A stretch of DNA of 64,000 nucleotides from NCBI GenBank assembly GCA_044229175.1, contig JBGATM010000009.1:71700-135699 (forward strand), read 5' to 3'. The notes beneath the pieces were generated by a model. It was given only the letters and a program-made list of their open reading frames with translations, did not search any database and was not told where the DNA came from. The stretch comes from Vicinamibacteria bacterium (GTDB taxonomy: Bacteria; Acidobacteriota; Vicinamibacteria; Fen-336; JAGNNV01). A program made the position numbers and the translations under genes. Positions within the stretch are counted from its first letter, which is position 1. Every line of letters begins with the position of its first letter. Below, piece by piece: positions 1 to 64,000 of the stretch.

Positions 1-3000
1 ATCGCCCCACAGCGTCTGGGAGGCCGAGCCGCTCTCGATCGTGGTTCGGCCCCACAGGACGCGACCGCCGTCGTGAATGAAGCCGACGCCGTCCACCAAC
101 TCGTTTGCGATCCCGATGTCCGAGAGGTCGACCGCGAGCTTCGTCCATTCGCCGGGTCGGGGGGCATCGCCCATGGCTCGGACATCGCGCGGCACGTAGG
201 GGAGCGCCGCATTGAGCAGATCCTTGCCCCAGCCCAGGAATCCGTCCGAGTGGCGGTAGAAGCTGTGAAGGAACCATTCGAGGCCGGGTCCGCTTCGAAA
301 TCGACCGACATCGAATGGCCCCCACGCCGCTACGTGGGTGAATCGTCCATCGGCCTTCACCGTGATGGCGAAATTGCGCGGCGGCGCCTTGGGATCGAGC
401 CACACCCATTGAACGACCCGGCTTCCTTTCGCGTGACGTCCCGCATCGGGAAGGTACTGGACACCGTGCAGCGAGGGTCCCGCCGGCAGGATTTCTCCAA
501 CGCCGTAGGAGTTCGCCTCGTCCCTCACCACGGTTTCGCCTTCCGACACCCTGGCGCGGCCATGAGGTCCGCTGGCCCCATTCTGCCAGTTCCATTTTCC
601 GAAGGTCAGCCCTCGCGTGGTCGCGGCCATGATGTATGTGCGCCCAGCCTGTCGGCGGACCCAGTGCTCCATCTCAGGCCAGATCCGCACGGCAGGTCCG
701 GGGTCGGTCGACCAGAGCACGGGCTTCAGTCCCTCGAGTTCTCCGCCCAGGCCTCGGAAGAGCGAGGCGTCTCCTGGCCCATGAGCGATCTGAAAGCCGC
801 GCGCGCCGCGCATGAGTTCAACGTAGACGTGGAAGCGCCATCGTTCGTAGGGCACGTCCTCATACATCTGCGGCCGCAGCCAGATCGCCTTCTCCTGTCC
901 CTTGATCAGAGGCATCAGGTCGGTGTGGAGATTCGCGGGATAGAGCGGCTCGGTCTCGGGATCGAAGATGTCGAAGAACGGCACGCGCTCGAACTCGAAA
1001 CGATTCCAGTAGCCGCCGTGCCCGACCATCACCGGCTTCCCGGTGGCCGCGCGAAGGGAATTCACCACGCTTTCAAGACCCGCGATCTGGGCGGGCGTCA
1101 CGGCATGGAAGAGGCCGAACGCCTCCTCGATGCCCGGTGCCACCGAGACCACCATGGGCGCGGTCTTCAGAAAGAGGAGATTCGCGTTCAGGGCCTCGGG
1201 GCCACCGGCGGCTTTCGCGAGCTCGCGGGTCGAATAGACGGCGCCGGGGGTTACGAAAGCGGTCGAAGCAAGCAGGTTGTCGCTGGCCCACCGCTTCTCG
1301 GCCTCGGCCCGGCTGGTGATCGAGCCGGCGACATATCTCGCCGAGTTGAAATCCGCGGTCGCGCGTGTGTATCCCTTCGCGGTGAAGCCGTCATAGATGG
1401 ACCAAGCGGGCAGGTTGGGCAGATCCCGATAAGGCGCGCCGCCGGCCTTCGCGCCGGCGTAGACGGGGACGTGGCCATACGCCGCGGCCCAGGGCAGAAA
1501 CGGCTCGTCGTTCACGCGAAGCAGATTGGCGCGGTCGATTCGCACCGAAGCGACACCGGCCTGCGCGCCCGCAGGAGCCTGTCGACAGAAGGGTTGCGAG
1601 TCTTTCGAGAAGATCGCCCGGCCTTCCCGGTCGATCGCGGTGGCGCGAACGAACCAGTTGCGCTCGGGCGAGGCGAAGGGCTGCACCGGAAGGCTCGAGA
1701 CGTCGAGCTCGGCCAGGATGAGGTTGGTGAAGTCCTCGCGCAGGTCCAGAGGGATGCGCTCCCGCTGCGCCGTCACTTCCTCGAGGCCGGCCGCGACGGT
1801 CCGCGACTTCAAGATGGCGCCGGAGCCCCGTCGGATGAGGTCGAGGCGGACCGAGGCGACTCGCGCCATGGTCGCGGCCGAAAACCCCAGATTCAACCGC
1901 ACGAACTGCTTCCGCTCCGGCGCCAGGTACAAAGCCCCCAGTTCCAGGTCGATCGGCGTGCTCCACGTGCTGAACCACAACTCGCTCGCGGCGAGCGTTC
2001 TTCCCGCCTGATCCACCAGACTCACTTCACCCTTGTGCTCGGAGTAGGCGGGCAGAAGCGACGGGGGAAGCTCGTACGGAACCGTGACCGAGGCGCGTTC
2101 TCCCCCGGCGAAGGCTCGCGCGGGCGAGCGCGTCTCCCATTTGCGGCCGTCGAACGTGGTGAAGCGCCAGACGAGGGACAGGGTTCGCGCGACGCCCGGG
2201 TTCACGACCGTGGCCTTCATCCGATTGGCGCCGAAGAGGCGCTCGCCCGGATCGAGATCCTCGAGATAGGCCGTTCGCGGCGCCTCGGTCGCTGCTGCGA
2301 CGCGCTTCACTCCGCGGCTCTCAAGGTCGCCCGGCTTCGATTCGGGTTCGAACACACGCGCGTCGTCCCACCAGATCGTGCCCGTGGCGTTCGCCTGGGG
2401 CGTTTCCCCGGTGTCGCCGAGGGTGTAGCCGTTGACGCCGCGCGCGGCCAGCACCAGGCGAAGGGAGCGGATCGGCCGTCGCGGCCTGAAGACCTGCCTC
2501 AGCCGTCGCCACCCGTCGGTGCCGACGGAGACCGGCGCTTTGTGGATGAAGTTGAAGCCGTCGAGCCGCTCGCCGGTATCGCTCAGGCCGTCGATCTGCA
2601 GCATGTTGACCTGATCCGTCCTCACCCAGACGCTGACCTCGATCAGGCGCGGCTCGACCTGGTTGAGAGCGACGGGCGCGGAGGCGACCTGAACTTCGTC
2701 GCCCGACGGCACTACCATCTTCAGGCTGGCCGACCCGTCGTGCGGGATCAGGGTGTCGCGGGCCGCGAAACCGCGGTTTTCAAGAGGCCCGTTGTGCCAT
2801 GTGTTGAAGAGGTAATAGAGCGCGGGAGGAAAGTACCGGTACTTCTCCGGACGGTTCCACCCCACGGGCCAGCCCGCCGTGTCCTTCGACTCGAAACCGC
2901 CGTTTTGGAGGAGGTTCGGTGCGGCGGCCTCCGCGGCGGTGAGCTCCGCTCTCTCGATCTCGATCCGGCCCGAAGCGCCGGCGTAACGAACCGCGACACT

Positions 3001-3702
3001 GGCGACGCCGGGCAGGGCGGCGCCGTTTCGCGCGGCTTCCGCCTTCTCCTTCGGGTCCTTCGCCGCCGCTTCCTGCGCGGCTTTCAGCCACTGCGCCGCG
3101 GGCAGCCGGAGCTCAACCCATTGCCAGACGAAAGTCCCTGACGGCAGCGAGGCCGACACGGAGGTCGTAAGCGGCACCGGCGCGCCCATGGGATCGTCGG
3201 CGGCGATCGGACCGGGCGGCGCCCATCCAAGCTCGAGATGCGCGCCGTCCTTCGGGACGTCTTCCCCGCGGACCCGTACCCGCAGGGTGAGGTCACGGAC
3301 GAGAGCAAGCGGATCGAGGCTTCGCTGCAGAGCCGGGGCCGGGAATCCGCCGGCGTCGGGGAAGCCGTCCCGTCGCCGGTCATCATGGACGGTGATCCAG
3401 TTGACCCGCTGCGCCGCTTCCGAGCGCGGACCTTCGAGGAAGAAGCGTCTTGAACCGCGCGGCCCGTCGGCATTCACCCATTTCCAGCTGCCCGAGAGGA
3501 CCCAGGTATCGGGGTTGTAGTCCCGACGGTTCTGAAATCCCGTCGAGTAGCACCAGTGATGGTTCTGGTTCTCCGGCAGCAGGGTGAGCCAGTCGTCCTG
3601 GAAGTTCCCGTTGCGCAGCAGGTTGGCCTCCGCCGCCGGCATCCCCAATAACAACGGGACGGCAAGGGCCAGGGCCACGGGTCGGAAGAGGGCCGAGGGC
3701 AC
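1..3702 (-). CDS. Large secreted protein (partial, runs off window start). Signal peptide, then two CBM4/9-like modules (NLLxNGxF...W) and a putative glycoside-hydrolase-like catalytic region. Likely GTG start at 3702.
   Basis: Manual reverse-strand translation gives a continuous, strongly GC3-biased frame from GTG 3702 / ATG 3642 to position 1 with no stop. The N-terminus VPSALFRPVALALAVPLLLGMPAAEA is signal-peptide-like. Two NLL(R/Q)NG(N/G)F...W motifs are typical of CBM_4_9. It is absent from the ORF track only because the stop lies off-window. The + strand ORF 73-3141 is its Arg-rich antisense shadow. Confidence 0.55.
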   Translation of the reverse strand, partial: MPSALFRPVALALAVPLLLGMPAAEANLLRNGNFQDDWLTLLPENQNHHWCYSTGFQNRRDYNPDTWVLSGSWKWVNADGPRGSRRFFLEGPRSEAAQRVNWITVHDDRRRDGFPDAGGFPAPALQRSLDPLALVRDLTLRVRVRGEDVPKDGAHLELGWAPPGPIAADDPMGAPVPLTTSVSASLPSGTFVWQWVELRLPAAQWLKAAQEAAAKDPKEKAEAARNGAALPGVASVAVRYAGASGRIEIERAELTAAEAAAPNLLQNGGFESKDTAGWPVGWNRPEKYRYFPPALYYLFNTWHNGPLENRGFAARDTLIPHDGSASLKMVVPSGDEVQVASAPVALNQVEPRLIEVSVWVRTDQVNMLQIDGLSDTGERLDGFNFIHKAPVSVGTDGWRRLRQVFRPRRPIRSLRLVLAARGVNGYTLGDTGETPQANATGTIWWDDARVFEPESKPGDLESRGVKRVAAATEAPRTAYLEDLDPGERLFGANRMKATVVNPGVARTLSLVWRFTTFDGRKWETRSPARAFAGGERASVTVPYELPPSLLPAYSEHKGEVSLVDQAGRTLAASELWFSTWSTPIDLELGALYLAPERKQFVRLNLGFSAATMARVASVRLDLIRRGSGAILKSRTVAAGLEEVTAQRERIPLDLREDFTNLILAELDVSSLPVQPFASPERNWFVRATAIDREGRAIFSKDSQPFCRQAPAGAQAGVASVRIDRANLLRVNDEPFLPWAAAYGHVPVYAGAKAGGAPYRDLPNLPAWSIYDGFTAKGYTRATADFNSARYVAGSITSRAEAEKRWASDNLLASTAFVTPGAVYSTRELAKAAGGPEALNANLLFLKTAPMVVSVAPGIEEAFGLFHAVTPAQIAGLESVVNSLRAATGKPVMVGHGGYWNRFEFERVPFFDIFDPETEPLYPANLHTDLMPLIKGQEKAIWLRPQMYEDVPYERWRFHVYVELMRGARGFQIAHGPGDASLFRGLGGELEGLKPVLWSTDPGPAVRIWPEMEHWVRRQAGRTYIMAATTRGLTFGKWNWQNGASGPHGRARVSEGETVVRDEANSYGVGEILPAGPSLHGVQYLPDAGRHAKGSRVVQWVWLDPKAPPRNFAITVKADGRFTHVAAWGPFDVGRFRSGPGLEWFLHSFYRHSDGFLGWGKDLLNAALPYVPRDVRAMGDAPRPGEWTKLAVDLSDIGIANELVDGVGFIHDGGRVLWGRTTIESGSASQTLWGD

Positions 3703-3745
3703 CAGGCGATGTTATTCCCCGGCCAGCGCACAATTTTCTTGCCGA

Positions 3746-3761
3746 CATGACAGCGGTCATG
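3746..3761. promoter_or_regulatory. Palindrome CATGAC-agcg-GTCATG in the divergent intergenic region upstream of the nos/bc operon. Candidate CRP/FNR-family (DNR/NnrR-like) binding site.
   Basis: Perfect 6-bp inverted repeat with a 4-bp spacer (core TGAC-N4-GTCA, one mismatch per half-site from the FNR consensus TGAT-N4-ATCA). Lies about 135 bp upstream of ATG 3894. Confidence 0.3.
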
Positions 3762-3893
3762 AGCGGAGCCCGAATGGCTCGTCACAATCCGTCTCGAAAT
3801 GATGCAAATGGCTCTTTCCGAGGGTCTTGAGGCGCTGCCAAGCTGGGCGGGTCGTCGATACCCGATGACCATCGGGCGGAGGAGTGTCTTTCC

Positions 3894-5846
3894 ATGACGA
3901 CTCTCAAGGTTCGCCTGCCGGATCTCGAACACTGGAAGGGCCAGGTCAAGTGCCAGTCCGGTTGCCCGGTCGGCACGGATGCCGGTCGTTACGTGCAGCT
4001 CATCGCCGAGGGCCGCGACCAGGAGGCGTATCTCACCGCGCGCGCGCCGAATCCTTTCGCGTCGGTCTGCGGGCGGGTCTGCGCCGCGCCCTGCGAAGAC
4101 GCGTGCCGGCGTGGGACCATCGACGCCCCCATCGCCATCCGTTCTCTGAAGCGCTACGTCACCGAGCGCTATGGCGCCGAGTCGATCCGTCCCGACACCC
4201 AGGACCTCCTGCGCGACACCCTTATCGGGGAAGGCAACCGATTCCCTGGCCATCTGCCCACCGCACCGGTGAGTGCGCTGCCCAATGCCGCCAAAGGCCG
4301 GAAGGTCGCAGTGATCGGCGCCGGCCCCGCGGGCCTCGCCGCCGCGCACGACCTCGCCCTCCTCGGCTACGACGTGACCGTGCTCGAGGCTTCGGAAGAG
4401 CCGGGCGGCATGATGCGGTTCGGCATTCCCGAGTACCGGTTGCCTCGAACCCTGATCCGTCAGGAGATCGACAAGATCCTGTCTCTCGGCGTCACCCTGC
4501 GCACCAAGGCGCCTCTGACCCCGACCTTCGGCCTCAAGGAACTCCGGGCCCAGGGCTTCGAAGCCTTCTTCATCTCGGTCGGTGTGTCCCGCGGTCGCGA
4601 ACTGTCCGCTCCCGGCGTCGAGCTCGATGGCGTCGTGAAGGCGGTCGACTACCTCCTCAACGTCAATCGCGGGTATCGCCTTCCCCTCGGACGAAAGGTG
4701 GTGGTGATCGGCGGCGGATTCGTCGCCTTCGACGCCGCCCGCACCGCGCTTCGTCTGGGTCGCGAGACCGCGGAGCAGGAACTCGACACCCTGGTTTCCG
4801 AGTCCGAGGCGCGTGCGAAGGAAGCGATCGACTCGGCCCGCGCCGCGATCCGCGGAGGCGCCTCCGAAGTGACCATCGTCTCCCTCGAGCGATTCGAGGA
4901 GATGCCGGTTCTCCGCACCACCCAGGGGCACGAGGAGTTCGAGGAGACCAAGCACGAGGGTGTGGCCTTCCTTCCCGGCCGCGGCCCCAAGCGATTCCTC
5001 GGCGAGTCCAGGCTGCAGGCGATCGAACTTCGCGCCGTCCGCTCGGTCTTCGATGCGAATGGCCGTTTCGCGCCGGTCTACGACGACGACGACGTCCTCA
5101 CCATCGAAGCCGATTCCTGCATCCTCGCCATCGGCCAGCAGACGGACCTGAGCTTCCTCAAGCCCGAGGACGGGGTCGAGGTCCTGCGCAGCGGCTCGGT
5201 GAAGATCGATGCCACCACCCTCGCCACCACCGCTCCCGGGGTCTACGCGGGCGGCGACGTGGCGTTCGGTCCGCGAAATCTCATCGAGGCGGTCGCGAAC
5301 GGCAAGCGCGCGGCGCGGTCCATCCACGAACACTTCTCACACGAGGGCGCGCGCATCGAGCGCACTCTCGCCATCGAGGTCCTGCCCACCGCCCAGTACC
5401 GGATGAGCGCGGGTTTCGAAATCCTCGACCGCAAGGCCGCTCCGACACTCGATGTCGGTCGCCGGACCGGAATCGCCGAAGTCGAGACCGGCTACGACGC
5501 GAAGGAAGCGCGCACCCAGGCGTCGCGATGCCTGGTTTGCCACGTGCAGACCATCTACGACCCGGAGAAGTGCATTCTCTGCTCGCGCTGCGTCGACGTG
5601 TGTCCCGAGTTCTGCCTCGCCATCGTACCGGTCGAGAGCCTGGACCTTCCCGAGGCGGCGCGCGACGAACTCATGGAACGCGCCCAGGCGAACGGCCTGC
5701 CTCTGGCGGCCATGGTGAAGGACGACGACCGCTGCATCCGCTGCGGCCTGTGCGCCATCCGCTGTCCCACCGACGCCATGACCATGGAGAAATTTCAGAT
5801 CACCGAGCGATACGCGCCCGCTCAAGTGGAAGAGAAGAGGAGCTGA
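3894..5846 (+). CDS. GltD-family (glutamate synthase small-subunit-like) FAD/NAD(P)-binding iron-sulfur oxidoreductase with a C-terminal 2x[4Fe-4S] ferredoxin domain.
   Basis: The N-terminal Cys cluster VCGRVCAAPCEDAC matches the GltD [4Fe-4S] region. The Rossmann motif VAVIGAGPAGLAAAHDL is present. A second motif is VVVIGGGFVAFD. The C-terminal VYAGGDVAFGPRNLIEAVANGKRAA matches the GltD FAD site. C-terminal CILCSRCVDVCP and CIRCGLCAIRCP are ferredoxin motifs. There is a 2-bp gap to the Rieske gene. Confidence 0.8.
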   Translation: MTTLKVRLPDLEHWKGQVKCQSGCPVGTDAGRYVQLIAEGRDQEAYLTARAPNPFASVCGRVCAAPCEDACRRGTIDAPIAIRSLKRYVTERYGAESIRPDTQDLLRDTLIGEGNRFPGHLPTAPVSALPNAAKGRKVAVIGAGPAGLAAAHDLALLGYDVTVLEASEEPGGMMRFGIPEYRLPRTLIRQEIDKILSLGVTLRTKAPLTPTFGLKELRAQGFEAFFISVGVSRGRELSAPGVELDGVVKAVDYLLNVNRGYRLPLGRKVVVIGGGFVAFDAARTALRLGRETAEQELDTLVSESEARAKEAIDSARAAIRGGASEVTIVSLERFEEMPVLRTTQGHEEFEETKHEGVAFLPGRGPKRFLGESRLQAIELRAVRSVFDANGRFAPVYDDDDVLTIEADSCILAIGQQTDLSFLKPEDGVEVLRSGSVKIDATTLATTAPGVYAGGDVAFGPRNLIEAVANGKRAARSIHEHFSHEGARIERTLAIEVLPTAQYRMSAGFEILDRKAAPTLDVGRRTGIAEVETGYDAKEARTQASRCLVCHVQTIYDPEKCILCSRCVDVCPEFCLAIVPVESLDLPEAARDELMERAQANGLPLAAMVKDDDRCIRCGLCAIRCPTDAMTMEKFQITERYAPAQVEEKRS

Positions 5847-5848
5847 GG

Positions 5849-6355
5849 ATGGCCGAACCCAACAATCGCCGCGACTTCATGATGAAAGCCGGACTCGGCG
5901 CCGGGGTTTGCGGCCTCGGCCTGCAGGCGGCGGCTTCCCTGAGGTCGCTGGTCCCCAACGTGTCGTACGACGCCCCCACCACGGTCAAGATCGGGATGCC
6001 CACCGATTTTCCGGACGGCCTCAAGTTCCTGCCCGACCAGCGTCTGTTCGTCTTCCGCGAAGGCAAGACCTTCCACGCCATCTCCGCGGTGTGCACGCAT
6101 CTCGGTTGCACGGTGCGCGCCGAGGCCATGTCCCAGCCCGAGACGAAGGAAGTCGATGGCGTGAAGATGCGGCTCACTCATCGCTTCCTCTGCCCTTGTC
6201 ATGGCTCCCGCTATGAAGGCGACGGCAAGGCGGTGGCCGGCCCCGCGCCCCGCGCGCTGGCCTGGTACCACCTTTCCATCTCCGTCGATGACGGCTCGCT
6301 CGTGGTCGATCTCGCCCAGGAAGTGGCGCGCGACTTCCGACTCACTCTCGCCTGA
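5849..6355 (+). CDS. Rieske [2Fe-2S] iron-sulfur protein with Tat-type signal.
   Basis: Twin-arginine motif NRRDFMMKAGLG. Rieske boxes CTHLGC and CPCHGS. Confidence 0.85.
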   Translation: MAEPNNRRDFMMKAGLGAGVCGLGLQAAASLRSLVPNVSYDAPTTVKIGMPTDFPDGLKFLPDQRLFVFREGKTFHAISAVCTHLGCTVRAEAMSQPETKEVDGVKMRLTHRFLCPCHGSRYEGDGKAVAGPAPRALAWYHLSISVDDGSLVVDLAQEVARDFRLTLA

Positions 6356-6366
6356 GGACAAGACCG

Positions 6367-7722
6367 ATGGCCTTTCCCTTCCTCTCCTTCCTCAAGCGGT
6401 CCGGGGCACCGGAGGCTCCGGGCGTTCACCCGCAGCCTTTCTGGAGCTTCCGGCCGCGCTCCGACCGTGAGTCGGGCGATGCCATCGTCTCCAACTTCGC
6501 CCTGCACATGTTCCCGGCCAAGGTCTCCCGCGCGTCTCTCGCGTGGAAGTACTCGTTCTGGCTGGGCACCGGGTCGGCCGCCCTCTTTCTCCTCCTGATT
6601 CTTTCGGGCGGGCCGCTCCTGTTCCTGTATGTGCCCTCGGTCGAGCGCGCCTACGCGTCCATCAAGGACATCGAATACGTGGTGACCTTCGGTTCGTGGC
6701 TGCGCTCCGTCCACCGCGTGGGCGCCCATCTGATGGTGGTCGTGGTGGCGCTCCATCTCGTCCGGGTGTTCCTCACCGGTGCTTACAAGAACGGCGTGGG
6801 GCAGGGACAGAAGCGCGAGTGGAACTGGGTGATCGGCGTGTTCATGCTGCTCTTCACCCTCCTCCTGTCCTTCACGGGTTACCTGCTGCCCTGGGATCAG
6901 CTCGCGTTCTGGGCGGTCACCGTGGGTACCAACATCGCGGCGTCCATTCCGTTCATCGGACCGCAGGTGCGCGAGCTCCTGATCGGCGGCCGCGCGATCG
7001 ACCAGCCCACCCTGATCCGGTTCTACGTGCTGCATATCGTGGTTCTCCCCATCGCGGTGGGCGCGTTGTTCGCCTACCACATGTGGAGAGTGCGCAAGGA
7101 CGGCGGTCTCGCCGCGGTGGACAAGGAAGCCAGAGAGAACGAACTTCAGGAAGCCCCGGCGAGTTCCACCAAGACCTACACCCTCCTCGGCATCGCCCGC
7201 GGCACGTCTCCGGTCATCAAGGCGACCTCCATCAGCCGGCTGGACAAGATGGTGAATGCGGTTCCCGATCTCGTGCGCCGGGCCAATCTGGTGACCCTCG
7301 CGACCATCGCCATCATCTCGATCCTCGCCACCTTCGTGCGCTCGCCCCTCGAGGAGCCCGCGAATCCGCTGGTGACGCCCAATCCGGCCAAGGCCCCGTG
7401 GTACTTCCTTTGGCTGCAGGAGATCGTCACCGACACCACGATCAAGATCGGCTCGTTCACGGTCAACGGCGCGTTCGTGGGCGGCGTGGTCCTGCCCGGC
7501 GCCCTGGTCACGCTGCTGATCCTGTGGCCGTGGCTCGATCGCAGTCCCAAGGAGGCGGCCGGCGTCTGGTTCGCCCGCGCCCGCCGCAGGCAGAACCTCG
7601 TCTTCATCCTGCTCTGCGCCTTTGTCCTGGCTCTGACCTTCGTGGGCACGGTGATGCGCGGTCCGTACTGGCACATCTACTGGCCCTGGGAAGCCTGGCC
7701 CGACATTCCGGGACGGCTCTAG
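6367..7722 (+). CDS. Cytochrome b (bc-complex quinol oxidase subunit).
   Basis: Multi-TM protein with conserved His-containing helices (SVHRVGAHLMVV, FYVLHIVVLPI) and the PWDQ-like motif LPWDQLAFWA typical of cytochrome b/b6. Confidence 0.85.
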   Translation: MAFPFLSFLKRSGAPEAPGVHPQPFWSFRPRSDRESGDAIVSNFALHMFPAKVSRASLAWKYSFWLGTGSAALFLLLILSGGPLLFLYVPSVERAYASIKDIEYVVTFGSWLRSVHRVGAHLMVVVVALHLVRVFLTGAYKNGVGQGQKREWNWVIGVFMLLFTLLLSFTGYLLPWDQLAFWAVTVGTNIAASIPFIGPQVRELLIGGRAIDQPTLIRFYVLHIVVLPIAVGALFAYHMWRVRKDGGLAAVDKEARENELQEAPASSTKTYTLLGIARGTSPVIKATSISRLDKMVNAVPDLVRRANLVTLATIAIISILATFVRSPLEEPANPLVTPNPAKAPWYFLWLQEIVTDTTIKIGSFTVNGAFVGGVVLPGALVTLLILWPWLDRSPKEAAGVWFARARRRQNLVFILLCAFVLALTFVGTVMRGPYWHIYWPWEAWPDIPGRL

Positions 7723-7731
7723 GAGGAAGCC

Positions 7732-8979
7732 ATGGAGAAGCGAACCAATTCCCCCTATCCCCGGATCGACCAGCCCGTGCTGGCCGTGGTCGGCGTCCTG
7801 CTCGTCATCTCCACCGTTCTCTTCGCGCGTAACGACCGCGAGCACGAGTGGCGCTGGTACCAGGCCGAGTTCAAGCGCCTGGTCTCCGAGAAATTCGGGC
7901 CGGACAAGGCCAAGACGGTCCCCACCGGGCTTCAGCAGATCTGGATTCCCAGCATGGCGAAAGCGGATCGCTGCGTGACCTGCCACCAGGCCCTCGGCTG
8001 GAAGGGTTTCGAGACCGCGGACGAGCCCTTCCGCACGCATCCCGCGGAGATCCTCAAGAGCCATCCCCCCGAGACCTTCGGCTGCACCTCCTGCCATGGC
8101 GGCCAGGGCTGGGCCATCGACGCGGGCCCCGCGCACGGGCCCATCGAGCACTGGAACGAGCCGCTCCTCGGCAAGCAGCTCGGCTCGGAGTACTCCCTGG
8201 TGGATAACAAGGCCGCGCTCATGCAGATGAACTGCAACGTGTGCCACCGCTACGAGCGCGAGACCAAGGGCGCCGACGCCATCAATCACGCGAAGAAGCT
8301 GGTCCAGGAGAAGGGCTGCCGCGGCTGTCACGTGGTCAACGGGCGCGGCGGCACCATCGGGCCGGATCTCACGTACGTCGGCGACAAGGAAGCCGAGCAG
8401 TACGAGTACGGGCGCCTGTCCGGCCAGAAGACATCCTTCGCCTGGCACGTGGCGCACTTCAAGGACCCGCGGTCCCTGGTCACCGAGACGGTCATGCCCA
8501 ACTTCAACTTCGGCACCAAGGACGCCCAGGCCCTGGCCATGCTGGTCCTGTCGTGGAAGAAGTCGCCGGTTCCCGCCGCCTTCATCCCCGGGGTACCGCA
8601 TTCCGAGCCGCAGACCGAGCAGGAGAAGGCCGACGAGGAGCGCATGAAGACGGGCCCGGGCGGGTGGTTCGTCAAGACCGGCTGCTTCGTATGCCACTCC
8701 ATCTCCGCACTGGGAGTGAAGAGCCCGGCTCAGATCGGGCCCGATCTCTCGACCGCGGTCGAAGACGTGCAGTCGCGGTTCGGACGGACGCTCGACGACT
8801 TCCTTCGCGAACCCACGGGCACCATGTCCGTGGTCCTTTCCCGCCAGATCATCCTCACGCCGGAGGAGAAGGCGGTGGCGATCTCGAAACTCCGCGAAGC
8901 CTACGCGGAGCACGAGAAGCAGAAGGCAACCGCGGCGAAAGCGGACAAACAGGCGGCTCCAGTGGCGGCCCGCCACTAA
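7732..8979 (+). CDS. Membrane-anchored pentaheme c-type cytochrome.
   Basis: N-terminal TM anchor. Five CxxCH motifs: CVTCH, CTSCH, CNVCH, CRGCH, CFVCH. Confidence 0.8.
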   Translation: MEKRTNSPYPRIDQPVLAVVGVLLVISTVLFARNDREHEWRWYQAEFKRLVSEKFGPDKAKTVPTGLQQIWIPSMAKADRCVTCHQALGWKGFETADEPFRTHPAEILKSHPPETFGCTSCHGGQGWAIDAGPAHGPIEHWNEPLLGKQLGSEYSLVDNKAALMQMNCNVCHRYERETKGADAINHAKKLVQEKGCRGCHVVNGRGGTIGPDLTYVGDKEAEQYEYGRLSGQKTSFAWHVAHFKDPRSLVTETVMPNFNFGTKDAQALAMLVLSWKKSPVPAAFIPGVPHSEPQTEQEKADEERMKTGPGGWFVKTGCFVCHSISALGVKSPAQIGPDLSTAVEDVQSRFGRTLDDFLREPTGTMSVVLSRQIILTPEEKAVAISKLREAYAEHEKQKATAAKADKQAAPVAARH

Positions 8980-9003
8980 ATCAAAAAGGTGAGGAAAAGA
9001 AAC

Positions 9004-10863
9004 ATGCGTACGATCAGAGCAACGGAGATGTCCCGATACGGCATCCTCGCCCTGGCGATTTTCGCCGTGGCGTGCGCCCCCAGCGCTCCCAAGGGAGCTC
9101 AGAAATCCGGAGGAGGCGCCACGTCGGACGTGGCCATCGCGGCCCAGAAGACCTACGTGGCCCCCGGCGATCTCGACGAGTACTACCTCTTCTCGTCGGG
9201 CGGTCATTCCGGCCAGGTGTACGTCTATGGCGTGCCATCGATGAGGCACATCACCACCATCCCCGTCTTCACCCCCTACCCGGGGACCGGCTACGGTTTC
9301 GACGACGATTCGAAGAAGATGCTTGGACCCGACCTCACCTGGGGCGATCTCCATCACCCCAAGCTCTCCGAGACCAACGGCGACTACGACGGCCGCTGGC
9401 TCTTCGTGAACGAGATGAACGGTCGGGTGGCCCGCATCGATCTGCGCGATTTCAAGACCAAGCAGATCCTCGGGCCCATCCCGAACGTGTCCGGCAACCA
9501 CGCGTCGGCGTTCGTGACCCCCAACAGCGAGTACTCGGTCATGGCCTCGCGCTTCTCCATTCCCATTCCCAAGGGAACGGTGGCCGGCGTCGACAAGTAC
9601 GCGTCCGACTACAAGGGCGTGATCACCGGGATCAAGATCGATCCGAAATCGGGCGAACTGAGCTTCGGCTGGCAGATCGTCATGCCGCCCTTCGACTACG
9701 ACCTCGGCGATGCCGGCAAGAAGGCGTCCGACGGGTACGTGTTCTTCACCTCCTACAACACCGAGAAGGCCACGGGCAAGCTCGAGGTGACCGCGTCCCA
9801 GAAGGACCGCGACTACATCGCCATGGTCGACTGGAGACTCGCGGAGAAGTCGGCAGCCGAAGGCAAGGGCAAGATGATCGGTGGGGTCAAGGTTCTCGAT
9901 CCCAAGGAAATCCCCGGACTCGTGTACTTCCTCCCCTGCGGCAAGTCGCCCCACGGCGTCGACGTGGCCCCCGAGGGCAAGTGGATCGTGGGCTCCGGCA
10001 AGCTCCAGGGCGTCACCACCGTGTTCAACATCGAGAAGATCCAGACCGCGATCAAGAACAAGAACTTCACCGGCGACGAGGACGGCATCCCCGTGCTCAA
10101 GTACGAGGACATCAAGGATGCGGAAGTGCCAGTCGGCCTCGGCCCCCTGCACACCCAGTTCGGGCCCGACAACTGGGCGTACACCTCTCTGTTCGTGGAC
10201 AGCGCCATCGCGAAGTGGAAGCTCGGCACCTGGGAAGTGGTGGACAAGGTTCCCATGTCCTACTCCATCGGCCACCTCTCCGCCGCGGAGGGAGACACCG
10301 TCAGTCCCGACGGCAAGTACCTGGTCGGCCTCAACAAGCTCTCTCACGGGCGTCATCTCTCCGTCGGTCCGAGCCAGCCCGAATCGTCGCAGCTCGTGGA
10401 CATCAGCGAAGAGAAGATGAAGCTCATCTACGACGCCTTCACCGAGCCCGAGCCCCACTACGCCCAGATGATCAAGGCGGACAAGCTGCATCCGATCGAG
10501 GTCTACACCAAGGAGGAGAACAAGCATCCCCTGGCCATCTGGGACGTGAAGGACGCGGGCGTCACCAGAAACGGCAACAAGGTCCTGGTGAAGATGGTGG
10601 CGGTTCGCTCGACCCTCACTCCGACCGACTTCGAAGTGAAGGCGGGCGACGAGGTGACCATCGCCATCACCAACATCGAGCAGACCACCGACGAACTGCA
10701 TGGGTTCGGACTGCTCGACTACAACATCAACATCGTCGTGGATCCGGGCGAGACCAAGACGGTGACGTTCAAGGCCAAGAAGGCTGGTGTGTTCCCGTTC
10801 TATTGCACCAACTTCTGCTCGGCTCTGCATCAGGAGATGCAGGGCTACTTCATCGTGCGCTGA
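9004..10863 (+). CDS. nosZ: Nitrous oxide reductase NosZ with Sec-type signal peptide (clade II-like).
   Basis: CuA motif CTNFCSALHQEMQGY at the C-terminus. His-rich beta-propeller region. N-terminal MRTIRATEMSRYGILALAIFAVACA is a Sec (not Tat) signal. RBS GGTGAGG lies 9 nt upstream of ATG 9004 (the ORF track starts at GTG 8989). Confidence 0.9.
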   Translation: MRTIRATEMSRYGILALAIFAVACAPSAPKGAQKSGGGATSDVAIAAQKTYVAPGDLDEYYLFSSGGHSGQVYVYGVPSMRHITTIPVFTPYPGTGYGFDDDSKKMLGPDLTWGDLHHPKLSETNGDYDGRWLFVNEMNGRVARIDLRDFKTKQILGPIPNVSGNHASAFVTPNSEYSVMASRFSIPIPKGTVAGVDKYASDYKGVITGIKIDPKSGELSFGWQIVMPPFDYDLGDAGKKASDGYVFFTSYNTEKATGKLEVTASQKDRDYIAMVDWRLAEKSAAEGKGKMIGGVKVLDPKEIPGLVYFLPCGKSPHGVDVAPEGKWIVGSGKLQGVTTVFNIEKIQTAIKNKNFTGDEDGIPVLKYEDIKDAEVPVGLGPLHTQFGPDNWAYTSLFVDSAIAKWKLGTWEVVDKVPMSYSIGHLSAAEGDTVSPDGKYLVGLNKLSHGRHLSVGPSQPESSQLVDISEEKMKLIYDAFTEPEPHYAQMIKADKLHPIEVYTKEENKHPLAIWDVKDAGVTRNGNKVLVKMVAVRSTLTPTDFEVKAGDEVTIAITNIEQTTDELHGFGLLDYNINIVVDPGETKTVTFKAKKAGVFPFYCTNFCSALHQEMQGYFIVR

Positions 10864-10906
10864 GGCTCGTCCTAGCGGGCGGTCGGCGTTTCGCAGTCGT
10901 GGGGTC

Positions 10907-10957
10907 GTGGTCCTCCTCCCTCAGGACCACGGCCCCTCCTTTTGAAAGGGGTGCCGC
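10907..10957 (+). terminator. Two consecutive hairpins after nosZ (GTGGTCCT-N8-AGGACCAC, then CCCC-tccttttgaaa-GGGG). The second overlaps the putative nosB RBS.
   Basis: Inverted repeats read directly from the sequence. Lie in the 94-bp nosZ-nosB spacer. Confidence 0.3.
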
Positions 10958-11590
10958 ATGCGTGACTTCCTGAAACGGGCGAATGCCTTCCTGGACGCCC
11001 CCCTCGATCTTGGCCCCCGGGTGATGGTGCTCTGCGCGGCTCTGGCCCTCATCCCCACCTTCACCTCGCCCCTCTACACCATGACCATGTTCGCGCCCCA
11101 GTATCCCGACGGCCTGCGGCTGTTCATCTACAGCTACAAACTCGTGGGCGGGAACGGCGGTCAGGATGTCAAGGAGATCAACGTCCTGAACCACTACATC
11201 GGAATGCGTGATCTTGCCACCGAGGATTTCGGCGAATTCAAGTGGATGCCCTTCGTCATCGGCGCGTTTTCCCTTCTGTTCCTGCGCACCGTGGTGATGG
11301 GCAGGCTGACCCATCTGGTGGATTCTGTGGTCTTGTTCGTCTACTTCGGCGCCTTCGCCCTGTGGTCCTTCGGTTACAAGATGTGGAGCTATGGTCACAA
11401 CCTCGCCCCCACCGCCGCGGTGAAGGTGGCTCCCTTCATGCCGCCCATGTACGGGTACAAGCAGCTCGCGAACTTCGAGGTCTACTCGTATCCAGCGCTA
11501 GGGTCGTACGCCCTGGGCGCTTCGGCCCTCCTCTTGATCCTGGGCTTCGTGTGGGCGGCCCGAAGCGCCCGCCGGCCGTTTTCAGCCTGA
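10958..11590 (+). CDS. nosB: NosB-like polytopic membrane protein (the accessory gene that follows nosZ in clade II clusters).
   Basis: 210-aa protein with about 5 hydrophobic helices, immediately downstream of a Sec-type nosZ. The assignment rests on position and topology only. Confidence 0.5.
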   Translation: MRDFLKRANAFLDAPLDLGPRVMVLCAALALIPTFTSPLYTMTMFAPQYPDGLRLFIYSYKLVGGNGGQDVKEINVLNHYIGMRDLATEDFGEFKWMPFVIGAFSLLFLRTVVMGRLTHLVDSVVLFVYFGAFALWSFGYKMWSYGHNLAPTAAVKVAPFMPPMYGYKQLANFEVYSYPALGSYALGASALLLILGFVWAARSARRPFSA

Positions 11591-11597
11591 GCGCGAC

Positions 11598-12989
11598 ATG
11601 TTGACCGGGGCGATGGCGGTGATGCTGCTTCTGGGTTCGGGCGCGGCCCCGCAGCCGCCCGGCGACGACGGGGCGGTGACGCCGGGACAGGTGGAGGGCC
11701 GGCCGGCTCCGGGTGACCAGTCCCCCCTCCAGTCCCGCGTGGATGAGGCGGCCCCGGGCGCGATCATCGTGGTCCACGCCGGCACCTATCGAGGCGATCT
11801 GTTCCTCGATCGCCCCCTGACCCTCCGCGCCCAAGGCGAGGTGACCCTTGTCGGTTCGGGCCACGGCAGCGTGGTGCGCGTGCGCGCGGCCGATGTGACC
11901 ATCGAGGGCTTCAGCATCGACGGCATGCGCGGCGGCGACCTGGGTCGGGACTCGTCGGGCATTCATGTGACCGGTCGCGATGCGACGGTGAGGCGATGCC
12001 GTATCCGGAACTCACTCTTCGGGATCTACCTGCGCGAGTCCAGTGGAACGGTGGTGGAGGACACGGAGATCCTCGGCATTCCCGGCCTCGATCCGGGGGA
12101 GAAGGGCTCGGGAATTCACCTCTGGAACTCGCACGGGTTCCGGCTGGAGCGCAACGTGATCCGCGACGTGCGCGACGGGTTCTATGTGCAGTCCTCGACC
12201 GGCGGCGTGATTCGGGGGAACCGGGTCACCGATATCCGCTACGGCCTCCACTACATGTTTTCGGACGACAATCTGTTCGAGGACAACGTCTTCGAGAACG
12301 GGGCGGCCGGCGCGGCCCTCATGTACTCGAAACGGATCGTTTTCCGGCGGAACCAGTTCATCCGCAACCGCGGCTTCGCTTCGGTGGGTCTGCTCCTCAA
12401 GGTCTGTGACAACGTCCTGGCCGAGGACAATCTGCTCGCGGACAACGCGCGGGGCCTGTTCGTGGAGGGGTCGGAAAAGAACACATTCCGGCGGAATGTC
12501 ATCGCGGGATCGGACGTGGCCGTGGTCCTCTACGATTCGGTGTCGGGGCAGCGTTTCGAGTCCAACTCCTTCGTCTCCAACCGCTCGCCCCTGCTCCTCG
12601 TGGGCACGCGCACCGACACGATCTTCACCGGGAACTACTACACCGGAAACCTCGAGCCGGACCTCGACGGCGATGGAGCCAGCGATCGCCCCTTCACCCT
12701 CGGCAGCGTCTTCGATCACTTCCGGGGGAACGTGATCGCCGCGGATTTGCTGGTCGACACCCCGGCGGCCGAGGCCCTGGGCCTGGCGGAGCGGACGTTC
12801 CCGGTGCTCCGGAAGATCGCGGTTGCCGATGACCGCCCTCTGGCCAAGGCGCCGGAACTCCCGGCCGTGCCCGTGGCCGCGCGCGTGCGGGGCGCCGCCA
12901 GTCTCCTCGGCCTGCTGGTCTCGGCCGGGTTGATGCTTCTCGGTCTCGCGGGATTTCACCTCGGGCAGCGCGCGGGAGGGGCGGCATGA
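11598..12989 (+). CDS. nosD: NosD, periplasmic copper-processing protein with right-handed parallel beta-helix repeats.
   Basis: Repeated G(N/D)xI...N beta-helix motifs. Start codon overlaps the nosF start region (ATGA). Confidence 0.8.
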   Translation: MLTGAMAVMLLLGSGAAPQPPGDDGAVTPGQVEGRPAPGDQSPLQSRVDEAAPGAIIVVHAGTYRGDLFLDRPLTLRAQGEVTLVGSGHGSVVRVRAADVTIEGFSIDGMRGGDLGRDSSGIHVTGRDATVRRCRIRNSLFGIYLRESSGTVVEDTEILGIPGLDPGEKGSGIHLWNSHGFRLERNVIRDVRDGFYVQSSTGGVIRGNRVTDIRYGLHYMFSDDNLFEDNVFENGAAGAALMYSKRIVFRRNQFIRNRGFASVGLLLKVCDNVLAEDNLLADNARGLFVEGSEKNTFRRNVIAGSDVAVVLYDSVSGQRFESNSFVSNRSPLLLVGTRTDTIFTGNYYTGNLEPDLDGDGASDRPFTLGSVFDHFRGNVIAADLLVDTPAAEALGLAERTFPVLRKIAVADDRPLAKAPELPAVPVAARVRGAASLLGLLVSAGLMLLGLAGFHLGQRAGGAA

Positions 12990-13894
12990 TCTCGTTCCGC
13001 GGTTTCGTCAAGACCTACGGAAAGCACGAGGCGGTCAAGGGTCTCGACCTGAACGTGGGCCGGGGTGAGGTGGTGGCCCTCCTCGGACCCAACGGCTCCG
13101 GCAAGACCACGTCGCTCAAGGCCGCGGCCGGCCTGGTCAAGCCCACGGCCGGCGTGGTTCTGGTGGGGAACCCCGGCCGCCCCGCGAGCGAGCCCGAGGC
13201 GCGGCGCTGCCTTTCCTTCCTTCCTCAGCGCGTCGCTTTCCAGGATTCCCTCTCCGGCCAGGAGGTCTTGAACTTTCACCGCCAGATTCGCGGCGTCGAC
13301 GCGGCCCATGCCACCGCGGCCCTCGGTGTCGCTTCCCTCAATGGCGCGGTGGTCCGGGCGGTGTCCACGTACTCGGGCGGAATGCTCCAGCGTCTGGGCC
13401 TCGCGGTGGCGTTGCTTCCGGACGCCCCCGTATTCCTTCTGGACGAGCCCACCGCCGCGCTCGACCCCGACGGCCTGGAGGCGTTCTACAAGGTCATCGC
13501 GAAGTCGCGGGCGGACGGCCGCGCGGTCCTCTTCACTTCTCATCAGATGGGCGACGCCGAGCGGCTGGCCGACCGGTTCGCCATCCTGGTCGACGGCGTC
13601 CTTGTCGCCGACATCGGCGGACGCGAGATGAAGGACCGTCTGGCCGAACGGGGACACATGAGGCTTCGCGTACCCTCGCTCGACCCGTCAACCCTGGCCG
13701 GTCTGCGCGTCATGGCGCCCGAGGCGGTGTTCACGGATGGCGAACTCGTGGTTCCCGGACCCGCGGGCATGCGTCCCCGCGTCATCGAGCTGATCCTGGC
13801 TCGGGGACATCAGATCGTCGACCTGGTGGCCGAGGATGGCCGTCTCGACGATCTCTACCGCGAGATGGTCGGCCCTCGGGGAGAAGCCCGGTGA
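12986..13894 (+). CDS. nosF: NosF, ABC transporter ATP-binding protein.
   Basis: Walker A GPNGSGKTT. ABC signature YSGGMLQRL. Walker B FLLDEP. Confidence 0.8.
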   Translation: MISFRGFVKTYGKHEAVKGLDLNVGRGEVVALLGPNGSGKTTSLKAAAGLVKPTAGVVLVGNPGRPASEPEARRCLSFLPQRVAFQDSLSGQEVLNFHRQIRGVDAAHATAALGVASLNGAVVRAVSTYSGGMLQRLGLAVALLPDAPVFLLDEPTAALDPDGLEAFYKVIAKSRADGRAVLFTSHQMGDAERLADRFAILVDGVLVADIGGREMKDRLAERGHMRLRVPSLDPSTLAGLRVMAPEAVFTDGELVVPGPAGMRPRVIELILARGHQIVDLVAEDGRLDDLYREMVGPRGEAR

Positions 13895-14340
13895 AGCGCC
13901 TCGTGCTTCTGCTTTCCCTGGCGCTCGTCTCGTGCGATGGGGAACCGCGCCCCGAGGACCTGGTCAAAGGCCGGGACCTGTGCGCCACCTGTCGCATGCC
14001 CGTATCGGACATCCGCTTTGCCGCGCAGATCACCGCGCCCGGGGAACTGCCGCGATTCTTCGACGACCCTGGCTGCTTCGCCGAGTTCGTCCGGAGCGGG
14101 GAAGTGAAGGAGAAAGGGGCGGTCGCCTGGGTGGCGGACCATCGCACCGGGACCTGGGTGCGCGCCGATCGCGCGGTCTATACCCGCGTGGAGAACCTGG
14201 CCACACCGATGAACCACAAGCTGGTGGCGCATGAAAGCCCCGCCTCGCGGGATTCCGATCCTGCGGCCAGGGATGGGAAGCCTCTGTCCCTCCTGGAAGT
14301 CTTCGGCCCCAAGGGGCCTCCCACGGGTGCTTCATCATGA
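13891..14340 (+). CDS. nosL: NosL, copper chaperone lipoprotein.
   Basis: Lipobox LALVSC. CxxC-M motif CATCRM. Size about 150 aa. GTGA overlap with nosF. Confidence 0.7.
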   Translation: MKRLVLLLSLALVSCDGEPRPEDLVKGRDLCATCRMPVSDIRFAAQITAPGELPRFFDDPGCFAEFVRSGEVKEKGAVAWVADHRTGTWVRADRAVYTRVENLATPMNHKLVAHESPASRDSDPAARDGKPLSLLEVFGPKGPPTGASS

Positions 14341-15164
14341 ATCTTCGTTTGTTCGCGGCCGAGGAACTGAAGATCGCCCTCCGCTCGCGGTGGACCCAGA
14401 TCTTCGCCGTGGTGTTCGCGATCCTCGCCGGGGGAGTCGCCGCCGCGGGGTATGTGATTTCCGGCGGCCACGGCGTCCAGGATTTCGCGCGCACGTCCGC
14501 ATCGCTGGTTCACCTCGTGGTGCTGATCGTGCCCCTGGTGAGCCTGATGCTGGGCGTGCTTTCGCTGTCCCTGGAGCGGGGCGCCGCCGAGGTGGTCTTC
14601 GCTCTCCCCGTCTCCAGGCGGACCATCCTGCTCGGCCGGCTGCTCGGACTCTTCACCGCCCTCGCCCTGGCCCAGTCGTTCGGTTTTGGCCTTGCCGGGC
14701 TCCTCGTCTACACCCAGTCCGGTCCCGAGGGCATCGGCGATTTCGTCATCGTGCTGGCCGCTTCCTTCGTGGCCACGGCCGTGTTCCTTGCCCTCGCGGC
14801 GCTCCTCTCCGCGGACGCCTTCGGTCGAAGGCGCACGAAGGCCCTCGCGCTCGCGCTCGTCGCGTGGCTCGTGGGCGAAGTGTTCATCGATCTCGCCGCC
14901 CTCGGCCTTGCGACCTTCCTTCCCTCCGGCGCCGCTTCGCGCGTCCTCATCCTGGCGAGCCTCGTGAATCCCATCGGCGCCCTGCGCACGGGGGCGCTGC
15001 TTCTGGTGGAGGGCACGGGCGCTTTCGGCGCGGCCTCCCTCGCGCTGCTTCGCTTCACGCACGGGCCCGCGGGAGCGGGCGCGTTGATTGCGCTCTCGCT
15101 CATCGGCTGGATTCTCGTGCCCGCCTTCTGGGCGGGCCGTCGCCTCGAACGCGCCGACATCTAG
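14337..15164 (+). CDS. nosY: NosY, ABC-2 type permease.
   Basis: Six predicted TM helices. ATGA overlap with nosL. Sits in the nos context. Confidence 0.7.
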   Translation: MNLRLFAAEELKIALRSRWTQIFAVVFAILAGGVAAAGYVISGGHGVQDFARTSASLVHLVVLIVPLVSLMLGVLSLSLERGAAEVVFALPVSRRTILLGRLLGLFTALALAQSFGFGLAGLLVYTQSGPEGIGDFVIVLAASFVATAVFLALAALLSADAFGRRRTKALALALVAWLVGEVFIDLAALGLATFLPSGAASRVLILASLVNPIGALRTGALLLVEGTGAFGAASLALLRFTHGPAGAGALIALSLIGWILVPAFWAGRRLERADI

Positions 15165-15185
15165 CCCGGAACGAGCGCGCCGGCC

Positions 15186-15208
15186 CCCGCGCCGCGACTG
15201 GGCGCGGG
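15186..15208. terminator. GC-rich hairpin (8-bp stem CCCGCGCC/GGCGCGGG) between the convergent nosY and marR genes.
   Basis: Perfect 8-bp inverted repeat with a 7-nt loop, read directly from the sequence. No U-tract follows. Confidence 0.3.
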
Positions 15209-15241
15209 AACCACCGGGTTTCCCACTCGATTCGACCGCTC

Positions 15242-15718
15242 CTATCGAGCGGGGTCCGGCCCCATGGTCGGGTCCCTGAGGCTGAGCGCCACCACCCCCA
15301 GGGCTTTGATCGCGCTCTCGACTTCCTCCCGGGTCAGGGCGTGAAGGGCCTTGTGAACCCCTGACTCGATGGTCGGTTCAGGCCGCCCCAGCAAAGCGAG
15401 TCCGGCCGGGGTGATCTGGAGCAGCGAACGCCGCCGATCGGGTCCATCGGAACGGCGAGAGAGCAACCCGCGGCTCACCAGCCGCTTCATCACCCCCGAG
15501 ACCGTGCTCGGATGCAGATGGAGAAGCCGGGCGAGACGGCCCGCGGGAAGGCCGGGGAATCGACTGACGAGCCGAAGAGCGAGCCGCTGGGGTCCGGTAA
15601 CCCCGAGGTCCTTCGCCATCCGCTTCGAGCGCTTCTGCAAAGCGTGATCGAGCGCCCACAGCTCCCGGAGGAAGGCCAGGTCCGGGCCGAGGTCGATCGG
15701 CGGATCGAGCGGTTTCAT
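15242..15718 (-). CDS. MarR-family transcriptional regulator.
   Basis: Winged-HTH region LVSRFPGLPAGRLARLLHLHPSTVSGVMKRLVSRGLLSR. ATGA overlap with the otsB stop. Confidence 0.75.
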   Translation of the reverse strand: MKPLDPPIDLGPDLAFLRELWALDHALQKRSKRMAKDLGVTGPQRLALRLVSRFPGLPAGRLARLLHLHPSTVSGVMKRLVSRGLLSRRSDGPDRRRSLLQITPAGLALLGRPEPTIESGVHKALHALTREEVESAIKALGVVALSLRDPTMGPDPAR

Positions 15719-16503
15719 CGGACCTGTCCGGCCGCGGCGATGAGGTCTCCCATCCGCGTCCATCGCTCGCGGAGGCCGATGAGGACCCGGAGGAAGGCGT
15801 CGATGTCGGCCTGGGACTTGAGGTAGAAATCCGCGCGCGAGGTGGCCTTGCGGCCCACGCGGACGGTAAGCAGGCGGCCCGGCTGGTCGAGGGCGAACAC
15901 GTCCTCGTCCGTCTCGTCGTCACCGACATAGATGGCGGTGTCGCAACGAAGGCGGGCGCGCTCCCGCTCCAGGGCGATGCCCTTGTGGGGCGCGTCCGAG
16001 GGGACGATGTTCACGACCTCGATCCCTCCGATGAGGCGAACGTCCTCGAGCCCCGCGGCCGCCCTCATGATCAGGTCCCGGACCCGCTTCTTGGAGCGGG
16101 AACGGCGGAAGTGGATGGCCAGGGAGTACGTCTTGTCTTCGATCTCGACCCCGACCTCGCCTTCCAGGAACTTTTCGAACAAGGGACGCCAGTCCTGGAC
16201 CCGCCGGTGGGTGTGCTGAGTCGCTCGCCATGGCTCAACTCCATGATTGCCCACCACGCCCCGAAGGCCCAGGCCCTTCACGCGCCTGGCGACATCGGAC
16301 AGCGCCCGTCCCGAGATGACCACGCATGGGTAGAGCACGGCCGCCCGCGCGAGAAGGCTCCGAGTGCCTGGCCGCATGGCCGCCTCCGGCGGATCATCGA
16401 CGATGGGGGCGAGCGTGCCGTCGAAATCGAAGGCGAGCAGGGTCTGCGACCAGGCGAAGGGCTCAATCAGAGCCTGCTGCGGTCCAGCCAGGATGTCCTT
16501 CAT
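15715..16503 (-). CDS. otsB: Trehalose-6-phosphate phosphatase OtsB (HAD family).
   Basis: Motif I FDFDGTL. Motif IYVGDDETDE. ATGA overlap with the otsA stop. The longer ORF-track version carries an Arg-rich N-terminal extension that overlaps otsA. Confidence 0.8.
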   Translation of the reverse strand: MKDILAGPQQALIEPFAWSQTLLAFDFDGTLAPIVDDPPEAAMRPGTRSLLARAAVLYPCVVISGRALSDVARRVKGLGLRGVVGNHGVEPWRATQHTHRRVQDWRPLFEKFLEGEVGVEIEDKTYSLAIHFRRSRSKKRVRDLIMRAAAGLEDVRLIGGIEVVNIVPSDAPHKGIALERERARLRCDTAIYVGDDETDEDVFALDQPGRLLTVRVGRKATSRADFYLKSQADIDAFLRVLIGLRERWTRMGDLIAAAGQVR

Positions 16504-18755
16504 GCTTCGACCCCCGGGAAATGGGCGGCGAAGCGGTCGCTCAGCCGGCCGGTGAGGCGATCGCGACGCCGCAGACGTGCGGCATCGCGCAGCATGCGTC
16601 CTCCCCAGCGATAGATGTTGAACTCGGCGACGAAGGCCCGCATGGAACGCAGGCGGGTTCTTTGCTCCTCGAGCGGCATGGTGAGAGCGGCGCCCAACGC
16701 CCCCGCCGATTCGTCGAGATCGTAGGGATTCACGATCAGGGCTTCGGTCAACTCCCGGGCCGCGCCCGTGAACTGGCTGAGCACGAGGACGCCGCGCTCG
16801 TCGTCGCGCGCGGCCACGAACTCCTTGGCCACGAGGTTCATGCCGTCGTCGAGGCTGCTGACGTAGCAGACATCGGCGGCCCGGTAGTAGCGGAACACGG
16901 TCGGAGGCTCGTGATGGGACGCCTTGAGGATGATCGGCTGGTAGGACGCGGCGCCGAAGCGGAGGTTGATCCTCCCGGCGATGGCTTCGACGCTCGCATT
17001 CAGGTCGCGGTAACGGTCGATGGCGGTCCGGCTGGGAGCCGCAAGCTGCACGAAGACGAACTTTCCCAGGAATTCCGGGCGAAGCTCGAGCAGCCGCTCG
17101 ACGGCGAGGAGCCGCTCCTCGATGCCCTTGGTGTAGTCGAGCCGATCGACGCCTACGCCGAGCAGCGTGCTCTCGGGAAGCTGGAGCTCGGCCAGGACGC
17201 TGCGCCGGCACTCGGCGGCCGGAGGGAGGTCAGCGAGCCAGCGAACCGGCCACTCGAGGGAAATCGGGTAGGGCCGGATCAAGGTGCTCCGGCCCTGTTG
17301 GACGACCGCCTGTCTCTCGCGATCGATTCGCGACTCGAGATAGCGGTCGACCGAATCCATGAAGTTGTTGCAGTGCGCCTGAGTGTGGAAGCCCAGCATG
17401 CTGGCGCCGAGCATGCCATCGAGCAGCTCCTCCCGCCAGGGGCATATTCCGAAACGTTCGGCGTTCGGCCAGGGGATGTGCCAGAAGCCGATCACGGTGG
17501 CACGCGGCAGTTGCTCGCGGATCAGGCGCGGCGCGAGGGCGAGGTGATAGTCCTGGATCAGGACGATCGGATCCTCGATCTCGGCTTCCGCGCAGACCGC
17601 ATCCGCGAACTTCCGGTTCACCGCCTGATAGTGGTTCCAGTCGGTGGTGCGGAAAAGAGGCCGGGTATGGGCCACGTGGCACAGGGGCCAAAGGCCCTCG
17701 TTGGAGAAGCCGTAGTAATAGCCCTTCTCTTCCTCCTCGGTGAGCCAGACCCGCCGGATCGAATAGATCTTCTCTTCGGGAGGAACCATCACGCGGTCGT
17801 GCTTGTCGACAACGTCTCGATCGGCGGTGCCGCTGCCATGGGCGATCCACACCCCGGAACAGGCGCGCATGACCGGCTCGAGGGCGGTGACCAGGCCGCT
17901 CGCCGGATGCAGCACGCGAATGGAACCGTCGGGGGCGCGGTCGTGGATATAGGGTTCCCGGTTCGAGACCACCACGATCTTCTCGCCGTGGAGATTCCGC
18001 TTGAGGGTGTGCTTGAGCCGCTCGGCCGTCCACGCCCCGCTGTCGCCGTCCGCGTCCCGCTCGGTCATGATGTCGTCCACCAGTTCGCGAACGTCGCGCA
18101 GCAGCGGCCGGAATTCATCGCTCTGCGCCCCGCCCCTGAGAACACGCTGAAGCTGTCGGGTCCAGCCGCGCCAGGACAGCCGCACGGCGACGATGGTCAC
18201 GAGCGAGGCGCACAGGGCGAGCAGGAAGAACGCGATGAGGAGCAGATTTCGGCCCTGGGCCTCGCGCCGCTCGGCGAACCCCATGTCGTGAACCAGAATC
18301 ACGAAGCCGGCGATCCCCGCTTCGTCGACGATGGGAAGGCCGCTCAGGTGAGTGGTCCCTCCGGGAAGCGAAGCGACGTGCATCCACTCCACCGGCGGCG
18401 ACCCCGGGGGAAGTCCAGGAGGAAGCACATAGTCCTTCACCCGGTCGCAGCCGAAACCGGCCGGCGTGGTTCCCGCGGTCGCCACCAGGCGCCCCTCCGG
18501 GGCGCACGCGGAGACTCCGAGGATGCGTTCGTCCCGCACGAGGTTGGCGAGGGAGGTGCGGAGGTCGGCGGGCTTGCCCGACCGGAAGCCCGCGGCCAAG
18601 GCCGGGGCCGCGCCGCTGGCGGCCAGGCGGGCGCGCAGGGTGAGGTCCCGCTCCACCCAGCCCCGCGTGGTCTCCTGCATCACCAGAAAGGCGCCCCAGG
18701 TCAGCAGGCCCAGCCCGGCGACCAGAACGACAAGAAACTTGATGGGCTGCCGCAC
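16500..18755 (-). CDS. otsA: Trehalose-6-phosphate synthase OtsA (GT20) fused to an N-terminal two-TM periplasmic sensor-like domain.
   Basis: The C-terminal ~480 aa is a GT20 domain (WIHDYHL-like [18 protein letters not shown]-like GFWHIPWP). N-terminal TM1 is [22 protein letters not shown] ~150-aa extracytoplasmic segment follows. TM2 is [21 protein letters not shown]. The likely start is GTG 18755 (RQPIKF...); an alternative start is ATG 18848. Confidence 0.8.
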
Positions 18756-18776
18756 CGTAAAAGGATATTCTATTTT

Positions 18777-18808
18777 CAGTTGGTACTCCAACCGTTTGCC
18801 GCTATCCT
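18777..18808 (+). promoter_or_regulatory. Copy 1 of a conserved motif: palindrome CAGTTGG-tact-CCAACcG followed by TTTGCCGCTATCCT. Putative operator plus promoter.
   Basis: 33/38 identical to the copy at 19671-19706. Lies between the divergent otsA and cytochrome-lipoprotein genes, about 75 bp upstream of ATG 18883. TTGGTA-N17-TATCCT resembles a -35/-10 pair. Confidence 0.5.
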
Positions 18809-18882
18809 CCGCCGACCGGCCCCTCGGGACCTGCGCGGCCCAGCGCACGGAAGAGCTTTCGCAAAGGGCCTAGCATGTTGGG

Positions 18883-19641
18883 ATGGAAAGAAGATTAGCC
18901 GCATCAATGCTCAGAACCTCGAGGCTCGGCTTGGCCATGATCCCGGGAGTTCTGCTTGTCACATCCCTCCTGATCGCCGGCTGCTCATCAAGCCCGGCCC
19001 CCGGACAACCCGTGCCCTCCCCGACCGGGTCACCTGCCGTTGCCGGCCAGACGCTCCCGACGGCAACGGAGTCGGTCGCGCGGACCGAAAGTGAACGGCC
19101 GGTCGCCGCCGCCACTCCCGGGAAGACTTCCCCCCCGAAGGCTGAGACGGTGTCTCCGAACGCGTCACCGCGGGGCTCGGCGCCTCCTGCTCCCGCCCCG
19201 GTCGCCCCACAGCAAGTTCCGGACAAGGAATCGACGCCAGCCCCCCATCCCGAGTCAACCATCGCCCCGCCCGCGAGCTCACCGCCACCCCCCGTCGCTG
19301 CCCATGTGCCCATCGCCGTGGACATCGGCGGCCTCGTCGAGGTCGGCCCCACAAAGCCCGGCCTCGTCCGGATCGGGGCCGACAAGTGCAAGCTCTGCCA
19401 CAAGCTCCAGTTCACCTCCTGGGCCAAGACCGTTCACGCTGCCCGTACTCCGCCGCTGGACTGCGAGTCCTGCCACGGTCCGGGCAGCGAGTACAAGAGC
19501 CTCGCGATCATGAAGGACGTGGGGAAGGCGCGTGCCGCGGGCCTGGTGATTCCCACACGCGCGTTCTGCTCCAAGTGTCACACCAGCGGCTGGAGCGACG
19601 ATTTGCTCAAGCGGACGCATGAGCACAAGACCGTGAACTAG
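18883..19641 (+). CDS. Lipoprotein with a Pro/Ala/Ser-rich linker and a C-terminal triheme c-type cytochrome domain.
   Basis: Lipobox LLIAGCSS. Low-complexity linker of about 120 aa. Three CxxCH motifs: CKLCH, CESCH, CSKCH. Confidence 0.6.
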   Translation: MERRLAASMLRTSRLGLAMIPGVLLVTSLLIAGCSSSPAPGQPVPSPTGSPAVAGQTLPTATESVARTESERPVAAATPGKTSPPKAETVSPNASPRGSAPPAPAPVAPQQVPDKESTPAPHPESTIAPPASSPPPPVAAHVPIAVDIGGLVEVGPTKPGLVRIGADKCKLCHKLQFTSWAKTVHAARTPPLDCESCHGPGSEYKSLAIMKDVGKARAAGLVIPTRAFCSKCHTSGWSDDLLKRTHEHKTVN

Positions 19642-19672
19642 CCGAACGGTCTGAACGCCGGCCCGGCACATT

Positions 19673-19704
19673 CAGTTGGTGCTCCAACTGTTTACCGCTA
19701 TCCT
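19673..19704 (+). promoter_or_regulatory. Copy 2 of the motif: perfect 7-bp inverted repeat CAGTTGG-tgct-CCAACTG followed by TTTACCGCTATCCT, immediately upstream of the GH15 gene ATG (19715).
   Basis: Direct repeat of copy 1. The spacing implies a leaderless or near-leaderless transcript. Confidence 0.5.
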
Positions 19705-19714
19705 TCCCTGGACC

Positions 19715-21481
19715 ATGCACCTCGAGGACCTCGGACTCATCGGGAATTGTCAGTATTCGGCCCTGGTGGATCGTTCCGGGAGCGTGGTCTGGTGTTGCCT
19801 TCCCCGATTCGACTCCGAGCCGGTCTTTTCGTCGCTCCTCGACGCGGAGAAGGGCGGCCGCTTCGAGATCGGGCCCGAGAGCGGCGAGCGCGGCGAACAG
19901 CGGTACATCGAAAACACCAATGTCCTGGAAACCCGGTTCGAGACGAAGGCCGGGTCCTTCCGGATCGTCGACTTCGCGCCGCGCTTCGTCCAGTTCGATC
20001 GCATCTTCAGGCCCACCCAGCTCATTCGCATCGTGGAGCCCCTGGAAGGGACACCGCGCATTCGCGTGTCCTGCGAGCCGCGGCTCGGCTGGTCCAAAGC
20101 CGTGCCGGATCGAGTCTTCGGCTCCAACCACGTCCGCTACGAGGGCTTCGCCTCCCATGTGAGACTGACGAGCGACGTGCCCGTGTCCTATCTCTCCGGG
20201 CAGCCGTTCGCTCTTACCAGCCGCAAGCATCTGGTCCTCACCTGGGGCGCGCCGATAGAGGAGGCGCTTGCCCCTCTCGCCTCCCGCTTCCTGGGAGAGA
20301 CCCTGCGCTACTGGCAGCGATGGGTGATGCAGTGCAACGTGCCGGCCGCGTTCCAGAACGAGGTCATTCGCTCCGCCCTGGTCCTCAAGCTCCATTGCTT
20401 CGAAGACACGGGGGCCATCGTCGCGGCCATGACCACCTCCCTTCCCGAGGCGCCCGGCTCGGGCCGCACCTGGGACTACCGCTACTGCTGGCTGCGCGAC
20501 GCGTATTACAGCCTCGGCGCCTTCCGCCTCCTGGGTCAGTTCGAAGAGCGTGAACACTTCGTGAACTATCTCTTCGACGTGGCGGGCGGAGCGCCGGATC
20601 TCCAGCTCAATCCGCTCTATCGCGTGGACGGCAGTTCGGACCTGAGCGAGAGCGTGCAGGAAGGCTGGGCCGGCTACGAGGGGAACGGCCCGGTGCGGGT
20701 CGGAAACGCGGCGGCCAAGCACACCCAGAACGACATCTTCGGGGAGATGGTCCTGGCCCTGGCGCCCGTCTATCTCGACGAGCGCTTCCAGGCGGAGCGT
20801 TCCCCCCAGGCCCTCGACCTGCTGACCCGTCTCGCGCGCCGGGCCGTGGAAGTCGCGGGCACCCCGGACGCGGGCATCTGGGAATACCGGACGGACTGGA
20901 AGCCGCAGACCTTCTCGAGTCTCATGTGCTGGGCGGGAGCCGATCGGATGGCGAGGGTGGCGCGCATTCACAAGCCGGAGATTGCCGCCGAGTTCGAAAA
21001 AGCGGCGGGCAAGATCCGCGACCAGATCGTCCACGAGGCCTGGAGCGACCGGCTGTACTCCTTCGCGTCGAGCCACGGCGGTCACGATCTCGATGCCTCC
21101 CTGCTCCAGATGGCGACTCTCCGGTTCCTCCCCCCCGGTTCCCCCCACGTGCATCGAACCATCGAGGCGATCCGGAACGGGCTGTCCCGCGACGGGTGGC
21201 TCTTCCGCTACCGGGCCGATGACGGTTTCGGCCAGCCGGAGGTCGCCTTCGTCATCTGCTCCTTCTGGCTGGTGGAGGCCCTCGTCCGCACCGATCAGGT
21301 GGAGGAGGCGCGCGTGGTCATGGGCCGCATCATCGAAGCTCTGTCGCCGCTCGGTCTGCTGGCCGAGGACTACGACACGTCCGGCCGCAGGATGTGGGGC
21401 AACTTCCCCCAGGCCTACTCACACGTCGGCCTCATCCACGCGGCATTCGCGGCCTCGCCCCCGTGGACCGAGGTGCTGTGA
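19715..21481 (+). CDS. Glycoside hydrolase family 15 (glucoamylase/trehalase-like).
   Basis: N-terminal GLIGNCQYSALV...WCCLPRFDS hallmark of GH15 (bacterial trehalases/glucoamylases). Size about 590 aa. The ORF-track TTG start at 19676 lies inside the motif, so ATG 19715 is preferred. Confidence 0.8.
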   Translation: MHLEDLGLIGNCQYSALVDRSGSVVWCCLPRFDSEPVFSSLLDAEKGGRFEIGPESGERGEQRYIENTNVLETRFETKAGSFRIVDFAPRFVQFDRIFRPTQLIRIVEPLEGTPRIRVSCEPRLGWSKAVPDRVFGSNHVRYEGFASHVRLTSDVPVSYLSGQPFALTSRKHLVLTWGAPIEEALAPLASRFLGETLRYWQRWVMQCNVPAAFQNEVIRSALVLKLHCFEDTGAIVAAMTTSLPEAPGSGRTWDYRYCWLRDAYYSLGAFRLLGQFEEREHFVNYLFDVAGGAPDLQLNPLYRVDGSSDLSESVQEGWAGYEGNGPVRVGNAAAKHTQNDIFGEMVLALAPVYLDERFQAERSPQALDLLTRLARRAVEVAGTPDAGIWEYRTDWKPQTFSSLMCWAGADRMARVARIHKPEIAAEFEKAAGKIRDQIVHEAWSDRLYSFASSHGGHDLDASLLQMATLRFLPPGSPHVHRTIEAIRNGLSRDGWLFRYRADDGFGQPEVAFVICSFWLVEALVRTDQVEEARVVMGRIIEALSPLGLLAEDYDTSGRRMWGNFPQAYSHVGLIHAAFAASPPWTEVL

Positions 21482-21499
21482 AGGCCCGGGAAGCGCCGG

Positions 21500-22858
21500 A
21501 TGCTTAGGATCGTTCGCGGCTGGCTCGACCGGGTTCCCGACCTCGTCGCCTCACCGAGAGTCCGGAAATCGACCCTGCAGGTGCTCCCGTTCTGGTTCGC
21601 GGGCGCCATCGCGGGCCTGGTGGCGGTTGGCTACGCCCGGGCGTTCTCGATCCTCGAGGAGAACTTCCGGGCCGTGGCCACCCAATCGTCCTGGGTCTTG
21701 CTCATCGCCTGCCCCCTGGCCTTTTTCGCATCGTGGGCCCTCGTCTTCGTGTTCTCCCCCGAAGCGTCCGGCAGCGGTATCCCGCAACTGATGGCCGCGG
21801 CCGCGCCGAACAGCGGCAAGGCGATGGTGAACCGGCTCCTCAGCACGCGGGCTGCGGTGGTCAAGGTGCTGAGTTCGTGCATCGCCGTGGCCGGCGGCGG
21901 CGCCATCGGCCGTGAAGGCCCGACCCTTCAGATCTCGGGCGCGATCTTCCGGGCCGTCCAGGCCCGGCTGCCGAGCTTCTGGCCCCGCGTTCCCACATCT
22001 TCCATGCTGCTGGCCGGGGGCGCCGCCGGTCTCGCCGCGGCCTTCAACACACCCCTGGGCGGGATCGTCTACGCGATCGAGGAGCTGGCCCGGACCCATA
22101 TCGCCTCCTTTCGATCCGGTGTGCTCCACGCCGTCCTGGTGGCCGGCCTCGTCGCCCAGTTGATCCTGGGCCCCTACCTCTACCTCGGCTTTCCGAAGAT
22201 CGGCGTCTGGTCGAATCACGATCTTCCCTGGTGCGCGCTCCTTGGCGGCGCGGCTGGGCTGGTGGGGGCGTTGTGGGCGCGCGCTCTCTTCTCGGTATTC
22301 CAGTTCCGCGCACGCCTGAGAAGCATCCGGGCGCAGGCGGGCTTCGCCCTGGCCACCGGCCTCGCCTTCGCCACCCTCGTCATGCTGACCGGCCGCGCCA
22401 CCCTCGGTTCGGGCCGCGGGGTCATCGAGGATCTGCTCTTCGTCAGCCAGGCGCCGGCGGGCGCCGGACTGGTGCTTGGACGACTCGCGGGATCTTTCCT
22501 CTCGTTCTCGGCGGGCGGAGCCGGCGGAATCTTCGCGCCGGCCCTCGCCTCCGGCGCGGCCATGGCTTCGGCGCTCGCGCCCGCTTTCGCGCCCATCGAG
22601 CCGCGGCTCCTCATCGTGCTCGGCATGGTCGCGTTCCTGACCGGGGTCACGCGCACGCCTTTCACGTCGTTCGTACTGGTCCTCGAGATGACCGACCGGC
22701 ACTCCGCCCTGTTCCCCATGATGATCGCGGCCATGAGCGCATACGCGGCCAGTCATCTGGTGGATCACGAGTCCTTCTACGAGCGGGTGCGAGGTGTGAT
22801 CGTAGCCGCTGAGCCCGTGCCTCCCTCGGGGGCTGCCGCTCCGGTGAGGGAAGTTTGA
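21500..22858 (+). CDS. ClC-family chloride channel / H+-Cl- antiporter.
   Basis: Selectivity motifs GSGIP and GREGP, GxFxP-like GIFAP, multi-TM. Confidence 0.8.
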   Translation: MLRIVRGWLDRVPDLVASPRVRKSTLQVLPFWFAGAIAGLVAVGYARAFSILEENFRAVATQSSWVLLIACPLAFFASWALVFVFSPEASGSGIPQLMAAAAPNSGKAMVNRLLSTRAAVVKVLSSCIAVAGGGAIGREGPTLQISGAIFRAVQARLPSFWPRVPTSSMLLAGGAAGLAAAFNTPLGGIVYAIEELARTHIASFRSGVLHAVLVAGLVAQLILGPYLYLGFPKIGVWSNHDLPWCALLGGAAGLVGALWARALFSVFQFRARLRSIRAQAGFALATGLAFATLVMLTGRATLGSGRGVIEDLLFVSQAPAGAGLVLGRLAGSFLSFSAGGAGGIFAPALASGAAMASALAPAFAPIEPRLLIVLGMVAFLTGVTRTPFTSFVLVLEMTDRHSALFPMMIAAMSAYAASHLVDHESFYERVRGVIVAAEPVPPSGAAAPVREV

Positions 22859-22889
22859 TGCCCCGGAGTCTTCGTCCGCGTCCATTAGA

Positions 22890-24482
22890 GTGCCACCGGA
22901 CGTGATCAGCCCCGATCTCGCCGCGCCCGCCGAATCGGCGACCCGCTCCGTGGTCGAGTTGCTGTCCGTCGCCTGCCTGGTGGCCCTCTTTTCCAAGCGG
23001 GTGCGCATGCCCTACACCGTGGCCCTCGTGCTCGTGGGCATCGCGGTGGGCTTCTTCGAAGTGCTCCATCGCATCGAGATCTCGAAGGAAATCCTGCTCC
23101 TGGTCTTCCTCCCGCCCCTGCTGTTCGAGGGAACCCTGGCCATGGACCTCAAGAGCCTTCGGGCCCGATGGCTCGAGGTGTTGGTGCTCGCTCTGCCCGT
23201 CACCCTGCTTTCCTTCGCCGCCACCGGCCTGGTCGTGCACGAGATCAACGGGTACTCCTGGGGCGTGGCCCTTCTGGTCGCGGCCATGCTCGCGCCCACC
23301 GACCCCGTGAGCGTGCTCGCGATGTTCCGATCCCTGGGCGTCCCTCGTCCGGTGGCCATGCTGGTGGAGGGGGAGAGCGTCTTCAACGACGGCATCGGCG
23401 TCGTGCTCTTCCTCGTGGTGTTGAAGTATCTCGAGGGCGGCTCCACCGGACCTTCCGGCATGGTCGGCCTCTTTCTCTTCGAAGTGGTCGGAGGTCTGCT
23501 GCTGGGCGGGGTGGCCGCGTACCTGATTCACCGCCTGCTCGCCCAGATCGACGACCACTTGATCGAGGTGGTCATCTCGCTGGCCCTGGCCTACGGCGTC
23601 TATCTGCTGGCGGAGGCGGCCCACGTCTCCGGGGTCATGGCCGTGGTGGCCGCCGGCCTGATCATCGGCAACTTCGCCAAGGTGCACTCCATGTCGGCGC
23701 GCACCAGGCTGGCCCTCACCACTTTCTGGGAGGTGGCCGCCTACATCGCGAACTCCCTGGTCTTCCTGCTCATGGGCATCGCTCTGCAGAGCGCCGATCT
23801 GGTTCCCCTGGCGGGACGCTTCGCCCTGACCTTCGTGGGCATGACCCTCGCCCGGGCGGCCATCATCTGGGTGGCCGGAACGGCCCTGGCCGGGGCGGGA
23901 CGACCGTTTCCTCCCTCCTGGCGCGCCGTCGTCGCCTGGTCGGGACTGCGCGGGTCCATCCCGATCGCCCTGGTGCTGGGCATCGACGAGAGCGGATGGC
24001 AGGGCTCCGGCCACCCCTCTCATCAGGAACTCCTGACCCTCGTGTCCGGGGTGGTGCTCCTCTCGCTGCTGGTCCAGGGGCTCAGCATCGGGCCGCTGCT
24101 GCGGCGGCTGGGAATCCTTTCGCGCCCGCGGGGAGAGCAGGAACTCGAGCGCGTCACCGCCGACCGGATCCGGGCGGCCGCGTCTTCGAGGAGACTCGGG
24201 GAGCTTCACGAGACCGGTCAGGTCCCGCCCGGTATTCAATCGACGCTGGTGAAGGAGATCGAGGCCCGGGAGGCCGAGGCGACGCGCGCGCAGGAATCGC
24301 TGCTTCTTGTGTATCCGGAACGGGCCGATGCTCAAACCGGTGAGATTCGCCGCAGCCTGCTTCTGGCCGAACGAGCCGCCCTCGATCTCGCCCTTCACCA
24401 GGGCCACATCGACGCGCGCGTCGCGGAGGAGGCGACCCGGGATATCGACGACGCCCTGCTGGAGCTGCGCGAAGGGCACTGA
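22890..24482 (+). CDS. Na+/H+ antiporter, CPA1/NhaP type, with a C-terminal cytoplasmic regulatory domain.
   Basis: About 12 TM helices. NhaP-like motifs (ATDPVSVLAMF, FNDGIGVVLF). Start uncertain. Confidence 0.75.
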   Translation: MPPDVISPDLAAPAESATRSVVELLSVACLVALFSKRVRMPYTVALVLVGIAVGFFEVLHRIEISKEILLLVFLPPLLFEGTLAMDLKSLRARWLEVLVLALPVTLLSFAATGLVVHEINGYSWGVALLVAAMLAPTDPVSVLAMFRSLGVPRPVAMLVEGESVFNDGIGVVLFLVVLKYLEGGSTGPSGMVGLFLFEVVGGLLLGGVAAYLIHRLLAQIDDHLIEVVISLALAYGVYLLAEAAHVSGVMAVVAAGLIIGNFAKVHSMSARTRLALTTFWEVAAYIANSLVFLLMGIALQSADLVPLAGRFALTFVGMTLARAAIIWVAGTALAGAGRPFPPSWRAVVAWSGLRGSIPIALVLGIDESGWQGSGHPSHQELLTLVSGVVLLSLLVQGLSIGPLLRRLGILSRPRGEQELERVTADRIRAAASSRRLGELHETGQVPPGIQSTLVKEIEAREAEATRAQESLLLVYPERADAQTGEIRRSLLLAERAALDLALHQGHIDARVAEEATRDIDDALLELREGH

Positions 24483-24528
24483 CTCGAAACCCGCGTGACT
24501 CAGGGCGCGTTCTGTGCGCCCGCGGGCG

Positions 24529-25776
24529 TCAGACGGGCTCCACCGAGGGAGGCAGGGGTTCGGACAGGGGCGGGGCTTCGGGCGAATCAAACTCCAGGGG
24601 CGGGGATTTCAGAATGAGGGCCGGAAGCAGGGTCGTGCCAAGCGCGTACACCACCAGGCCGCCGAATAGCGTGGGGCTGATCTCGAATCGCTCCCGCAGG
24701 ATCCCGGCGATGACGAGGGTGAAGACCAGGGTTGGGAGAAGAGGAATGGCGGTTCGCAGCGCGTCTGCTTGCGCGGCGGCCAGCCGAAACCGGTGATGGA
24801 CCACGAGACTCCCGAGCCGCATGGGAACGCCGATGGCCAGAAAGACGAGACCCAGGCCGAGAGCCGGCCAGCTGAAATCGTCGGGTCTCAGTTCGGCGCC
24901 GGCATGGAAGAAGTAGAAGGGCACCGAGATCGATGCGAACGCCTCGACCGCGTGAAGCATCTGTTCCGAGGCCAGGGCAGGGAGCTTGCGGCGGAAGCGC
25001 TGGGCGGCAACTCCTACCAGAAAGGCGCCCACCAGGTAGTAGACACCCAGCTCCCGGGTGGCGAGGGCGCACAGCACGGCGACCATGAGCAGGAAGGCGA
25101 ATTCGGTCTTCGGCGCGTGCGGGACGATGAATCGCGCGAACGCTCGAAAGACGAGGGGGAGCGCCACCACCAGGGCCAGCAGGGCCAGCGCGGACAGGGT
25201 CAGGGTCTTGACGCTGCCGGACTTCAAGACCACGAAGAGCACGGTGAGAGCCATGATCTCCGTGCCGATGGCCTTGGCTCGAACCCAGAACGCCTCGCCC
25301 GGGGCCAGGCGCAGGGCGGGCAGGGAGTCGAGGATGAAGCCCGTGGACGGAGTCAGGAGGGCGAGGGCCACGAGCGCCGCGGGACGCCACTCGAGTTCGA
25401 CTGCGTTCATCAGGACCCAGGTCGAGGCCCCGAGCGCGGCCAGGCGCAACGCCAGGTGTTCGCCCAGGACCCGGGCCTCTCCCCGGAGTTCCGATCCGTT
25501 CACCTCGAGGCCGGCGAAGAGAAAGAGGGCGCTGATCCCGAGTGTCGCGAACAGGGCGATGGTCGGATCGTGATGAAAGAGGCCGAGCCCCGGTCCCGCG
25601 ATCGCCCCGAAGCAGAAGGCGGTCACGGCCGACGGAATCCGGTACCGTTGAAGCGCCTTGGGAACGATCAGGAGCGCGAACAGCAGGACCAGATAGCTCG
25701 CTTCGACCGAAAGCGTGAGGTCTGAAGGGAAGAGACCGTCGAGAAGAAGCGCGCCAGGAGCCACCCCACTGACCAT
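24529..25776 (-). CDS. Cation:proton antiporter, CPA2-like membrane protein.
   Basis: Polytopic membrane protein with a CPA2/NapA-like glycine-rich helix pattern. Confidence 0.65.
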   Translation of the reverse strand: MVSGVAPGALLLDGLFPSDLTLSVEASYLVLLFALLIVPKALQRYRIPSAVTAFCFGAIAGPGLGLFHHDPTIALFATLGISALFLFAGLEVNGSELRGEARVLGEHLALRLAALGASTWVLMNAVELEWRPAALVALALLTPSTGFILDSLPALRLAPGEAFWVRAKAIGTEIMALTVLFVVLKSGSVKTLTLSALALLALVVALPLVFRAFARFIVPHAPKTEFAFLLMVAVLCALATRELGVYYLVGAFLVGVAAQRFRRKLPALASEQMLHAVEAFASISVPFYFFHAGAELRPDDFSWPALGLGLVFLAIGVPMRLGSLVVHHRFRLAAAQADALRTAIPLLPTLVFTLVIAGILRERFEISPTLFGGLVVYALGTTLLPALILKSPPLEFDSPEAPPLSEPLPPSVEPV

Positions 25777-25809
25777 ACCATCGGCTGAGAAGCCGAGCGG
25801 TTCAGTCTC

Positions 25810-27369
25810 TCACTGGACGTGGACGGTCTGGGTCGGGAACGCGAAGCCGCTGCCCGCGCGCTCGACCACATCCATGAACTGGATCAGGATGTCCTGCCGG
25901 ATCAACTGGAACTCGCCCCAGTCCTCGGTCTGGAACCAGGCCATGATTTCGATGTCGAGGGAAGACGCGGCCAGTTCCTTGAAGCGCACCACCACGGTGT
26001 CGGGCCAGATCTTCGGATGGGCGCGCAGCACCCGCTCGAGGCCGGCAAGGACGGCCCTCATCTGTCCGGCGGTGGTCGAGTAGACGAGGGAGACGGTGCA
26101 GGCGAGACGCATGCGGTCGCGCATGGTGTATGACTCCACGCGCATATCGGCGAGGCGGCCGTTGGGAATGGCGATCACGGTCCGATCCAGGGTGCGTATC
26201 CTCGTCGACCTCAGACCGATGGCTTCGATGGTGCCCACGAAGTCCTCGATCTTCACGAAGTCCCCGATTCGAAACGGCTCGTCCGCCGCGAGGGAGACCG
26301 AGCCGAACAGATTCTCCACCGTCTTCTGGGCGGCGAGCGCGAAGACAAGGCCGCCGAGACCGAGCCCGGCGAGCAGACTCGCCACCGGGTAGCCCAGCTC
26401 CGAGAGCGCGGCCACGATCCCGATCGCGGCCACCGCGACTTTGCCCAGCCGCTCGCCCAGACCCAGCATGGAGCGCGCGGAAGGCCGCTCCTGGACCCAG
26501 GGAAGTACCCGCACCGCCTCCGCCGCGAGATCGACCACCCGCCACAGCCCCCAGAAGACGGCGACGAGACCGAAGGCCTTGAGGCATCGCCGGAGGAGCT
26601 CATCGGCGGGCGGGTTGAGGTGAAGCAGAGTGAGGAACCCCGCCATCCACACCAGAGTCCAGCCCAGGGTCAAGGGCCCGGCCAGGCGGCCGATCAGCTG
26701 GTCGTCCCACTCCGACTGGGTTCGAGACGACAGGTGCGCGAGCAACCGGCGCGAGAGGGCGCCACACAGCCGGCCGAACGCCCACGCGAGAGCGAGGAGG
26801 GGAAGGAGGGCGATCCATTGCCACCACAGGAGTTCGCTGGGGCCCGGCCGAAGCAGCACCTCCGGGAGATTCTCGCGGATCCAGCGATCGCCCAGGGCGT
26901 CGTACCACACGTCGATCCTCGACACCGTGCCGGACGAGAAAACCCAGCGCACGCGGTCGGCATCCACTTTCCGAACCAGGCGTACGGTCTCCGGCCGGCC
27001 CGACGGCCCCGGGATCGCGCCGAGGCGATCGACTCCCTCGCCCAGGCCATCCTTCCGGTCTCCCTCCGAGAGAGGTGAAAGCAGGGAGAGGTCGATCCAG
27101 AGGTGGTGGTCGAGAACGGCCTTCAATCGCCGCGCCAGTTCAGGCCCCCGCGCCGGGGAGCCGTCGAGCGCCAGGTATCTTGCCGCTTCCTCATATTGGC
27201 CGGCCCGGCAGGCATCCAGGTATTCCTGGACCGAGACGCGGGGCGAGTCCGGCGCCGCCTCGACCACCATCTCCGGGGAGGGAGTGGGCGAAGGCGCCTG
27301 GGCCAGCGCGGGCTGTGCGGTCGAGGTGGCCAGAGCCAGCCAGAGCAGTCCGCGGGCGCCAGGCCTCAT
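25810..27369 (-). CDS. MscS-family mechanosensitive channel with N-terminal signal peptide and periplasmic domain.
   Basis: Conserved MscS core (pore helix and beta domain: PFRIGDFVKIEDFVGTIEAIGLRSTRIRTLDRTVIAIPN). Signal peptide at the N-terminus. Confidence 0.8.
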   Translation of the reverse strand: MRPGARGLLWLALATSTAQPALAQAPSPTPSPEMVVEAAPDSPRVSVQEYLDACRAGQYEEAARYLALDGSPARGPELARRLKAVLDHHLWIDLSLLSPLSEGDRKDGLGEGVDRLGAIPGPSGRPETVRLVRKVDADRVRWVFSSGTVSRIDVWYDALGDRWIRENLPEVLLRPGPSELLWWQWIALLPLLALAWAFGRLCGALSRRLLAHLSSRTQSEWDDQLIGRLAGPLTLGWTLVWMAGFLTLLHLNPPADELLRRCLKAFGLVAVFWGLWRVVDLAAEAVRVLPWVQERPSARSMLGLGERLGKVAVAAIGIVAALSELGYPVASLLAGLGLGGLVFALAAQKTVENLFGSVSLAADEPFRIGDFVKIEDFVGTIEAIGLRSTRIRTLDRTVIAIPNGRLADMRVESYTMRDRMRLACTVSLVYSTTAGQMRAVLAGLERVLRAHPKIWPDTVVVRFKELAASSLDIEIMAWFQTEDWGEFQLIRQDILIQFMDVVERAGSGFAFPTQTVHVQ

Positions 27370-27429
27370 GCCCTGCTCCGGGAGACGTCATGGCGGGATG
27401 TCGCGCGACCCTGGAATCTCGACACTCGG

Positions 27430-28383
27430 CTAGCCTCGCCTGGCCATCATCATCCGAGCCGTCGAGATCGCCCGCTCTTCCTGGAACCTCCGGAGGACGT
27501 CGCTGACCTCTGGATGGGCGCCGGTGATCTCGGTCAGAACCGCGCGGCTGAGTTCGAGGCAGTCGCACGGTTCCGCGGCGGCGAGGGTGGCCGTCCGAGG
27601 CTTTCCGGTGAGGACCGAGATCTCCCCGAAGAAATCGCCCTCCTCGAATTCCTGGACCTTGGTCGACCTGCCGCCCGGACCTCGCACGTAGGCCTTGACC
27701 TTGCCGGAGCTCAGGATGAACATGGAGTCTCCCTCGTCGCCTTCGACCGTGATGAGGTCGCCAGGCTCGAACGAGACGAGTTCAAGGCCGCGCATGACCG
27801 CAACCAGCTCCTCCGACTTCAAGCTGTCGAAGAGCGGGGTCGAGAGGTCTTCCTTGGGCGGGAGTTCCTCCTCCTCCGGTTCGGCGTCGATCATGGGTGC
27901 GGCGAGCGATGGCGACGAATCGGCGGCGGGCGCGGCCGGGGTGGCCGGCAACGGCGAGGCCGCGGCCTCCGTGCCCAACCGGAAGTCCGCGGCATGGTCG
28001 ATCTCCTCGAGGCCGAACTTCACGACCGCCGACGAACCGACGGGCGGCGGGGGCGGGCGGACGGCCTGGGTGCGTCGACTCTTGTCCTGGATCAGCTGCG
28101 CGAGACGGGTCTCCACGTCGCGGCGTCCGGGCTCGATCTTCTCGACCCGCTTCAGCATGGCGATCGCCTTGGCGATGAATCCGTCGCTCGCGAACTGGTC
28201 GGCCAGGGTCAGCAGCACCGGCACCGCCGCGGGCGCCTGCCCCGCCATGATGTAGACATCGGCGAGCTTGAGGCGCAGGCGCCGGAAGAGCGGCTTCGCC
28301 CGGGACTGCGCGAGAAGGGTCTCGATCGCCCTGGAGAACTCCTTCTTCGCAATGAAAGTCTCAACCTGGTCCACCATGGTCAC
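27430..28383 (-). CDS. Cyclic-nucleotide-binding (cNMP) domain protein with an N-terminal TPR-like helical domain.
   Basis: C-terminal cNMP motif FGEISVLTGKPRTATLAAAEPCDCLEL. The N-terminal helical repeats are TPR-like. A P/A-rich linker separates the two domains. Confidence 0.7.
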   Translation of the reverse strand: MTMVDQVETFIAKKEFSRAIETLLAQSRAKPLFRRLRLKLADVYIMAGQAPAAVPVLLTLADQFASDGFIAKAIAMLKRVEKIEPGRRDVETRLAQLIQDKSRRTQAVRPPPPPVGSSAVVKFGLEEIDHAADFRLGTEAAASPLPATPAAPAADSSPSLAAPMIDAEPEEEELPPKEDLSTPLFDSLKSEELVAVMRGLELVSFEPGDLITVEGDEGDSMFILSSGKVKAYVRGPGGRSTKVQEFEEGDFFGEISVLTGKPRTATLAAAEPCDCLELSRAVLTEITGAHPEVSDVLRRFQEERAISTARMMMARRG

Positions 28384-28648
28384 CTGAGTCGGCCGTGCGG
28401 CCGTGGCGCGGCCGCGGGTGTATCCTATATTAGTTGGAACTCAAAGTACTATCCGATCCGACGCGCCCGCCCGTCAACGAGGGATCGGGAACCCGTGGGC
28501 GCCGCGCCGAACTCCTGCAGCGAGACCCGCGGAAATATTGGGGCCGATCGGCGGGGGCAAGCCGTTCATCGCCTGTGCCAGAATGGTGGAGCCATGGAAC
28601 TGATTTCAGGCGTATCGGGACGAATGTTCGGGTTCCGGGTGGCCTGAC

Positions 28649-29416
28649 ATGGCGGCGCCGCCCAGACGGGTTCGCATCTCGACGGTCTCCTCGGCCCGCG
28701 ATCCGCGGTTCCGTCGCGCGTTCTCCCTCTACGCGGCCATATTTCCCGCCAGCGAGAGAATCGGCCGCGAGTATTTCAAGAACCTCTTCGAGGAGAAGAG
28801 GCTTGGCCTTCTCGCTCCCTTCAACTTCCACTTCCTGGTGGCCCACGAGGGAGAACGCGTCCTCGGATTCATCAGCGGCACCTACCTCGCCATCGCCAAC
28901 CTCGGATTCGTCGGCTATCTCGCGGTTCGACCCTCCGCGGCCGGGCGACACGTGGGATCCAGGCTTCGCCAGCGACTGGTCCAACTCGTCCGGCGCGACG
29001 CCCTCGCGGCGGGGCACCCCAGGCTCCTTGGGATGATGGGCGAGGTCGAGGAGGGCAATCCCTGGCTGCAGACCATGCGTCGCCGGGGAGCGCTCGCGCT
29101 TGATCTCGACTATCTCCAGCCTTCGACCGACGGCACCGCCGTGGTTCCCCTGGTTCTGTACCTGCAGCCCACGTCCGACCGAAGAGTGCGCTCCCTTTCG
29201 GCTCCGGCCTTGCGCCGGGTCCTTTATGCGGTCTACCGCCGGCTCTATCGGATCCGGTTCCCGCTCAAGCAGCCGGAGTTCCGGCGCATGCTGCGCCAGC
29301 TCGAGGGCCGCGCCCGCGTGGGTGCCCGTCCCCTGAAGTCCCCGGCGCCGCCTCCCGCGAAAGCCCGGACGGCCCGCCGGAAGCAAGTTCCGAAGGGAGT
29401 TCCACGTGTTGACTGA
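28649..29416 (+). CDS. Hypothetical protein, GNAT acetyltransferase-like fold.
   Basis: Weak GNAT motif-A-like segment VLGFISGTYLAIANLGFVGYLAVRPSAAGRHVGSRLRQRL. Basic C-terminal tail. Confidence 0.4.
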   Translation: MAAPPRRVRISTVSSARDPRFRRAFSLYAAIFPASERIGREYFKNLFEEKRLGLLAPFNFHFLVAHEGERVLGFISGTYLAIANLGFVGYLAVRPSAAGRHVGSRLRQRLVQLVRRDALAAGHPRLLGMMGEVEEGNPWLQTMRRRGALALDLDYLQPSTDGTAVVPLVLYLQPTSDRRVRSLSAPALRRVLYAVYRRLYRIRFPLKQPEFRRMLRQLEGRARVGARPLKSPAPPPAKARTARRKQVPKGVPRVD

Positions 29417-30071
29417 AATCCAGGGCCTCCTCGATGGCTTCGCCGGCCTGGGCGAGCGGGCGGTTGCGTTCGTCCCGCGCGTCTTCTTCGCTTTTCTGGG
29501 GCTCATCATCGGCTGGCTGGTGGCGCGCGGGCTCAGGAATCTCATCCGGCGCCTGCTTCGCATGATGCGACTCGACGACGCCGCGGAACGGGTGGGGATC
29601 GACGACTACCTCGTGCGCGGGGGGGTGAGGTCCACGACTGCGACCCTCGTAGCCGACGCCGTCTACTGGGTCACCACTCTCGCCGCCCTGCTTGCCGCCC
29701 TGAGCATCCTTGGCGTCAACACCGCGAGCCACCTTCTCGATCGCCTGGCCATAGCCATTCCCAACGGCATCGCGGTCCTGCTGTTCGTGATCATGGGGTC
29801 CCTGCTCGGGCAGTTCGTGGGGGCCTTGACGTTCTCCTATCTCAACAACATCGGGATATCCGGGCCGAGGGCCATCAGCGTCCTCGCCCAGTACGCCATC
29901 ACGCTCTTCGTGGTCTCGGTCGGTCTAGAGGAGCTCTCGATCGGCGGCCAGATCCTCGTTTCCGCGTTTCAGATGGCCTTCGGAGCGTTTTGCCTCGCCC
30001 TGGCCCTGGCCTTTGGCCTGGGGGGCCGGGAATGGGCGGCCCGCGTTCTCGAATCGTGGTGGAAGAGTTGA
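29406..30071 (+). CDS. Conserved membrane protein (TM-helix repeat, CmpX/MscS-N-terminal-like).
   Basis: Four to five predicted TM helices. No catalytic motifs. Confidence 0.45.
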   Translation: MLTEIQGLLDGFAGLGERAVAFVPRVFFAFLGLIIGWLVARGLRNLIRRLLRMMRLDDAAERVGIDDYLVRGGVRSTTATLVADAVYWVTTLAALLAALSILGVNTASHLLDRLAIAIPNGIAVLLFVIMGSLLGQFVGALTFSYLNNIGISGPRAISVLAQYAITLFVVSVGLEELSIGGQILVSAFQMAFGAFCLALALAFGLGGREWAARVLESWWKS

Positions 30072-30090
30072 TGCTCCGGGGGTTCGGAAC

Positions 30091-30933
30091 GTGATCATCG
30101 ACTGCCACGTCCATCTCAACAACTATCACAACGAGACGATCTCGTCGCTCGACCAGTCGATCGAGCAGTTGCTGCGGGAGATGCGAAGGAACCGGGTGGA
30201 CATCGCCCTCATCCTGTCCTCCTACAAAGTGAACCCGGGCCGCCCGGACACCGCCACCCTGGTCGAGGCCACCCGGCCGTTCAAGAGCCTCTTCATCGTC
30301 GCCGGGATTCCCTTCGAGGGAGTGAGAGCCGAACAGCTCGACGCCCTGCGGCCGGGCGTCGCGGAAGGGAAGATCCGCGGCCTGAAGCTCTATCCGGGCT
30401 ACCAGCCCTTCTACCCCAGCGACCCGTCGCTGGAACCGGTCTACGAGTTCGCCCGAGCGAACCGTCTGCCCGTCATGATCCATAGCGGCGACACCTACTC
30501 GCCCCGCGGCAAGATCAAGTACTCGCACCCCATCCACGTGGACGAGGTCGCGGTCGATCATCCGGACGTGAACTTCGTCATCTGTCACCTCGGCAATCCC
30601 TGGGTTCGCGACTGCATGGAGGTTGTCTACAAGAACGCGAACGTGTACACCGACTTCTCCGGTCTGGTTCTCGGAGACTTCGATGACCGGTTCGAAAGCT
30701 ACATGCTGAAGCAGGTGCAGGAGATGCTGGCCTGGGGAGTCCAGCCCGAGAAATGCCTGTATGGCACCGACTGGCCGCTCGCCGCGATGGGGTCGTATCT
30801 CGATTTCATGGAACAGCTGAACATGCCCCAGAAGGACCGCGCTCTGATCCTCTTCCAGAACGCCATCCGGCTGTTCCGACTGCCCGTCTCCCAGCCGCTG
30901 CTCGGGGGTTCGACCCCTTTCGGGCAGTTCTAG
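30091..30933 (+). CDS. Amidohydrolase-2 family metal-dependent TIM-barrel hydrolase.
   Basis: N-terminal IIDCHVHL metal-binding motif and internal HSGD/HLG motifs. In-frame GTG 30091 follows the upstream stop at 30071. Confidence 0.7.
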   Translation: MIIDCHVHLNNYHNETISSLDQSIEQLLREMRRNRVDIALILSSYKVNPGRPDTATLVEATRPFKSLFIVAGIPFEGVRAEQLDALRPGVAEGKIRGLKLYPGYQPFYPSDPSLEPVYEFARANRLPVMIHSGDTYSPRGKIKYSHPIHVDEVAVDHPDVNFVICHLGNPWVRDCMEVVYKNANVYTDFSGLVLGDFDDRFESYMLKQVQEMLAWGVQPEKCLYGTDWPLAAMGSYLDFMEQLNMPQKDRALILFQNAIRLFRLPVSQPLLGGSTPFGQF

Positions 30934-31071
30934 GGTCGTCAGGAACATGACTGCCGCGGTGGCCCCGACCTGAGTGGGCCCCTGCCGCGAGGGCGAACCC
31001 TGAGGGAGTGAGCCGGCGATTGTCTGGCCGGTCTCTGCCTGCGGACGCCATCAGGAATGGATCGCTTCGGC

Positions 31072-31221
31072 TCAGATCCCGGTCGGTTCCAGGTGACGCA
31101 CCAGAGCGACCTCGTTACCCTTCTCGCCGTAGATCACGTCATCCACCAGGCCCTGGGTCACGAGGATGCCGAAGCCGCCCGGCCGCATCCCCCGCTCTGC
31201 GCGCTTCTCAGCGTGCGCCAT
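31072..31221 (-). pseudogene. Remnant of an RsbW/SpoIIAB-type anti-sigma-factor kinase (C-terminal ~49 codons of a GHKL ATPase only).
   Basis: Reverse-strand translation gives MAHAEKRAERGMRPGGFGILVTQGLVDDVIYGEKGNEVALVRHLEPTGI*. This matches the characteristic C-terminal GxGFxIxxxLxDEV...GxxVxL motif. An in-frame stop lies 18 codons upstream of the Met, so no full-length gene exists. Confidence 0.3.
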
Positions 31222-31351
31222 GGGCTGTCCCGGAGGATTCGAAACCGCTGCGTGCCCCAGGCTGTCCTTCTCCTAGACATTACCATGAACTCCACATTTT
31301 GTTTTGTGTACAAACTAATCTGTGATACTTTCTTGATGGAAAGGACCTGCC

Positions 31352-32263
31352 ATGAAAACGCCCCGACTGATCGTCTGCGCCACCGACCTCCGGGAAGGCG
31401 GCGACCGCGCCATCATGGAAGCTGATACGTGGGCGAAGCGGCACAACGCCACCGTGGCTTTCGTCCATGCGATTCCCGAGACGTCTCGAAGTCACGTTCT
31501 GTTCCCCCAGCTGGCGCAGAGGAGCTTCAACCATCTGCCCGCGCTCATGAGCCTGGCCGCCGATGCCGTGGCCGGACGCGTCGAGCGCCTCACTTCCCGG
31601 CCACGGGCCGACCTGGACATCCGGGTCGATGTCGGTTCGCCCGCGGGAATCATCGTTTCGGTGGCCGAGGAGCTGGGCGCCGACCTCATCGTCCTTGGCG
31701 CGGTTTCGAGCCCTGACACGATCGGGCCCCTGGGCTCGGTGGCCCTGCGGGTAGTCCGCCACGCGCACAGCCCGGTGCTGGTGGTGCGCCCAGGCGAGGG
31801 GACCGGGCCGGTCCTTTCGGCGAGCGATCTCTCCGATCCGGGTTTCCCCGCGGTGGTGGCCGGGGCCTATCTGGCCGAAGGCCTCGGCGCGCCCCTGTCG
31901 GTCATCCACGTGGCCGAGCTTCCCCCGCCTCCGCCGGTGGTCCCCGAGGCTGTCGGCGCCGGCCTCGGATACGCGATGACGGGGGCGGAGTATCAGCTCC
32001 TGCGCGAAGCGGCGAGGGACGCCTTGGCATCGGCGATGACCAAGTTGGGGTTGAACGGGCAGACCCTCGTCGAGGAGGGAATTCCCGGCGTATCGATCGT
32101 GGCCGCGGCCCGTCGACTGAAGGCTCGTCTGCTCGTGGTCGGCACGGAAGGTCGGACGGGCCTGCGGCGAATGCTCCTCGGAAGCACCGCGGAGCAGATC
32201 CTCAGGGCCGCTCCCTGTTCCGTTCTCGTTGTCCGGCTTCATTCCCATGGAGGTCCATCATGA
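31352..32263 (+). CDS. Universal stress protein, tandem UspA domains.
   Basis: Two USP domains with C-terminal G-x2-G-x9-G(S/T) ATP-binding-like motifs (VLGAVSS, VVGTEGRTGLRRMLLGSTA). Confidence 0.8.
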   Translation: MKTPRLIVCATDLREGGDRAIMEADTWAKRHNATVAFVHAIPETSRSHVLFPQLAQRSFNHLPALMSLAADAVAGRVERLTSRPRADLDIRVDVGSPAGIIVSVAEELGADLIVLGAVSSPDTIGPLGSVALRVVRHAHSPVLVVRPGEGTGPVLSASDLSDPGFPAVVAGAYLAEGLGAPLSVIHVAELPPPPPVVPEAVGAGLGYAMTGAEYQLLREAARDALASAMTKLGLNGQTLVEEGIPGVSIVAAARRLKARLLVVGTEGRTGLRRMLLGSTAEQILRAAPCSVLVVRLHSHGGPS

Positions 32264-32622
32264 AGAACCCTGCCGCAGTCCCCGAAAGCATTCAGAATTC
32301 CGTAGTCATCCTTCGCTGTCGCGGGGTCGAGCTGGACGCCGCCGATCGCCAGGAGTTGCATCGAAGCGAAGTGGCGTTTGGACACGTCTTTCGGCGGATC
32401 CATCGGATCGAATGGAAGTTCATCGGTCGTCCGCGCGAAGTCGAGCTCCGTTGTGAGATCCAGGCGCTGAGCGGAGAATTCACCGCGGTCGCGATCGAGG
32501 CCAACGGGCGAGCGGCGCTTCAGTCGGTGACCCAGAAGATCCTCAAGCAGAAGCGGCGATCCAAGACGATCTCCGTGACCCGGCGCCGCGCGGTTCCGGC
32601 CCGCCGGGGCCGGGCGGCCTGA
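32260..32622 (+). CDS. hpf: Probable ribosome hibernation promoting factor (HPF/RaiA family).
   Basis: The C-terminal segment VAIEANGRAALQSVTQKILKQKRR resembles the HPF AID-LAVDKLERQLRKHK motif. Size about 120 aa. ATGA overlap with the USP gene. Confidence 0.5.
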   Translation: MKNPAAVPESIQNSVVILRCRGVELDAADRQELHRSEVAFGHVFRRIHRIEWKFIGRPREVELRCEIQALSGEFTAVAIEANGRAALQSVTQKILKQKRRSKTISVTRRRAVPARRGRAA

Positions 32623-32645
32623 CCGGAGCGTAGACTTCCATCCTC

Positions 32646-34367
32646 TTGGGGAACCCGGTCCTCGGCCATGGTCGTGACGCCTCCGCCCCCGCGCCTCAAG
32701 TCGATGGAGCGGCCGCCGGAAAGCAGGAGTCCGTGACCCCGGGCGATCGTATCGACGCCTTGCAGGACGGCCTCCTCCGGGGCATCGGGAGTTCCCCCGA
32801 CCGGCGCCCGGCCCTGCTGGGCCGCATGATCCGGCGCGACGCCAGCGAGTCCATCGGGTATTGGCTCCAGCTCACGGTGTCCGTGGGCATCGGAACCCTT
32901 GGCCTGGTCACCGGCAGCAGCGCGGTCATCATCGGCGCGATGTTGATCGCCCCGCTCATGGATCCGATCATCGCCCTGGCCCTGGGCCTTGCGGTTGGCT
33001 CGCCCCTTCTCTCGTTGCGCGCGCTGATCCGCATCGTGTTGAGCGTCGGTGTCGCGGTGGCGGGGTCCGCGCTCATCACCGTCCTGCTTCCCTTCCACGA
33101 GGTCAACGCCGAGATTGCCGCCCGGGTATCGCCCACCCTCCTCGATCTCATCACCGCCGTCTTCTGCGCGCTGGCCGGCCTCTACGCGTGCATTCGCGGC
33201 ACCTCCGACGTGGTGACCGCGGGCGCTGGAACCGCGATCGGCATTTCCCTCGTTCCTCCTCTATGCGTCGCCGGCTACGGCATAGGCGCGGGCGTCTGGC
33301 CGGTGGCGAGCGGCGCCGGGCTCCTCTTCCTGGCGAATATCGTGGCCATCATCACCGTGGGCGGTGCGATATTCCTGGCGCTCGGGTTCAACCGGGTGGA
33401 TCCAACCGACACCGAGCGCGCGGAGTTGCTTCAGGAGGCGTCTGCGGTCGTGCGCGCTCTCGCCTCCCGCTTCGGCGCCCTGTTTCAACGGCCCGACGCC
33501 CATCTCCTTCGTTTCCTGATGCCCCTCGTGCTCTTCGGCATCGTGTTCATTCCGCTGAAAGCCGCTCTGGACGAGGTCGCCTGGGAAGTCAGAGTGAGGC
33601 GTGGCGTCAGGGAGGCCGTGGAGAAGGAACCGCGTCCGGTGCTTCAGACCAAGACGCGAGTGGAGCGCCGTCAGGTGGACGTGACCCTGGTCCTGCTTGG
33701 AACGTCTGAAGATGCCGACAAGACACGCCGCCGTCTCGACGGTCAGATCCGCCAACTCTCCGGGGTGGCGCCGCGACTGAGCGTATCCGCGGTCACGGAC
33801 GCCCAGGGCGTGAACCTGGCTCCCCTGGCCGCGCCCGCTCCCGTTCGCCCGGCCGAGATCCTCGAACAGGCCCAGGGACTGGTGGCAAGCGGTCTGGCGT
33901 CGGTCTGGCCTGAGGAGTCGGCGGGAAAACTGCTTGCTGTCGATATCGGGCGCCGCGCGGACGGGATTCAGGTCCGACTGCTTCACCTCGGGCCGCCGCT
34001 CGCCGCCGCGGCTCGCGAAGCCATCCAGCGCAGCCTCACCGGGAGCCTGAGCTTGCCCGTCGCGGCGCAGGATGTCGCCATCCCCACCCAGGTGCTCAAA
34101 GGGTTCGAGCTCGACGAGCGGGTCCTCGCGACCGCGTTGGGCGCGCTCGAATCGACGGACGGACTTTCCGGGATCAGCGTCTGCTATACGACTCCGAAGG
34201 CGAAGCCCCGAACCGCCCGCGGGCGCGACGTGGGTCGCGCCCTGGACGAAGCGCTGGCCCATCGTCCCAATGTCTCTCGCTCGGTCGGCGCCGGTTACGA
34301 GATTCGCTTCTCGGCGCAACCCTGCGAAGTGGCGACCCCGACCGCCGACGCCAAACCCCGACCATGA
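32646..34367 (+). CDS. DUF389-family integral membrane protein with a long C-terminal soluble region.
   Basis: Gly-rich TM helices typical of DUF389 (IGAMLIAPLMDPI, GYGIGAG). Confidence 0.55.
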   Translation: MGNPVLGHGRDASAPAPQVDGAAAGKQESVTPGDRIDALQDGLLRGIGSSPDRRPALLGRMIRRDASESIGYWLQLTVSVGIGTLGLVTGSSAVIIGAMLIAPLMDPIIALALGLAVGSPLLSLRALIRIVLSVGVAVAGSALITVLLPFHEVNAEIAARVSPTLLDLITAVFCALAGLYACIRGTSDVVTAGAGTAIGISLVPPLCVAGYGIGAGVWPVASGAGLLFLANIVAIITVGGAIFLALGFNRVDPTDTERAELLQEASAVVRALASRFGALFQRPDAHLLRFLMPLVLFGIVFIPLKAALDEVAWEVRVRRGVREAVEKEPRPVLQTKTRVERRQVDVTLVLLGTSEDADKTRRRLDGQIRQLSGVAPRLSVSAVTDAQGVNLAPLAAPAPVRPAEILEQAQGLVASGLASVWPEESAGKLLAVDIGRRADGIQVRLLHLGPPLAAAAREAIQRSLTGSLSLPVAAQDVAIPTQVLKGFELDERVLATALGALESTDGLSGISVCYTTPKAKPRTARGRDVGRALDEALAHRPNVSRSVGAGYEIRFSAQPCEVATPTADAKPRP

Positions 34368-34433
34368 AGGCGCCCGCCTCGCACGAGGGGGGCACCCCAT
34401 CGGTGAGGTTCGGGCAATAGACTCTGCGGGCTC

Positions 34434-35246
34434 ATGAGTTTTGAAGCCCCCAAGAACGGCGGAGCCCTGGCGCGGGTGTTCGCTCTACTCACCGCCCTGT
34501 TCGTGGCCTGGTCCGTCTACGCCCTGGGCACGAACGCGCTGCCTCCGCTCGCCGCCGACCGGGGACGGATCGACTCGGCGATTTCGCTGAATCTCGCGGT
34601 TTCCGGCATCGTCTTCCTGGGCGCGCACGTCGCTCTGGTGATGGCGCTGCTCCGGCGGCCGAAAGAGGCGAGGATTCCCCACGAAAACCTGCGCGTGGAG
34701 ATCCTCTGGACCTCACTCACCGCGATGGTGCTGGTGGCTCTCCTCGTGAATTCAGAGATCGATTCGCGGGCCCTGGCCGCGGCTGCGACGAACGCCCCGG
34801 AGCCGCCGGTGGTGGTCGAGGTGGTCGCGCAACAGTTCGCGTGGAACTTCCGGCTGCCCGGCGAGGACGGGATCTTCGGCCGCACCGATCCGAAACTCGT
34901 GGACCAGGCCGAGCTCAACTTCATCGGCCTCGACCAGAAGGATCCGGCGGCCGAGGACGACATCATCCTTCCCCAGGGCCTGCTCGTTCTCCCCGCCGGA
35001 CGCGAGGTGCGCGTGCGGCTTCGCTCGCTCGACGTCATTCACAGCTTCTTCGTGGCTCCTTTCCGGATCAAGCGCGACGCCATGCCCGGCCTCGCCACGG
35101 AGTTCACGTTCACCCCGACCGTGACCGGAAAGTTCGAACTCGCCTGCGCCGAGCACTGCGGCCTCGGCCACTACCGCATGCGCGGCATGGTCGAGGTGGT
35201 CCCGAAGACCGAGTGGGCGAGCAAGGTGAAAGAGGCCCTGCAATGA
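34434..35246 (+). CDS. coxB: Cytochrome c oxidase subunit II (CuA-containing).
   Basis: CuA ligands HSFFV...CAEHCGLGHYRM. Two N-terminal TM helices. Confidence 0.85.
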   Translation: MSFEAPKNGGALARVFALLTALFVAWSVYALGTNALPPLAADRGRIDSAISLNLAVSGIVFLGAHVALVMALLRRPKEARIPHENLRVEILWTSLTAMVLVALLVNSEIDSRALAAAATNAPEPPVVVEVVAQQFAWNFRLPGEDGIFGRTDPKLVDQAELNFIGLDQKDPAAEDDIILPQGLLVLPAGREVRVRLRSLDVIHSFFVAPFRIKRDAMPGLATEFTFTPTVTGKFELACAEHCGLGHYRMRGMVEVVPKTEWASKVKEALQ

Positions 35247-36883
35247 GCGGCAACCGCGAGTCGCAGGGCTTCTGGTCCCGCTACGTCTTCTCCCTCGACC
35301 ATCGCGTCATCGGCCTCCAGTATCTGCTGACCTCCATGGGGATGGCGCTCGTGGGCGGCCTGCTCGCGCTGATGGTCCGGATGCAGATCGCCTGGCCCTC
35401 CCACGAGTTCCGCGCGGTCTCGAGGTTCCTGCCCCAGGGGTTCGACGAAGGGATCATGAAGCCCGAGTTCTACGCGGCGCTCTTCACCATGCACGGGACG
35501 ATCATGATCTTCTTCGTCCTCTCCGCGGCCCTCATCGGGGGTTTCGGGAACTACCTGATCCCGCTGCAGGTGGGCGCTCGCGACATGGCGTTTCCCAGAC
35601 TCAACGCCTTGTCCTACTGGATCTACGCGATCTCGTCCGTGGTGATTCTGGTGTCGTTCTTTACTCCCTCCGGCCCCGCGGCCTCGGGATGGACGGCCTA
35701 TCCGCCGCTCTCCGCGCTCAAGGGGGCGATCGCAGGATCGAATCTCGGCCAGGACCTGTGGCTCCTGGCCATGGCTCTGTTCATCGTCAGTTTCACCCTG
35801 GGCGGCCTCAACTTCCTCGCCACCATCGTGGCCATGAGACGGCCCGGCCTTCTCATGATGGACCTGCCGCTGTTCACCTGGTCGATGCTCTTCGTCGCGA
35901 TCCTGGGCCTGCTCGCCTTCCCCTCGCTCACCGCGGCCGCGACCATGCTTCTCCTCGATCGCCATGCCGGCACGAGCTTCTTCATCCCCACGGGCCTGGT
36001 GCTTTCCGGAGAGGTCGTTCCGGGCGGCGGCGGCTCGCCCATCCTGTGGCAGCACCTGTTCTGGTTCCTCGGGCATCCCGAGGTCTACATCATCATGCTG
36101 CCTTCGCTCGGGATCACCTCGGACCTGTTCACCGTGTTCACGGGAAGGCGCGTGTTCGGCTACCCCTCGATGGTCTACGCGATGGCCTTCATTTCCGGCA
36201 TGAGCTTCCTGGTGTGGGGGCACCACATGTTCGTGTCCGGCATGAGCCCGTTTCTCGGTTCGGCCTTCGCGGTGACCACGACACTCATCGCCGTGCCCTC
36301 CGGGGTCAAGGTCTTCAACTGGATCGCCTCCCTGTGGAACCGGCCGTTGCGCTTGACCACCCCGATGCTCTGGGCGCTCGGGATCTTCTCGCTCTTCGTC
36401 ACCGGCGGGCTTTCCGGGATCTGGCTGGGCCAGACCCAGATCGACATCCAGCTCCACGACACCGCCTTCGTGGTCGCCCACTTCCACATCATCATGGCCG
36501 GCGCGGCGCTCTTCGGGGTGTTCGCCGGGGTGCACTACTGGTTTCCCCTCTTCTTCGGACGCCTCATGAACGAACGGCTGGGAGCGGCGCACTTCCTCCT
36601 GACCTTCGTCTTCTATTACGCGACGTTCTTTCCCATGCATCTGGCCGGGCTCCGCGGCCAGGTCCGCCGCGTCTACGATCCCTATCAGTACGATTACCTG
36701 AAGCCGCTCGCCCCCATGAACGCCTTCATCACCTGGGCCGCGGTGGCCCTCGCCATCGCGCAGATCCTGTTCCTCGTGAACTTCTTCTGGAGCATGAGAC
36801 GGGGCGCCAAGGCCGGTGCGAATCCCTGGCAGGCGCCTTCTCTGGAATGGTCCGAACCCGCGGTCGAAGGGGAGAGCGAGTGA
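35243..36883 (+). CDS. coxA: Cytochrome c oxidase subunit I (heme-copper oxidase).
   Basis: Canonical HCO motifs (WFFGHPEVY-like LFWFLGHPEVYI, HHMFVSGM, FVVAHFHIIM). ATGA overlap with coxB. Confidence 0.9.
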   Translation: MSGNRESQGFWSRYVFSLDHRVIGLQYLLTSMGMALVGGLLALMVRMQIAWPSHEFRAVSRFLPQGFDEGIMKPEFYAALFTMHGTIMIFFVLSAALIGGFGNYLIPLQVGARDMAFPRLNALSYWIYAISSVVILVSFFTPSGPAASGWTAYPPLSALKGAIAGSNLGQDLWLLAMALFIVSFTLGGLNFLATIVAMRRPGLLMMDLPLFTWSMLFVAILGLLAFPSLTAAATMLLLDRHAGTSFFIPTGLVLSGEVVPGGGGSPILWQHLFWFLGHPEVYIIMLPSLGITSDLFTVFTGRRVFGYPSMVYAMAFISGMSFLVWGHHMFVSGMSPFLGSAFAVTTTLIAVPSGVKVFNWIASLWNRPLRLTTPMLWALGIFSLFVTGGLSGIWLGQTQIDIQLHDTAFVVAHFHIIMAGAALFGVFAGVHYWFPLFFGRLMNERLGAAHFLLTFVFYYATFFPMHLAGLRGQVRRVYDPYQYDYLKPLAPMNAFITWAAVALAIAQILFLVNFFWSMRRGAKAGANPWQAPSLEWSEPAVEGESE

Positions 36884-37428
36884 GCGCCCTGGCCGCGACA
36901 CCGTTGGGACGTTCGCCCGCGTTCGAGAGCGCCACCCGCGTCGCGGTGGTGGCGGCGCTCTCCGCGACCACCATGCTCTTCGCGTCCCTGGTGAGCGCCT
37001 ATCTCGTCCGCCGGTCGTTCGCGGACTGGAGGCCGTCGCCCGCCTTGTGGCCGGCGGCGCTGCTCGTCCTCGCGTTCGCCGCGTCTTCAGCCATCGAGGT
37101 CGCGGCCCGGCTCGAGGGAAGACGGAGACGTCTTGGTTTCATGGGACTGGCGCTCTCGAGCGGCCTGTACCTCGTGGGGGCTCTCGCCGTGATCGCGTCC
37201 GTGGTCTCGGGCGCGGGCGGGCTCGAAATGCCGTTCAACGCCTTCGTCGTCCTGCTTCTGGGTGTTCATGCGGTTCATGCGATCCTGGGCGGGGCCTTCG
37301 CATTCTGGATCCTGCGCGCGGAGGCGGGGGGGCCATCGGAAAACGCCCTCCTGCTTGCGCGGCTGGTGACGCACTTCCTGACCGCGCTCCTGTGCGCGAT
37401 CGTCTTCCTCCTCTTCGGCCTGCAATGA
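36880..37428 (+). CDS. Cytochrome c oxidase subunit III-like membrane protein (N-terminal part of a split subunit III).
   Basis: GTGA overlap with the coxA stop. 182 aa with four hydrophobic helices. Confidence 0.55.
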   Translation: MSALAATPLGRSPAFESATRVAVVAALSATTMLFASLVSAYLVRRSFADWRPSPALWPAALLVLAFAASSAIEVAARLEGRRRRLGFMGLALSSGLYLVGALAVIASVVSGAGGLEMPFNAFVVLLLGVHAVHAILGGAFAFWILRAEAGGPSENALLLARLVTHFLTALLCAIVFLLFGLQ

Positions 37429-38036
37429 CCGCTACCGTCCCCTCCCGCACCGTCCCGCTCATCCAGTGGCCCGCGTACCGGCTGGCCGTGTGGGCGTTCC
37501 TGGTCAACGAAGGGTTTCTTTTCGGCTCGATCCTCGCGGCCGGACTCTTCCTGCGCTTCGGCGGCACCGTCCCCTGGCCGCGTCCGGGCGATGCCCTCGC
37601 GCTTGGTCCGGTGGTTCTCGCGACCCTCATCCTGATCGCCTCGTCCGCGACCCTGAACGAGTCGCTCGACGCGCTTCGCCGGGGCAATCCGATCTTCTGT
37701 CGGAGGTGGCTCGTCTGGACCCTGCTCGCCGGCTCCCTCTTTCTCGCCATTCAGGCCTACGAGTGGTCCGACGTGATCGGCACCGCGCGCGCCCTCTCTA
37801 CGCTCCCGGGTGTTCCTCTGGTTTCAAACCCGTGGGGCGCTTCCACCTTCATGCAGGTCTTCTTCCTGGCCACCGGGCTTCACGGCCTGCACGTGGCCCT
37901 GGGCCTCCTCCTCATGACCTGGCTCCTGGGGGCGAAGGCGCCCGTCGACGAGAAGCGGCTCGAGAGCGTCGCCTTGTACTGGCACTTCGTCGACTTCGTC
38001 TGGATCTTCATCCTCTCGACCTTCTACTTCTTCTGA
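37425..38036 (+). CDS. coxC: Cytochrome c oxidase subunit III.
   Basis: C-terminal hallmark ALYWHFVDFVWIFIL. ATGA overlap with the preceding gene. Confidence 0.8.
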   Translation: MTATVPSRTVPLIQWPAYRLAVWAFLVNEGFLFGSILAAGLFLRFGGTVPWPRPGDALALGPVVLATLILIASSATLNESLDALRRGNPIFCRRWLVWTLLAGSLFLAIQAYEWSDVIGTARALSTLPGVPLVSNPWGASTFMQVFFLATGLHGLHVALGLLLMTWLLGAKAPVDEKRLESVALYWHFVDFVWIFILSTFYFF

Positions 38037-38043
38037 AACGAAC

Positions 38044-38349
38044 ATGATCGACCCGCTTCGACCCTACTGGCCGACCAACCGGAGCATCGCCGGGATGCTC
38101 GTGCGGAGCCTGTGCGTGTTCTCGGCCGCGGGCGCCGTCGCCTTCGGGGTGTCCCGTTCCTTCGCGTTCTTCGTGGTGATGCCCGCGGCCCTCGCCCAGG
38201 CCTCGCTCCTCGTCTTTGAATGGATGGAGCTGAAGCGCACCCACCGCTCCGGCCTGATCGCCGGCGGCATCGTCGCCTTTCTCTTCCTGGCGCTCGTCCT
38301 CGTCCTGGTGATCGAGAGCCGCTCGGTTCTCATGCTGTCGGTGCGATGA
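38044..38349 (+). CDS. Small membrane protein, probable oxidase subunit IV-like.
   Basis: 101 aa, three hydrophobic helices, located in the cox operon. Confidence 0.45.
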   Translation: MIDPLRPYWPTNRSIAGMLVRSLCVFSAAGAVAFGVSRSFAFFVVMPAALAQASLLVFEWMELKRTHRSGLIAGGIVAFLFLALVLVLVIESRSVLMLSVR

Positions 38350-38651
38350 AGCAACCTCGGCGGATTCTCTGGCCATGCCTCGAGCCCCTCGCGGGCTCCG
38401 TGGCCCTCGGCCTCCTCGCCCTTTTCGCAGGCTCCACGGACGCGTCCGCCCAGTGCTCGCTGTGCCGTGACGCGGTGGCCGCGTCGTCCCCGCAGACCCG
38501 CGAGGCCATGAACTACGCGATCATCGGCCTCGCCATGGCGCCTTATGGCGTGGTCGCGCTCGCCGCCTGGACTCTCTCGCCCTCGGTGCGCGCGGGCGTG
38601 CGCGCGCGGCTCCGGCGGCTCCCGTTCCTCAGGCCGGGGAACCCGTCGTGA
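38346..38651 (+). CDS. Small secreted/membrane hypothetical protein with CSLC motif.
   Basis: ATGA overlap with the preceding gene. Signal-like N-terminus. Second hydrophobic segment near the C-terminus. Confidence 0.4.
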   Translation: MKQPRRILWPCLEPLAGSVALGLLALFAGSTDASAQCSLCRDAVAASSPQTREAMNYAIIGLAMAPYGVVALAAWTLSPSVRAGVRARLRRLPFLRPGNPS

Positions 38652-39061
38652 CCTCGCCGCTGTGGCCCGCGATCAACGCGGGGTTCAACCTCACCTCCGC
38701 GGTCTGCCTGCTCTTCGGATACCTGAGCATCAAGCGAGGGCGGAAAGAGACGCACCGGCGCTTCATGCTCGCGGCCTTCTCGTGCTCGGTCGTCTTCCTG
38801 ATGAGCTACCTCGCCTACCACTTTCAGGTGGGCTCGGTGAAGTTCTCCGGTCACGGCCCGATGCGCACCCTCTATCTCGGAATTCTCCTGAGCCACACCG
38901 TGCTCGCGGTCCTGGTAGCACCTCTGGCCATCGCCACCTTGAGCCGGGCGCTGCAGGCGCGCTTCGATCTTCATCGCCGGATCGCGCGGGTGACCTTCCC
39001 GATCTGGATCTACGTATCGATCACCGGTGTCGTCGTCTACCTGATGCTGTACCAGATGTGA
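38648..39061 (+). CDS. DUF420-family membrane protein (commonly encoded in cytochrome oxidase operons).
   Basis: Four TM helices. Conserved H and Y pattern of DUF420. GTGA overlap with the preceding gene. Confidence 0.6.
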   Translation: MTSPLWPAINAGFNLTSAVCLLFGYLSIKRGRKETHRRFMLAAFSCSVVFLMSYLAYHFQVGSVKFSGHGPMRTLYLGILLSHTVLAVLVAPLAIATLSRALQARFDLHRRIARVTFPIWIYVSITGVVVYLMLYQM

Positions 39062-42024
39062 GACGCGTCCTCTTCTTCCTGGCTCTGGCGCTTGGGCTCG
39101 TCGGTTCGGCCCGGGGGGACGAGGTGCAGGCTGCGCGCGATCGGGCCCTGGCTCTGCTCAACCGCTCGGTGGCCCTGTCGAGCGCGGTGGCGAAGGAGTT
39201 GAAGACGGATCAGTCGAGGTCGGAGATCTTCGCCGTCCTGCTCAAGGCGGACCGGCAGGATGGCTCGAGCATCGGCGTGTACGACGCGGACAGCCGCAGG
39301 GTGGCCTGGGTCGGCTCTCCCATCGATCCGCTGCGCCTTCCCGAGGTGGACCCGTCCGCACCCGCCCGCTTCGTGGCCGCGACCCGCTCCCGGGCCGCGC
39401 TGGTGGTGACCGCGATCGGACCCGGGCCCTGGTTCGTTCTGGTTTCGACGCCCCTTCTCGAGACCCGGCGCGGCGAAGGAGACCAGATGGAGGTCGTCGA
39501 TGTCCTCGATCCCTCCCGGAAGCTCGGCCTGGACTACTCGGATCACTCCGAGCCGGCCCCGGGCGACCACACTCGCGAGAGCATCACCGTGCTCGGCGTG
39601 ACCTTCGCCCGGATCTCACCGCACTCGGCCGAGACCCACGGCGGCGCCGTCCTCCCCGTGAATCTTGAGATGACCTCGCTCCTCCTCTTCCTCCTCTTCC
39701 TGTCCGCCCTCGGCGCCACCTACCGATTCGCGCGGCTCGACTTCGAGAAGCCGCGGCCCTTCGTCCTCGCCCTCCTGTGTACTCTCTCGGCCCTCTCGGT
39801 CACCGCCCTCGTGGCCGAGTTCGCGGCCCGGGCGAAGGAGCGCGATTCGGTGAGGCGCGAAGTCGAGTCCGTCCTTCGCGCGCACCTCCGTCCGCTCGAG
39901 GCCACCCTTCTGGCCACGGAGAGGGTGATCGATCAGGCGCGCCTCTTCGAAGCCTCGCCCGCCGGGCGCTTCGGCACGGAGGAGCTCGCCTTCGATCTGT
40001 GGTCGGACTCGGCTCTCTCTCAACCCTTCCTTCCTTCCTTCGTTGAAGTGCTGGACCGGTCGGGGGCGGTGGTGAGCCGGTATGCGCGGGACGTGCCGCG
40101 CGGTCCCAAGCCTCCGCTGCCCACCAGCGGGTCGTGGCCCCGGGCCACGACCCTCCGAGGCGGCGGGGACCTGGCCCAGGCGCGGGGACTCGTGTCGGAG
40201 CGTCTTCTTCTCTCCGCGGGCGAGCTCCTCGGCGCCGTCCGCATCGGCGCGGTCTCCGATCTCTCCCTGGCTCTGCGGATGCTCTCCGAGGAAAACGGGG
40301 TTCGGCTGGTGGGGATGCGCGGGCCCGCGGGAGAGTGGATCCAGGATCCGGCGGTGGTTCCCTTCGCTTCACTCCCCGGACCGGGAGGGGCCCGCATCGA
40401 AGTCCCGCTCGACCAGCGGACCTACGTGTTCGAAATCGCGGGCGCCACCCCCAGCGCGCCCTTTCGGACCCTGGGGGTAAGGCTCCTCGGCCGGGGCCTC
40501 GGGCTCGTGGTTCTGGCCCTTGGTCTGGGGGCGTGGTTTGGCAACCGGAGTCGCGCGCGCGCGGCCGCCCTCGGCCTCTTCCGCCGCCATTCGTTCCGCC
40601 TGTTCGTGGCCTTCCTCACTCTTTCCGCCCTCTCGCTGTTCTTCTTCCAGACCCTGGTCCGCGACTTCGTGGCGCAAAGGCTCGTGTCCGAAACCGAGAC
40701 GGAGGCGAGGCGCATCGCCGCCATCGCGCGCAAGTCCTTGAGCGACCTCTCGGCTTTCCAGGAAGCGGAGGTGCTTGGACCCCTGGCCATCTCCGACGCG
40801 GCCATCTCCTGGGTCGCGGCCCTCGTCTCCAACGACCTGGAGCTGTTCGACGAATCCGGCGAACTCGTGGCCACCAACGTGAGGGAGGACGTGGACGCGG
40901 GTCTTCTTTCGAGGCTCGCTCCTTCCGATGCCTACAACCGTCTGGTTCTCGCCGACGGGGACATGATGTTCCACCGGCCGCCCGGCGGCCTGGTGCCCTC
41001 CGCCGTCTCGGCCCGTCTGGTTCTGCCCGCGGGCCGCACCGGGCTGGTTCGCGTCAATCTGCAGAACCGTGAGGCCCAGGTGGCCGCGGTCTTGAGCGAC
41101 CTCGACACGCGCATGAGGATCGCCGCCCTGTCCCTTCTCGCCGTCGCCACCATGCTCGCCTGGTTCCTGGCCCGGAGAATTTCCGGGCCGGTCCTCGAAA
41201 TGACCGTGGCCTCGCGCCGCATCGCCCGGGGCGATCTTTCCGTGCGGGTGCCGGTGCGGACCGGAGACGAGGTGGGCGAACTCGCGCATTCCTTCAACAC
41301 CATGGCCCACGACCTCGCCCGGCAGCAAAGGGAGATCGAGCGTCGGGAACGGCTCGCGGCCTGGGCGGACATGGCGGCTCAGGTCGCCCACGAGGTCAAG
41401 AACCCGCTCACCCCCATCCAGCTTTCCGCCGAACACCTGCAGCGCGCGTACCGCGCGAGCGGCATCGTCTCGGAGAGCTTCGAGTCGGTGATCGCGGTGT
41501 GCACCCGCACCATCCTGGAATCGGTGACCAAGCTTCGGGACATCGCCTCCGAGTTCGCGGCCTTCGTGCGGGAGCCGGTGGATCGCAGCGAGCGCGTGGA
41601 CATGAGCGTTCTGACCCGGAGCGTGATCAAGCCCTATCAAGACGTGCTCCCCGAGGGACTTCGGCTGGTCGCGCGCTTCGGCCCCCCCTGCCCGGTTCGC
41701 GGCGAGTCGAAGCTCATCGAGAGGGCGATCCGGAACCTTCTCGAGAACGCCGTGCAGGCGGTGGGGAACGCAGGCGAGATCAGGATCTCCTGTCTTCCCG
41801 TCCGGGAATCCTCGGAGCTCGTGATCGAGGACACCGGGCCGGGCTTCGACGAGGAGACGCGCGCCCGACTCTTCGAACCTTTCTTCTCCACCAAGACTCA
41901 GGGCTCGGGCCTCGGTCTCGCCCTCGTCAAGAAGGTGGCGGAGGATCTCGGCGGCTCAGCGTCACTCGAGCGCGATGGCGAGGTCACTCGCGCCACTCTG
42001 CGGCTTCCCCTCTCGGCGGGCTGA
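39058..42024 (+). CDS. Large sensor histidine kinase (signal peptide, ~700-aa extracytoplasmic region with internal TM segments, HAMP, HisKA, HATPase_c). No adjacent response regulator.
   Basis: GTG start overlaps the DUF420 stop (atGTGa). H-box AHEVKNPLTPI. N, G1 and G2 boxes (NLLENAVQA, DTGPGF, GSGLGLALV). Confidence 0.8.
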   Translation: MRRVLFFLALALGLVGSARGDEVQAARDRALALLNRSVALSSAVAKELKTDQSRSEIFAVLLKADRQDGSSIGVYDADSRRVAWVGSPIDPLRLPEVDPSAPARFVAATRSRAALVVTAIGPGPWFVLVSTPLLETRRGEGDQMEVVDVLDPSRKLGLDYSDHSEPAPGDHTRESITVLGVTFARISPHSAETHGGAVLPVNLEMTSLLLFLLFLSALGATYRFARLDFEKPRPFVLALLCTLSALSVTALVAEFAARAKERDSVRREVESVLRAHLRPLEATLLATERVIDQARLFEASPAGRFGTEELAFDLWSDSALSQPFLPSFVEVLDRSGAVVSRYARDVPRGPKPPLPTSGSWPRATTLRGGGDLAQARGLVSERLLLSAGELLGAVRIGAVSDLSLALRMLSEENGVRLVGMRGPAGEWIQDPAVVPFASLPGPGGARIEVPLDQRTYVFEIAGATPSAPFRTLGVRLLGRGLGLVVLALGLGAWFGNRSRARAAALGLFRRHSFRLFVAFLTLSALSLFFFQTLVRDFVAQRLVSETETEARRIAAIARKSLSDLSAFQEAEVLGPLAISDAAISWVAALVSNDLELFDESGELVATNVREDVDAGLLSRLAPSDAYNRLVLADGDMMFHRPPGGLVPSAVSARLVLPAGRTGLVRVNLQNREAQVAAVLSDLDTRMRIAALSLLAVATMLAWFLARRISGPVLEMTVASRRIARGDLSVRVPVRTGDEVGELAHSFNTMAHDLARQQREIERRERLAAWADMAAQVAHEVKNPLTPIQLSAEHLQRAYRASGIVSESFESVIAVCTRTILESVTKLRDIASEFAAFVREPVDRSERVDMSVLTRSVIKPYQDVLPEGLRLVARFGPPCPVRGESKLIERAIRNLLENAVQAVGNAGEIRISCLPVRESSELVIEDTGPGFDEETRARLFEPFFSTKTQGSGLGLALVKKVAEDLGGSASLERDGEVTRATLRLPLSAG

Positions 42025-42036
42025 AGCCCCGCCTTT

Positions 42037-42453
42037 CTAGAGACGCCCGGTCGCGCGACGGGCTTTCTCGATGACGCGAGCCAGGTCGGGGGTGAGGTCG
42101 TAGTCTCCGAGCGACCCCGCCGGCGCCCAGACCGCGTCGAGCGCGTCCGAGGCCGCGGCCAGCGTGCCCGAGACCGGATGGGCCGCGTAGTCCATGATGA
42201 CGTAGTGGAAGCCTTCCTCGCCGGGCGTGATGGCCTCGATGATCTCCACGAACGTCTCGATCTCGATGTCGATGCCGGTTTCCTCGCGCACTTCCCGGAC
42301 CGCCGCGTCTTCAAGGGTCTCGCCCCACTCCAGGGTCCCCCCGGGGACCATCCAGCGGCCAAGATTCGGGGCCTTGCCCCGTTTGATGAGGAGGATCTCG
42401 TTGTCGGCGCTGAAGACCACCGCGCCGACGCCGATGAGCGGGCGCCTGTTCAC
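42037..42453 (-). CDS. NUDIX hydrolase.
   Basis: Nudix box GGTLEWGETLEDAAVREVREETGI. Confidence 0.8.
   Translation of the reverse strand: MNRRPLIGVGAVVFSADNEILLIKRGKAPNLGRWMVPGGTLEWGETLEDAAVREVREETGIDIEIETFVEIIEAITPGEEGFHYVIMDYAAHPVSGTLAAASDALDAVWAPAGSLGDYDLTPDLARVIEKARRATGRL
42045..42068 (+). terminator. GC-rich hairpin GCCCGG-TCGCGCGA-CGGGC followed by TTTCT. Putative intrinsic terminator between the convergent kinase and nudix genes.
   Basis: Inverted repeat and T-run read directly from the sequence. Confidence 0.3.
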
Positions 42454-42471
42454 CAGGGGTTGTCCAGGTGC

Positions 42472-43269
42472 TCAGGGAGTCGCGGCTGTGGGCTCGGGGG
42501 CGGGCGTTGGAGCCTCGGTGCTGACCGCGCCTCCTCCATCTCCCTTGCGCCGCACCAGGCCGATCAGATAGGCGACGGGCCCGGAAGCGGTGTAGCCGCA
42601 GGACCAGAGGAGAAGGGCCCAGGCGGGCTCGGTCGCGATCAGAGCGAGGAGCGCCGCGATTCCCACCATGGCGAAATAGCTGCGACGGCTCCGCAGGTCG
42701 AAGGTCTTGAACGACCAGTAGCGCAGGGTGCTGACCATCAGGAACGCGCCGATGACCAGGAGAGTCATGGCGAAGGCGGCGCCCACGCGGTCGTTCATGG
42801 GCTCGGGCCGGAAGTAGATGATGGAGATCACGAAGCCGGCGGCGGCGGGAGAGGGGAGGCCCACGAAGTAGCGGCCGTCCACCACCTTCCTCTGGACGTT
42901 GAAGCGGGCCAGCCGGATGGCCGCGCACATCACGAAGAAGAACGCGGCCAGGAACGACTTGTGCAGCGTGGCGAGCCCCCACTGGTAGGCGATGATGGCG
43001 GGAGCCACGCCGAACGACACGATGTCCGACAGGCTGTCGAGCTGCGCGCCGAACTCCGAGGTGGTGCCGGTCATGCGAGCGATCCGCCCATCGAGCATGT
43101 CGAAGATCACGGCGACCACGATGAGCTGGGCCGAGGTCTCGAATTCCAGACGGAGCGAATAGATGATCGCCGAGAAACCGAGGAAGAGGTTCCCGATGGT
43201 GAAGAGGCTCGGCAGGAGCGCCGCGCCCTTCTTGAGCCCGGGTTTCTTGAGGCGGTCGGTGATGGTCAT
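42472..43269 (-). CDS. pssA: CDP-diacylglycerol--serine O-phosphatidyltransferase.
   Basis: CDP-alcohol phosphatidyltransferase motif DMLDGRIAR...GAQLDSLSD. Confidence 0.8.
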   Translation of the reverse strand: MTITDRLKKPGLKKGAALLPSLFTIGNLFLGFSAIIYSLRLEFETSAQLIVVAVIFDMLDGRIARMTGTTSEFGAQLDSLSDIVSFGVAPAIIAYQWGLATLHKSFLAAFFFVMCAAIRLARFNVQRKVVDGRYFVGLPSPAAAGFVISIIYFRPEPMNDRVGAAFAMTLLVIGAFLMVSTLRYWSFKTFDLRSRRSYFAMVGIAALLALIATEPAWALLLWSCGYTASGPVAYLIGLVRRKGDGGGAVSTEAPTPAPEPTAATP

Positions 43270-43916
43270 GACGCGGGACGCTTCGGCGAGGGTTCTTGAA
43301 GGTGCGCGATCACGGAGCTTCCCCCGCTCACCCGGTCGCCCACCTTCACGTCAATGGTCGTGCCCGGGGGAAGGAACACATCGGTGCGCGATCCGAACCG
43401 GATGAGGCCCACCTGTTCGCCCCGCGCCACCACGTCTCCGACCTTCTTGCGGAACACGATGCGCCGGGCGATGAGTCCGGCGATCTGGGTGAATCCGACC
43501 CGGCCCTCGGGCCCCTCGACGAAGGCGCGATTCTGCTCGTTGCGCAGCGATGCCTTGTCGTCGAAGGCGGGAAGGAATTCGCCCTTGTTGTAGACCACGT
43601 CGGTGATCCGGCCCGCGATGGGGGCGCGATTGATGTGAACGTCGAACACCGAGAGGAAGATGGAGATCTGGGTCGAGCCTTTTCCCGCGGGGTGTCCCTC
43701 GGGGGTCGGAACGATCAGCACCACCTTGCCGTCGGCCGGTGAGACCACGAGCCCCGGCCCCTGGGGAATCTCGCGGAAGGGGTCGCGGAAGAACGCGGTC
43801 ACGAAGACCGCGAGGATGAGGAGGATGGCGAAGGCCCGCCATGAGAAGTACGCCGAGGCGGCGGCGATCACGATGGCGGCAGCGACGAAGGGCAGGCCTT
43901 CAGGAGCGATCTTCAA
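43266..43916 (-). CDS. psd: Phosphatidylserine decarboxylase (short type).
   Basis: C-terminal FGSRTDVFLP (GST-type self-cleavage site). 4-bp overlap with pssA. Confidence 0.8.
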   Translation of the reverse strand: MKIAPEGLPFVAAAIVIAAASAYFSWRAFAILLILAVFVTAFFRDPFREIPQGPGLVVSPADGKVVLIVPTPEGHPAGKGSTQISIFLSVFDVHINRAPIAGRITDVVYNKGEFLPAFDDKASLRNEQNRAFVEGPEGRVGFTQIAGLIARRIVFRKKVGDVVARGEQVGLIRFGSRTDVFLPPGTTIDVKVGDRVSGGSSVIAHLQEPSPKRPAS

Positions 43917-44021
43917 AACGGGTGATCCTTAGTTTCCGCAAAACGACGACCGAGACACCCCGCGGGCGGGGCGTTCCTGGGCCGCCGGGCACGTCTCGAG
44001 GGGGTCTTTAGACGGGCAGCG

Positions 44022-44240
44022 TCAATGAGATTTCCGCGCGATCTCCTCCATGCGGTCGCGGCCGGCGAGCTTCAGCTTCTTGAGCTTCGATTCCTCGATC
44101 TGTTCGGCGTCGGTGAGGACCACCTTTTCAGAGAGGGCTTTGAGACGATTCTCAAGCTCCGTGTGCTCCTGGTAGAGCCTGCGGTATTCCTCGTTGCTTG
44201 CAAGCAGCGACTCCCGAGACACGGCGTTCAATGACGGCAT
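44022..44240 (-). CDS. DUF465 (YdcH-like) small coiled-coil protein.
   Basis: Characteristic EEYRRLYQEHTELENRLKAL...LTDAEQIEESKLKKLKL pattern. Confidence 0.5.
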   Translation of the reverse strand: MPSLNAVSRESLLASNEEYRRLYQEHTELENRLKALSEKVVLTDAEQIEESKLKKLKLAGRDRMEEIARKSH

Positions 44241-44322
44241 CGTGAGACCTCCTGGTTTTGCTATCGAAGAAGAAGATTCGCTCCTCAAGGTCAAGGGAGG
44301 AGGTGGCTTCAGGACTTCGACC

Positions 44323-44829
44323 CTAGCACGCGTTTCTTGGAGCTTTCAACCCTGTTTCATGGCTCATTTCCAGTCGCATCAGGATCGCATCTTCGACGGG
44401 TTCGGCGTAGAAACCCCGGCGCCGCTGGACCTCCCTGAATCCCGCGGCGGCGTAGAGTTTCCGGGCATCCCGATTCCCCTCTCGAACTTCGAGGAACACG
44501 CTTTTGACGCCGCTGGCCGCGGCTTGGTCGAGGAGAGACGAGAGCAGATGCCGGCCCAACCCGCGTCCCCGCCGGTCCTGGCGCACGGCCAGATTCACGA
44601 TGTCCATGTCCGGGACCTGGATGCGGGCCACCACGAACGCGACGACGACGCCCGCGGACCTGAGAACGAACAGGGTGGGCGGGGCGTGTCCGAATTCCGC
44701 CGAGAACGCCTCGCGGGTCCAGGCCCGCGGAGAGTCGCGCTCGATGGACGCGAGAGCGTCCAGATCACCCTCGCGGGCGGGACCGAACTCGACCGCCAGG
44801 GGAGCGCTGTCGTCGGGCCCGGCCATCAC
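44323..44829 (-). CDS. rimI: GNAT acetyltransferase, ribosomal-protein-alanine N-acetyltransferase RimI-like.
   Basis: GNAT motif A QDRRGRGLGRHLL. Lies adjacent to tsaB, as in many genomes. Confidence 0.7.
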   Translation of the reverse strand: MMAGPDDSAPLAVEFGPAREGDLDALASIERDSPRAWTREAFSAEFGHAPPTLFVLRSAGVVVAFVVARIQVPDMDIVNLAVRQDRRGRGLGRHLLSSLLDQAAASGVKSVFLEVREGNRDARKLYAAAGFREVQRRRGFYAEPVEDAILMRLEMSHETGLKAPRNAC

Positions 44830-45542
44830 CTGTCTCGTGGCTGAGAGTTGAGCAGGCCCCGGGTCAGGGGGTCGCGCAGATAGAAGGGGAGCAACTCCCC
44901 GGCGGGAACGGTGGTCTCCACGGAGGCTTTCGCCCCGGCGAGCGCGGCAAGATGGGGGGCGAGGCCGCCGTCAAGGGCCAGGAACTGGATGCCGGGGAAA
45001 GCGGCCTCGATCTCCGCCCGATGCTTCGTCGCGGCCGAACCGGTGGCGATGGCCGGCGCGCGCACGAAATCCTTCAGGGCGCCCAGCACGGGTCCCAGGT
45101 CGCCGGACTCACGGCTCGAGATGAGAGCGCCGCCTTCGTCATGGGCGCTCGCGAACACTTCACCGTGAAACAGGTCGGTGACGGCCAGGATCCGCGCACC
45201 GCGCCCCCGCGCCGCCCACGCCGCGACATCGGTGGCGAGGGCGCCGAAGCAGGGCCGGGCCCCGGCCAGGCCCCGCACGCTCGCGAGCGAGACCCGAAGG
45301 CCCGTGAACGAACCCGGTCCCACCACGACCGCGAAGAGGTCGACGTCGCCCACGCTCACTCCCGCGTCGGAGAAGAGCCCCTCGATCGCGGGCAGGAGGC
45401 GCTGGGAATGGCCGTGATCGGCCTCGAACGCGCGCGCGTTCAGGAGGGTTCCGTCCCGTGCGAGCGCCACGCTGCCGAGGGAGGACGAGGTGTCGAGGGC
45501 CAGGACCAGGGGCGGGGGTGGCGGCGGGGTGAGGGAAGGCAC
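44826..45542 (-). CDS. tsaB: tRNA threonylcarbamoyladenosine biosynthesis protein TsaB (YeaZ).
   Basis: N-terminal LALDTSS...SVAL motif. Inactive Kae1/YgjD homologue pattern. Confidence 0.75.
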   Translation of the reverse strand: MPSLTPPPPPPLVLALDTSSSLGSVALARDGTLLNARAFEADHGHSQRLLPAIEGLFSDAGVSVGDVDLFAVVVGPGSFTGLRVSLASVRGLAGARPCFGALATDVAAWAARGRGARILAVTDLFHGEVFASAHDEGGALISSRESGDLGPVLGALKDFVRAPAIATGSAATKHRAEIEAAFPGIQFLALDGGLAPHLAALAGAKASVETTVPAGELLPFYLRDPLTRGLLNSQPRDR

Positions 45543-45601
45543 TGAAGAGGCGGAGCTTATACTCGCCGACCCTCTTACCTCGATTGAAACCCCCGACGCC
45601 C

Positions 45602-48220
45602 ATGTCCGTGACGCCCACCCCCGCCATGCAGCAGTACCACCGCATGAAGGCGGAACATCCGGGCGCGCTTCTCTTCTTCCGGATGGGCGATTTCTACGAA
45701 CTCTTCTTCGAGGACGCGACCATCGCGGCTCCGCTGCTCGATATCGCGCTCACGTCGCGGGCCAAGGACTCCACGGGCGAACCCATTCCGATGTGCGGGG
45801 TGCCGGTTCGCGCCCTCGACGCTTACGTGCGCGCGCTGGTGGAGAAGGGTCATCGGGTCGCGATCGGCGAGCAACTCGAAGATCCGAAGGGTGCCAAGGG
45901 CGTGGTCAAGCGCGGCGTGGTCCGCGTCATCACTCCCGGCACCTTCATCGACGACGAATCGCCTCTCGCCCAGGCCTCGCGGATCGCCGCGTGCTACCCC
46001 GGGCGATCGGCCCTGGGTGCCGCGGTCATCGATCCGGTCTCGGGTGAGTTCTTCGTGTTCGAGCGTCGGGGCGAGGGCCGGGTGGAGGCGTTCTTCGACG
46101 ACCTTCTCGCCATCGGACCACGCGAACTTCTGTGGCCGGAGGGTGTCGCGAAGCCCGATCACTTCGACACCGCGAAGATCGGCGCCTCGGTCTTCGAGCT
46201 CGACTCGGAGTTCGACACCAAGCGCGCGCGCGAGGAACTCCTGCGTCACTTCGGTGTGATCAACCTCGAGGCCATGGGTTGCGAGCGCATGCCCGAAGCG
46301 ACCACCGCCGCGGGCGCCTTGCTCCTCTATCTGAAATCCACGCAGAAACGCGAGCTGTCCCACGTCACCTCGCTCACCCATCGGGATGACGGCGACGTCC
46401 TGATCCTCGACGAGTCGACGCGGCGGAATCTCGAACTGGTCGAGAACCTCATCGACGGTTCGCCTCGCGGCACGCTCCTTTCCGTGCTCGACCAGACCCA
46501 CTCGCCCATGGGGGGCCGCCTGCTCCGCGACTGGATCCTGCGGCCGTTGTCGCGCCGCGAGCCGATCCAGGACCGCCTCGACGCGGTCGAGGAACTCGCG
46601 TTCCGGACCCGCACCCGCAGCGACCTCGAGGACGCCCTGGCCCGGATCCGCGATCTGGACCGGCTGGTCGCGAAGCTGACTTTCGGACGGGCGACCCCGC
46701 GCGATCTCTCGTCCCTCGCGGCCTCGCTTCGCGGGGTGGCCGCCACCCAGGTTGCCGGATCCGAGCTGAACGCGCCGCTGCTGCGCGGGCAGGTGCAGGC
46801 CCTCGATGCCCACGAGAAACTGGCCGATCGGATCCAGAGCACGCTCGTCGATTCGCCGCCCGCCACCGTGGGCGACAGCGAGCTCGTTCGCCCTGGAGTC
46901 GATCCGCAGGTCGACGAGCTCCGGAGCCTGCATACCGGCGGCAAGGAGGCGATCGCGAGGATCGAGTCGCACGAACGCGAACGCACCGGGATCTCGTCGC
47001 TGAAGGTCCGCTACAACCGCGTCTTCGGCTACTACATCGAGATCACCAAGCCGAACCTTCACCTCGTGCCGGACGACTACATCCGCCGGCAGACCGTGGT
47101 CTCGGGCGAACGATTCGTCACTCCCGAACTGAAAGATTTCGAGGAGAAGGTGCTTCGGGCCGAAGAACATCTCCTGGAGCGCGAAAAGGAAATCTTCGCC
47201 GGCCTCGTCGAAGAAGCGCTCGCCTGCGTCAAGGAACTGCAGGCCACGTCGCGCGCGATCGCCATCATCGATGTGATCGCCTCCCTCGCCGAGGCCGCCC
47301 AGCGCCTCAACTACGTGAAGCCCCGGCTGTCGTCGGATGGAGAGCTCGTGTATCGCGAGGGTCGGCATCCCGTGGTCGAGTCCTCCACCGAGAACCCCTT
47401 CGTGTCCAACGACCTCGTTTTCGGCGCGGCCCAGGATTCGCCGCGGCTGTTCATCGTCACCGGTCCCAACATGGGCGGCAAGTCGACGTTCCTGCGCCAG
47501 ACCGGCCTCATGGTGGTGATGGCCCAGATGGGCTCGTTCGTTCCGGCCCTCGAGGCCAAGATGACGGTGTGCGATCGGCTCTTCACCCGCGTGGGCGCTT
47601 CCGACTATCTGCTGCGCGGCCAGTCCACGTTCATGGTGGAGATGCAGGAGACCGCCTACATTCTTCGCCATGCCACCGAGCGCAGCCTGCTGTTGCTCGA
47701 TGAGATCGGACGAGGCACCGCGACCTTCGACGGCCTTTCCATCGCCTGGGCGGTGGCCGAGCACCTGGCCGAGCGCGGCCCGCATTGTCCGCGCACCCTG
47801 TTCGCGACGCACTATCACGAACTCGTGGACCTCGCCGTCGATCGGCCGACGGTGTCGAATCTGCACGTGACCGCGCGCGAGTGGAAGGACGACATCCTGT
47901 TCCTGCGTCGAGTCGAGCCCGGCGGCTCCGACCGATCCTTCGGAATCCAGGTCGCGAAGCTGTCCGGTCTCCCGTCCCCCGTGGTGAAGCGGGCCCGCGA
48001 GATCCTCAAAAACCTCGAGCAGACCGAGTTCGACTCGGAGGGCCGGCCGAAACTCGCCCGCACCGGCGTCATGGGAGCCCCCAAGGAGCGCCAGCTCTCC
48101 CTGTTCGCTCCCGTCTCCGACGCGGTGGCGGATGATCTTCGCAATACGGACGTCAACGCCCTCACCCCGATCGAGGCGCTCAATCTCCTGGTCGAGCTGA
48201 AGAAGAAGCTCGACGGTTGA
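45602..48220 (+). CDS. mutS: DNA mismatch repair protein MutS.
   Basis: N-terminal TPMMQQY-like PAMQQYHRMKAEHP...GDFYELF. Walker A GPNMGGKST. Size about 870 aa. Confidence 0.9.
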   Translation: MSVTPTPAMQQYHRMKAEHPGALLFFRMGDFYELFFEDATIAAPLLDIALTSRAKDSTGEPIPMCGVPVRALDAYVRALVEKGHRVAIGEQLEDPKGAKGVVKRGVVRVITPGTFIDDESPLAQASRIAACYPGRSALGAAVIDPVSGEFFVFERRGEGRVEAFFDDLLAIGPRELLWPEGVAKPDHFDTAKIGASVFELDSEFDTKRAREELLRHFGVINLEAMGCERMPEATTAAGALLLYLKSTQKRELSHVTSLTHRDDGDVLILDESTRRNLELVENLIDGSPRGTLLSVLDQTHSPMGGRLLRDWILRPLSRREPIQDRLDAVEELAFRTRTRSDLEDALARIRDLDRLVAKLTFGRATPRDLSSLAASLRGVAATQVAGSELNAPLLRGQVQALDAHEKLADRIQSTLVDSPPATVGDSELVRPGVDPQVDELRSLHTGGKEAIARIESHERERTGISSLKVRYNRVFGYYIEITKPNLHLVPDDYIRRQTVVSGERFVTPELKDFEEKVLRAEEHLLEREKEIFAGLVEEALACVKELQATSRAIAIIDVIASLAEAAQRLNYVKPRLSSDGELVYREGRHPVVESSTENPFVSNDLVFGAAQDSPRLFIVTGPNMGGKSTFLRQTGLMVVMAQMGSFVPALEAKMTVCDRLFTRVGASDYLLRGQSTFMVEMQETAYILRHATERSLLLLDEIGRGTATFDGLSIAWAVAEHLAERGPHCPRTLFATHYHELVDLAVDRPTVSNLHVTAREWKDDILFLRRVEPGGSDRSFGIQVAKLSGLPSPVVKRAREILKNLEQTEFDSEGRPKLARTGVMGAPKERQLSLFAPVSDAVADDLRNTDVNALTPIEALNLLVELKKKLDG

Positions 48221-48727
48221 GGGGGCGCCGCTGCGAGATCCCTCGTCTCACCGGCCGGTGTAGCCTCGTCCCATGATCGGGCGGGCTCCTTCGCTCCTGG
48301 CGGTGACGCTCACCATAGTCGCGCCGGCGCCGCAGGTCACGCCCACACCGCCGCCCGAACCCGCCCCGGTCTTCGGCGCCGGTGCCGGGTGCAGTCGCCG
48401 CAGTTCGTCCCGGCGCACGGTTCGCGCCCGGTGCACCCCACCTCGAACTGCGGCCCGTTGATCTCGAGCCTCATGCCCGCCACCGCGGAGCCTTGAGGAC
48501 CCGGCCACCGCCGCGTTTGTGGCACCGATGGGAACCCTTCAAGCCGCAGGGTCCCAATCAGTTGGAGAAACCGAGGAAGTTGCCTGACCCCTTCTTCGTC
48601 GAGCCGCGAACCCGGCCCCAGTGGCGCCCGTCACCCGCGGCCCCCAAAGGTGCTATGGTTTTTTCATTACATCCTGGCGGGGATGAACCCTCTCGTATCG
48701 ATAACAGCTGCGCGCAAAGTGGAGGTT

Positions 48728-49804
48728 CCCATGACAACGCCACACTCCCTCGGCCGATGGTTCATCGCCACCGCTCTCGTCGTTGCCTCCTGTTCACGAG
48801 GTCCGGCGCCTTCTCCCGCCGGCCCGACTGCGTCCGCTGGCGCAGCCGCGCTCGATGGCGGGCTGGTCAGCGCTTCGGCGGTCGGGGACGTCAAGGTGGG
48901 CACGGGTCCTCTCGAGATCGTCCGTCTGCGGATGGATCGACAGACCTCGTCGGGCGCCTCTGTACTGCGCCAGTACGCCGACCCCGGAAGGACTTACGCG
49001 ATGAGTGTGGGCGAGACGATTGAACTGTGGGCCGAATATCCGGCGGAGGTTGCCGGCCCGAGATTCAAGGTCGAATGGGGTGACGGAGCGATCGATACGA
49101 CCGGTTGCGGCTCCTGTTTGCTGAAGCACTCCTACGCGACCGCGGGAAGCTACACCGTGAAGGCAAGCCTTGACGACCGCATCAGCACCACGGCCACGCG
49201 GACCTTCTTCTTGGATTCGAGAGCTGGCGAGGCTTCAGCGGCCCCCACTACTCCTGCCAAGCATCTCACCCAGAACACCAACGCCGTGGCCATCACGGCG
49301 GGCTCCGTATACTGTAACGCTGGCGGTTTCCACACCACCAACCGGTTTCTTCGGCGCTTCTTCCTCGATACCGATCATGGTGTGACCACGCAGTTCAACG
49401 TCACCAGCGTCGATATCGGCGTCGAGTTGGCCCAAGGCACCGGTGGCTCCCAGCCGATCGAGATTCGCCTCTACTCGATACCCAAGGCGAGCCCGCTGTT
49501 ATTCGCCAACCTCACTTCGATAGGCAACTTACCGACCGCCATCCCGGACACCTCTCTAGCGGTGGTCAATTTTCCAGTGACGGGCTCGCTCGTCAGTCCC
49601 ACAACCACCGATCTAGTGGTCGAGTTATTCATGCCGGATGGTCGAGCACCCGCCAACAACAGGTTCAATCCTGGTAGCAACAGCCTCGGTCAGAGCCACC
49701 CCACCTACCTTGCCGCTGTTGACTGTGGTGTACCGAATCCCACCGATATGGCGGCTCTCGGGTTTCCCAACATGCACATGGTGATGGTGGTCAACGGCAA
49801 CTAG
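48728..49804 (+). CDS. Hypothetical lipoprotein with atypically low GC and codon usage (likely horizontally acquired).
   Basis: RBS GGAGG lies 6 nt before ATG 48728. Lipobox LVVASCS. Uses TTA, CTA and ATA codons that are rare in this window. Estimated GC is 55-60% against ~70% in the flanks. Confidence 0.65.
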   Translation, partial: PMTTPHSLGRWFIATALVVASCSRGPAPSPAGPTASAGAAALDGGLVSASAVGDVKVGTGPLEIVRLRMDRQTSSGASVLRQYADPGRTYAMSVGETIELWAEYPAEVAGPRFKVEWGDGAIDTTGCGSCLLKHSYATAGSYTVKASLDDRISTTATRTFFLDSRAGEASAAPTTPAKHLTQNTNAVAITAGSVYCNAGGFHTTNRFLRRFFLDTDHGVTTQFNVTSVDIGVELAQGTGGSQPIEIRLYSIPKASPLLFANLTSIGNLPTAIPDTSLAVVNFPVTGSLVSPTTTDLVVELFMPDGRAPANNRFNPGSNSLGQSHPTYLAAVDCGVPNPTDMAALGFPNMHMVMVVNGN

Positions 49805-50226
49805 CCGCCCGCTGATATCTTGAAGCTCTTTTCGACCTTGCGCCCGTGGGGGATACCGCCCTTACGAATTGGGTGATCCGGAAATGGCAATCCGACCCGG
49901 ACACTCTTCATCGTCGTGGCGTTCGGTTGGCGGGGAATCTGAGCGCTGCTGGCCCAGCATGCCGGGGAGCGGGGCCGGAGGCACAACACCTCCGGTCCGG
50001 CCCTGAACGGCCAGAGAAGCGAGTGCGGAGAAGCCTCTCCTGGTTCCGGTCCAGGAATCCGATCCGAAACGCAGCGGACTCGGAAGGGTCGGCGCTTCGA
50101 CCTTCGGGGTAGCCGGTGGAGGTCTCATGCCGGCGCGGCAGGGAAGAGCCCCCCGGGTTCCGTTGTCGAAACGCGGTGTGAGGCCTGCGGGCGATCCGCG
50201 CCCGCCCCGACGCCCCGGGCCGTGCG

Positions 50227-52365
50227 CTAGTACTTCTGGGCGAGGACGACCAGCAGGCGCGTGAGCGATTCGAGGTCCCGTCGGTCCATGACCTCCGCTG
50301 GCGAGTGCGAGTAGCGCCCCGGCCAGGAGAGACCCACGTCGATGGCGCCCTTGGGGCTGAAGGGCGCGGCGTCGGTGCCGCCGCCGGTCACCCCGATCTG
50401 CAGGGGGATGGCGCTCTCCTTCGCGATTGCGGTGATCCGGTCCATCACCCCTTCGGGGACGAGGGTTCGATTGTCGAGGCCGCGCAGGACCGCGCCCTGG
50501 CCGAGCGGCGCGTAGGCAAGTCGGCGCGAGTCGACCGGAGTGTCGGATGACACGAAGGTGTCGACCGCGAAGACGGTGTCGAACTTCTCCTTCTCCGCGA
50601 TGAACGCAGCCCCCGCGAGTCCGGTTTCTTCTTCGACGGACCACGCGAACGTCACCTGGTTCTTCACCGTCTTTGGATCGAGACGCGAGAGAGCCTGGAG
50701 CAGGGCGGTCGACCCGTTCCGATCGTCCATCGATCGCGCGGAGGCGCGCTGCTCGCCGAGTTTCACCAGATCCTTCCTTGGAGTGATCGATTGTCCGACC
50801 GCGAAACCCAGCGACTCGGCCTGCGCGCGCGACTTAGCACCGGTATCGAGGAGCAGGGCGGAGAGTTCCGGCTCCAGCGCCGTCGATGTGGAGTAGTTGC
50901 GGCGGGGTGCCAGCACGGCGTCGCGCGGACCGTTGCCGGTGTGGACGATGACGGGATGCGCCTCGTAGAGGGAGAAGTACATCCCGCCCTGGGGGCGAAC
51001 CGTCGCGGTGCCGTCGTCGTTGATCGAGGCGATCTCGAAACCGACCTCGTCGGTGTGGGCGACGAAGAGCAGAGGCCTGCCGCCCTGGCCGAATCGCACG
51101 ATCACGTTGCCTTTCTTGTCGACTTCGGGTCGGGCCCATGCGGGAAGTCGTCGCAGGACCTCGGCGCGCACGGGCTCCTCGCGGGTCGAGACTCCATACG
51201 CGCGGACGAGGCCCGCGAGCAGACGCAGATCAGGTTCGCCGAACGTGACCGAGGGAGGCTCGGGCTGGGGAGGCAGGCTCGCCGCAGGACCCAGAGCGCC
51301 GAGACCCGCGGCCTCGGCCACGAGGCGGGCTGCGGATTCCACGTCGCGCGCATCGACGGTCTCGACGGGGGTCTGCGCATAGCGTGACGGCACCGCGATC
51401 ACGTGGGTTTCGAGACCGCGCGCGGAGGAGAAGGGAAGTTCGGCGCTCGCTCGCTTCTGGAGCTTCGCGCCGACGGTGGCGCCCGCCGCGGTCAGCAGCG
51501 CATCGTCTTCGCGGACCAGGGGGCCGCCGCCCGCATCTCCCGCCGAGCCGATCGCGTCCTTCGCGGGAGGAAGCGCGCCGATGAAGGCGAAGAGCCGATC
51601 CGGCTTCTCCGAATCGACGAGCCGCTGCAGGCCGCGTTGCCCGAAGAAGGCCTGCGTCGTCCAGGCGAGCACGATCGTGCCCTGGGGCCGCGTGGTCCCG
51701 AGTCGATTCGCGATTTCGACGAGGGCGGTCGCGCCGGCCCGGGAGGACGCCGCGATGCCCGCGACCTCGGTCCCCGCCAGCCTCGCCGCGCGTTCGCGCA
51801 GCGTGACCGCGTCCAGCATCCTTATGCCGCGGGCCGCGACTTCGTCGCGAGAGGCTGCGCCCACGTCGACGAAGAGATCGTCGATGGTGCGCGCCGCCGA
51901 ATCGGTGCCCGCCGGGCGGGTGCTGCGGAGGTGGGTCGATGGGGTGGCGGTGACGCCGTTCACGTAGGCGCCTGATGCGGTCCGGATCAGGACGGGCTGG
52001 CCGACGTGATACTCGTGGGCGAGCGGATGCGCGAGCCCGGTGGTGTGCCGGTGAAGGTGCAAGTAGCCTTCGTCCGTGATTCCGGAGACCACGTAGCCCG
52101 GCTCGTCGAGGGGTGCGGTCACCAGCGTGCGCGGCGAGCCCGAGCCCATGCGCACCACCAGATTTCCAAGGGTGTCGGTCTCGGCGTGAAGGCCGGCGGG
52201 CAGCATCGAGGCCACCGCCTTTCGAACATCGGTCTCGTGGCCGGAGACGCCCGGAATCCGCGCGAGCCACAAGAGCCGCTCGGCGGGCGCGACCGGCGTC
52301 TGCGTTTCCGCCTGAGCGAAGGACGCGAGGCAAAGAAGAGTCAGGGCGGGCATTCGTGGCGTCAC
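50227..52365 (-). CDS. Secreted tandem-domain M42-family peptidase (two glutamyl aminopeptidase/cellulase-like domains fused).
   Basis: Signal peptide. Two repeats, each carrying the M42/M20-like metal-binding region (HTDEVGF, ...DDRNG...). Confidence 0.7.
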   Translation of the reverse strand: MTPRMPALTLLCLASFAQAETQTPVAPAERLLWLARIPGVSGHETDVRKAVASMLPAGLHAETDTLGNLVVRMGSGSPRTLVTAPLDEPGYVVSGITDEGYLHLHRHTTGLAHPLAHEYHVGQPVLIRTASGAYVNGVTATPSTHLRSTRPAGTDSAARTIDDLFVDVGAASRDEVAARGIRMLDAVTLRERAARLAGTEVAGIAASSRAGATALVEIANRLGTTRPQGTIVLAWTTQAFFGQRGLQRLVDSEKPDRLFAFIGALPPAKDAIGSAGDAGGGPLVREDDALLTAAGATVGAKLQKRASAELPFSSARGLETHVIAVPSRYAQTPVETVDARDVESAARLVAEAAGLGALGPAASLPPQPEPPSVTFGEPDLRLLAGLVRAYGVSTREEPVRAEVLRRLPAWARPEVDKKGNVIVRFGQGGRPLLFVAHTDEVGFEIASINDDGTATVRPQGGMYFSLYEAHPVIVHTGNGPRDAVLAPRRNYSTSTALEPELSALLLDTGAKSRAQAESLGFAVGQSITPRKDLVKLGEQRASARSMDDRNGSTALLQALSRLDPKTVKNQVTFAWSVEEETGLAGAAFIAEKEKFDTVFAVDTFVSSDTPVDSRRLAYAPLGQGAVLRGLDNRTLVPEGVMDRITAIAKESAIPLQIGVTGGGTDAAPFSPKGAIDVGLSWPGRYSHSPAEVMDRRDLESLTRLLVVLAQKY

Positions 52366-52414
52366 TTGAGACCTCTCGTGAAGAAGGTCGGAGTGTACCT
52401 AAGCGGTGCCTGGG

Positions 52415-53143
52415 TCAGTCCGGGAGGCGTCGGAACGTTCCCTCGTAGATCACCGGCCCGCGAGGGGCTTGAAGTTGTCCGGGCTGGGGCCGGTTGTATT
52501 CGGTGAGGGGGACCGGCGGATCGCGGACGAATCCGCACTGGCCCAGTTCCGCGAGGATCTGTTCCTCGTTGAGGAAGCACTGAGGTTCGCCGGAGAATTC
52601 CGTGAACACGAAGGTCTCGCCGGGAACGCACTTCGCCTTTGCGGGCAGGGTGTTTCGCGAGAAGGTGAAGAGAAAGAGGCCGGCTCCCGGCCGGCACACC
52701 CGCGCGGCCTCCCGAACCGCCTGCCGGAACTGAACGCCCGAGCGGGCGAGGTTCCAGATACCATGAGCCACCACCAGATCGAAGCTGCGGTCCTTTATCG
52801 GCAGGATCTCCATGGGCGACAGGGCCAGTTGCAGACGCCCCTGGCTCGAGCGCGGCCTGGATCGCGCGGCCTGAAGCATCGGCCACGAGAGGTCGGTACC
52901 GAGGACCTCCAGGCCGGAATCCGCGAGCGGCCCCGCATTTCGCGCCGCTCCGCAACCGATGTCGAGGACGCGGCGAAGGGGCCGAAGACGTCGTTCGTCC
53001 CCGATGAATCTCATCAGCACGGCGTTCGGAGGAGATTGTGAAAAGCCCGCCACGGTGGCGGTGGAACTCCAGTTCGAGCCGGCGAGAGGATCCATGGAGC
53101 GACCGTAGCACGCGTCCTCCTCGCTCCCCATGATCGACGTCAT
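52415..53143 (-). CDS. Class I SAM-dependent methyltransferase.
   Basis: Motif I VLDIGCGAARN. Motif post-I LGTD. Start uncertain (alternative ATGs at 53182 and 53095). Confidence 0.65.
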   Translation of the reverse strand: MTSIMGSEEDACYGRSMDPLAGSNWSSTATVAGFSQSPPNAVLMRFIGDERRLRPLRRVLDIGCGAARNAGPLADSGLEVLGTDLSWPMLQAARSRPRSSQGRLQLALSPMEILPIKDRSFDLVVAHGIWNLARSGVQFRQAVREAARVCRPGAGLFLFTFSRNTLPAKAKCVPGETFVFTEFSGEPQCFLNEEQILAELGQCGFVRDPPVPLTEYNRPQPGQLQAPRGPVIYEGTFRRLPD

Positions 53144-53180
53144 GCCGCCGCCTCTACTTGGACGCCTTACACTAGAGCGC

Positions 53181-53879
53181 ATGGCCCGTCACACTCATCG
53201 CGAGACCCACCGCACCGATCGCATCGGCTGGCTGCGCGCCGCCGTTCTTGGCGCGAACGATGGAATCGTTTCCACCGCGAGCCTCCTCGTGGGGGTGGCC
53301 GCCGCCCAGGTCGATCGCGCCGAACTCGTGACCGTGGGCATGGCCGGCCTGGTCGCGGGCGCCATGTCGATGGCGGCCGGCGAGTATGTTTCGGTCAGTT
53401 CGCAGTCCGATACCGAAGCGGCCGATCTGGCGCGTGAGCAGCAGGAACTTCTGACCGAGCCCGAGTCGGAGCATCTGGAACTCGCGATGATCTACCAGTC
53501 GCGAGGCCTCACGCCCGAACTCGCGTCCCAGGTGGCACATCAACTCACCGAGCACGACGCTCTGGGCGCTCACGCCCGGGACGAACTCGGCATCTCCCAC
53601 ATCACAACCGCGCGGCCGGTCCAGGCGGCGCTGACCTCGGCGGCGACCTTCGCGGTCGGCGCGTCGCTCCCCCTGGTTTCGGCCCTGCTTGCTCCGGCCT
53701 CCCGCGTGGCCGAGACCGTGGCCGCCGCCTCACTCCTGTCGCTCACCGCCCTGGGGATCGTGGCCGCACGAACCGGGGGCGCCCCGGTAGGGAAGTCGGC
53801 CGCCCGCGTGCTGTTCTGGGGCGCCCTGGCCATGGCGGTGACCGCCTTCGTGGGGAAGGTGTTCGGGGCGGCCGTCTAG
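53181..53879 (+). CDS. VIT1/CCC1-family Fe/Mn vacuolar-type transporter homologue.
   Basis: Conserved AAVLGANDGIVSTASLLVGVAAA and MAAGEYVSVSSQ motifs. Confidence 0.7.
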   Translation: MARHTHRETHRTDRIGWLRAAVLGANDGIVSTASLLVGVAAAQVDRAELVTVGMAGLVAGAMSMAAGEYVSVSSQSDTEAADLAREQQELLTEPESEHLELAMIYQSRGLTPELASQVAHQLTEHDALGAHARDELGISHITTARPVQAALTSAATFAVGASLPLVSALLAPASRVAETVAAASLLSLTALGIVAARTGGAPVGKSAARVLFWGALAMAVTAFVGKVFGAAV

Positions 53880-55201
53880 CTCGGCGTCGTCACGTTCCGC
53901 GGTCGCGCGATCGCCCAGAAAGTCAGTCCCGCGGCCAGGACCGCGGCGACCCAGACGAGCAGCTTGGTCGAATCCTTGAAGCCGAAGTAGAGCATGAACA
54001 CCGACGAGGTCACGTGGATCCCCGCGGCGACAAGGGTGAGCGCGTTTGGCTTCTCGAGACCGCTCTGCCGCGAGAGAGCGCGTCGGAATATGGACACGGA
54101 GACCAGGGCCGCGAACAGGGTGAGGATGGCGCCGACGTTGGCGAGGGCCTGCTGGAGAGTGTGGGTGGCGAGGATCACCAGGGCCACCACGCACTGAAGC
54201 ACGATGGATTTGACCGGTACCTTTCCCTCCTCCACGCGAAGGAAGGCGGGCAGGTAACCGTCCTGGGCCATGGTCGCGTACACGCGGGGGCCGACGATGG
54301 TCATCGCACTCGCCGCGGAAATGAAGGCGACGAGGACCAGCAGCGACATGATGAAGCCGCCGGTCGCGCCCAGGATCCGGCTGAGGATCACGTGGCCGAG
54401 GGTCACCTTGCTCTCGTCGTAGCCGAACACCACCTTGAAGTCGTTGGGCGTGAGGTTCGCCACGAACACCCAGTTCACGGCGAGGTACAAGATGGCCACG
54501 AGACCGCAACCGATGAGGAGGGCGCGCGGCACATCCCGCTTGGGATCTCGGAACTCGGAGGCCGCGTAGGTCGCGGCATTCCATCCGGAGAACGCGAAGG
54601 CGATGAAGAAGAGGCCGCGCGCGAAGGCTTCCTTGGGGAAGGCGGTGGAGGTCGCGGCCGCGGCCGGGACCCAGGTGGGCCAGGCATTGGTCCCGAAGAA
54701 GAGGCCGGTGACCACGAAGCCCGCGAGCAGCAGAGCGTTCCCGATGAAGAGAAGGTTGTGGCCATGCTTGGAGGCCTGCCGACCCGTGGCGTGCATGACC
54801 CCGAGAATGACGATCATCCCCGCGCCGAACAGCGAGGGGGAGAGCGGGCTCCCGAGGGTCCGCGCGAACTCACCGGCGGCCAGGGCATCCACGGCGATCG
54901 GCGCGGAGAAGCCCACCAGCAGAGAGCCCCACCCGGCGAGGCACCCGAGGGCCGGGTGCATGAGGTCGGAGAGGTAGCGGTACTCGCCTCCCGAGCGCGG
55001 GACCCAGGTGGCGACGGTGGCGTACGCGCGCGCGCCGGCCATGGCGATGATGGCGCCGAGGACCCAGGAGATGAGGATCTGGCCGGGGGTGAGGTCCTGG
55101 GCCATGAAGCCGGCGCTGATGAACACGCCGGCGCCCACCATGTTGGAGACCACCAGGCCGATTCCGGATCTGAGGCCCAGATGACCTCCGCTCGCTCTCA
55201 T
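53876..55201 (-). CDS. APC-superfamily amino acid permease.
   Basis: Twelve TM helices. N-terminal GxGxFxxxG pattern (VSNMVGAGVFISAG). The internal Met start at 55201 is preferred over the ORF-track extension. Confidence 0.75.
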   Translation of the reverse strand: MRASGGHLGLRSGIGLVVSNMVGAGVFISAGFMAQDLTPGQILISWVLGAIIAMAGARAYATVATWVPRSGGEYRYLSDLMHPALGCLAGWGSLLVGFSAPIAVDALAAGEFARTLGSPLSPSLFGAGMIVILGVMHATGRQASKHGHNLLFIGNALLLAGFVVTGLFFGTNAWPTWVPAAAATSTAFPKEAFARGLFFIAFAFSGWNAATYAASEFRDPKRDVPRALLIGCGLVAILYLAVNWVFVANLTPNDFKVVFGYDESKVTLGHVILSRILGATGGFIMSLLVLVAFISAASAMTIVGPRVYATMAQDGYLPAFLRVEEGKVPVKSIVLQCVVALVILATHTLQQALANVGAILTLFAALVSVSIFRRALSRQSGLEKPNALTLVAAGIHVTSSVFMLYFGFKDSTKLLVWVAAVLAAGLTFWAIARPRNVTTPS

Positions 55202-55232
55202 GGGAGCGCGGATGTTACTCTCACCGGCTCCA

Positions 55233-56516
55233 ATGCCCATGATCCGATCTCTCAAGCCCTTCCTTCCCGCTGCCCTCGCTCTTCTGATTCCGGCCTGCTC
55301 CCAGGCCCAGCCCGCGACCCCGCCCCCCGCCACACCCACCGTGGCTCCCGCGTCCGCGACGCCTGTGAGCCCGCCGGTTTCCGTGGCCGCCGACCGGTCC
55401 CAGAGTTTCGACAAGGAACTCCGACTCCTCTTCCGCATGGTCGCCTGCGCGGGCTCGGAACCCGTGCCCAAGGAGTACGAGGCGGTGGTGGCCCGGCATT
55501 GCGATCTGTTCCAGAAGACCATGACCAGCTACCGGACCAAGTACGTCGCGATGGCGCAGCCTTTCCTCGTGGGGCTTCAGCCGAAGGGTTTGCCTTCCAC
55601 CGTGGTGTATCCCTTCGGCGGCGGCGATCTTCTTTCCGCGCTCACCACCTATCCGGATCTCACCGAGGTCACGACCCTGTCCCTCGAGTACGCGGGCGAT
55701 CCACGGCGCATCGTCGGCATTACGCCTGAACGGCTGGAATTCAGCCTCACCCAGGTGAGGCGGCGGGTGAGCGGCCTGCTCATCTGGACGGAATCGACCA
55801 GCGAAAACATGATGCAGCTTCAGCAGGGCGATATCCCCGGGCAGCTCGCGTTCTTCCTCACCGGACTCGCCGTTCACGGCCAGGAGCCGGTGAGTCTGCG
55901 CTTCTTCAATCTGACCCCCGAGGGGATGCCGGTCGAGCTTTCCAAACAGGATATCGCCGCCCTCGAGGGCTCGACCGCGACGAAGCTGAACCAGGTGTGG
56001 AAGTCGCCGGATTTCTCGGTGGCCTTCTCCAACTCTGAGATCACCTTCCGCAAGGCCTCGGACCCGAACGCTCCGCTGCGCGTGCATCGTCACATCGCCG
56101 CGGATCTTTCCGACTCGGGTGTTCGGAAGGTCCCGGGGGTCCTGAAGCATCTCGAGGCGAAGGGACGCATCACCGCCATCACCAAGGCGGCGAGCTACCT
56201 GATGTGGAATTCGGGGTTCTCGAAGATCCGCAACTACCTGCTCGCGAACATGGAGTTCATGCTCTCCGACTCCACCGGCATTCCGCCTCACTACGCTCAG
56301 AAGGCGGGTTTCGAGGTCCTGGCCTACGGGCAGTTCGACGCGCCGTTCCTTCCCGCGCCGGAAGCCGAGGCCCAGGACCTGCTGGCGCTCTATGCGGCCC
56401 AGCCGAAACGCGAGCTCAACTTCCGATACGGCTATCCAGACCTCCACAGCCATCATCACCTGCTCGTGACCCGGAAACCCCAGGCGCCCCGGCCCGCGGC
56501 CAAACCTTCGAACTGA
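55233..56516 (+). CDS. Secreted hypothetical protein.
   Basis: Signal peptide MPMIRSLKPFLPAALALLIPACS. No recognisable motifs. Confidence 0.45.
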   Translation: MPMIRSLKPFLPAALALLIPACSQAQPATPPPATPTVAPASATPVSPPVSVAADRSQSFDKELRLLFRMVACAGSEPVPKEYEAVVARHCDLFQKTMTSYRTKYVAMAQPFLVGLQPKGLPSTVVYPFGGGDLLSALTTYPDLTEVTTLSLEYAGDPRRIVGITPERLEFSLTQVRRRVSGLLIWTESTSENMMQLQQGDIPGQLAFFLTGLAVHGQEPVSLRFFNLTPEGMPVELSKQDIAALEGSTATKLNQVWKSPDFSVAFSNSEITFRKASDPNAPLRVHRHIAADLSDSGVRKVPGVLKHLEAKGRITAITKAASYLMWNSGFSKIRNYLLANMEFMLSDSTGIPPHYAQKAGFEVLAYGQFDAPFLPAPEAEAQDLLALYAAQPKRELNFRYGYPDLHSHHHLLVTRKPQAPRPAAKPSN

Positions 56517-56529
56517 CGGCCTCGCGACC

Positions 56530-57957
56530 TTGAGTTCGCGTCGGCTCTTCGGGCTCGGGTCGCTGGCTTTCGTGGCGGCGGCGTTCGCAACTCGGGCCGG
56601 GCAGAGCCTCGGATACGACGAGCTCTTCACGGTCTGGGCGTCCTCGCGGTCGCTCGTCGATCTGATTCACCAGGCCAATCTGGACGGCTTCACCCCGCCT
56701 GCGTTCTACGCCCTGGTGAAGCTGTTTTCGCTCGCGGGTCTTGGCAACGAGAACCTGCGCGTCGTCTCCATCGGCCTTGGCGGTCTCGCGGTGTATCTCG
56801 GCTTGCAGGCGTCGGAGCGGCTCTTCGGCCCCGCCTCACGGTGGCCGGCGTTGCTCCTCATTCCGGGCTCGGCCTACCTCTTCACCTTCGCCCACGAATT
56901 GCGCCCGTACTCGGCGCTCCTTTGCTGCGCGTTCTTCTTCCTCGGTGAGCTCGGCGGGACACCGAGCGGGAAGAGCGACCTCAGGGCCGCCCTCGCCGCC
57001 CTGGTCGCGACCTCGTTTTCCTACCTGGGCGTCTTGATGGTGGCGCTGTGGCTCTTCGAGTGCCGCCGACGATGCGCGCGGCTCCGCCTCGCCCTGGTGA
57101 GCCTCCTGTGCGTGTTACTGTGCGCCCCCGGCCTCCAGAAGGCTCTTGCTCTGGCCGCTTCCAGCGTGGATTCGAAAATCGCCTGGTCCGCGGCCCGGCC
57201 CGCTCTCTCCCCGGTGCTCTTCGGATTGACCCCGGTTCCTTTCGATGCCCGGATCGAGTTTCTGGGCATCATCCTGCTGATCCTGCTTCTCATGAGCGCC
57301 CACTACCCGAAGTCCCTTGAAGCCCCGGCCTTCTTGACTCGAGCCTTCGGCGCGTTCACCCTCGGCGTCCTCGCGCTCGATGCCTTCGTGCCGATCGGCT
57401 TCGCTCCCCGCTACTTCGCGCTCTCCATGGCCGCGCTCCTCCTGCTGACCGCGGGGGCCTTGACGCGCGCTGGTCGCGCCGGCCTCCTCGTCGCCGCCTT
57501 CATCCTCGGCCTGAACGGGCTGGCCGTCTTTCGTTACCTGACCATCGAGCCTTCGGCCCGGGAGGACTGGCGGGGCGCCATGGTCAGGTTTGAAGCGCGG
57601 CTGGGCGCGAAGGGGGTACTGCTCGCGTTCCCGTTCCATCACGCGGCGGTGGCGGCGCACGCCTACGCGCCGGGGCTCGCGGTTGGAGGCGGCTACACCT
57701 CGAGAACCGGGCCGGTGTTCTGGTACGAGCCGCCGGCCTCCTTCGGGGGTTATTCCTTCGAGGGCCTGAAGAGGATGGACGACGCGGGAGAGGCTCTCCG
57801 TCGGCTCGCCCTGGCCTCCGATGTCTGCGTGCTCAGCGACGAACCCGACGTCCGCAAGACCGCGGCCCTGTTCGGCGTGTTCGAGGCCCTCGGGCGCGCC
57901 GAACCCTTCGACACCGGCGATCCGCGTCTCCGCGCCCTTTGTCGCCTCCGGGGCTGA
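56530..57957 (+). CDS. Polytopic membrane protein, GT-C (ArnT/PMT-like) glycosyltransferase fold candidate.
   Basis: Ten or more TM helices with an N-terminal DE-containing loop (LGYDELFTVW) typical of GT39/GT83. Confidence 0.5.
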   Translation: MSSRRLFGLGSLAFVAAAFATRAGQSLGYDELFTVWASSRSLVDLIHQANLDGFTPPAFYALVKLFSLAGLGNENLRVVSIGLGGLAVYLGLQASERLFGPASRWPALLLIPGSAYLFTFAHELRPYSALLCCAFFFLGELGGTPSGKSDLRAALAALVATSFSYLGVLMVALWLFECRRRCARLRLALVSLLCVLLCAPGLQKALALAASSVDSKIAWSAARPALSPVLFGLTPVPFDARIEFLGIILLILLLMSAHYPKSLEAPAFLTRAFGAFTLGVLALDAFVPIGFAPRYFALSMAALLLLTAGALTRAGRAGLLVAAFILGLNGLAVFRYLTIEPSAREDWRGAMVRFEARLGAKGVLLAFPFHHAAVAAHAYAPGLAVGGGYTSRTGPVFWYEPPASFGGYSFEGLKRMDDAGEALRRLALASDVCVLSDEPDVRKTAALFGVFEALGRAEPFDTGDPRLRALCRLRG

Positions 57958-57984
57958 GACTCAGACGATCAGGCGGATCGCCAC

Positions 57985-59130
57985 TCAGGCGGTCTGCATG
58001 CGTTCGATGGATTCGAACAGGGCGCGGAAGTTGCCCGCCCCGAACCCTTCGTCGCCCTTGCGTTGGATGATCTCGAAGAAGAACGGGCCCGCCGCCGATT
58101 CCTTGTAGAGGCCGGAGGCCTCGCGCAGGAAGATCTGCAGGAGGTACGAATGCGGCCCGTCGCCATCGACGAGGATCTCGAGCTCCCGCAGGACGTTCAG
58201 GTCCTCGTCGATGGAGCCGATGGACAGCTGCTTCAGCCGGTCCGGCAGCATGTCGTAGTAGGTCGAGGGCGTCGGCATGAACTCGACCTTCCGCTCGCGC
58301 AGGCCGCGAACGCAGGACACGATGTCCTTCACGGAGATCGCGAGGTGCTGGACGCCGTCGCCTCTCAGTTCCTCATTGAAGATGTTGATCTGCGAGGCCT
58401 TGAAGAAGGGTCGCCACGGCTCGTTGTTCGCGAACTTCACCCCGGAGTGCGGGTCCCACATCACCACCGATCGCAGTCCGGATCCGTGGCTCTTGTTCTC
58501 CTTGCCCACGTCCGTGGTGTGGAACTCGACGCCCCAGAAGCGCTCGAAGCCCATGACGTGCTCCATCCAGAGGAGCGCCGGCTTCATGGTCTGGAAGTTC
58601 GAGGTCGTGTGGTCGAAGCCCTGGAACCCGAAACGGTTCGCGCCTCCCTTCGGAGCCCCATGCGGGACGAAACCCGGGAAGAGGGCCTGATAGCCCCTGC
58701 GTTCCACGAAACGGAAGGTGGTATCCCCGAAAGGAGTGGTGATGGAGAACCAGGCGAGGGAGCCGCCTTTCTCGTCGGTGGCGCGCTCGATGTCCTCGAT
58801 GGGGGTGCCGCCCCGCTCCTCGAGCAGTCGGAAGGTGGTCTCGATGTTCTCGACCTCGAAGTTGAGGGTGCCGACGCCGTCGGGGTGCTTCTTCAGGAAC
58901 CGCGCGGCCCGTCCGCCCTCGCCTTCGGGGGCGATGCAGACCACCACGCAATTGGCGGCCATGAACGCGACCGACCTCTGCTTCCCGCGCCGCGTGAGCT
59001 CGTCGGAACTCGTCCCGATCTCCGCGAAGTCCATCATGTCCACGTAGAAGCGCCGCGAGCGCTCCAGGTCGTGCACGTAGTAGTGGACCGATTCCAGACG
59101 CTTGATGCCGAGGGGTTCGAGCTTGCTCAT
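57985..59130 (-). CDS. hppD: 4-hydroxyphenylpyruvate dioxygenase.
   Basis: Two VOC domains. Conserved HLAISV and FFEIIQRKG(D/E)EGFGAGNF C-terminal motif. Confidence 0.85.
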   Translation of the reverse strand: MSKLEPLGIKRLESVHYYVHDLERSRRFYVDMMDFAEIGTSSDELTRRGKQRSVAFMAANCVVVCIAPEGEGGRAARFLKKHPDGVGTLNFEVENIETTFRLLEERGGTPIEDIERATDEKGGSLAWFSITTPFGDTTFRFVERRGYQALFPGFVPHGAPKGGANRFGFQGFDHTTSNFQTMKPALLWMEHVMGFERFWGVEFHTTDVGKENKSHGSGLRSVVMWDPHSGVKFANNEPWRPFFKASQINIFNEELRGDGVQHLAISVKDIVSCVRGLRERKVEFMPTPSTYYDMLPDRLKQLSIGSIDEDLNVLRELEILVDGDGPHSYLLQIFLREASGLYKESAAGPFFFEIIQRKGDEGFGAGNFRALFESIERMQTA

Positions 59131-59182
59131 TCAGCCATCTTAATTGTTGCCCCTCGATGCTCCGGGGCCCCGAGGCGGGCGA

Positions 59183-61111
59183 TCAGGTCCGGTCGGGCAG
59201 GCGCGAGTCCCGGACCGTCTTCATCGCGGCCAGGGCGAGCAGCAGGACCAGCAGGCCCTGCACCGCGAGACTGGAGAGGTCGGGATGAATGCCAAGCATC
59301 GGGAAACTCGGAAACGCGATGGGGCGGGGAGTCAGGTAACCGGCCGCCACGAAGGCGGAGATGCTGGAGCCCGCGAAGGCCACGGCGAGAAGGCTGAGGA
59401 GGAAGCCCGAGGCTCCAAAGAAGACGGGCAGGGGCAGCCGCTGGAACGTATTTCGAATGGCGATGGCGACGAGCACCACGCCTAGGAGGCCCGCGATCGC
59501 CCCCGCGAACACCGGCCACGTGCGGCCCGCCGCTTCGATCAGGAGGGCCTCCGTGAACAGGATGGTCTCCGCGCACTCCCGGTACACGGCGAGGAAGGCG
59601 AGGCCGGCGAACGACCACACCCGGCCCGAACTGAGACCGCGGTTCATCTGGCCCTTGAGGAACGCCATCCACTTTCGCGACTCCGCCTTCGAGATCATCC
59701 AGAAGCTCACGCTGAAGAGCACCACGGCGGCGAGCAGGCCGATGAAAGCCTCGACCAGCTCGCGCTGCGACGGTGCGATGGCGATCAGTCGCGAAAACAG
59801 GAACCAGCTGATGACCCCGGCCAGGAGGGCCGATGTCCAACCGACGTGGATGGCCCGGCTGGCATCCGCGCGTCCGAGCTTTCTGACCCCGCCGAGGAGC
59901 GCTCCCACGAGCAGCGCGGCCTCGACACCTTCACGGAAGTAGATGATGAACGCGGCGACGAAGGGAAGGCTGTCGCCGCTGCTTGAACCCGAGCGCGAGA
60001 GCAGCTCATCGAGGATGGCCGCCTGCTTCTGGATCAGGGCCGGGTTTTGGCCCACCAGGGCCGCGCGGAAGTCGCGGAAGGCGATCTCGACCGACTGGGT
60101 CCGGTTCGGATCGTGGGCGCTGATCTGAGCCTCGAGAGGTTCGAAACCCTGAAGGTAGGCGTCGAGAACGACCCGATCGGCCTCGGCGACGCGGCCGGCC
60201 GCGCCGAGGGTCGCCGCCTTTCGAACCATGGAGCGCGTCTGATCGACGCCCAGGCCGAGAGGCGCTTCGGAGAAGGCCGCCTCTCGCCTGGCGAAAACCA
60301 GGCCTTCCCGTGGCGAAGGATGACCGCTTGCCTGCAGGGAGGCGAGCACGTCCGCGTCCGAGCGCACCGCGAGATCCGCCAGCGTCATGGATACCGGTCC
60401 CGCCGCACTTTCACCCGCGTGGGCCAGGCGCAGCACGTAGAAGGCAAGGTCCCAGCGCTCGGAGGGCGAGAAGGCTTCGAACGCGGGCATGGCCGTGCCG
60501 GGTACGCCAAGGGTCAGCGCGTTGTAGATGCGATAGGGCGAGAGGGCCTGCCGTCGTCCCGGATCCTGAAAGCTCGTGGGTCTTGGAACGAGGGAGGCCG
60601 CCACCTCGGTCCGGCTGAGCCCGTCGACTCCGTGGCAGGTGCTGCAGGCCTGGGCATAGAGCAACTCCGCGTTCTTGAGACTGGGCCGACTTCGCGGGGT
60701 GGTGATGAGCCCGAGCCGGGAGACGACTTCTTCCCGCGCCGCCCGACCGAGGGAGGCCACCACCGCCGCATCCTCCTTGGCTCGCACCGCGGCGCGAAGG
60801 GCCTCGACGCGCGCGGTGAGAGCGGTCGTGTCTTCCGGGGTTCGGCTTGCCTTGGGAACGAGCGCGATCGCGGTCTCGATGAAGCCAAGCTGCTCCTCGT
60901 ACTCGTACGCCGACACCACCACGCCCCCGGAGACCGCGCCGCGGTAGTCCGCGGCCACGTAATCGAGAAGGGACACGAGCCGCGCTCCGTCGTTTCCGTC
61001 CGGCGCCTCGACTTTCGCGGAAGGGTTCCCGGAAGCACCGGGTTCATGGCTCGAAGCGCACCCGGTGGTTCCCAGAAGGAGGCCTAAGACGAAAATGAAC
61101 TTCGTTTTCAT
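59183..61111 (-). CDS. FTR1-family iron permease fused to an N-terminal periplasmic cytochrome c domain (lipoprotein signal).
   Basis: N-terminus MKTKFIFVLGLLLGTTGCAS. Heme motif CSTCH with distal Met. The C-terminal half carries REGVEAAL and RECAETIL (REXXE iron motifs of FTR1/EfeU). Confidence 0.75.
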   Translation of the reverse strand: MKTKFIFVLGLLLGTTGCASSHEPGASGNPSAKVEAPDGNDGARLVSLLDYVAADYRGAVSGGVVVSAYEYEEQLGFIETAIALVPKASRTPEDTTALTARVEALRAAVRAKEDAAVVASLGRAAREEVVSRLGLITTPRSRPSLKNAELLYAQACSTCHGVDGLSRTEVAASLVPRPTSFQDPGRRQALSPYRIYNALTLGVPGTAMPAFEAFSPSERWDLAFYVLRLAHAGESAAGPVSMTLADLAVRSDADVLASLQASGHPSPREGLVFARREAAFSEAPLGLGVDQTRSMVRKAATLGAAGRVAEADRVVLDAYLQGFEPLEAQISAHDPNRTQSVEIAFRDFRAALVGQNPALIQKQAAILDELLSRSGSSSGDSLPFVAAFIIYFREGVEAALLVGALLGGVRKLGRADASRAIHVGWTSALLAGVISWFLFSRLIAIAPSQRELVEAFIGLLAAVVLFSVSFWMISKAESRKWMAFLKGQMNRGLSSGRVWSFAGLAFLAVYRECAETILFTEALLIEAAGRTWPVFAGAIAGLLGVVLVAIAIRNTFQRLPLPVFFGASGFLLSLLAVAFAGSSISAFVAAGYLTPRPIAFPSFPMLGIHPDLSSLAVQGLLVLLLALAAMKTVRDSRLPDRT

Positions 61112-61200
61112 TTCAGACTGACAACCATACCATGACAAGGGCGGGCGACTATGATTGGAACCAGGCCGGCAATGACCCTGGCCCAGGTGGAGATGAAGAA

Positions 61201-61818
61201 ATGAAAGCCATAGGTTGTCTCGTCGCGGTTCTTCTCGTGGTCGGCATCGTGGGTCTCGCCCTCATGGGCACCTACAACAATCTCGTGGGCCTCGCGCAGG
61301 CCGTGGATGCCCAATGGGCGCAGGTCGAAAACGCCTACCAGCGACGCACCGATTTGATCCCGAACCTCGTCGCCACCGTGTCCGGCGCCGCCAACTTCGA
61401 GAAGTCGACCCTCGAGGCGGTCACCCAGGCGCGGGCCAGCGTGGGTCAGATCAAGGTGAATCCCGGGGATGCCGCCTCCCTCGCCGAGTTCGAGAAGGCG
61501 CAGAGCGGTCTCTCCTCCGCGCTCTCCCGGCTCCTCGTGGTTTCGGAGGCGTATCCCGACCTCAAGGCGAGCGCCAACTTCCGGGACCTTCAGGTCCAGC
61601 TCGAAGGCACGGAGAACCGCATCTCGGTGGAGCGCGGCCGCTTCAACGAGAAGGCGCAGACCTACAACACCGCCATCCTCAGGATGCCCGCCCGACTCTT
61701 CGCCGGTCTGTTCGGCATGAAGGAGAAGCCGTACTTCAAGGCGGTCACGGGAAGCGAGAAGCCTCCGAGCGTCAACTTCAATTTCGGACCGTCGCCCGCT
61801 CCCGCGCCCACGAAGTAG
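61201..61818 (+). CDS. LemA-family protein.
   Basis: N-terminal TM. Conserved LemA core (NAYQRRTDLIPNLV, RFNEKAQTYNTAI). Confidence 0.75.
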   Translation: MKAIGCLVAVLLVVGIVGLALMGTYNNLVGLAQAVDAQWAQVENAYQRRTDLIPNLVATVSGAANFEKSTLEAVTQARASVGQIKVNPGDAASLAEFEKAQSGLSSALSRLLVVSEAYPDLKASANFRDLQVQLEGTENRISVERGRFNEKAQTYNTAILRMPARLFAGLFGMKEKPYFKAVTGSEKPPSVNFNFGPSPAPAPTK

Positions 61819-61825
61819 CCGGTCC

Positions 61826-62653
61826 TTGAGCCTCATGGCCAGGGCATCCTCGCGCTTCCCGCCCATCCGGGCGCTGATCGCGATCGCTCTGGCTCTTCTT
61901 CCTGGCCTCGTCGGAGCCCAGCCAAAGGCTCCTCCTCCGCCCGCGAACTTCTTCACCGACAGCACCGGGATGGTTTCCCCGGAGGTCGCGTCCCGCATCG
62001 AGCAGCGCCTGCGGGAATTCCAGAAGTCCTCCTCGAATCAGGTGCTGGTCGTCGTCGCGGATCGCGTCCCCGAGGGCTATGCGTCCCTCGAGGAGTACAC
62101 CAACCGGACCGCGGAAGCCTGGCGGGTGGGTGACAAGACCCGCGATAACGGCGCTGTCCTCTTCGTCTTCGTCGGCGATCGCAAGGTGCGCATCGAGGTG
62201 GGCTATGGACTCGAGGGCGCGCTGCCGGACGCCCTGGCCTCAAGGATCATCAACGACGAGATCACTCCGCGATTCCGGGAAGGCAAGTATGGAGACGGCC
62301 TGCTCGCGGGTGTCGATGCCATCATTCTTGCCACCAAAGGCGAGTACAAGCCTCTCGTCCGCGGACAATCGTCCTCGGACACCCTGCTGATCGTTGCCGT
62401 CGTCATCTTCTTCCTCTTCGTGGGCGTCATCCTTCCGATCATCCGGGAAGTCATGGGAATCCGCAGCGGTTGGTGCACCTACTCGGGGCACGGGACCTCG
62501 AGCGGACGGCGTGGTTCCACCTGGGGATCGGGCGGAGGCTCGTCGTGGGGCGGCTGGTCGAGTGGCGGCGGCAGTTCGTGGGGTGGGGGCGGGGGAGGCT
62601 TCTCCGGCGGCGGCGGCTCATTCGGCGGCGGCGGCGCCTCTGGAAGCTGGTGA
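61826..62653 (+). CDS. TPM-domain (YgcG/TLP18.3-like) protein with a TM helix and a Gly/Ser/Trp-rich C-terminal tail.
   Basis: Signal peptide. TPM core (VLVVVADRVPEGY...VLFVFVGDRKVRIEVGYGLEG). The tail contains GSSWGG repeats. Confidence 0.7.
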   Translation: MSLMARASSRFPPIRALIAIALALLPGLVGAQPKAPPPPANFFTDSTGMVSPEVASRIEQRLREFQKSSSNQVLVVVADRVPEGYASLEEYTNRTAEAWRVGDKTRDNGAVLFVFVGDRKVRIEVGYGLEGALPDALASRIINDEITPRFREGKYGDGLLAGVDAIILATKGEYKPLVRGQSSSDTLLIVAVVIFFLFVGVILPIIREVMGIRSGWCTYSGHGTSSGRRGSTWGSGGGSSWGGWSSGGGSSWGGGGGGFSGGGGSFGGGGASGSW

Positions 62654-62656
62654 CAT

Positions 62657-63094
62657 ATGACCGACTCTTTCTTCTCAAAGATTGACGAGCCTCGCATCGT
62701 CGAGTCCATTCGCGCGGCCGAACTCCGGTCTCGCGGCGAGATACGGATTCACGCCACCGAGAAGGCGGTGGGCGATGTGGTGAAGGAGGCGGCCACCGCC
62801 TTCGAGCGCCTGGGCATGACCCGCACCGCGGAGCGCAATGGCATCCTCATCTTCGTGGCGCCCCGGAGTCAGAAGTTCGCGGTGCTCGGTGATTCAGGGA
62901 TCACCTCGCGGGTGGGAACCGCGCCGCTCGACGAGATGGCGTCCTCGATGTCCGCGGCTTTCCGAGAGGGTCGATTCACCGACGGACTCGTGGGCGCGGT
63001 CGACCGCGCGGGTGCGCTGCTCGCGAGCCTCTTTCCCCGCGTTGAAGGCGCCACCGACCGGGACGAGCTCTCGAACACGATCAGCCGCGGTTGA
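62657..63094 (+). CDS. Second TPM-domain protein (cytoplasmic or periplasmic phosphatase-like).
   Basis: TPM core GEIRIHATEKAVGD...GILIFVAPRSQKFAVLGDSGI. Confidence 0.65.
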   Translation: MTDSFFSKIDEPRIVESIRAAELRSRGEIRIHATEKAVGDVVKEAATAFERLGMTRTAERNGILIFVAPRSQKFAVLGDSGITSRVGTAPLDEMASSMSAAFREGRFTDGLVGAVDRAGALLASLFPRVEGATDRDELSNTISRG

Positions 63095-63776
63095 GCTCCT
63101 CGACGATGGCCCGAGCCGCGTCCGCGGGCGAGGCCGCTTCGGTGATCGGTCGACCCACCACGATGTAGTCGCACCCGAGGCGCACCGCCTCGGCGGGCGT
63201 CGTGACTCGCGCCTGATCCCCCTTGGCCGCGCCCTTGGGCCGAATCCCGGGGGTCACGATGACCAGGTCGTCCCCCGCGGTCTCCCGGATCAGCGCGATC
63301 TCGTGAGGCGAGCAGACCACCCCGTCGATTCCCGACTCGCGGGCCAGGACCGCCAGTTGACGGACCGTCTCCTGGACCGTCCCGCGCGCGCCGGCCTCCC
63401 GTAGGGACTCGTCGGTGTGCGAGGTCAGCACGGTGATGGCGAGAAGCTGGGTCCCCTCCGCGGGAAGGGCCGAGGCCGCGGCCTCCAGCATGGCGCGTCC
63501 GCCCGAGGCGTGCACGGTCAGGAAGAATGCGCCCAGCCTCCACGCCGCGCCCACCGCCTTGGCCACCGTGTTGGGAATGTCGTGAAACTTCAAGTCCAGG
63601 AAGACGCGTCCGCCCGAAGCGACGATGGACCGCACCATCTCCGGACCCTCCGAAGTGAAGAGTTCCTTCCCCACCTTGAACATGCCGACATGGGGCCCGA
63701 GCTCTTCGACGAGTCTTTCCGCGCGCTCCCGGGAGTCGACGTCGAGGGCGACGATGAGGCGGTCCTTCGGGTTCAT
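63081..63776 (-). CDS. pyrF: Orotidine 5'-phosphate decarboxylase.
   Basis: Motifs IVALDV, FKVG, DLKFHDIPNT. Confidence 0.85.
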   Translation of the reverse strand: MNPKDRLIVALDVDSRERAERLVEELGPHVGMFKVGKELFTSEGPEMVRSIVASGGRVFLDLKFHDIPNTVAKAVGAAWRLGAFFLTVHASGGRAMLEAAASALPAEGTQLLAITVLTSHTDESLREAGARGTVQETVRQLAVLARESGIDGVVCSPHEIALIRETAGDDLVIVTPGIRPKGAAKGDQARVTTPAEAVRLGCDYIVVGRPITEAASPADAARAIVEELNRG

Positions 63777-63816
63777 GGTTTCTCCAAGCCTAGGTTCCAG
63801 TTCCAGTCATCTTGCC

Positions 63817-64000
63817 TCAGAGCGGGTCGGGTGTCCCGGCGACCCGGGTCAGAAGGGTCCGCGCCTTGCGAATCATCCTCTTGAGACCCGGATCGAGATC
63901 CATGGCCAGCGCCGCTTCCACCTCGAACCAGCGCAGCGACGGGCCCGCGATGGCGGGCCCGGTTCCGTCGGGCGGCTCGGAGCGCAGGGGCGCTTCAGGA
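63817..64000 (-). CDS. C-terminal end of an unidentified gene (partial, continues beyond the window end).
   Basis: Reverse-strand frame with high GC3 ending ...MDLDPGLKRMIRKARTLLTRVAGTPDPL*. Stop at 63817-63819. Confidence 0.35.
   Translation of the reverse strand, partial: PEAPLRSEPPDGTGPAIAGPSLRWFEVEAALAMDLDPGLKRMIRKARTLLTRVAGTPDPL

Follow-up and report, generated by a model that had tools for sequence, protein, structure and literature searches.

Why does a clade II nos operon, which encodes the reduction of the greenhouse gas N2O, begin with a gene for an NAD(P)-binding flavoprotein? The question is raised by positions 3894–15164 (+ strand) of a 64,000-nucleotide stretch of Vicinamibacteria DNA, referred to here as the window. 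The host is a soil acidobacterium.

Organization of the nos locus

The locus consists of ten intact co-directional genes, in the order flavo-FeS protein, Rieske protein, cytochrome b6/SUIV, pentaheme cytochrome c, NosZ, NosB-like protein, NosD, NosF, NosL, and NosY. The ten-gene cluster had been proposed by a preceding sequence-only reading, and all ten open reading frames were re-found at the coordinates given there. Their products were assigned to domains and families by Pfam and NCBIfam profile searches, which detected neither NosR nor NosX in 3894–15164. The first three intergenic gaps, from the flavoprotein gene to the pentaheme gene, are 2, 11, and 9 nt long, and after nosB a single 7-nt gap is followed by three 4-nt overlaps. 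The uniform spacing claimed earlier, 2–11 bp gaps or 4-bp overlaps, applies to most junctions but not to the nosZ-nosB spacer of 94 nt, nor to the junction preceding nosZ, which measures 24 nt from the ATG at 9004 and 9 nt from an alternative GTG start at 8989.

The palindrome TGACAGCGGTCA (3748–3759, unstranded), of the type recognized by the FNR/CRP family, lies between two divergent genes, 146 bp ahead of the flavoprotein start. The gene on its other side is on the − strand, with a reading frame open from 3711 to position 1. This candidate box is the sole match to TGAYN4RTCA within 3000–15200. In 80 related loci, the 300 bp that precede the orthologous flavoprotein gene contain 76 such sites in total, compared with an overall rate of ~0.04 per 300 bp, and the motif is nearly absent within the operon. 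A relative with 94% identity carries a gene for a Crp/Fnr-family regulator ~3.3 kb upstream. A promoter under FNR/CRP control, upstream of the flavoprotein gene, may drive the whole unit.

NosZ (9004–10863, +) is of the Sec-dependent clade II type, as claimed beforehand: it scores 895 bits with TIGR04246 (cut-off 625). Its score with the Tat-type model is 448 bits, under the cut-off of 625, and its N-terminus has no twin-arginine motif. The signal peptide ends with the lipobox-like sequence FAVAC; such a motif is present in 11 of 62 orthologs, including that of Anaeromyxobacter PSR-1. A terminator scan identified a GC-rich 14-bp stem-loop with a T-run in the nosZ-nosB spacer (10901–10936, +), which could be a terminator/attenuator or an mRNA-stabilizing hairpin. 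The corresponding spacers of 46 related loci have medians of 76 nt for length, −40 kcal/mol for MFE, and −2.4 for z.

The NosB-like integral membrane protein (10958–11590, +; 210 residues) has four predicted transmembrane helices and no family match in Pfam or NCBIfam. Its gene directly follows nosZ in 48 of 48 loci, and its position and topology agree with the description of nosB in the literature (PMC11096178). The periplasmic β-helix maturation protein NosD (11598–12989, +) matches TIGR04247 with 370 bits (cut-off 300) and Pfam NosD. It is followed by the ABC ATPase NosF (12986–13894, +; Pfam ABC_tran), the copper chaperone lipoprotein NosL (13891–14340, +), and the ABC-2 permease NosY (14337–15164, +; Pfam ABC2_membrane_2), which occupy the same positions in 44/44, 41/42, and 38/38 loci, respectively. 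NosL gives a weak match to PF05573 (22.6 bits, cut-off 24) and has an LALVSC lipobox at its N-terminus. NosB, D, F, L, and Y would act in the maturation of NosZ.

Rieske protein, cytochrome b, and pentaheme cytochrome c

The Rieske [2Fe-2S] protein (5849–6355, +; Pfam, NCBIfam) is composed of a Tat signal/anchor with the motif RRDFM and a cluster domain with the boxes CTHLGC and CPCHGS. It carries the high-potential Ser/Tyr signature CPCHGSRY, and the S..Y pair, which has been tied to redox potential (PMC12954380, PMC3509893), is kept in 73 of 74 orthologs. The best match among solved Rieske structures is Kuste4569 (9rk4, E 6e-17), followed by the b6f Rieske protein 8hn2 (E 1.4e-15) and by Kustd1480 (9rk3, E 4e-15). 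The two Kuenenia stuttgartiensis complexes Kuste4569–4574 and Kustd1480–1485 contain an NAD(P) oxidoreductase subunit, and their Rieske proteins have measured potentials of +303 and +335 mV (Hauser 2025, PMC12954380).

Cytochrome b (6367–7722, +) is a single 451-residue polypeptide with seven transmembrane helices, in which a b6-like half is fused to a SUIV-like half (Pfam Cytochrome_B and Cytochrom_B_C). Its nearest solved relatives are cytochromes b6. The protein keeps all four heme-b histidines and the Qo motif KAPWYF, common to the anammox proteins, and lacks the heme c_n cysteine (FWLGT versus anammox FTWCMGG). His47, in the sequence LHMFP, aligns with the histidine of anammox LHLHP that has been proposed to ligate an extra heme b. 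This set of features is kept in 70 of 73 orthologs.

The pentaheme cytochrome c (7732–8979, +) contains five CxxCH motifs and is anchored in the membrane by one transmembrane helix (residues 14–32). The N-terminal helix and a diheme module precede the further heme sites: a Pfam class-I Cytochrom_C domain at residues 187–271 holds the fourth heme (C196), and the fifth CxxCH is at 318. A FixO-like Pfam match is also present. The pentaheme protein is the presumed electron donor to NosZ.

Structure of the flavoprotein

The first gene (3894–5846, +) encodes a 650-residue flavoprotein with the GltD/NfnB fold and binding domains for FAD and NAD(P) (Pfam Fer4_20 and Pyr_redox_2), which ends in a 2×[4Fe-4S] ferredoxin domain with two CxxCxxCxxxCP motifs. 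The Fer4_20 domain is split, as the N-terminal match covers profile positions 30–108 and residues ~525–552 correspond to positions 3–30. The split domain and the ferredoxin tail together hold about four predicted FeS sites. Cysteines C20, C24, C63, C67, C71, C546, C549, C560/563/566/570, and C614/617/620/624 are invariant. The protein has no transmembrane helix or signal peptide and is predicted to be soluble and cytoplasmic.

The AF2 model of the flavoprotein (pLDDT 85, pTM 0.85) has its best fold matches in bifurcating NfnABC (9bov), StnABC, and NfnB, and resembles the NAD(P)H/FAD subunits of these Nfn/Stn enzymes. Foldseek comparisons with 9bov, 9n5u, 8oh5, 5jca, 4ylf, 6s6s, and 1h7w reach an E-value of 8e-43 at 26–32% identity. 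All GltD/GOGAT models of NCBIfam score below cut-off, for example TIGR01317 with 181 bits versus 448. The Kuste4570-type anammox subunit aligns with the full length of the flavoprotein (residues 8–633) at 34% identity and 315 bits. In the NAD(P) domain, the VYRRT of the Kuste4570 type is replaced by VTIVSLE and a helical insertion. This difference suggests a preference for NAD(H) over NADPH and, possibly, a different physiological role.

Conservation of the flavoprotein-Rieske/cytochrome b unit

The flavoprotein occurs at 71–97% identity in at least 80 species-level genomes besides the window, from Vicinamibacteria, Thermoanaerobaculia, Holophagales, Anaeromyxobacter sp. PSR-1, Myxococcaceae, and Binatia. 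Among 80 genomes, counting loci whose contig extends far enough, the order is conserved for the Rieske (73/73), cytochrome b (66/67), pentaheme c (61/61), and NosZ (50/50) genes. Flavoprotein identity tracks that of the partners across loci (r 0.87–0.93), with the same mean of ~75%. The adjacency of the flavoprotein with Rieske/cytochrome b and nos genes is far above chance.

The linkage to the Rieske and NosZ genes is the outcome of the synteny survey that the sequence-only reading had proposed, and the synteny, the correlation of ~0.9, and the sole FNR-like box upstream bear out its claim that the flavo-FeS gene forms one conserved unit with Rieske/cytochrome b. Its view of the flavoprotein as unexpected did not hold: this is the standard layout in nos clusters of the Acidobacteriota/Anaeromyxobacter type, and the protein is a widespread dedicated Rieske/cytochrome b partner in several phyla. 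Published nos-cluster diagrams already mark genes for an 'Fe-S protein' by color in clusters of clade II, with the organisms unstated in the legend (PMC11096178).

A flavoprotein relative with 54% identity, encoded on an island flanked by integrase/transposase genes, has the same gene order. Genes for a Rieske protein, a cytochrome b, or both adjoin eight of the nine sampled 50%-cluster representatives (38–54% identity). The terminal module beside the sampled distant relatives varies (Nos, NarGHJI, none, or complex I without NuoEFG), and in several lineages the unit has a high-potential N-oxide reductase (Nos, Nar, HAO-like) as its neighbor. It is present in culturable Anaeromyxobacter.

Proposed function and alternatives

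We propose that the flavoprotein is most likely the cytoplasmic subunit of a dedicated menaquinol:NosZ complex. Judged from sequence, it is probably a subunit of a nos-dedicated Rieske/cytochrome b complex, with a predicted position on the n-side. The four-subunit composition is derived from sequence and synteny, and the physical assembly from homology. The complex would oxidize menaquinol and deliver electrons to periplasmic NosZ, first via the Rieske cluster and then via the pentaheme cytochrome. The pool quinone is presumed to be menaquinone, as is general in these taxa. Since the Rieske center would be of the high-potential Ser/Tyr type and the pool would be menaquinone, the second electron at Qo is expected to be very reducing. 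It would not be returned solely to quinone, and may travel from bL to bH, possibly by way of a His47-ligated inter-monomer heme, and through four FeS clusters and FAD to NAD(P)+. This would constitute electron bifurcation from quinol, as proposed for the anammox complexes, and the exergonic branch would here be the reduction of N2O.

We assign a probability of roughly 45% to the operon being a self-contained N2O respiratory module that couples quinol-based bifurcation to NAD(P)+ reduction. Net electron flow toward NAD(P)+, drawn by analogy, is tentative, at somewhat less than even odds. For the anammox complexes, too, the mechanism has the status of a proposal; Anaeromyxobacter, Acidobacteriota, and similar heterotrophs obtain NADH catabolically, and reverse flow is not obviously needed; and by our own estimate the energy margin, to the Rieske center only, is small with the membrane potential included. 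The four subunits are homologs of those in the unusual anammox complexes proposed to produce NAD(P)H from quinol.

The same complex could operate in the opposite direction, which we consider rather unlikely. FAD would take up electrons from NAD(P)H, and the FeS clusters would hand them on to heme bH and an n-side quinone site, or to the low-potential chain. The result would be a compact NAD(P)H:cytochrome c/N2O oxidoreductase bypassing complex I, its flow perhaps reversible with the redox state of the pools. The acidic VSLE, which is not the NADPH-type YRR of the autotrophic anammox proteins, suits catabolic NADH, which is plentiful in heterotrophic hosts, and for GltD-type subunits, the fold relatives, NAD(P)H is the usual electron source. 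The absent heme c_n cysteine, and therefore an n-side site unlike the anammox type, also favors NAD(P)H input, as does one relative that adjoins a complex I operon without the NADH-oxidizing NuoEFG module. However, an uncoupled NADH-to-menaquinone step loses ~250 mV relative to complex I, a waste argument made by Hauser et al. for the anammox complexes (PMC12954380), and both the high-potential Ser/Tyr Rieske protein in presumed menaquinone organisms and the recurrence beside very high-potential acceptors would be left unexplained.

It is improbable that the flavoprotein is co-transcribed without being a complex subunit, as a soluble NAD(P)H-dependent FeS reductase aiding NosZ indirectly, either by supplying low-potential electrons for upkeep of NosZ or its maturation, in place of clade I NosR/NosX, or by redox balancing. 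Clade II clusters, like 3894–15164, are without NosR and NosX; one relative with 48% identity has a FixG-like polyferredoxin membrane protein nearby and no Rieske/cytochrome b neighbor; and complex membership in this lineage is homology-based. Nevertheless, what stays constant from phylum to phylum is the Rieske/cytochrome b partner and not Nos, also beside Nar, HAO-like, or no reductase, the subunits of the Kuenenia complex co-migrate, flavoprotein homolog included (PMC12954380), and a cytoplasmic protein without a membrane partner could not reach periplasmic NosZ.

An ordinary metabolic enzyme merely neighboring nos, a glutamate synthase small subunit or a formate dehydrogenase β subunit as the GltD fold and the database names 'NADPH-dependent glutamate synthase beta subunit-like oxidoreductase' and 'formate dehydrogenase beta subunit' would have it, is hardly credible: it is contradicted by GltD/GOGAT scores far under cut-off and invariable Rieske synteny, neither in the window nor in any surveyed locus does the flavoprotein gene adjoin gltB or a gene for a formate dehydrogenase catalytic subunit, and the permuted FeS domain and extra ferredoxin domain are common to the anammox subunit.

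Comparison with known systems

Earlier accounts of anammox Rieske/cytochrome b complexes were reportedly given in Kartal 2013 and de Almeida 2016. The resemblance to them, noted as an analogy in the sequence-only reading, is true homology of all four subunits. The flavoproteins share the split Fer4_20 domain, the 2×[4Fe-4S] tail, and the cysteine pattern; both Rieske proteins are of the Ser/Tyr type; the cytochrome b6 halves are 46% identical and have KAPWYF and the N-terminal histidine in common. Pentaheme residues 12–201 are homologous to the multiheme subunit encoded after SUIV (E 6e-9), including the transmembrane anchor and diheme module, and in both systems the genes adjoin an N-oxide-converting enzyme. 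That enzyme is an HAO-like octaheme protein in anammox bacteria, whereas it is NosZ here. In the window, b6 and SUIV are fused, SUIV has three transmembrane helices instead of five, the cytochrome, which contains class-I c domain(s), carries five hemes instead of six or eight, VSLE replaces YRRT in an NAD domain that also has a helical insertion, and the flavoprotein gene comes first. The hosts, heterotrophs of the Acidobacteriota and Myxococcota, have no anammoxosome. Because the heme c_n cysteine of the anammox proteins and two SUIV helices are missing, the modeled anammox electron path is partly unconserved here.

The experimentally described clade II nos system of Wolinella succinogenes (Hein, Witt and Simon 2017) likewise has a Sec-type NosZ, nosB directly downstream, and nosDFYL, is without nosR/nosX, and relies on c-type cytochromes as well as a Rieske/cytochrome b complex. 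It differs in having NosGH/C1/C2, whose genes nosG, nosH, nosC1, and nosC2 are absent here, and in the separately encoded Rieske/cytochrome bc complex, which here lies inside the operon with the NAD(P)-binding flavoprotein. The window NosZ has no C-terminal cytochrome c domain, unlike that of Wolinella, and a separate pentaheme protein is encoded instead.

NfnB/NfnABC/StnABC and GltD/DPD have the same FAD and NAD(P) Rossmann and two-cluster FeS fold as the flavoprotein. Their partners NfnA, Bfu, and GltB are absent here, however, and the genomic partner is the membrane Rieske/cytochrome b. In the FeS domain, the initial ~30 positions, RCxxC included, have moved behind the flavin domains, a 2×[4Fe-4S] ferredoxin domain is added at the C-terminus, and the family models fall below cut-off.

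Cytochrome b6f, the 'green clade' menaquinol:cytochrome c reductases, and Geobacter ExtP/ExtQ share with the window cytochrome b the b6-type four-helix heme-b core, the four histidine ligands, and the SUIV-like C-terminus; ExtP (233 bits) and ExtQ (73 bits) are its best NCBIfam models, both below cut-off. In contrast to these relatives, the window protein is a fused polypeptide without the heme c_n cysteine, a pentaheme protein takes the place of cytochrome f or a diheme cytochrome c, and a gene for an n-side flavoprotein is present.

Gene content of the nos operon

The nos operon of the Vicinamibacteria bacterium occupies positions 3894-15164 of the window, which has a G+C content of about 67%. 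ORF checking together with Pfam and NCBIfam searches agrees with the sequence-only reading that the block consists of ten co-directional ORFs on the + strand, all of them intact. The tight spacing described for the whole block holds with one exception, a gap of 94 nt between nosZ and nosB. Upstream of 3894, a minus-strand ORF of a secreted protein stays open from 3711 to the window edge. Since this neighbor is on the opposite strand, the flavoprotein gene is the first of the co-directional block, which is ended by a minus-strand MarR gene (15242-15763).

The flavoprotein (650 aa; 3894-5846) is composed of a Fer4_20 domain of the DPD/GltD FeS type, a Pyr_redox_2 FAD/NAD(P) Rossmann region, and a C-terminal pair of CxxCxxCxxxCP motifs. 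The Rieske protein (5849-6355) is of the Tat type and contains CTHLGC and CPCHGS boxes. Cytochrome b (451 aa; 6367-7722) unites b6-like and SUIV-like halves in one protein, and the pentaheme cytochrome c, called c5 (415 aa; 7732-8979), has five CxxCH motifs and one N-terminal TM helix. NosZ (9004-10863) belongs to the Sec-dependent type, scoring 895 bits in the NCBIfam model TIGR04246 (cut-off 625) versus 448 bits in the Tat-type model TIGR04244, which is under the cut-off of 625; no twin-arginine motif was found in the NosZ N-terminus. The gene directly 3' of nosZ (10958-11590) encodes a 210-aa membrane protein with four hydrophobic helices, which is present in 48/48 loci. It occupies the position of NosB and has no match in the family libraries searched, which include no NosB model. 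NosD scores above its family cut-off; NosF, NosL, and NosY were assigned by domain and conserved position, the NosL match being weak. Pfam and NCBIfam detected no FMN_bind/NosR-like or ApbE-like product within 3894-15164. With nosD, nosF, nosY, and nosL present and nosR and nosX absent, the locus agrees with clade II, as does its Sec-dependent NosZ.

In the NosZ N-terminus (9004-9090), the signal peptide ends in the lipobox-like motif FAVAC. Such a motif is found in 11 of 62 NosZ orthologs, that of Anaeromyxobacter PSR-1 (LAVGC) among them, and NosZ may be lipid-anchored in part of the lineage.

The secreted protein divergent from the nos operon (1-3711, minus strand) is more than 1,230 aa long and runs off the window edge; for the ORF 73-3141 that overlaps it, the scan covered the + strand product and returned no Pfam match. 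Trehalose genes (15715-21481) are located just 3' of the nos operon, preceded by the divergent MarR regulator (15242-15763); the minus strand encodes an OtsB-like phosphatase and a GT20 OtsA, and the plus strand has a GH15 trehalase-like gene. A small ORF at 18883-19641 has weak matches to multiheme cytochromes, and an FTR1 iron permease fused to a cytochrome c domain is encoded on the minus strand at 59183-61138. The region 34841-38036 encodes COX1 (heme-copper oxidase subunit I, 680 aa) and a COX3-like protein, and COX2 directly follows nosY in the 94%-identical relative L169; genes of aerobic and N2O respiration are therefore neighbors.

Co-inheritance of the flavoprotein gene with the nos operon

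The flavoprotein was scanned against one genome per GTDB species, which returned 80 loci with identities of 71-97%. Their hosts are Vicinamibacteria, Thermoanaerobaculia, Holophagales, unclassified Acidobacteriota, Anaeromyxobacteraceae, Myxococcaceae, and Candidatus Binatia, and include the cultured isolate Anaeromyxobacter sp. PSR-1. The nearest relatives are Vicinamibacteria (Acidobacteriota) MAGs, one of which (locus L001) reaches 97% identity. The linkage of the flavoprotein, Rieske/cytochrome b, and nos genes, previously read from the window alone, recurs in the synteny survey with the same genes in the same order in every locus on a long enough contig. With denominators counting the contigs that reach far enough for each gene, Rieske is present in 73/73, cytochrome b in 66/67, the pentaheme cytochrome in 61/61, NosZ in 50/50, NosB-like in 48/48, NosD in 47/47, NosF in 44/44, NosL in 41/42, and NosY in 38/38.

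The identity of the flavoprotein to that of the window co-varies with the identities of Rieske, cytochrome b, c5, and NosZ (r = 0.90, 0.93, 0.92, and 0.87, respectively), and its mean of 75% equals the mean of its partners. The N-terminal six-Cys pattern is kept in 80/80 sequences and both ferredoxin motifs in 78/80. Because gene order is kept, identities co-vary, means are equal, and cofactor motifs are retained, we conclude that the flavoprotein is co-inherited with its partners and is under the same constraint. Chance adjacency or an assembly artifact is ruled out by the synteny (73/73 to 38/38 across 80 genomes) and the co-varying identities. A pseudogene or a decaying gene is ruled out by the intact ORF, the invariant cofactor motifs, and the partner-level conservation.

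Putative upstream regulatory site and nosZ-nosB spacer

The palindrome TGACAGCGGTCA, with the geometry of FNR/CRP-family sites (5-N4-5), is positioned at 3748-3759, 146 bp 5' of the flavoprotein start, and is the only match to TGAYN4RTCA within 3000-15200. The 80 loci contain 76 such sites within 300 bp 5' of the flavoprotein gene, versus a background of ~0.04 per 300 bp, and essentially no FNR/CRP-type sites within the operon or before nosZ. This in-silico evidence suggests an anoxia- or N-oxide-regulated transcript that begins with the flavoprotein gene and extends through at least nosZ, and it points against a separate and unregulated flavoprotein gene, the outcome that the sequence-only reading had named as refuting its model. 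For another organism, Crp/Fnr control of clade II nosZ has reportedly been suggested. In a 94%-identical relative, genes of a cNMP-binding/HTH_Crp regulator and of a ScdA/hemerythrin protein are located a few kb upstream. A sigma-70 promoter scan gave no matches and is uninformative for a high-GC genome.

Within the nosZ-nosB spacer, at 10901-10936, a strong GC-rich hairpin of 14 bp precedes a T-run. A structured spacer is kept in 46 related loci (medians: length 76 nt, MFE -40 kcal/mol, z -2.4), and may serve as an attenuator, or as an mRNA stabilizer giving an excess of nosZ mRNA.

Identity and fold of the flavoprotein

The flavoprotein, in which no TM helix or signal peptide is predicted, is not a GltD/NfnB proper: every GltD/GOGAT/Nfn NCBIfam model scores far under its cut-off, with 181 for TIGR01317 (cut-off 448), 178 for TIGR01318 (483), and 255 for TIGR01316 (472). 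Neither the window flanks nor the related loci contain a gltB, nfnA, or formate dehydrogenase catalytic gene. The AF2 model of the flavoprotein is of high confidence, with a pLDDT of 85 and a pTM of 0.85; poor definition is limited to a helical insertion of the NAD domain (residues 303-321), the loop 123-130, and the five C-terminal residues. In structure it most closely resembles NAD(P)H/FAD subunits, namely those of the electron-bifurcating NfnABC (9bov, 9n5u), StnABC (8oh5), NfnI (5jca), and NfnB (4ylf). DPD and GltD rank next, and the sequence search agrees.

The N-terminal Fer4_20 match of the flavoprotein spans profile positions 30-108 only, and residues ~525-552 (…EARTQASRCLVCH…) match positions 3-30. 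This complementary Pfam match, the sole basis for a permutation, suggests that the first part of the FeS domain (RCxxC) has been relocated behind the flavin domains, before the 2x[4Fe-4S] ferredoxin domain. The FeS domain thus appears to be split or permuted, with RCLVC after the flavin domains and the rest at residues 18-93. The split arrangement is common to the anammox subunits. An alignment of 40 sequences, reaching down to 36% identity, shows no variation at C546 and C549, and the cysteine count of the flavoprotein corresponds to about four FeS clusters.

A family of Rieske/cytochrome b partners

An exhaustive representative search found many full-length relatives of the flavoprotein with identities of 36-54%, and eight of the nine representatives looked up adjoin Rieske and/or cytochrome b genes. 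P0121 (54%; L081 1-9994, JGI Ga0556608_0001790) is part of a complete flavoprotein-Rieske-cytochrome b-cytochrome c-nos cluster on a mobile island. The context of P0125 (51%) includes a 706-aa multiheme cytochrome c, and P0271 from Planctomycetota (50%; L083 10001-21899, JADZCA010000010) is followed by Rieske, cytochrome b, two cytochromes c, and NarGHJI, in that order. In P0141 from a marine metagenome contig (46%; L167 3440-13452), flavoprotein, b6, SUIV, Rieske, and diheme cytochrome c genes are directly followed by nuoABCDHIJK without nuoEFG. In P0277 from Dehalococcoidia (41%), ccm genes precede those of the flavoprotein, b6, SUIV, Rieske, and cytochrome c, and a reductase is absent. The remaining relatives are accompanied by Rieske and b6 (P0144, 45%), Rieske (P0193, 39%), or cytochrome b (P0222, 38%); only P0136 (48%) has no Rieske/cytochrome b neighbor. 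The constant unit is therefore flavoprotein, Rieske, and cytochrome b, and the terminal module varies. This constant partnership is the strongest argument, drawn from gene neighborhoods, that the flavoprotein is probably a subunit of the complex and not a Nos accessory factor.

A MerR regulator precedes the L081 cluster, and the genes next to this cluster encode an integrase, a transposase, phage Rep_O/DnaB, and type I restriction proteins. This setting suggests that the whole module, including the flavoprotein gene, moves as a unit and was horizontally transferred. Upstream of the L083 cluster are genes for a sigma-54 two-component system and a ScdA/hemerythrin protein. The layout of L167 raises the question of whether the flavoprotein is functionally related to complex I variants without the NADH module.

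Proposed mechanism

Across the genomes compared, the module has a set composition, is co-inherited, and has a common putative regulatory site upstream. The predicted topology places the flavoprotein in the cytoplasm, and the Rieske domain, cytochrome c, and NosZ in the periplasm. We infer that these organisms use the complex as their menaquinol:NosZ oxidoreductase.

Acidobacteriota and Anaeromyxobacter generally have a menaquinone pool. Box II of the Rieske protein reads CPCHGSRY, and its S..Y is retained in 73 of 74 orthologs. A Ser/Tyr pair lifts Rieske potentials to ~+300 mV, and menaquinol-oxidizing complexes normally have Rieske proteins of low-potential A/G-Y/F types (PMC12954380, PMC3509893). 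Combined with a menaquinone pool, a high-potential Rieske protein, as predicted from this signature, would make the second electron very reducing, an argument that has likewise been made for the anammox complexes.

By analogy with the latter, our preferred reading, to which we assign a probability of roughly 0.4-0.45, is that the second quinol electron reduces NAD(P)+ through the b hemes, the FeS clusters, and FAD. It would pass from bL to bH, perhaps to a heme at His47, and on to the four FeS clusters, FAD, and NAD(P)+. The first electron would travel from the Rieske centre to the pentaheme cytochrome and then to NosZ and N2O. The NADH formed could re-enter via complex I, conserving part of the N2O/N2 redox span. 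We put forward only tentatively, and with some doubt, that the nos-dedicated complex performs quinol-based bifurcation, in which one electron goes to NosZ/N2O and the second one uphill to cytoplasmic NAD+. By our own estimate, the energy available up to the Rieske centre barely covers NAD+ reduction and transmembrane electron transfer; on this count bifurcation is feasible, though with little margin.

The same wire could also operate in reverse, with NAD(P)H as the electron donor. In favor of this direction are the NADH-like VSLE motif of the flavoprotein, the heterotrophy of the hosts, and the lack of heme c_n, but we consider it less likely than the preferred one. That the flavoprotein is a soluble enzyme unattached to the complex is, given its constant partnership with Rieske and cytochrome b, quite improbable. 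That the protein is an ordinary GltD or FDH-beta deserves hardly any credence, as canonical GltD or formate dehydrogenase beta (the database-source name) is ruled out by the sub-cut-off scores and the absence of partner genes.

Significance for N2O respiration

The genes of the module have been public for years, those of cultured Anaeromyxobacter included. 'Fe-S protein' genes are colored in published figures of clade II nos clusters (figure legend, PMC11096178). In the searchable open literature, we found no identification of the flavoprotein gene as that of an NAD(P)-binding subunit, although closed-access reviews may contain one. These reviews aside, the same literature yielded no paper linking clade II nos clusters to anammox-type complexes, no mention of the family-wide Rieske/cytochrome b partnership of the flavoprotein, no relevant paper joining Rieske, clade II NosZ, bifurcation, and NADH, and none that treats Kuenenia, Rieske, Anaeromyxobacter, and nitrous oxide jointly. 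New here are a lineage of at least 80 species whose nos operon begins with an NAD(P)-binding flavoprotein, the placement of this flavoprotein in a widespread family of dedicated Rieske/cytochrome b partners, and the true homology of the complex to that of anammox bacteria.

To our knowledge, NosZ is the sole biological sink of N2O, and the electron route to clade II NosZ is known mainly from Campylobacterota. Soils are rich in clade II organisms, Acidobacteriota and Anaeromyxobacter among them, and the view of the electron route to NosZ in these N2O reducers is revised by the present results. The labels 'glutamate synthase' and 'formate dehydrogenase beta' in models of N2O energetics and in MAG pipelines need revision. 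Anaeromyxobacter grows on N2O, and we know of neither a pure culture nor genetic manipulation of anammox bacteria. Since Anaeromyxobacter is culturable, the decade-old hypothesis of NAD(P)H formation by quinol bifurcation becomes directly testable. If the nos-dedicated complex does bifurcate, it would provide the first culturable system outside anammox bacteria in which the long-proposed NAD(P)H-generating Rieske/cytochrome b mechanism could be demonstrated. Higher growth yields have been reported for some clade II N2O reducers, and bifurcation, if it takes place, might contribute to them.

Comparison with anammox complexes

Two Rieske/cytochrome b complexes of Kuenenia stuttgartiensis (Kuste4569-4574 and Kustd1480-1485) were described by Hauser et al. 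2025 (PMC12954380). Both have, on the cytoplasmic side, a putative NAD(P) oxidoreductase with FAD and four FeS clusters, together with a b6-like cytochrome b, a five-helix SUIV, and multiheme cytochromes c. The subunits co-migrate, the Rieske potentials are +303 and +335 mV, and both complexes have been proposed to reduce NAD(P)+ with electrons from quinol (PMC12954380).

The resemblance to anammox complexes noticed in the window extends to homology in each subunit type tested, namely the flavoprotein, Rieske, cytochrome b, and multiheme cytochrome c. In the PDB ranking of the window Rieske protein, 9rk4 (Kuste4569, 6e-17) is first, the b6f Rieske 8hn2 (1.4e-15) second, and 9rk3 (Kustd1480, 4e-15) third. 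Anammox-type loci were fetched from metagenomes with the aligned Kuste4569 fragment; the sequences compared are those of close relatives, with Rieske proteins 80-85% identical to the 9rk4 fragment, and not Kuenenia's own. Their gene order is Rieske, flavoprotein (595 aa), b6, SUIV, multiheme cytochrome c, and an HAO-like octaheme protein. The window and anammox-type flavoproteins are 34% identical over residues 8-633 (315 bits, E 1e-103), an alignment that tops any PDB match. The window locus thus encodes, beside Rieske/cytochrome b, a flavo-FeS protein that is homologous to Kuste4570/Kustd1483. Both flavoproteins have an N-terminal C-x3-CP…C-x3-C-x3-C-x3-C pattern and a C-terminal RCLxC followed by two ferredoxin motifs.

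The anammox b6 is ~46% identical to the b6 half of the window cytochrome b, and the two have the KAPWYF Qo motif and the N-terminal …N..LH..P in common. His47 of the window cytochrome b (NFALHMFP) pairs in the alignment with the first His of the anammox SNVWLHLHP and is kept in 70 of 73 orthologs. We take it to be the counterpart of Kuste4571 His43, which holds only if the protein of the relative starts two residues into the ORF. His43 has been proposed to bind an additional heme b between the monomers (PMC12954380). The anammox multiheme subunit is homologous to the TM anchor and the first two heme sites of c5 (E 6e-9).

The complexes differ in that b6 and SUIV are separate in the anammox loci, whereas they are fused in the window into a protein of 451 aa with seven TM helices. 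The anammox SUIV has five TM helices, but that of the window ends after three. The heme c_n cysteine of the anammox protein (FTWCMGG) is absent from that of the window, where the sequence is FWLGT. The flavoprotein of the Kuste4570 type has VYRRT, in contrast to VTIVSLE and the NAD-domain insertion in that of the window; some anammox-linked relatives (L117, L133) also have an NAD-domain insertion, together with a CLES motif.

Follow-up and report, generated by a model that had tools for sequence, protein, structure and literature searches.

Organization of the trehalose locus

The window, i.e. the whole 64-kb stretch of DNA analysed here, belongs to a genome of the Vicinamibacteria (Acidobacteriota) and contains a three-gene otsA operon on the minus strand and a divergently oriented hydrolase gene, with one copy of a palindrome in front of each.

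15242..15718, minus strand: MarR-family regulator (Pfam MarR_2 and MarR)
15715..16503, minus strand: otsB, trehalose-6-phosphate phosphatase (Pfam Trehalose_PPase; TIGR00685, 90.6 bits against a cutoff of 68.05)
16500..18755, minus strand: long-form otsA, predicted membrane-anchored GT20 trehalose-6-phosphate synthase, 751 aa (open reading frame, Pfam and homologues)
18777..18794, no strand: 18-bp palindrome CGGTTGGAGTACCAACTG, candidate operator, 22-39 nt ahead of the otsA start codon
19673..19690, no strand: second palindrome copy CAGTTGGTGCTCCAACTG, 25-42 nt before the probable GH15 start codon (ATG, 19715)
19715..21481, plus strand: GH15-family trehalase-like hydrolase, divergent from the otsA operon (Pfam TREH_N and Glyco_hydro_15)

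The genes of the operon overlap successively by ATGA: at 16500-16503 the otsB ATG lies on the otsA stop, and at 15715-15718 otsB overlaps marR, the ATG of which occupies 15716-15718. Both overlaps are read directly in the sequence, in agreement with the translational coupling of otsA to otsB and then to marR given by the first-pass annotation. Among the loci compared, otsA is paired with otsB in L001-L011 and L013, and marR follows otsB in L001-L004, L006 and L008. The GH15 gene, which is TreH1-like by NCBIfam at a score below the cutoff, is directly divergent from otsA in L001, L002, L006, L008 and L011, and the linkage of this trehalase gene to otsA is kept across phyla. A CLC channel, two Na+/H+ exchangers and MscS are encoded nearby, within 9 kb; the GH15-CLC-NhaP synteny is conserved, and MscS genes adjoin the homologue at L010.

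At up to three mismatches, the palindrome has only two sites in the 64 kb, with none expected from shuffled sequences, and orthologues keep its motif upstream of otsA. The copy before otsA overlaps a promoter-like TTGGAG-N18-TATCCT (18786-18791 and 18762-18767), and a TATCCT at 19699-19704 follows the second copy. These TTGG(A/T)G-N17/18-TATCCT pairs were picked by eye and are weak matches; scanning with the sigma-70 consensus revealed no promoter at the scan thresholds. The upstream palindrome was also examined by eye as a possible sigma-54 promoter, and this was rejected, as there is no GC at -12. The MarR protein encoded in the operon would be the candidate to bind the palindrome.

Membrane topology and the extracytoplasmic domain

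The long OtsA is divided into five segments, all encoded on the minus strand.

18681..18743, minus strand: TM1, residues 5-25 (Kyte-Doolittle peak 2.42; within an uninterrupted AF2 helix, residues 2-48)
18246..18680, minus strand: predicted extracytoplasmic PAS-like/PDC (single-Cache-like) domain, residues 26-170, 145 aa
18183..18245, minus strand: TM2, residues 171-191 (Kyte-Doolittle peak 2.95; helix 159-206 in the AF2 model)
17979..18182, minus strand: cytoplasmic linker, residues 192-259, 68 aa, helix-loop-helix-helix (conservation and AF2)
16500..17978, minus strand: GT20 (OtsA) catalytic domain, residues 260-751 (Pfam GT20, 5jij alignment)

This order is the one proposed in the first-pass annotation (TM1, a segment of about 150 aa, TM2, a linker of about 70 aa and GT20); the two intervening segments measure 145 and 68 aa, and the TM helices are conserved. 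A short basic cytoplasmic N-terminus (R2, K6) precedes TM1, and five arginines lie within 16 residues after TM2, as expected for the cytoplasmic side. The ectodomain contains a near-invariant cysteine pair, C84 (18504-18506) and C103 (18447-18449), which probably forms a disulfide that staples the domain. The cysteine pair and the arginine-rich stretch past TM2 together point to an extracytoplasmic location of residues 26-170, and the best explanation of these sequence features is a bitopic inner-membrane protein of N-in/C-in topology. TM1 was also considered as a signal peptide and rejected, for it has neither an AXA-type cleavage site nor a lipobox, and its helix continues into the ectodomain in the AF2 model. 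The ratio dN/dS is 0-0.14 in TM1 and 0.16-0.24 in the ectodomain, indicating purifying selection.

The AF2 model of the N-terminal region has a mean pLDDT of 81.7, exceeding 90 across most of the ectodomain; single-sequence AlphaFold on the full-length protein gave a pLDDT of 40 and no usable model. In the model, the ectodomain begins with a long helix and continues as an antiparallel sheet of five strands flanked by helices, and a last helix leads into TM2; this is the organization of the PDC fold. Structurally, it is matched best by extracytoplasmic sensor domains, all of them from histidine kinases or chemoreceptors, namely WalK, KinD, DctB, CitA, DcuS, PhoQ and CpxA. Moreover, the entire module from TM1 to the linker aligns with a full-length WalK model (Foldseek E-value of 5.3e-8 over 270 columns). 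The fold and this alignment bear out the earlier description of the topology as that of a sensor histidine kinase input module.

At the sequence level, Pfam and NCBIfam gave no significant family for the N-terminus. Cache profiles matched weakly, with dCache_3 found in seven of 68 members (best E-value of 3.2e-4) and sCache_3_2 in two of the 68, the window protein having no match. A profile search of the N-terminus against PDB sequences yielded nothing significant, PdtaS appearing at an E-value of 0.16. The membrane-proximal residues W33, D37, R41, D157 and R164 are invariant. The most variable ectodomain segment is the loop 99-122, which is 2 to 23 residues long across members. PDC domains usually bind their ligands at the equivalent loop, and no conserved small-molecule ligand constellation is evident in the ectodomain, the pocket loop varying in both sequence and length.

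A linker with no HAMP match

Of all the non-catalytic segments, the linker is the best conserved, exceeding the ectodomain, with the invariant residues D221, R223, W242 and R246 and a dN/dS of 0.015-0.21. The AF2 model places helices at 216-235 and 244-254 with low confidence. As a Pfam HAMP domain the linker was rejected by sequence: ten diverse linkers gave no match at E-values up to 10, and HAMP was absent from the 25 most often matched of 55 families (E-value up to 1, 68 members). The HAMP-like likeness implied by the Foldseek coverage of WalK falls in the low-confidence part of the model. The invariant residues beside the membrane and in the linker, taken with the highly variable loop 99-122, hint at signal transmission.

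These observations also bear on a simpler role, in which the module would only tether OtsA and mediate oligomerization or partner contact, with an ectodomain that senses nothing. In that case, cells would make trehalose right at the membrane that it protects, or beside a transporter or channel. OtsA enzymes are oligomeric, so that a dimerizing module could simply organize them, and the variable pocket loop with no evident ligand-binding constellation also fits. To our knowledge, no ligand of the WalK ectodomain is known. Partner contact by the module would parallel that of the WalK ectodomain and TM helices with WalH/WalI, and the best structural match is a WalK modelled in complex with its partner YycH (WalH) in 9a5d. 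However, a plain anchor needs one TM helix rather than a folded ectodomain of 145 aa under purifying selection across phyla, the invariant charged and aromatic residues of the linker suit signal transmission better than tethering, and no conserved partner gene adjoins otsA-otsB across phyla in the loci compared. We consider a purely structural role rather unlikely, and favour a sensory one in what follows.

The catalytic domain

The C-terminal part matches Pfam Glyco_transf_20 (PF00982) with an E-value of 2e-116 over residues 259-725, covering profile positions 2-471 of 473. In E. coli OtsA the key residues are R9, W85, H154, R262, K267, R300, D361 and E369. The best PDB sequence match of the domain is OtsA of M. 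thermoresistibile (5jij, E-value of 1.2e-84), and the alignment against it showed that the catalytic and substrate-binding motifs SNR, LWPLx... and DGMNLVAKE are retained. GT20 is the sole domain found C-terminal to the module by Pfam and NCBIfam, with HisKA/DHp and HATPase_c absent; the long OtsA thus resembles the input half of a kinase, yet is not a kinase. Its product is presumably trehalose-6-phosphate (T6P). The domain scores 412.1 bits against the cutoff of 564.85 for the NCBIfam OtsA equivalog TIGR02400, and it is 36% identical to a canonical short OtsA of L010, where one operon carries both the short and the long form. The substrate specificity of the long form could therefore differ. 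The short paralogue of L010, at 531 bits, is likewise under the TIGR02400 cutoff.

The L010 operon raises the further idea that the long form is a receptor whose product T6P serves as a regulatory metabolite, for example as the effector of the MarR protein of the operon, and not mainly as a precursor of bulk osmoprotectant. A short OtsA in the same operon would free the long form for such a specialized role, translational coupling ties a MarR regulator to the pathway, and T6P is a morphology signal in Arthrobacter (PMC5685639). Against this, the long form is the sole GT20 protein in the window and, within the stretches covered, in most of the loci, and it is directly coupled to OtsB, as would be expected of a simple biosynthetic pair. 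We hold a signalling output to be improbable.

The long form is a widespread family

An exhaustive HMMER search with the N-terminal module alone retrieved at least 609 representative clusters at E-values of 1e-3 or lower, including 286 at 1e-10 or lower. Among the best 150 module matches, 45 have at least 40 residues beyond the module end; 38 of these run into GT20, and the remaining seven begin with the GT20 motif, after which the sequence appears frameshifted. In two full-length searches, the best 120 homologues listed for each are about 740-763 aa long, with a few fragments and longer calls in the second, and coverage among the best homologues listed in the first is 94-100%. Long-form proteins are present in Vicinamibacteria, Thermoanaerobaculia, Terriglobales, Gemmatimonadaceae, Myxococcales/Polyangiales and Burkholderiales, and the named module matches come from Acidobacteriota, Gemmatimonadaceae, Myxococcota and Betaproteobacteria. 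A word-index search with the N-terminus alone, an insensitive method, found only two fragments, and tblastn of the module against plasmids gave no match.

The first-pass annotation had allowed for an N-terminal region that is not conserved in orthologues; the HMMER and full-length searches find it conserved across phyla. Its view of the fusion as peculiar to one gene has to be given up in favour of a large and widespread family annotated simply as 'trehalose-6-phosphate synthase', which exposes a gap in annotation. Our literature search found no paper describing a membrane-anchored or sensor-fused OtsA. GSU2337 of Geobacter sulfurreducens, described as 'containing a domain' similar to OtsA, may be a long-form member.

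Start codon and reading frame

The open reading frame and its orthologues place the otsA start at the GTG at 18755 and its TGA stop at 16500-16502, the longest open version of the frame beginning upstream at 18848. In four loci (L002, L003, L005 and L008), a stop closes the frame 0-3 codons before the position that corresponds to 18755, and three others (L004, L006 and L007) have ATG at that position. These stops and ATG codons identify GTG 18755 as the correct start, and confirm the 751-aa protein called in the first-pass annotation. The frame has a GC3 of 0.85 and a dN/dS far below 1 in each sub-region; together with the uniform lengths of the homologues, this argues that the N-terminus is not a chance extension of the open reading frame. 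No Shine-Dalgarno sequence was found upstream of the GTG. The promoter-like TATCCT lies 6 nt upstream of it, a spacing that fits an mRNA that is leaderless or has a very short leader, which would explain the missing Shine-Dalgarno sequence.

Canonical OtsA is a soluble protein of about 470 aa. This length, and a GTG start with no Shine-Dalgarno sequence, could be taken to mean that the real start lies after TM2 and that the N-terminal part represents leader sequence that is not translated, or the decayed remains of a gene upstream. Such an annotation artefact is very improbable, given the conserved start position, the selection along the whole N-terminus, the confident predicted fold, a length common to hundreds of homologues, and the TATCCT that accounts for the absent Shine-Dalgarno sequence. 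In addition, the orthologue consensus has neither a conserved start nor a conserved internal Met between TM2 and GT20, where the earlier annotation had envisaged that translation might begin.

Proposed control of trehalose synthesis

Soil bacteria rely on trehalose as a main protection against drought and salt, and OtsA-based synthesis is understood as being controlled by transcription and by cytoplasmic ions or metabolites. A sensor-kinase-type module preceding OtsA suggests that trehalose synthesis may be switched from outside the cell. As a whole, we favour with moderate confidence a membrane-bound OtsA in which a kinase-type input module gates synthesis, with MarR control in addition. The first 259 residues have the build of a WalK/CitA/DcuS-type input module and lead straight into strand β1 of GT20, whose catalytic motifs are intact. 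The ectodomain, which is probably a dimer, would shift its state upon a cue from the extracytoplasmic side or the membrane interface, and thereby regulate catalysis by GT20. By way of TM2 and the linker, the change would reach either the N-lobe of GT20, which binds the acceptor, or the oligomeric arrangement of GT20, so that T6P synthesis is raised or lowered. The translationally coupled OtsB would turn T6P into trehalose, and the co-transcribed MarR, acting at the 18-bp palindrome before the otsA operon and the divergent GH15 gene, would add transcriptional control. The cue would be osmotic or envelope-related, to which only the gene neighbourhood (CLC, Na+/H+ exchangers and MscS) points.

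A more specific version of this scheme, which we put forward tentatively as possible rather than probable, would make GT20 an unrecognized output domain: the PDC ectodomain would allosterically switch a GT-B enzyme through TM2 and a new, non-HAMP linker, and a conserved charge cluster near the membrane (D37, R41, D75, R77, D157, R163 and R164) could sense ionic strength or water potential as the cue. If such a receptor-enzyme exists, many soil bacteria would set trehalose or T6P synthesis within seconds, without transcription. An OtsA wired to a sensor ectodomain would provide a direct route from the exterior to compatible solutes in abundant and little-studied soil phyla (Acidobacteriota, Gemmatimonadota and Myxococcota). 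It would also be, with AlgC as the first, a second independent case in which a periplasmic sensor domain has a metabolic enzyme as its target instead of a kinase, cyclase or chemoreceptor, and a simple system for studying transmembrane signalling, since the enzyme rate is the readout.

Comparison with known systems

Compared to the canonical OtsA of E. coli (1gz5, 1uqt) and M. thermoresistibile (5jij), the C-terminal 492 residues of the long form align end to end with 5jij, whereas 259 extra N-terminal residues contribute two TM helices and an extracytoplasmic domain, and its GT20 domain represents a divergent subfamily. The locus is similar to canonical otsBA-type pathways in pairing with otsB, but the gene order here is otsA-otsB-marR. 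The kinases of the WalK/CitA/DcuS/PhoQ type share the arrangement TM1-PAS/PDC-TM2-HAMP/linker; by contrast, the long OtsA lacks HisKA, HATPase and a detectable HAMP, its output is a metabolic enzyme, and its sequence similarity to Cache/PAS domains is below threshold. Arthrobacter OtsA (PMC5685639) likewise has a sensing role beside catalysis, as a cytoplasmic sensor of osmotic stress; unlike the long form, it is soluble, has no membrane or extracytoplasmic module, and senses by T6P-dependent self-assembly.

The closest precedent is the long form of the phosphomannomutase AlgC, which is membrane-bound and carries a periplasmic dCache domain between two TM helices (Qian, Fei and Galperin, bioRxiv 10.1101/589796). 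They both follow the same design, TM-Cache/PDC-TM-cytoplasmic sugar-phosphate enzyme; for AlgC as well, some genomes have both a long and a short form, annotation missed the N-terminal part, and the sensor domain is predicted to regulate the enzyme (10.1101/589796). They differ in the sensor, a double Cache of about 200 aa in AlgC compared to a single PDC of 145 aa in the long OtsA, and in the enzyme, a phosphohexomutase compared to a GT-B glycosyltransferase. Moreover, AlgC occurs in Gammaproteobacteria, where it is linked to exopolysaccharide and pili, whereas the long OtsA occurs in Acidobacteriota, Gemmatimonadaceae, Myxococcota and Betaproteobacteria and is tied to trehalose. Altogether, the two proteins share a design class, a periplasmic sensor joined to a metabolic enzyme, and not a homologous family.

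Reading frame, start and membrane topology of long OtsA

The open frame of otsA runs on the minus strand from 18848 to 16500, and sequence comparison places its true start at the GTG codon at 18755, giving a protein of 751 residues, because orthologue stops close the frame just upstream or an orthologue has ATG at the same codon. The homologous loci fetched for this comparison comprise one from Myxococcaceae and eight orthologous ones from Acidobacteriota, six of which carry a Vicinamibacteria name. In four of them (L002, L003, L005 and L008) an in-frame stop lies 0-3 codons 5' of the start-equivalent codon, and in three others (L004, L006 and L007) this codon is ATG. The ATGA overlaps described in the first-pass annotation are seen in the window sequence, at 16500-16503 between otsA and otsB and at 15715-15718 between otsB and marR.

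The only Pfam domain of long OtsA is Glyco_transf_20 (GT20), which occupies the last ~490 residues (E 2e-116); the Pfam search found no domain in the first 259 residues, and no Pfam or NCBIfam model covers this N-terminal module. Hydropathy reproduced the segment sizes given earlier, with 145 residues between the two transmembrane (TM) helices and a linker of 68 residues after TM2. The elements of the module, from hydropathy (TM segments) and from an AlphaFold model (helices and strands), are:

Residues 5-25: TM1, [21 protein letters not shown], strong hydropathy peak
Residues 171-191: TM2, [21 protein letters not shown], strong hydropathy peak
Residues 2-48: helix running through TM1 into the periplasm, then two short helices
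Residues 78-84 and 90-95: strands of the ectodomain, then a short helix
Residues 124-130, 133-144 and 147-157: strands of the ectodomain
Residues 159-206: helix through TM2

The charges along the module agree with an N-in, C-in topology, with a basic tail ahead of TM1 (R2, K6), a stretch after TM2 that contains five Arg and no acidic residues, and balanced charges flanking the segment between the TM helices. It is the sole topology that gives the GT20 domain access to cytoplasmic substrates.

Conservation and spread of the N-terminal module

Comparison of the homologous sequences indicates that the N-terminal region is a real and conserved part of long OtsA. Against seven orthologues, the dN/dS values were 0.16-0.24 for the ectodomain, 0-0.14 for TM1, 0.02-0.13 for TM2, 0.015-0.21 for the linker and 0.04-0.11 for GT20. 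An exhaustive HMMER search of 1.84 billion cluster representatives with the 259-residue module alone yielded 609 matches at E <= 1e-3, 286 at <= 1e-10 and 55 at <= 1e-30. Most of the best 150 of the 609 are metagenomic fragments; 45 of these 150 reach the module end and extend at least 40 residues past it, of which 38 continue into GT20, and the other seven open with a GT20 motif (V.ILANREPY) followed by frameshifted-looking sequence. In two full-length searches (best 120 matches each), the homologues are 740-763 residues long with 94-100% coverage, except that the best 120 of the second search also contain a small number of clear fragments or longer calls. The homologues carry no source name beyond "trehalose-6-phosphate synthase" and the UDP-forming synonym. 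The listed homologues come from Vicinamibacteria, Thermoanaerobaculia, Terriglobales and Acidobacteriia on the Acidobacteriota side, and from Gemmatimonadaceae, Myxococcales, Polyangiales, "Deltaproteobacteria", Burkholderiales and Betaproteobacteria, so that retention of the region in orthologues is borne out across several phyla.

The alignment consensus has no conserved Met or other start between TM2 and GT20. As the module is also under selection (dN/dS well below 1) and widespread, the objection named in the first-pass annotation, an internal start after TM2, fails, and translation through the N-terminal region is upheld; an annotation artefact of this kind is excluded by the orthologue starts and stops, the selection and the lack of a conserved internal start.

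Predicted fold of the module

The AlphaFold model of residues 1-265, built from an alignment of 68 sequences after filtering at 70% identity, has a mean pLDDT of 81.7, exceeding 90 across most of the ectodomain. In this model the ectodomain has the element order of a PDC, or extracytoplasmic PAS-like, arrangement. In Foldseek, the module matched the model of full-length WalK best (9a5d_A, E 5.3e-8, 270 aligned columns); its resemblance to a kinase input module thus extends over the whole TM1-domain-TM2-linker unit. Together, the predicted fold and this match support the sensor-kinase-like topology proposed at first reading. Roadblock/LC7 proteins, which share a related alpha/beta sandwich, also appeared among the structure-search matches at lower coverage. 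Sequence-level kinship with known sensor families was not demonstrable by profile searches: a PDB profile search with the module gave nothing significant, the linker gave no signal with the HAMP profile, and weak Pfam matches to dCache_3, sCache_3_2, PAS, GAF and CHASE8 occurred in some members only.

Conserved residues and a possible mechanism

In the 68-sequence alignment, W33, D37, R41, L69, G150, R164, D221, R223, W242, R246 and N265 are invariant, and the near-invariant positions include D75, R77, C84, T94, P98, C103, D157, E214, F215 and P217. Of the 68 sequences, 67 carry C84, where strand 1 ends, and 67 carry C103, where the next helix begins; this Cys pair fits a putative disulfide in an oxidising compartment. 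Many conserved ectodomain residues line one face of the helix above TM1 (i, i+4, i+8), and others lie where strand 5 ends and where the helix that enters TM2 begins, all of these sites belonging to the membrane-proximal base. Loop 99-122 is the most variable part (entropy 2.58, length 2-23); PDC domains usually bind ligands in the equivalent loop. The linker is 60-65% identical, compared to 40-46% for the ectodomain. Because base and linker are conserved and loop 99-122 is variable, we infer a strongly constrained transmission path and a weakly constrained ligand pocket, a pattern compatible with a membrane-interface cue, lineage-specific ligands or a protein partner.

The best supported reading, which we favour by a modest degree, is that long OtsA is a putative receptor-enzyme whose ectodomain controls GT20. 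TM2 and the conserved linker would pass the state of the ectodomain on to GT20, which begins with its first strand right after the linker, and fast post-translational control of trehalose-6-phosphate (T6P) synthesis would thus be added to MarR-type transcriptional control. The main alternative, in which the module senses nothing and serves as an anchor in the membrane or as a scaffold for interactions, appears rather unlikely.

The GT20 enzyme and trehalose pathway genes

The GT20 domain can be aligned over its whole length with OtsA enzymes of solved structure, namely M. thermoresistibile 5jij (E 1.2e-84), fungal Tps1 and E. coli 1gz5/1uqt (~1e-66). It retains the motifs SNR, LWPLx[16 protein letters not shown] and DGMNLVAKE. 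Its TIGR02400 score of 412 bits is below the 564.85 cutoff, and by sequence it represents a divergent subfamily. The window OtsB is above its NCBIfam equivalog cutoff (90.6 vs 68.05 bits), and the gene divergent from otsA encodes a GH15 enzyme with a trehalase-type N-domain. A variant in which T6P from the long form serves chiefly as a signal is considered improbable.

The long otsA-otsB pair is present in every fetched Vicinamibacteria locus, in L009 (Myxococcaceae) and L013 (Myxococcales), and in L010 and L011, the protein of the latter belonging to a subgroup with Gemmatimonadaceae-named members; GH15 adjoins the pair in many of these loci. L010 has an operon-like run (6001-14253) of long otsA, otsB, a canonical short GT20 (490 residues, 36% identical to the GT20 of the long form), GH15 trehalase and a GlgE-like gene. 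Upstream of its long otsA are MscS channel genes and an amino-acid permease-Usp fusion. L009 (2656-4727) has two otsB paralogues after long otsA, whose products share 56% and 48% identity with the window OtsB; a high-GC frame between the two paralogues ends in MarR-like winged-helix sequence.

A shared palindrome and the genomic neighbourhood

The 18-bp palindrome CAGTTGG-N4-CCAACTG occurs at exactly two sites in the 64-kb window (<=3 mismatches), against an expectation of 0 by chance (100 shuffles). The features around the operon are:

7732-15164 (+): nitrous-oxide reductase (nos) cluster, on the other side of the operon
18777-18794: palindrome copy 1, 22-39 nt before the otsA start
18883-19641 (+): small three-haem, lipoprotein-like cytochrome c gene (LIAGC lipobox, three CxxCH motifs), between otsA and GH15
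19673-19690: palindrome copy 2, 25-42 nt before the likely GH15 ATG at 19715

Both copies overlap a TTGG(A/T)G hexamer, with TATCCT 17-18 nt further on and 6-10 nt before the start codon. This layout suggests a putative repressor site over a promoter and near-leaderless otsA and GH15 mRNAs, which, if so, would explain the missing Shine-Dalgarno sequence at otsA. The obvious candidate for a protein that binds there is MarR, the regulator co-transcribed with otsA. In orthologous loci, GH15 and otsA are directly divergent across a ~60-nt spacer with one motif copy, whereas in the window the cytochrome c gene separates them, with the motif on each side; this insertion is in none of the orthologous loci. 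Upstream of the cytochrome c gene is what seems the former GH15-directed half of a bidirectional promoter, with TATCCT at 18803-18808, so that this gene and the trehalose genes may be regulated together. A motif similar to the palindrome is found upstream of the L013 homologue; in L013 (4005-6841), long otsA-otsB comes directly after genes for a HAMP histidine kinase and a sigma-54-activating response regulator, and this lineage may use a different transcriptional input.

Beyond GH15 (21500-28383), the window has a series of genes for ion homeostasis and turgor, which encode a CLC channel, two Na+/H+ exchangers, an MscS-type channel and a TPR plus cNMP-binding protein. The order GH15-CLC-NhaP is kept in L001, and L003 and L008 retain part of it. 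The nos cluster encodes a multihaem/c-type cytochrome, NosZ (nos_propeller plus cupredoxin), NosD, an ABC ATPase, NosL, an ABC-2 permease and a 210-residue product with no Pfam match (10958-11590); it ends 78 nt from marR, which is on the opposite strand.

Comparison with known systems

Compatible-solute synthesis is under enzyme-level osmotic control in E. coli OtsA, which is stimulated by K+, and in cyanobacterial GgpS. Both respond to the cytoplasmic ionic milieu, whereas the putative transmembrane sensor fusion of long OtsA would be a different solution. A full-text search with partial journal coverage found no description of a membrane-anchored or sensor-fused OtsA. The component parts, GT20/OtsA and PDC sensor modules, are already known, and long OtsA is widespread and unannotated at its N-terminus rather than a new category. 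With its architecture on solid ground, long OtsA offers a direct test of whether a metabolic enzyme is under transmembrane control. The one documented precedent for fusing a Cache/PDC domain between two TM helices to a sugar-metabolic enzyme is the long form of the phosphomannomutase AlgC, whose periplasmic Cache domain is predicted to confer sensor regulation (10.1101/589796); long OtsA shares this arrangement, and in both cases the regulation is a prediction. As L010 carries both forms, long and short OtsA can coexist, as with AlgC.

Follow-up and report, generated by a model that had tools for sequence, protein, structure and literature searches.

The two near-identical direct repeats flanking a triheme cytochrome gene in the analysed stretch of DNA from a soil acidobacterium (64 kb in full length, referred to as the window) are rather likely to be two copies of one compact bidirectional promoter that includes a site of repressor type and would serve the genes for both trehalose synthesis and trehalose breakdown. 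As a piece of gene regulation, such a duplicated promoter-operator would be tidy but fairly ordinary.

The direct repeats and the inserted cytochrome segment

A repeat search places the direct repeats at 18775-18808 and 19671-19704. Each is 34 nt long, the two are identical at 31 of 34 positions (91%), and their starts lie 896 bp apart. The earlier note had rightly described near-identical direct copies, but its figures for size, identity and spacing (38 bp, 33/38 and 895 bp) have to be replaced by these; the two strings it quoted are in fact 36 nt long, with 31 of 36 positions identical. The 18-bp palindrome that it saw in each copy is present, at 18777-18794 (CAGTTGGTACTCCAACCG) and 19673-19690 (CAGTTGGTGCTCCAACTG), and these are the only two occurrences of CAGTTGG-N4-CCAACYG in the 64-kb window. 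The palindrome of copy 2 is perfect, while that of copy 1 has one asymmetric position (CCAACCG). When up to two mismatches are allowed, the window gives 5 strand-hits compared with 0.81 expected, a count reached in none of 100 shuffles. Both repeats coincide with local dips in GC content, 0.53 at copy 1 and 0.57 at copy 2 against roughly 0.65-0.75 in most flanking intervals, and are indeed AT-richer than their surroundings.

The genes around the repeats were assigned by domain models and motifs, which agree with the calls made at first reading (MarR, otsB, otsA, GH15 and the triheme lipoprotein). On the minus strand, otsA (16500-18755) encodes a trehalose-6-phosphate synthase (Glyco_transf_20) with an N-terminal TM-periplasmic-TM extension; it starts at the GTG at 18755, giving a protein of 751 aa compared with 749-757 aa in homologues; there are thousands of OtsA homologues at 65% identity. 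It is followed by the trehalose-phosphatase gene otsB (15715-16503, minus strand; Trehalose_PPase) and by marR (15242-15718, minus strand), the last gene of the otsA-otsB-marR operon. On the plus strand, the GH15 trehalase-like gene (19715-21481, ATG at 19715) carries TREH_N plus Glyco_hydro_15 and matches the archaeal TreH1 model with an E-value of 1.6e-91, scoring under its curated cut-off. The CLC chloride-channel gene (21500-22858, plus strand; Voltage_CLC) follows 19 nt downstream and is probably co-transcribed with GH15; copy 2, the putative promoter-operator of GH15, is probably that of the CLC gene as well. Between the repeats lies the triheme c-type cytochrome lipoprotein gene (18883-19641, plus strand), with three CXXCH motifs and a LIAGC lipobox.

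The locus was compared with those of other Vicinamibacteria and of more distant MAGs, all loci coming from uncultured MAGs. In L001/L010, L012, L005/L006, L011, L014, L018, L019 and L022, GH15 and otsA diverge from a spacer of 60-65 bp that contains one palindrome, and the cytochrome gene is missing. In every relative that has both genes, these are directly adjacent with a single copy of the motif and again no cytochrome gene, in agreement with an earlier suggestion that the repeats mark a duplication accompanying insertion of the cytochrome gene. The closest relative, L011 (OtsA 94% and GH15 96% identical), lacks the insert. By BLAST, 18700-18808 of the window matches L011 4019-3911, and 19671-19800 matches L011 3944-3814. 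These two matches overlap, and therefore the window contains 34 bp of the L011 spacer (3911-3944) in two copies, one on either side of an 862-bp insert (18809-19670, plus strand) that comprises the cytochrome gene and its own upstream region. Comparison of the loci thus shows, at the sequence level, an insertion accompanied by a duplication. The earlier note had set this duplication against a regulatory role as an alternative; the two readings appear to hold together.

Within the insert, 18818-19656 shares 80% identity with L025/L026, a native locus in which the cytochrome gene stands in an unrelated context. Cytochrome proteins at least 90% identical to the present one exist as well (P0365-P0367). 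The insert also brings about 65 nt of the region upstream of the cytochrome gene, with the conserved GCGCACGGAAGAG and with TAGCAT at 18871-18876, 6 nt before the ATG. Judged by these matches, the cytochrome gene joined the locus recently as a passenger, bringing a promoter-like upstream region of its own, and did not belong to the ancestral regulon. Of the small regulon first proposed, which coupled trehalose synthesis, trehalose hydrolysis and the cytochrome, the conserved palindrome and its further sites fit the regulon itself, but not ancestral membership of the cytochrome.

Direct repeats that flank an inserted gene could also be the ends, or the target-site duplication, of a mobile element carrying the cytochrome gene. 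This is very improbable, since the repeat is resident spacer sequence found as a single copy in relatives, the insert contains neither a transposase nor terminal inverted repeats, no second copy of its ends occurs in the window, and cytochrome homologues stand in unrelated, non-mobile contexts. Furthermore, 34 bp far exceeds the usual target-site duplications. An IS or transposon insertion was rejected on these grounds (no transposase, no terminal repeats, a 34-bp duplication). We rather propose that the 862-bp cytochrome fragment entered immediately past the GH15-side -10 box and that 34 bp were duplicated in the process. After the insertion, copy 1 would have kept driving otsA, with its other face reading into the cytochrome gene, and copy 2 would drive GH15.

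Predicted interleaved promoters in the spacer between otsA and GH15

In the ancestral arrangement, one element would fill the 60-65-bp spacer between GH15 (followed by CLC) and otsA-otsB-marR, its two promoters interleaving such that the TTGGnn -35 box of each strand forms the inner half of the palindrome. In the putative promoter-operator segment of copy 1, the inner 12 bp of the palindrome, the proposed MarR operator, consist of two putative -35 boxes, TTGGTA at 18780-18785 (plus strand) and TTGGAG at 18786-18791 (minus strand). TTGGAG is followed after 18 nt by the otsA -10 box TATCCT (18762-18767, minus strand), which lies 6 nt before the GTG start in leaderless geometry. TTGGTA is followed after 17 nt by another TATCCT (18803-18808, plus strand), a homologue of the -10 box that precedes GH15 in L011 and L001; transcription from this plus-strand promoter is predicted to begin near 18815, so that the cytochrome mRNA would have a leader of about 68 nt. 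In copy 2, TTGGTG (19676-19681) precedes, again by 17 nt, the GH15 -10 box TATCCT (19699-19704, plus strand), located 10 nt before the ATG. Direct reading of the sequence confirms the TTGGTR-N17-TATCCT pattern previously noticed in both copies (18780-18808 and 19676-19704). An operator is typically looked for as a palindrome of about 16-20 bp overlapping -35/-10 elements, and here the 18-bp palindrome covers both -35 boxes.

This spacer architecture is also shown by comparison of the aligned sequences. The palindrome and its flanking -10 boxes occupy conserved spacer positions in 10 of 12 loci aligned with the two copies of the window, which places the motif at orthologous loci, as a regulatory role would imply. 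The invariant or near-invariant columns are GTT.G....C.AA in the palindrome and TA...T in the -10 box, of which T1, A2 and T6 are retained in all relatives. These columns also hold in two distant MAGs, L019 and L022, in which OtsA identity is down to about 60% and the remaining spacer has diverged. The outer positions of the palindrome are moderately conserved, and strict symmetric covariation was not seen.

Such a pattern might be explained by promoters only, the palindrome being the abutting TTG -35 boxes of divergent sigma-70-type promoters that have no dedicated regulator, and the two copies being a duplicated promoter. The invariant palindrome columns are exactly TTG on each strand, as back-to-back -35 boxes alone would conserve, and the distance of 17-18 nt to TAnnnT on both strands fits as well. 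However, conservation reaches past the -35 hexamer to the G ahead of TT and to the outer YR/YR positions, and the palindrome is kept where there is no divergent gene (L002, L003/L004, L023 and copy 2 of the window). It also stands at promoters of a different geometry (28431, 31300 and L028), where the -10 box overlaps the end of the palindrome (CAAAC-TAATAT), and recurs beside marR homologues in other phyla. We consider an explanation by promoters only improbable, and favor a promoter that also carries an operator.

TAnnnT stands 6-7 nt ahead of the otsA start in all 13 sequences (the window and 12 other aligned loci), with its first T 12-13 nt upstream. From the GH15 -10 box to the start codon, the distance is 7-11 nt overall, with 10-11 nt, not 6-7 nt, in the window and L011; its first T lies 12-14 nt from the start in most relatives and 16-17 nt in these two. 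Because of these short distances, the otsA and GH15 mRNAs are probably leaderless or nearly so; the transcription start sites are those that we infer from the sequence. Leaderless genes have a published mark, a TANNNT located about 12 nt ahead of the start; such genes make up a mean of 13% of genes in the three Acidobacteria genomes analysed (PMC3160421). The otsA promoter carries this mark, its first T lying at about 12 nt. The promoters here resemble the leaderless TAnnnT promoters of high-GC bacteria (Actinobacteria, Deinococcus-Thermus and Acidobacteria), where a Shine-Dalgarno sequence is lacking and the first T lies about 12 nt from the start codon (PMC3160421), but the spacing of GH15 in the window is 16 nt instead of 12, and leaderless transcription is a prediction here. 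When likely genes are pooled from the window and from nine related loci, TAnnnT offsets peak at 12, with 10 cases compared with about 1 at most other offsets, several of the 10 being otsA orthologues themselves. In the window alone, offsets 12-13 comprise 4 genes, otsA among them, and offset 16 comprises 5. The putative spacer promoters have their hexamers 17 or 18 nt apart, against 16-18 nt in sigma-70-type promoters, but match the E. coli sigma-70 consensus at only 8 of 12 positions, so that an E. coli-consensus scan with a threshold of 9 of 12 positions called no promoter at these sites; no terminator was called at either copy.

The palindrome could also act as RNA, as a transcribed hairpin that either terminates transcription behind the cytochrome gene or affects mRNA stability. 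Copy 2 does lie 30 nt past the cytochrome stop codon and can form a 7-bp stem (-11.8 kcal/mol, z -3.1). However, only three U (UUU) follow the stem, the terminator scan made no call, and an Rfam search of 18000-20500 gave no real match, the sole hit being mir-486 by chance (E 0.45). In addition, the ancestral palindrome lies upstream of both predicted starts and would stay untranscribed. The hairpin or terminator reading, including an intrinsic terminator at copy 2, was rejected because a U tract is missing and the ancestral site would not be transcribed, and an RNA element is barely credible.

Further palindromes and the linked MarR protein

The candidate protein for binding the palindrome, encoded at 15242-15718, clearly belongs to the MarR family and has a winged helix-turn-helix domain. 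It scores 47.1 bits with Pfam MarR_2 (cut-off 27; E 2.7e-12) and 40.2 bits with MarR (cut-off 24.6), and its best PDB relatives are MarR-family structures with E about 1e-8; none of the NCBIfam equivalogs searched reached its cut-off. Among MarR orthologues, LHPSTVSG in the wHTH region is nearly invariant. A metagenome scan with the single MarR sequence returned one irrelevant match at 35% identity.

The window holds two more palindromes. The third (TAGTTGGAACTCAAAGTA, 28431-28448) is situated in the spacer between a TPR/cNMP-binding gene (followed by MscS) and a GNAT gene (followed by an MS-channel-like gene). The fourth (TGTTTTGTGTACAAACTA, 31300-31317) lies upstream of a tandem Usp gene (31352-32263), which precedes a DUF389 gene; the palindrome ends 34 nt ahead of the Usp start, and its own first base is 52 nt from that start. 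The 28431 site is conserved in the syntenic locus L028, which also has a counterpart of the 31300 palindrome upstream of Usp; a homologue of the cNMP protein in the non-syntenic loci L029-L032 has no palindrome. In all, four sites of the window reach a score of at least 13/14, where 0.18 would be expected and none of 200 simulations gave more than 2. The weak hits at 62467 and 49924 (12/14) were taken as chance, 2.7 being expected at that score. The additional sites suggest a regulon wider than the one first proposed, with an osmotic-stress flavour.

Comparison of the loci further shows, in sequence terms, an association between the palindrome and marR. A marR gene follows otsB in every locus with the palindrome at otsA, and the palindrome precedes otsA-otsB-marR in all orthologous loci. 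It is found directly upstream of the stand-alone marR in L019 and of the CLC-marR operons in L024 and L022, a placement of the autoregulation type, as well as inside the CLC/marR divergent spacer of L020; against this, one palindrome in L021 (7494) lies downstream of a marR homologue. L007 has otsA without marR and no palindrome, within a small negative set (this otsA locus and three unrelated ones, about 49 kb in total) in which at most about 1 chance hit is expected. Since the palindrome occurs at other promoter geometries and upstream of marR and CLC-marR, the co-transcribed MarR is its likely binder and would control a small osmotic-stress regulon. The earlier proposal of MarR as the regulator gains from the association with marR homologues and from the further promoters, whereas MarR binding and repression as the mode of action are what we infer.

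Alternatively, the palindrome may be the operator of another transcription factor encoded elsewhere, such as a global stress regulator, with the linked MarR regulating something else. The four window sites could suit a global regulator, as they lie in front of genes for general stress proteins (Usp, MscS, cNMP-binding protein), and the tie between MarR and the palindrome is itself drawn from sequence. Nevertheless, we regard another factor as unlikely: the palindrome and the MarR subfamily travel together in Vicinamibacteria and Myxococcota-type MAGs, and the sites at the stand-alone marR and CLC-marR are placed as for autoregulation. Moreover, the geometry of the palindrome, 18 bp long with 7-bp arms whose centres are about 11 bp apart, suits a winged-helix dimer of the MarR family. 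An FNR/CRP-type site (TTGAT-N4-ATCAA) was rejected by inspection, as its spacing does not fit.

Proposed regulation and comparison with known systems

Taking MarR as the regulator, we propose that a MarR-type dimer most likely binds the 18-bp YRGTTKG-N4-CMAASYR. Such a dimer would cover both -35 boxes and would therefore repress both promoters, hence also its own gene, until a signal releases it. The same MarR would probably control the sites at 28431 (cNMP-binding/MscS) and 31300 (Usp/DUF389), forming an osmotic or desiccation-stress regulon. A bolder version, which seems to us possible but doubtful, is that a previously undescribed MarR subfamily, ranging from Vicinamibacteria to Myxococcota-type bacteria, is the master switch of a trehalose/chloride-channel/mechanosensitive-channel/Usp osmotic-stress regulon. 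With one dimer site shared by two interleaved leaderless promoters that exclude each other, the system would then toggle between trehalose synthesis (otsAB) and trehalose hydrolysis (GH15), and the newly inserted cytochrome gene would have been caught while being wired in.

Gene regulation is almost undescribed in the Vicinamibacteria, which are abundant in soil and rarely cultured; within a limited literature collection, searches for a MarR regulator of otsBA and for trehalose regulation in this group yielded no paper. The locus offers an operator and a regulator whose pairing can be tested, a two-way promoter predicted to be leaderless, and a candidate trehalose regulon for desiccation or osmotic stress. 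An insertion that duplicates a promoter-operator would also show how a newcomer and a displaced gene can both stay expressed and regulated. Current ideas are not overturned; MarR-type control of compatible solutes would be extended to trehalose and to a new phylum.

In marRAB/marC (marO) and in tetR-tetA of Tn10, a short divergent spacer contains palindromic sites overlapping the promoters, and one repressor, itself the product of one of the two transcription units, controls both directions as well as its own synthesis. The spacer described here would have the same layout. In contrast to those systems, a single 18-bp palindrome seems to serve both promoters, and the transcripts are apparently leaderless. 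The -35 boxes are crossed here, and therefore two polymerases would compete.

EctR1/CosR of Methylomicrobium alcaliphilum and Vibrio are MarR-type regulators, often encoded beside the biosynthesis operon, that directly repress genes for compatible-solute synthesis and transport and have a small osmotic-stress regulon (PMC7876524). The regulator proposed here is likewise a MarR-family protein and would have a regulon of this kind, the comparison being one of function. However, the solute here is trehalose (otsAB and the GH15 trehalase) instead of ectoine or betaine, the host is an acidobacterium in which the regulator is the last gene of the operon, and the putative operator lies on two interleaved promoters of leaderless type.

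Orthologous trehalose loci

Gene identities were assigned from Pfam matches, which place marR (15242-15718), otsB (15715-16503) and otsA (16500-18755) on the minus strand, and a small c-type cytochrome gene (18883-19641), a GH15 gene with a trehalase-type N-terminal domain (19715-21481) and, 19 nt past the latter, a CLC channel gene (21500-22858) on the plus strand. The cytochrome protein carries three CXXCH motifs and a LIAGC lipobox. The GH15 protein resembles the archaeal TreH1 trehalase with an E-value of 1.6e-91, which falls under the equivalog cut-off, and the marR product is a clear MarR-family member that fits none of the curated equivalogs. With its start at GTG 18755, OtsA comprises 751 aa (749-757 aa in hundreds of homologues), and its best homologues come from Vicinamibacteria (Acidobacteriota) MAGs. 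This 750-aa form is widespread, with thousands of homologues of about 65% identity in Acidobacteriota and deltaproteobacteria-type MAGs. In its N-terminal ~250 aa, ahead of the GT20 domain, two TM helices enclose ~150 periplasmic residues, an architecture suggestive of membrane anchoring and possibly of signal sensing by the trehalose-phosphate synthase.

Orthologous loci were collected by an OtsA homologue look-up and by a scan of genome contigs with an alignment of MarR orthologues, and were compared using a tblastn map and the upstream sequences. The otsA-otsB-marR operon is kept in all Vicinamibacteria relatives. GH15 is present in L001/L010, L012, L005/L006, L014, L018, the closest relative L011 (94, 96 and 87% identical to the window in OtsA, GH15 and CLC, respectively) and the distant L019 and L022. 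In every one of these loci, GH15 is divergent from otsA at a distance of 60-65 bp with one 18-bp palindrome in between, the single-motif adjacency that the earlier note had proposed to look for in related genomes. In no relative, L011 included, does the tblastn map place a cytochrome gene between GH15 and otsA.

Two further arrangements were observed. In the Vicinamibacteria MAG locus L016 (3885-3960), GH15 is absent and CLC is the divergent partner of otsA, with the palindrome retained and a TATCAT box 7 nt upstream of the CLC start, an arrangement compatible with a single GH15-CLC transcription unit elsewhere. The more distant acidobacterial locus L007 (6001-14253; OtsA 67% identical) has a co-directional cluster of otsA-otsB, a second GT20 gene, GH15 and GlgE, with mechanosensitive-channel and Usp-domain genes upstream.

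Cytochrome insertion and the direct repeats

The repeat search found a two-copy direct repeat of 34 nt at 18775-18808 (copy 1) and 19671-19704 (copy 2), 31/34 identical, 896 bp apart and each in a local GC dip. Together with direct reading of the sequence, this confirms the two repeats described in the earlier note, whose coordinates agree within 1-2 nt, while its identity of 33/38 is slightly off. By BLAST, window 18700-18808 matches L011 4019-3911 and window 19671-19800 matches L011 3944-3814. The window therefore contains two copies of 34 bp that L011 has once in its spacer (3911-3944), and the 862 bp separating them (18809-19670) have no counterpart in that spacer. Copy 1 differs from L011 by two changes and copy 2 by one. 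Since the single-copy state is common to distant relatives, insertion in the window's lineage is the parsimonious direction. The repeats thus very probably arose when insertion of the cytochrome gene duplicated a promoter region, the reading that the earlier note had offered as its alternative. Nothing suggests a transposon origin, as no transposase, terminal repeats or other copies were found.

Within the insert, 18818-19656 is 80% identical by BLAST to L025/L026, from another Vicinamibacteria genome in which the cytochrome is 75% identical and lies in an unrelated context; L027 represents a third context. The insert also carries ~65 nt of the cytochrome gene's own upstream region, including a block, GCGCACGGAAGAG, conserved across all three contexts (block region 18840-18876 in the window, 5900-5995 in L025 and 5950-5995 in L027). 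A TAnnnT box, TAGCAT in both the window and L025 and TACCCT in L027, follows the block by ~17-18 nt and precedes the cytochrome ATG by 6 nt; the block itself may represent a non-sigma-70-type -35 region or a regulator site of the gene's own. Having brought this upstream region and its TAnnnT box along, the cytochrome gene probably has its own leaderless-type promoter. After insertion, copy 1 would retain the otsA promoter and turn its other face toward the cytochrome gene (predicted leader, ~68 nt), and copy 2 would retain the GH15 promoter.

Predicted promoters of the divergent spacer

Read toward otsA, the spacer consists of the GH15 start (as CAT), 7-11 nt, AGGATA (TATCCT on the GH15 strand), ~11 nt, YRGTTKG-N4-CMAASYR, ~9 nt, TAnnnT, 6-7 nt and the otsA ATG/GTG. 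In a 13-sequence alignment, (near-)invariance is confined to GTT.G....C.AA in the palindrome and TA...T in the -10 box. From this conserved order and these columns, TTGGnn-N17/18-TAnnnT is present on both strands. The two -35 hexamers make up the palindrome's inner 12 bp and are crossed, each lying within the spacer of the opposite promoter, which implies that two polymerases could not occupy the spacer simultaneously. A scan with the E. coli consensus did not call the copy 1 and copy 2 promoters, which match 8/12 positions, as expected for a ~68% GC genome.

In every locus, the -10 box of otsA ends 6-7 nt before the start codon, and a Shine-Dalgarno sequence is absent. This combination has been described as characteristic of leaderless genes and applies to a mean of 13% of genes over the three Acidobacteria genomes analysed (PMC3160421). 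When likely genes from the window and nine related loci are pooled, TAnnnT is most frequent 12 nt upstream of the start codon, although several of these cases are otsA orthologues; in the window alone, offsets 12-13 account for 4 genes, including otsA, and offset 16 for 5. For GH15, the first T of TAnnnT lies 12-14 nt from the ATG in most relatives, the same geometry as otsA, and 16-17 nt in the window and L011, implying a leader of a few nucleotides. A second small TAnnnT peak at 16-17 nt in the window (7 genes, GH15 presumably included) may point to a group of mRNAs whose leaders are 3-5 nt long.

The palindrome as a candidate MarR operator

Three lines of observation say that the palindrome would be more than two -35 boxes. 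Firstly, it is kept without a divergent gene in L002, L003/L004 and L023, which have lost GH15, and in copy 2 of the window. Secondly, additional sites occur. Across the 64-kb window, CAGTTGG-N4-CCAACYG matches solely at 18777-18794 and 19673-19690; allowing at most 2 mismatches gives 5 strand-hits against 0.81 expected, a number reached in 0/100 shuffles. The degenerate pattern YRGTTKG-N4-CMAASYR, derived from the orthologues, adds two sites missed in the earlier note, and the four sites scoring at least 13/14 compare with 0.18 expected (maximum 2 in 200 simulations). The third (28431-28448) lies in an AT-rich spacer that separates a TPR/cNMP-binding gene and the MscS gene after it from a GNAT gene and the MS-channel-like gene after that one; the fourth (31300-31317) lies in an AT-rich spacer upstream of a tandem Usp gene, then DUF389. 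Their promoter geometry differs, with a -10-like TAATAT/TAATCT overlapping the palindrome end, and syntenic L028 retains both sites (3928 and 554) while the spacer sequence around them has diverged. Thirdly, more distant MAGs again have the palindrome beside homologues of the window MarR: it immediately precedes the stand-alone marR of L019 and the CLC-marR operons of L022 (7422-9707) and L024 (5135-7205), and lies within the CLC/marR divergent spacer of L020 (5580-7414). It is absent from L007, which has otsA and no marR, and from three unrelated control loci, together a small negative set. Combined, these observations make a transcription-factor operator the likely identity of the palindrome. 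The regulatory reading of the earlier note is thereby supported, and it complements the duplication.

L022, L024 and L020, in which the MarR homologues are encoded with CLC(-CBS) genes and the palindrome is directly upstream, come from Polyangiaceae, Myxococcales and Solibacteraceae MAGs. In L022, one marR paralogue follows otsB and a second follows CLC. L019 has a further palindrome, TAGTTTGATGTCAAACTT (3018-3035), close to where a CHASE3 histidine-kinase gene starts, ~2 kb from its stand-alone marR.

Judged from these sequence associations, the linked MarR is the binder we favour, with a fair degree of confidence. Seated on the palindrome, a MarR dimer would occlude the two -35 boxes and shut off otsA-otsB-marR, as autoregulation, together with GH15-CLC; in the window's genome, it would also silence the cytochrome-facing promoter of copy 1, until a putative signal releases it. 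The candidate regulated set of trehalose synthesis, trehalose hydrolysis, chloride channel, mechanosensitive channels and Usp would have an osmotic or desiccation flavour.

No paper on a MarR regulator of otsBA or on trehalose regulation in Vicinamibacteria was found in the literature searched. The locus provides a first prediction of a regulon in an uncultured soil lineage, which is useful if not surprising. At the level of function, its nearest counterparts are EctR1/CosR, repressors of the MarR type that act on ectoine and betaine genes (PMC7876524). As a divergent operator shared by both directions, the candidate site is also reminiscent of marO and tetO.
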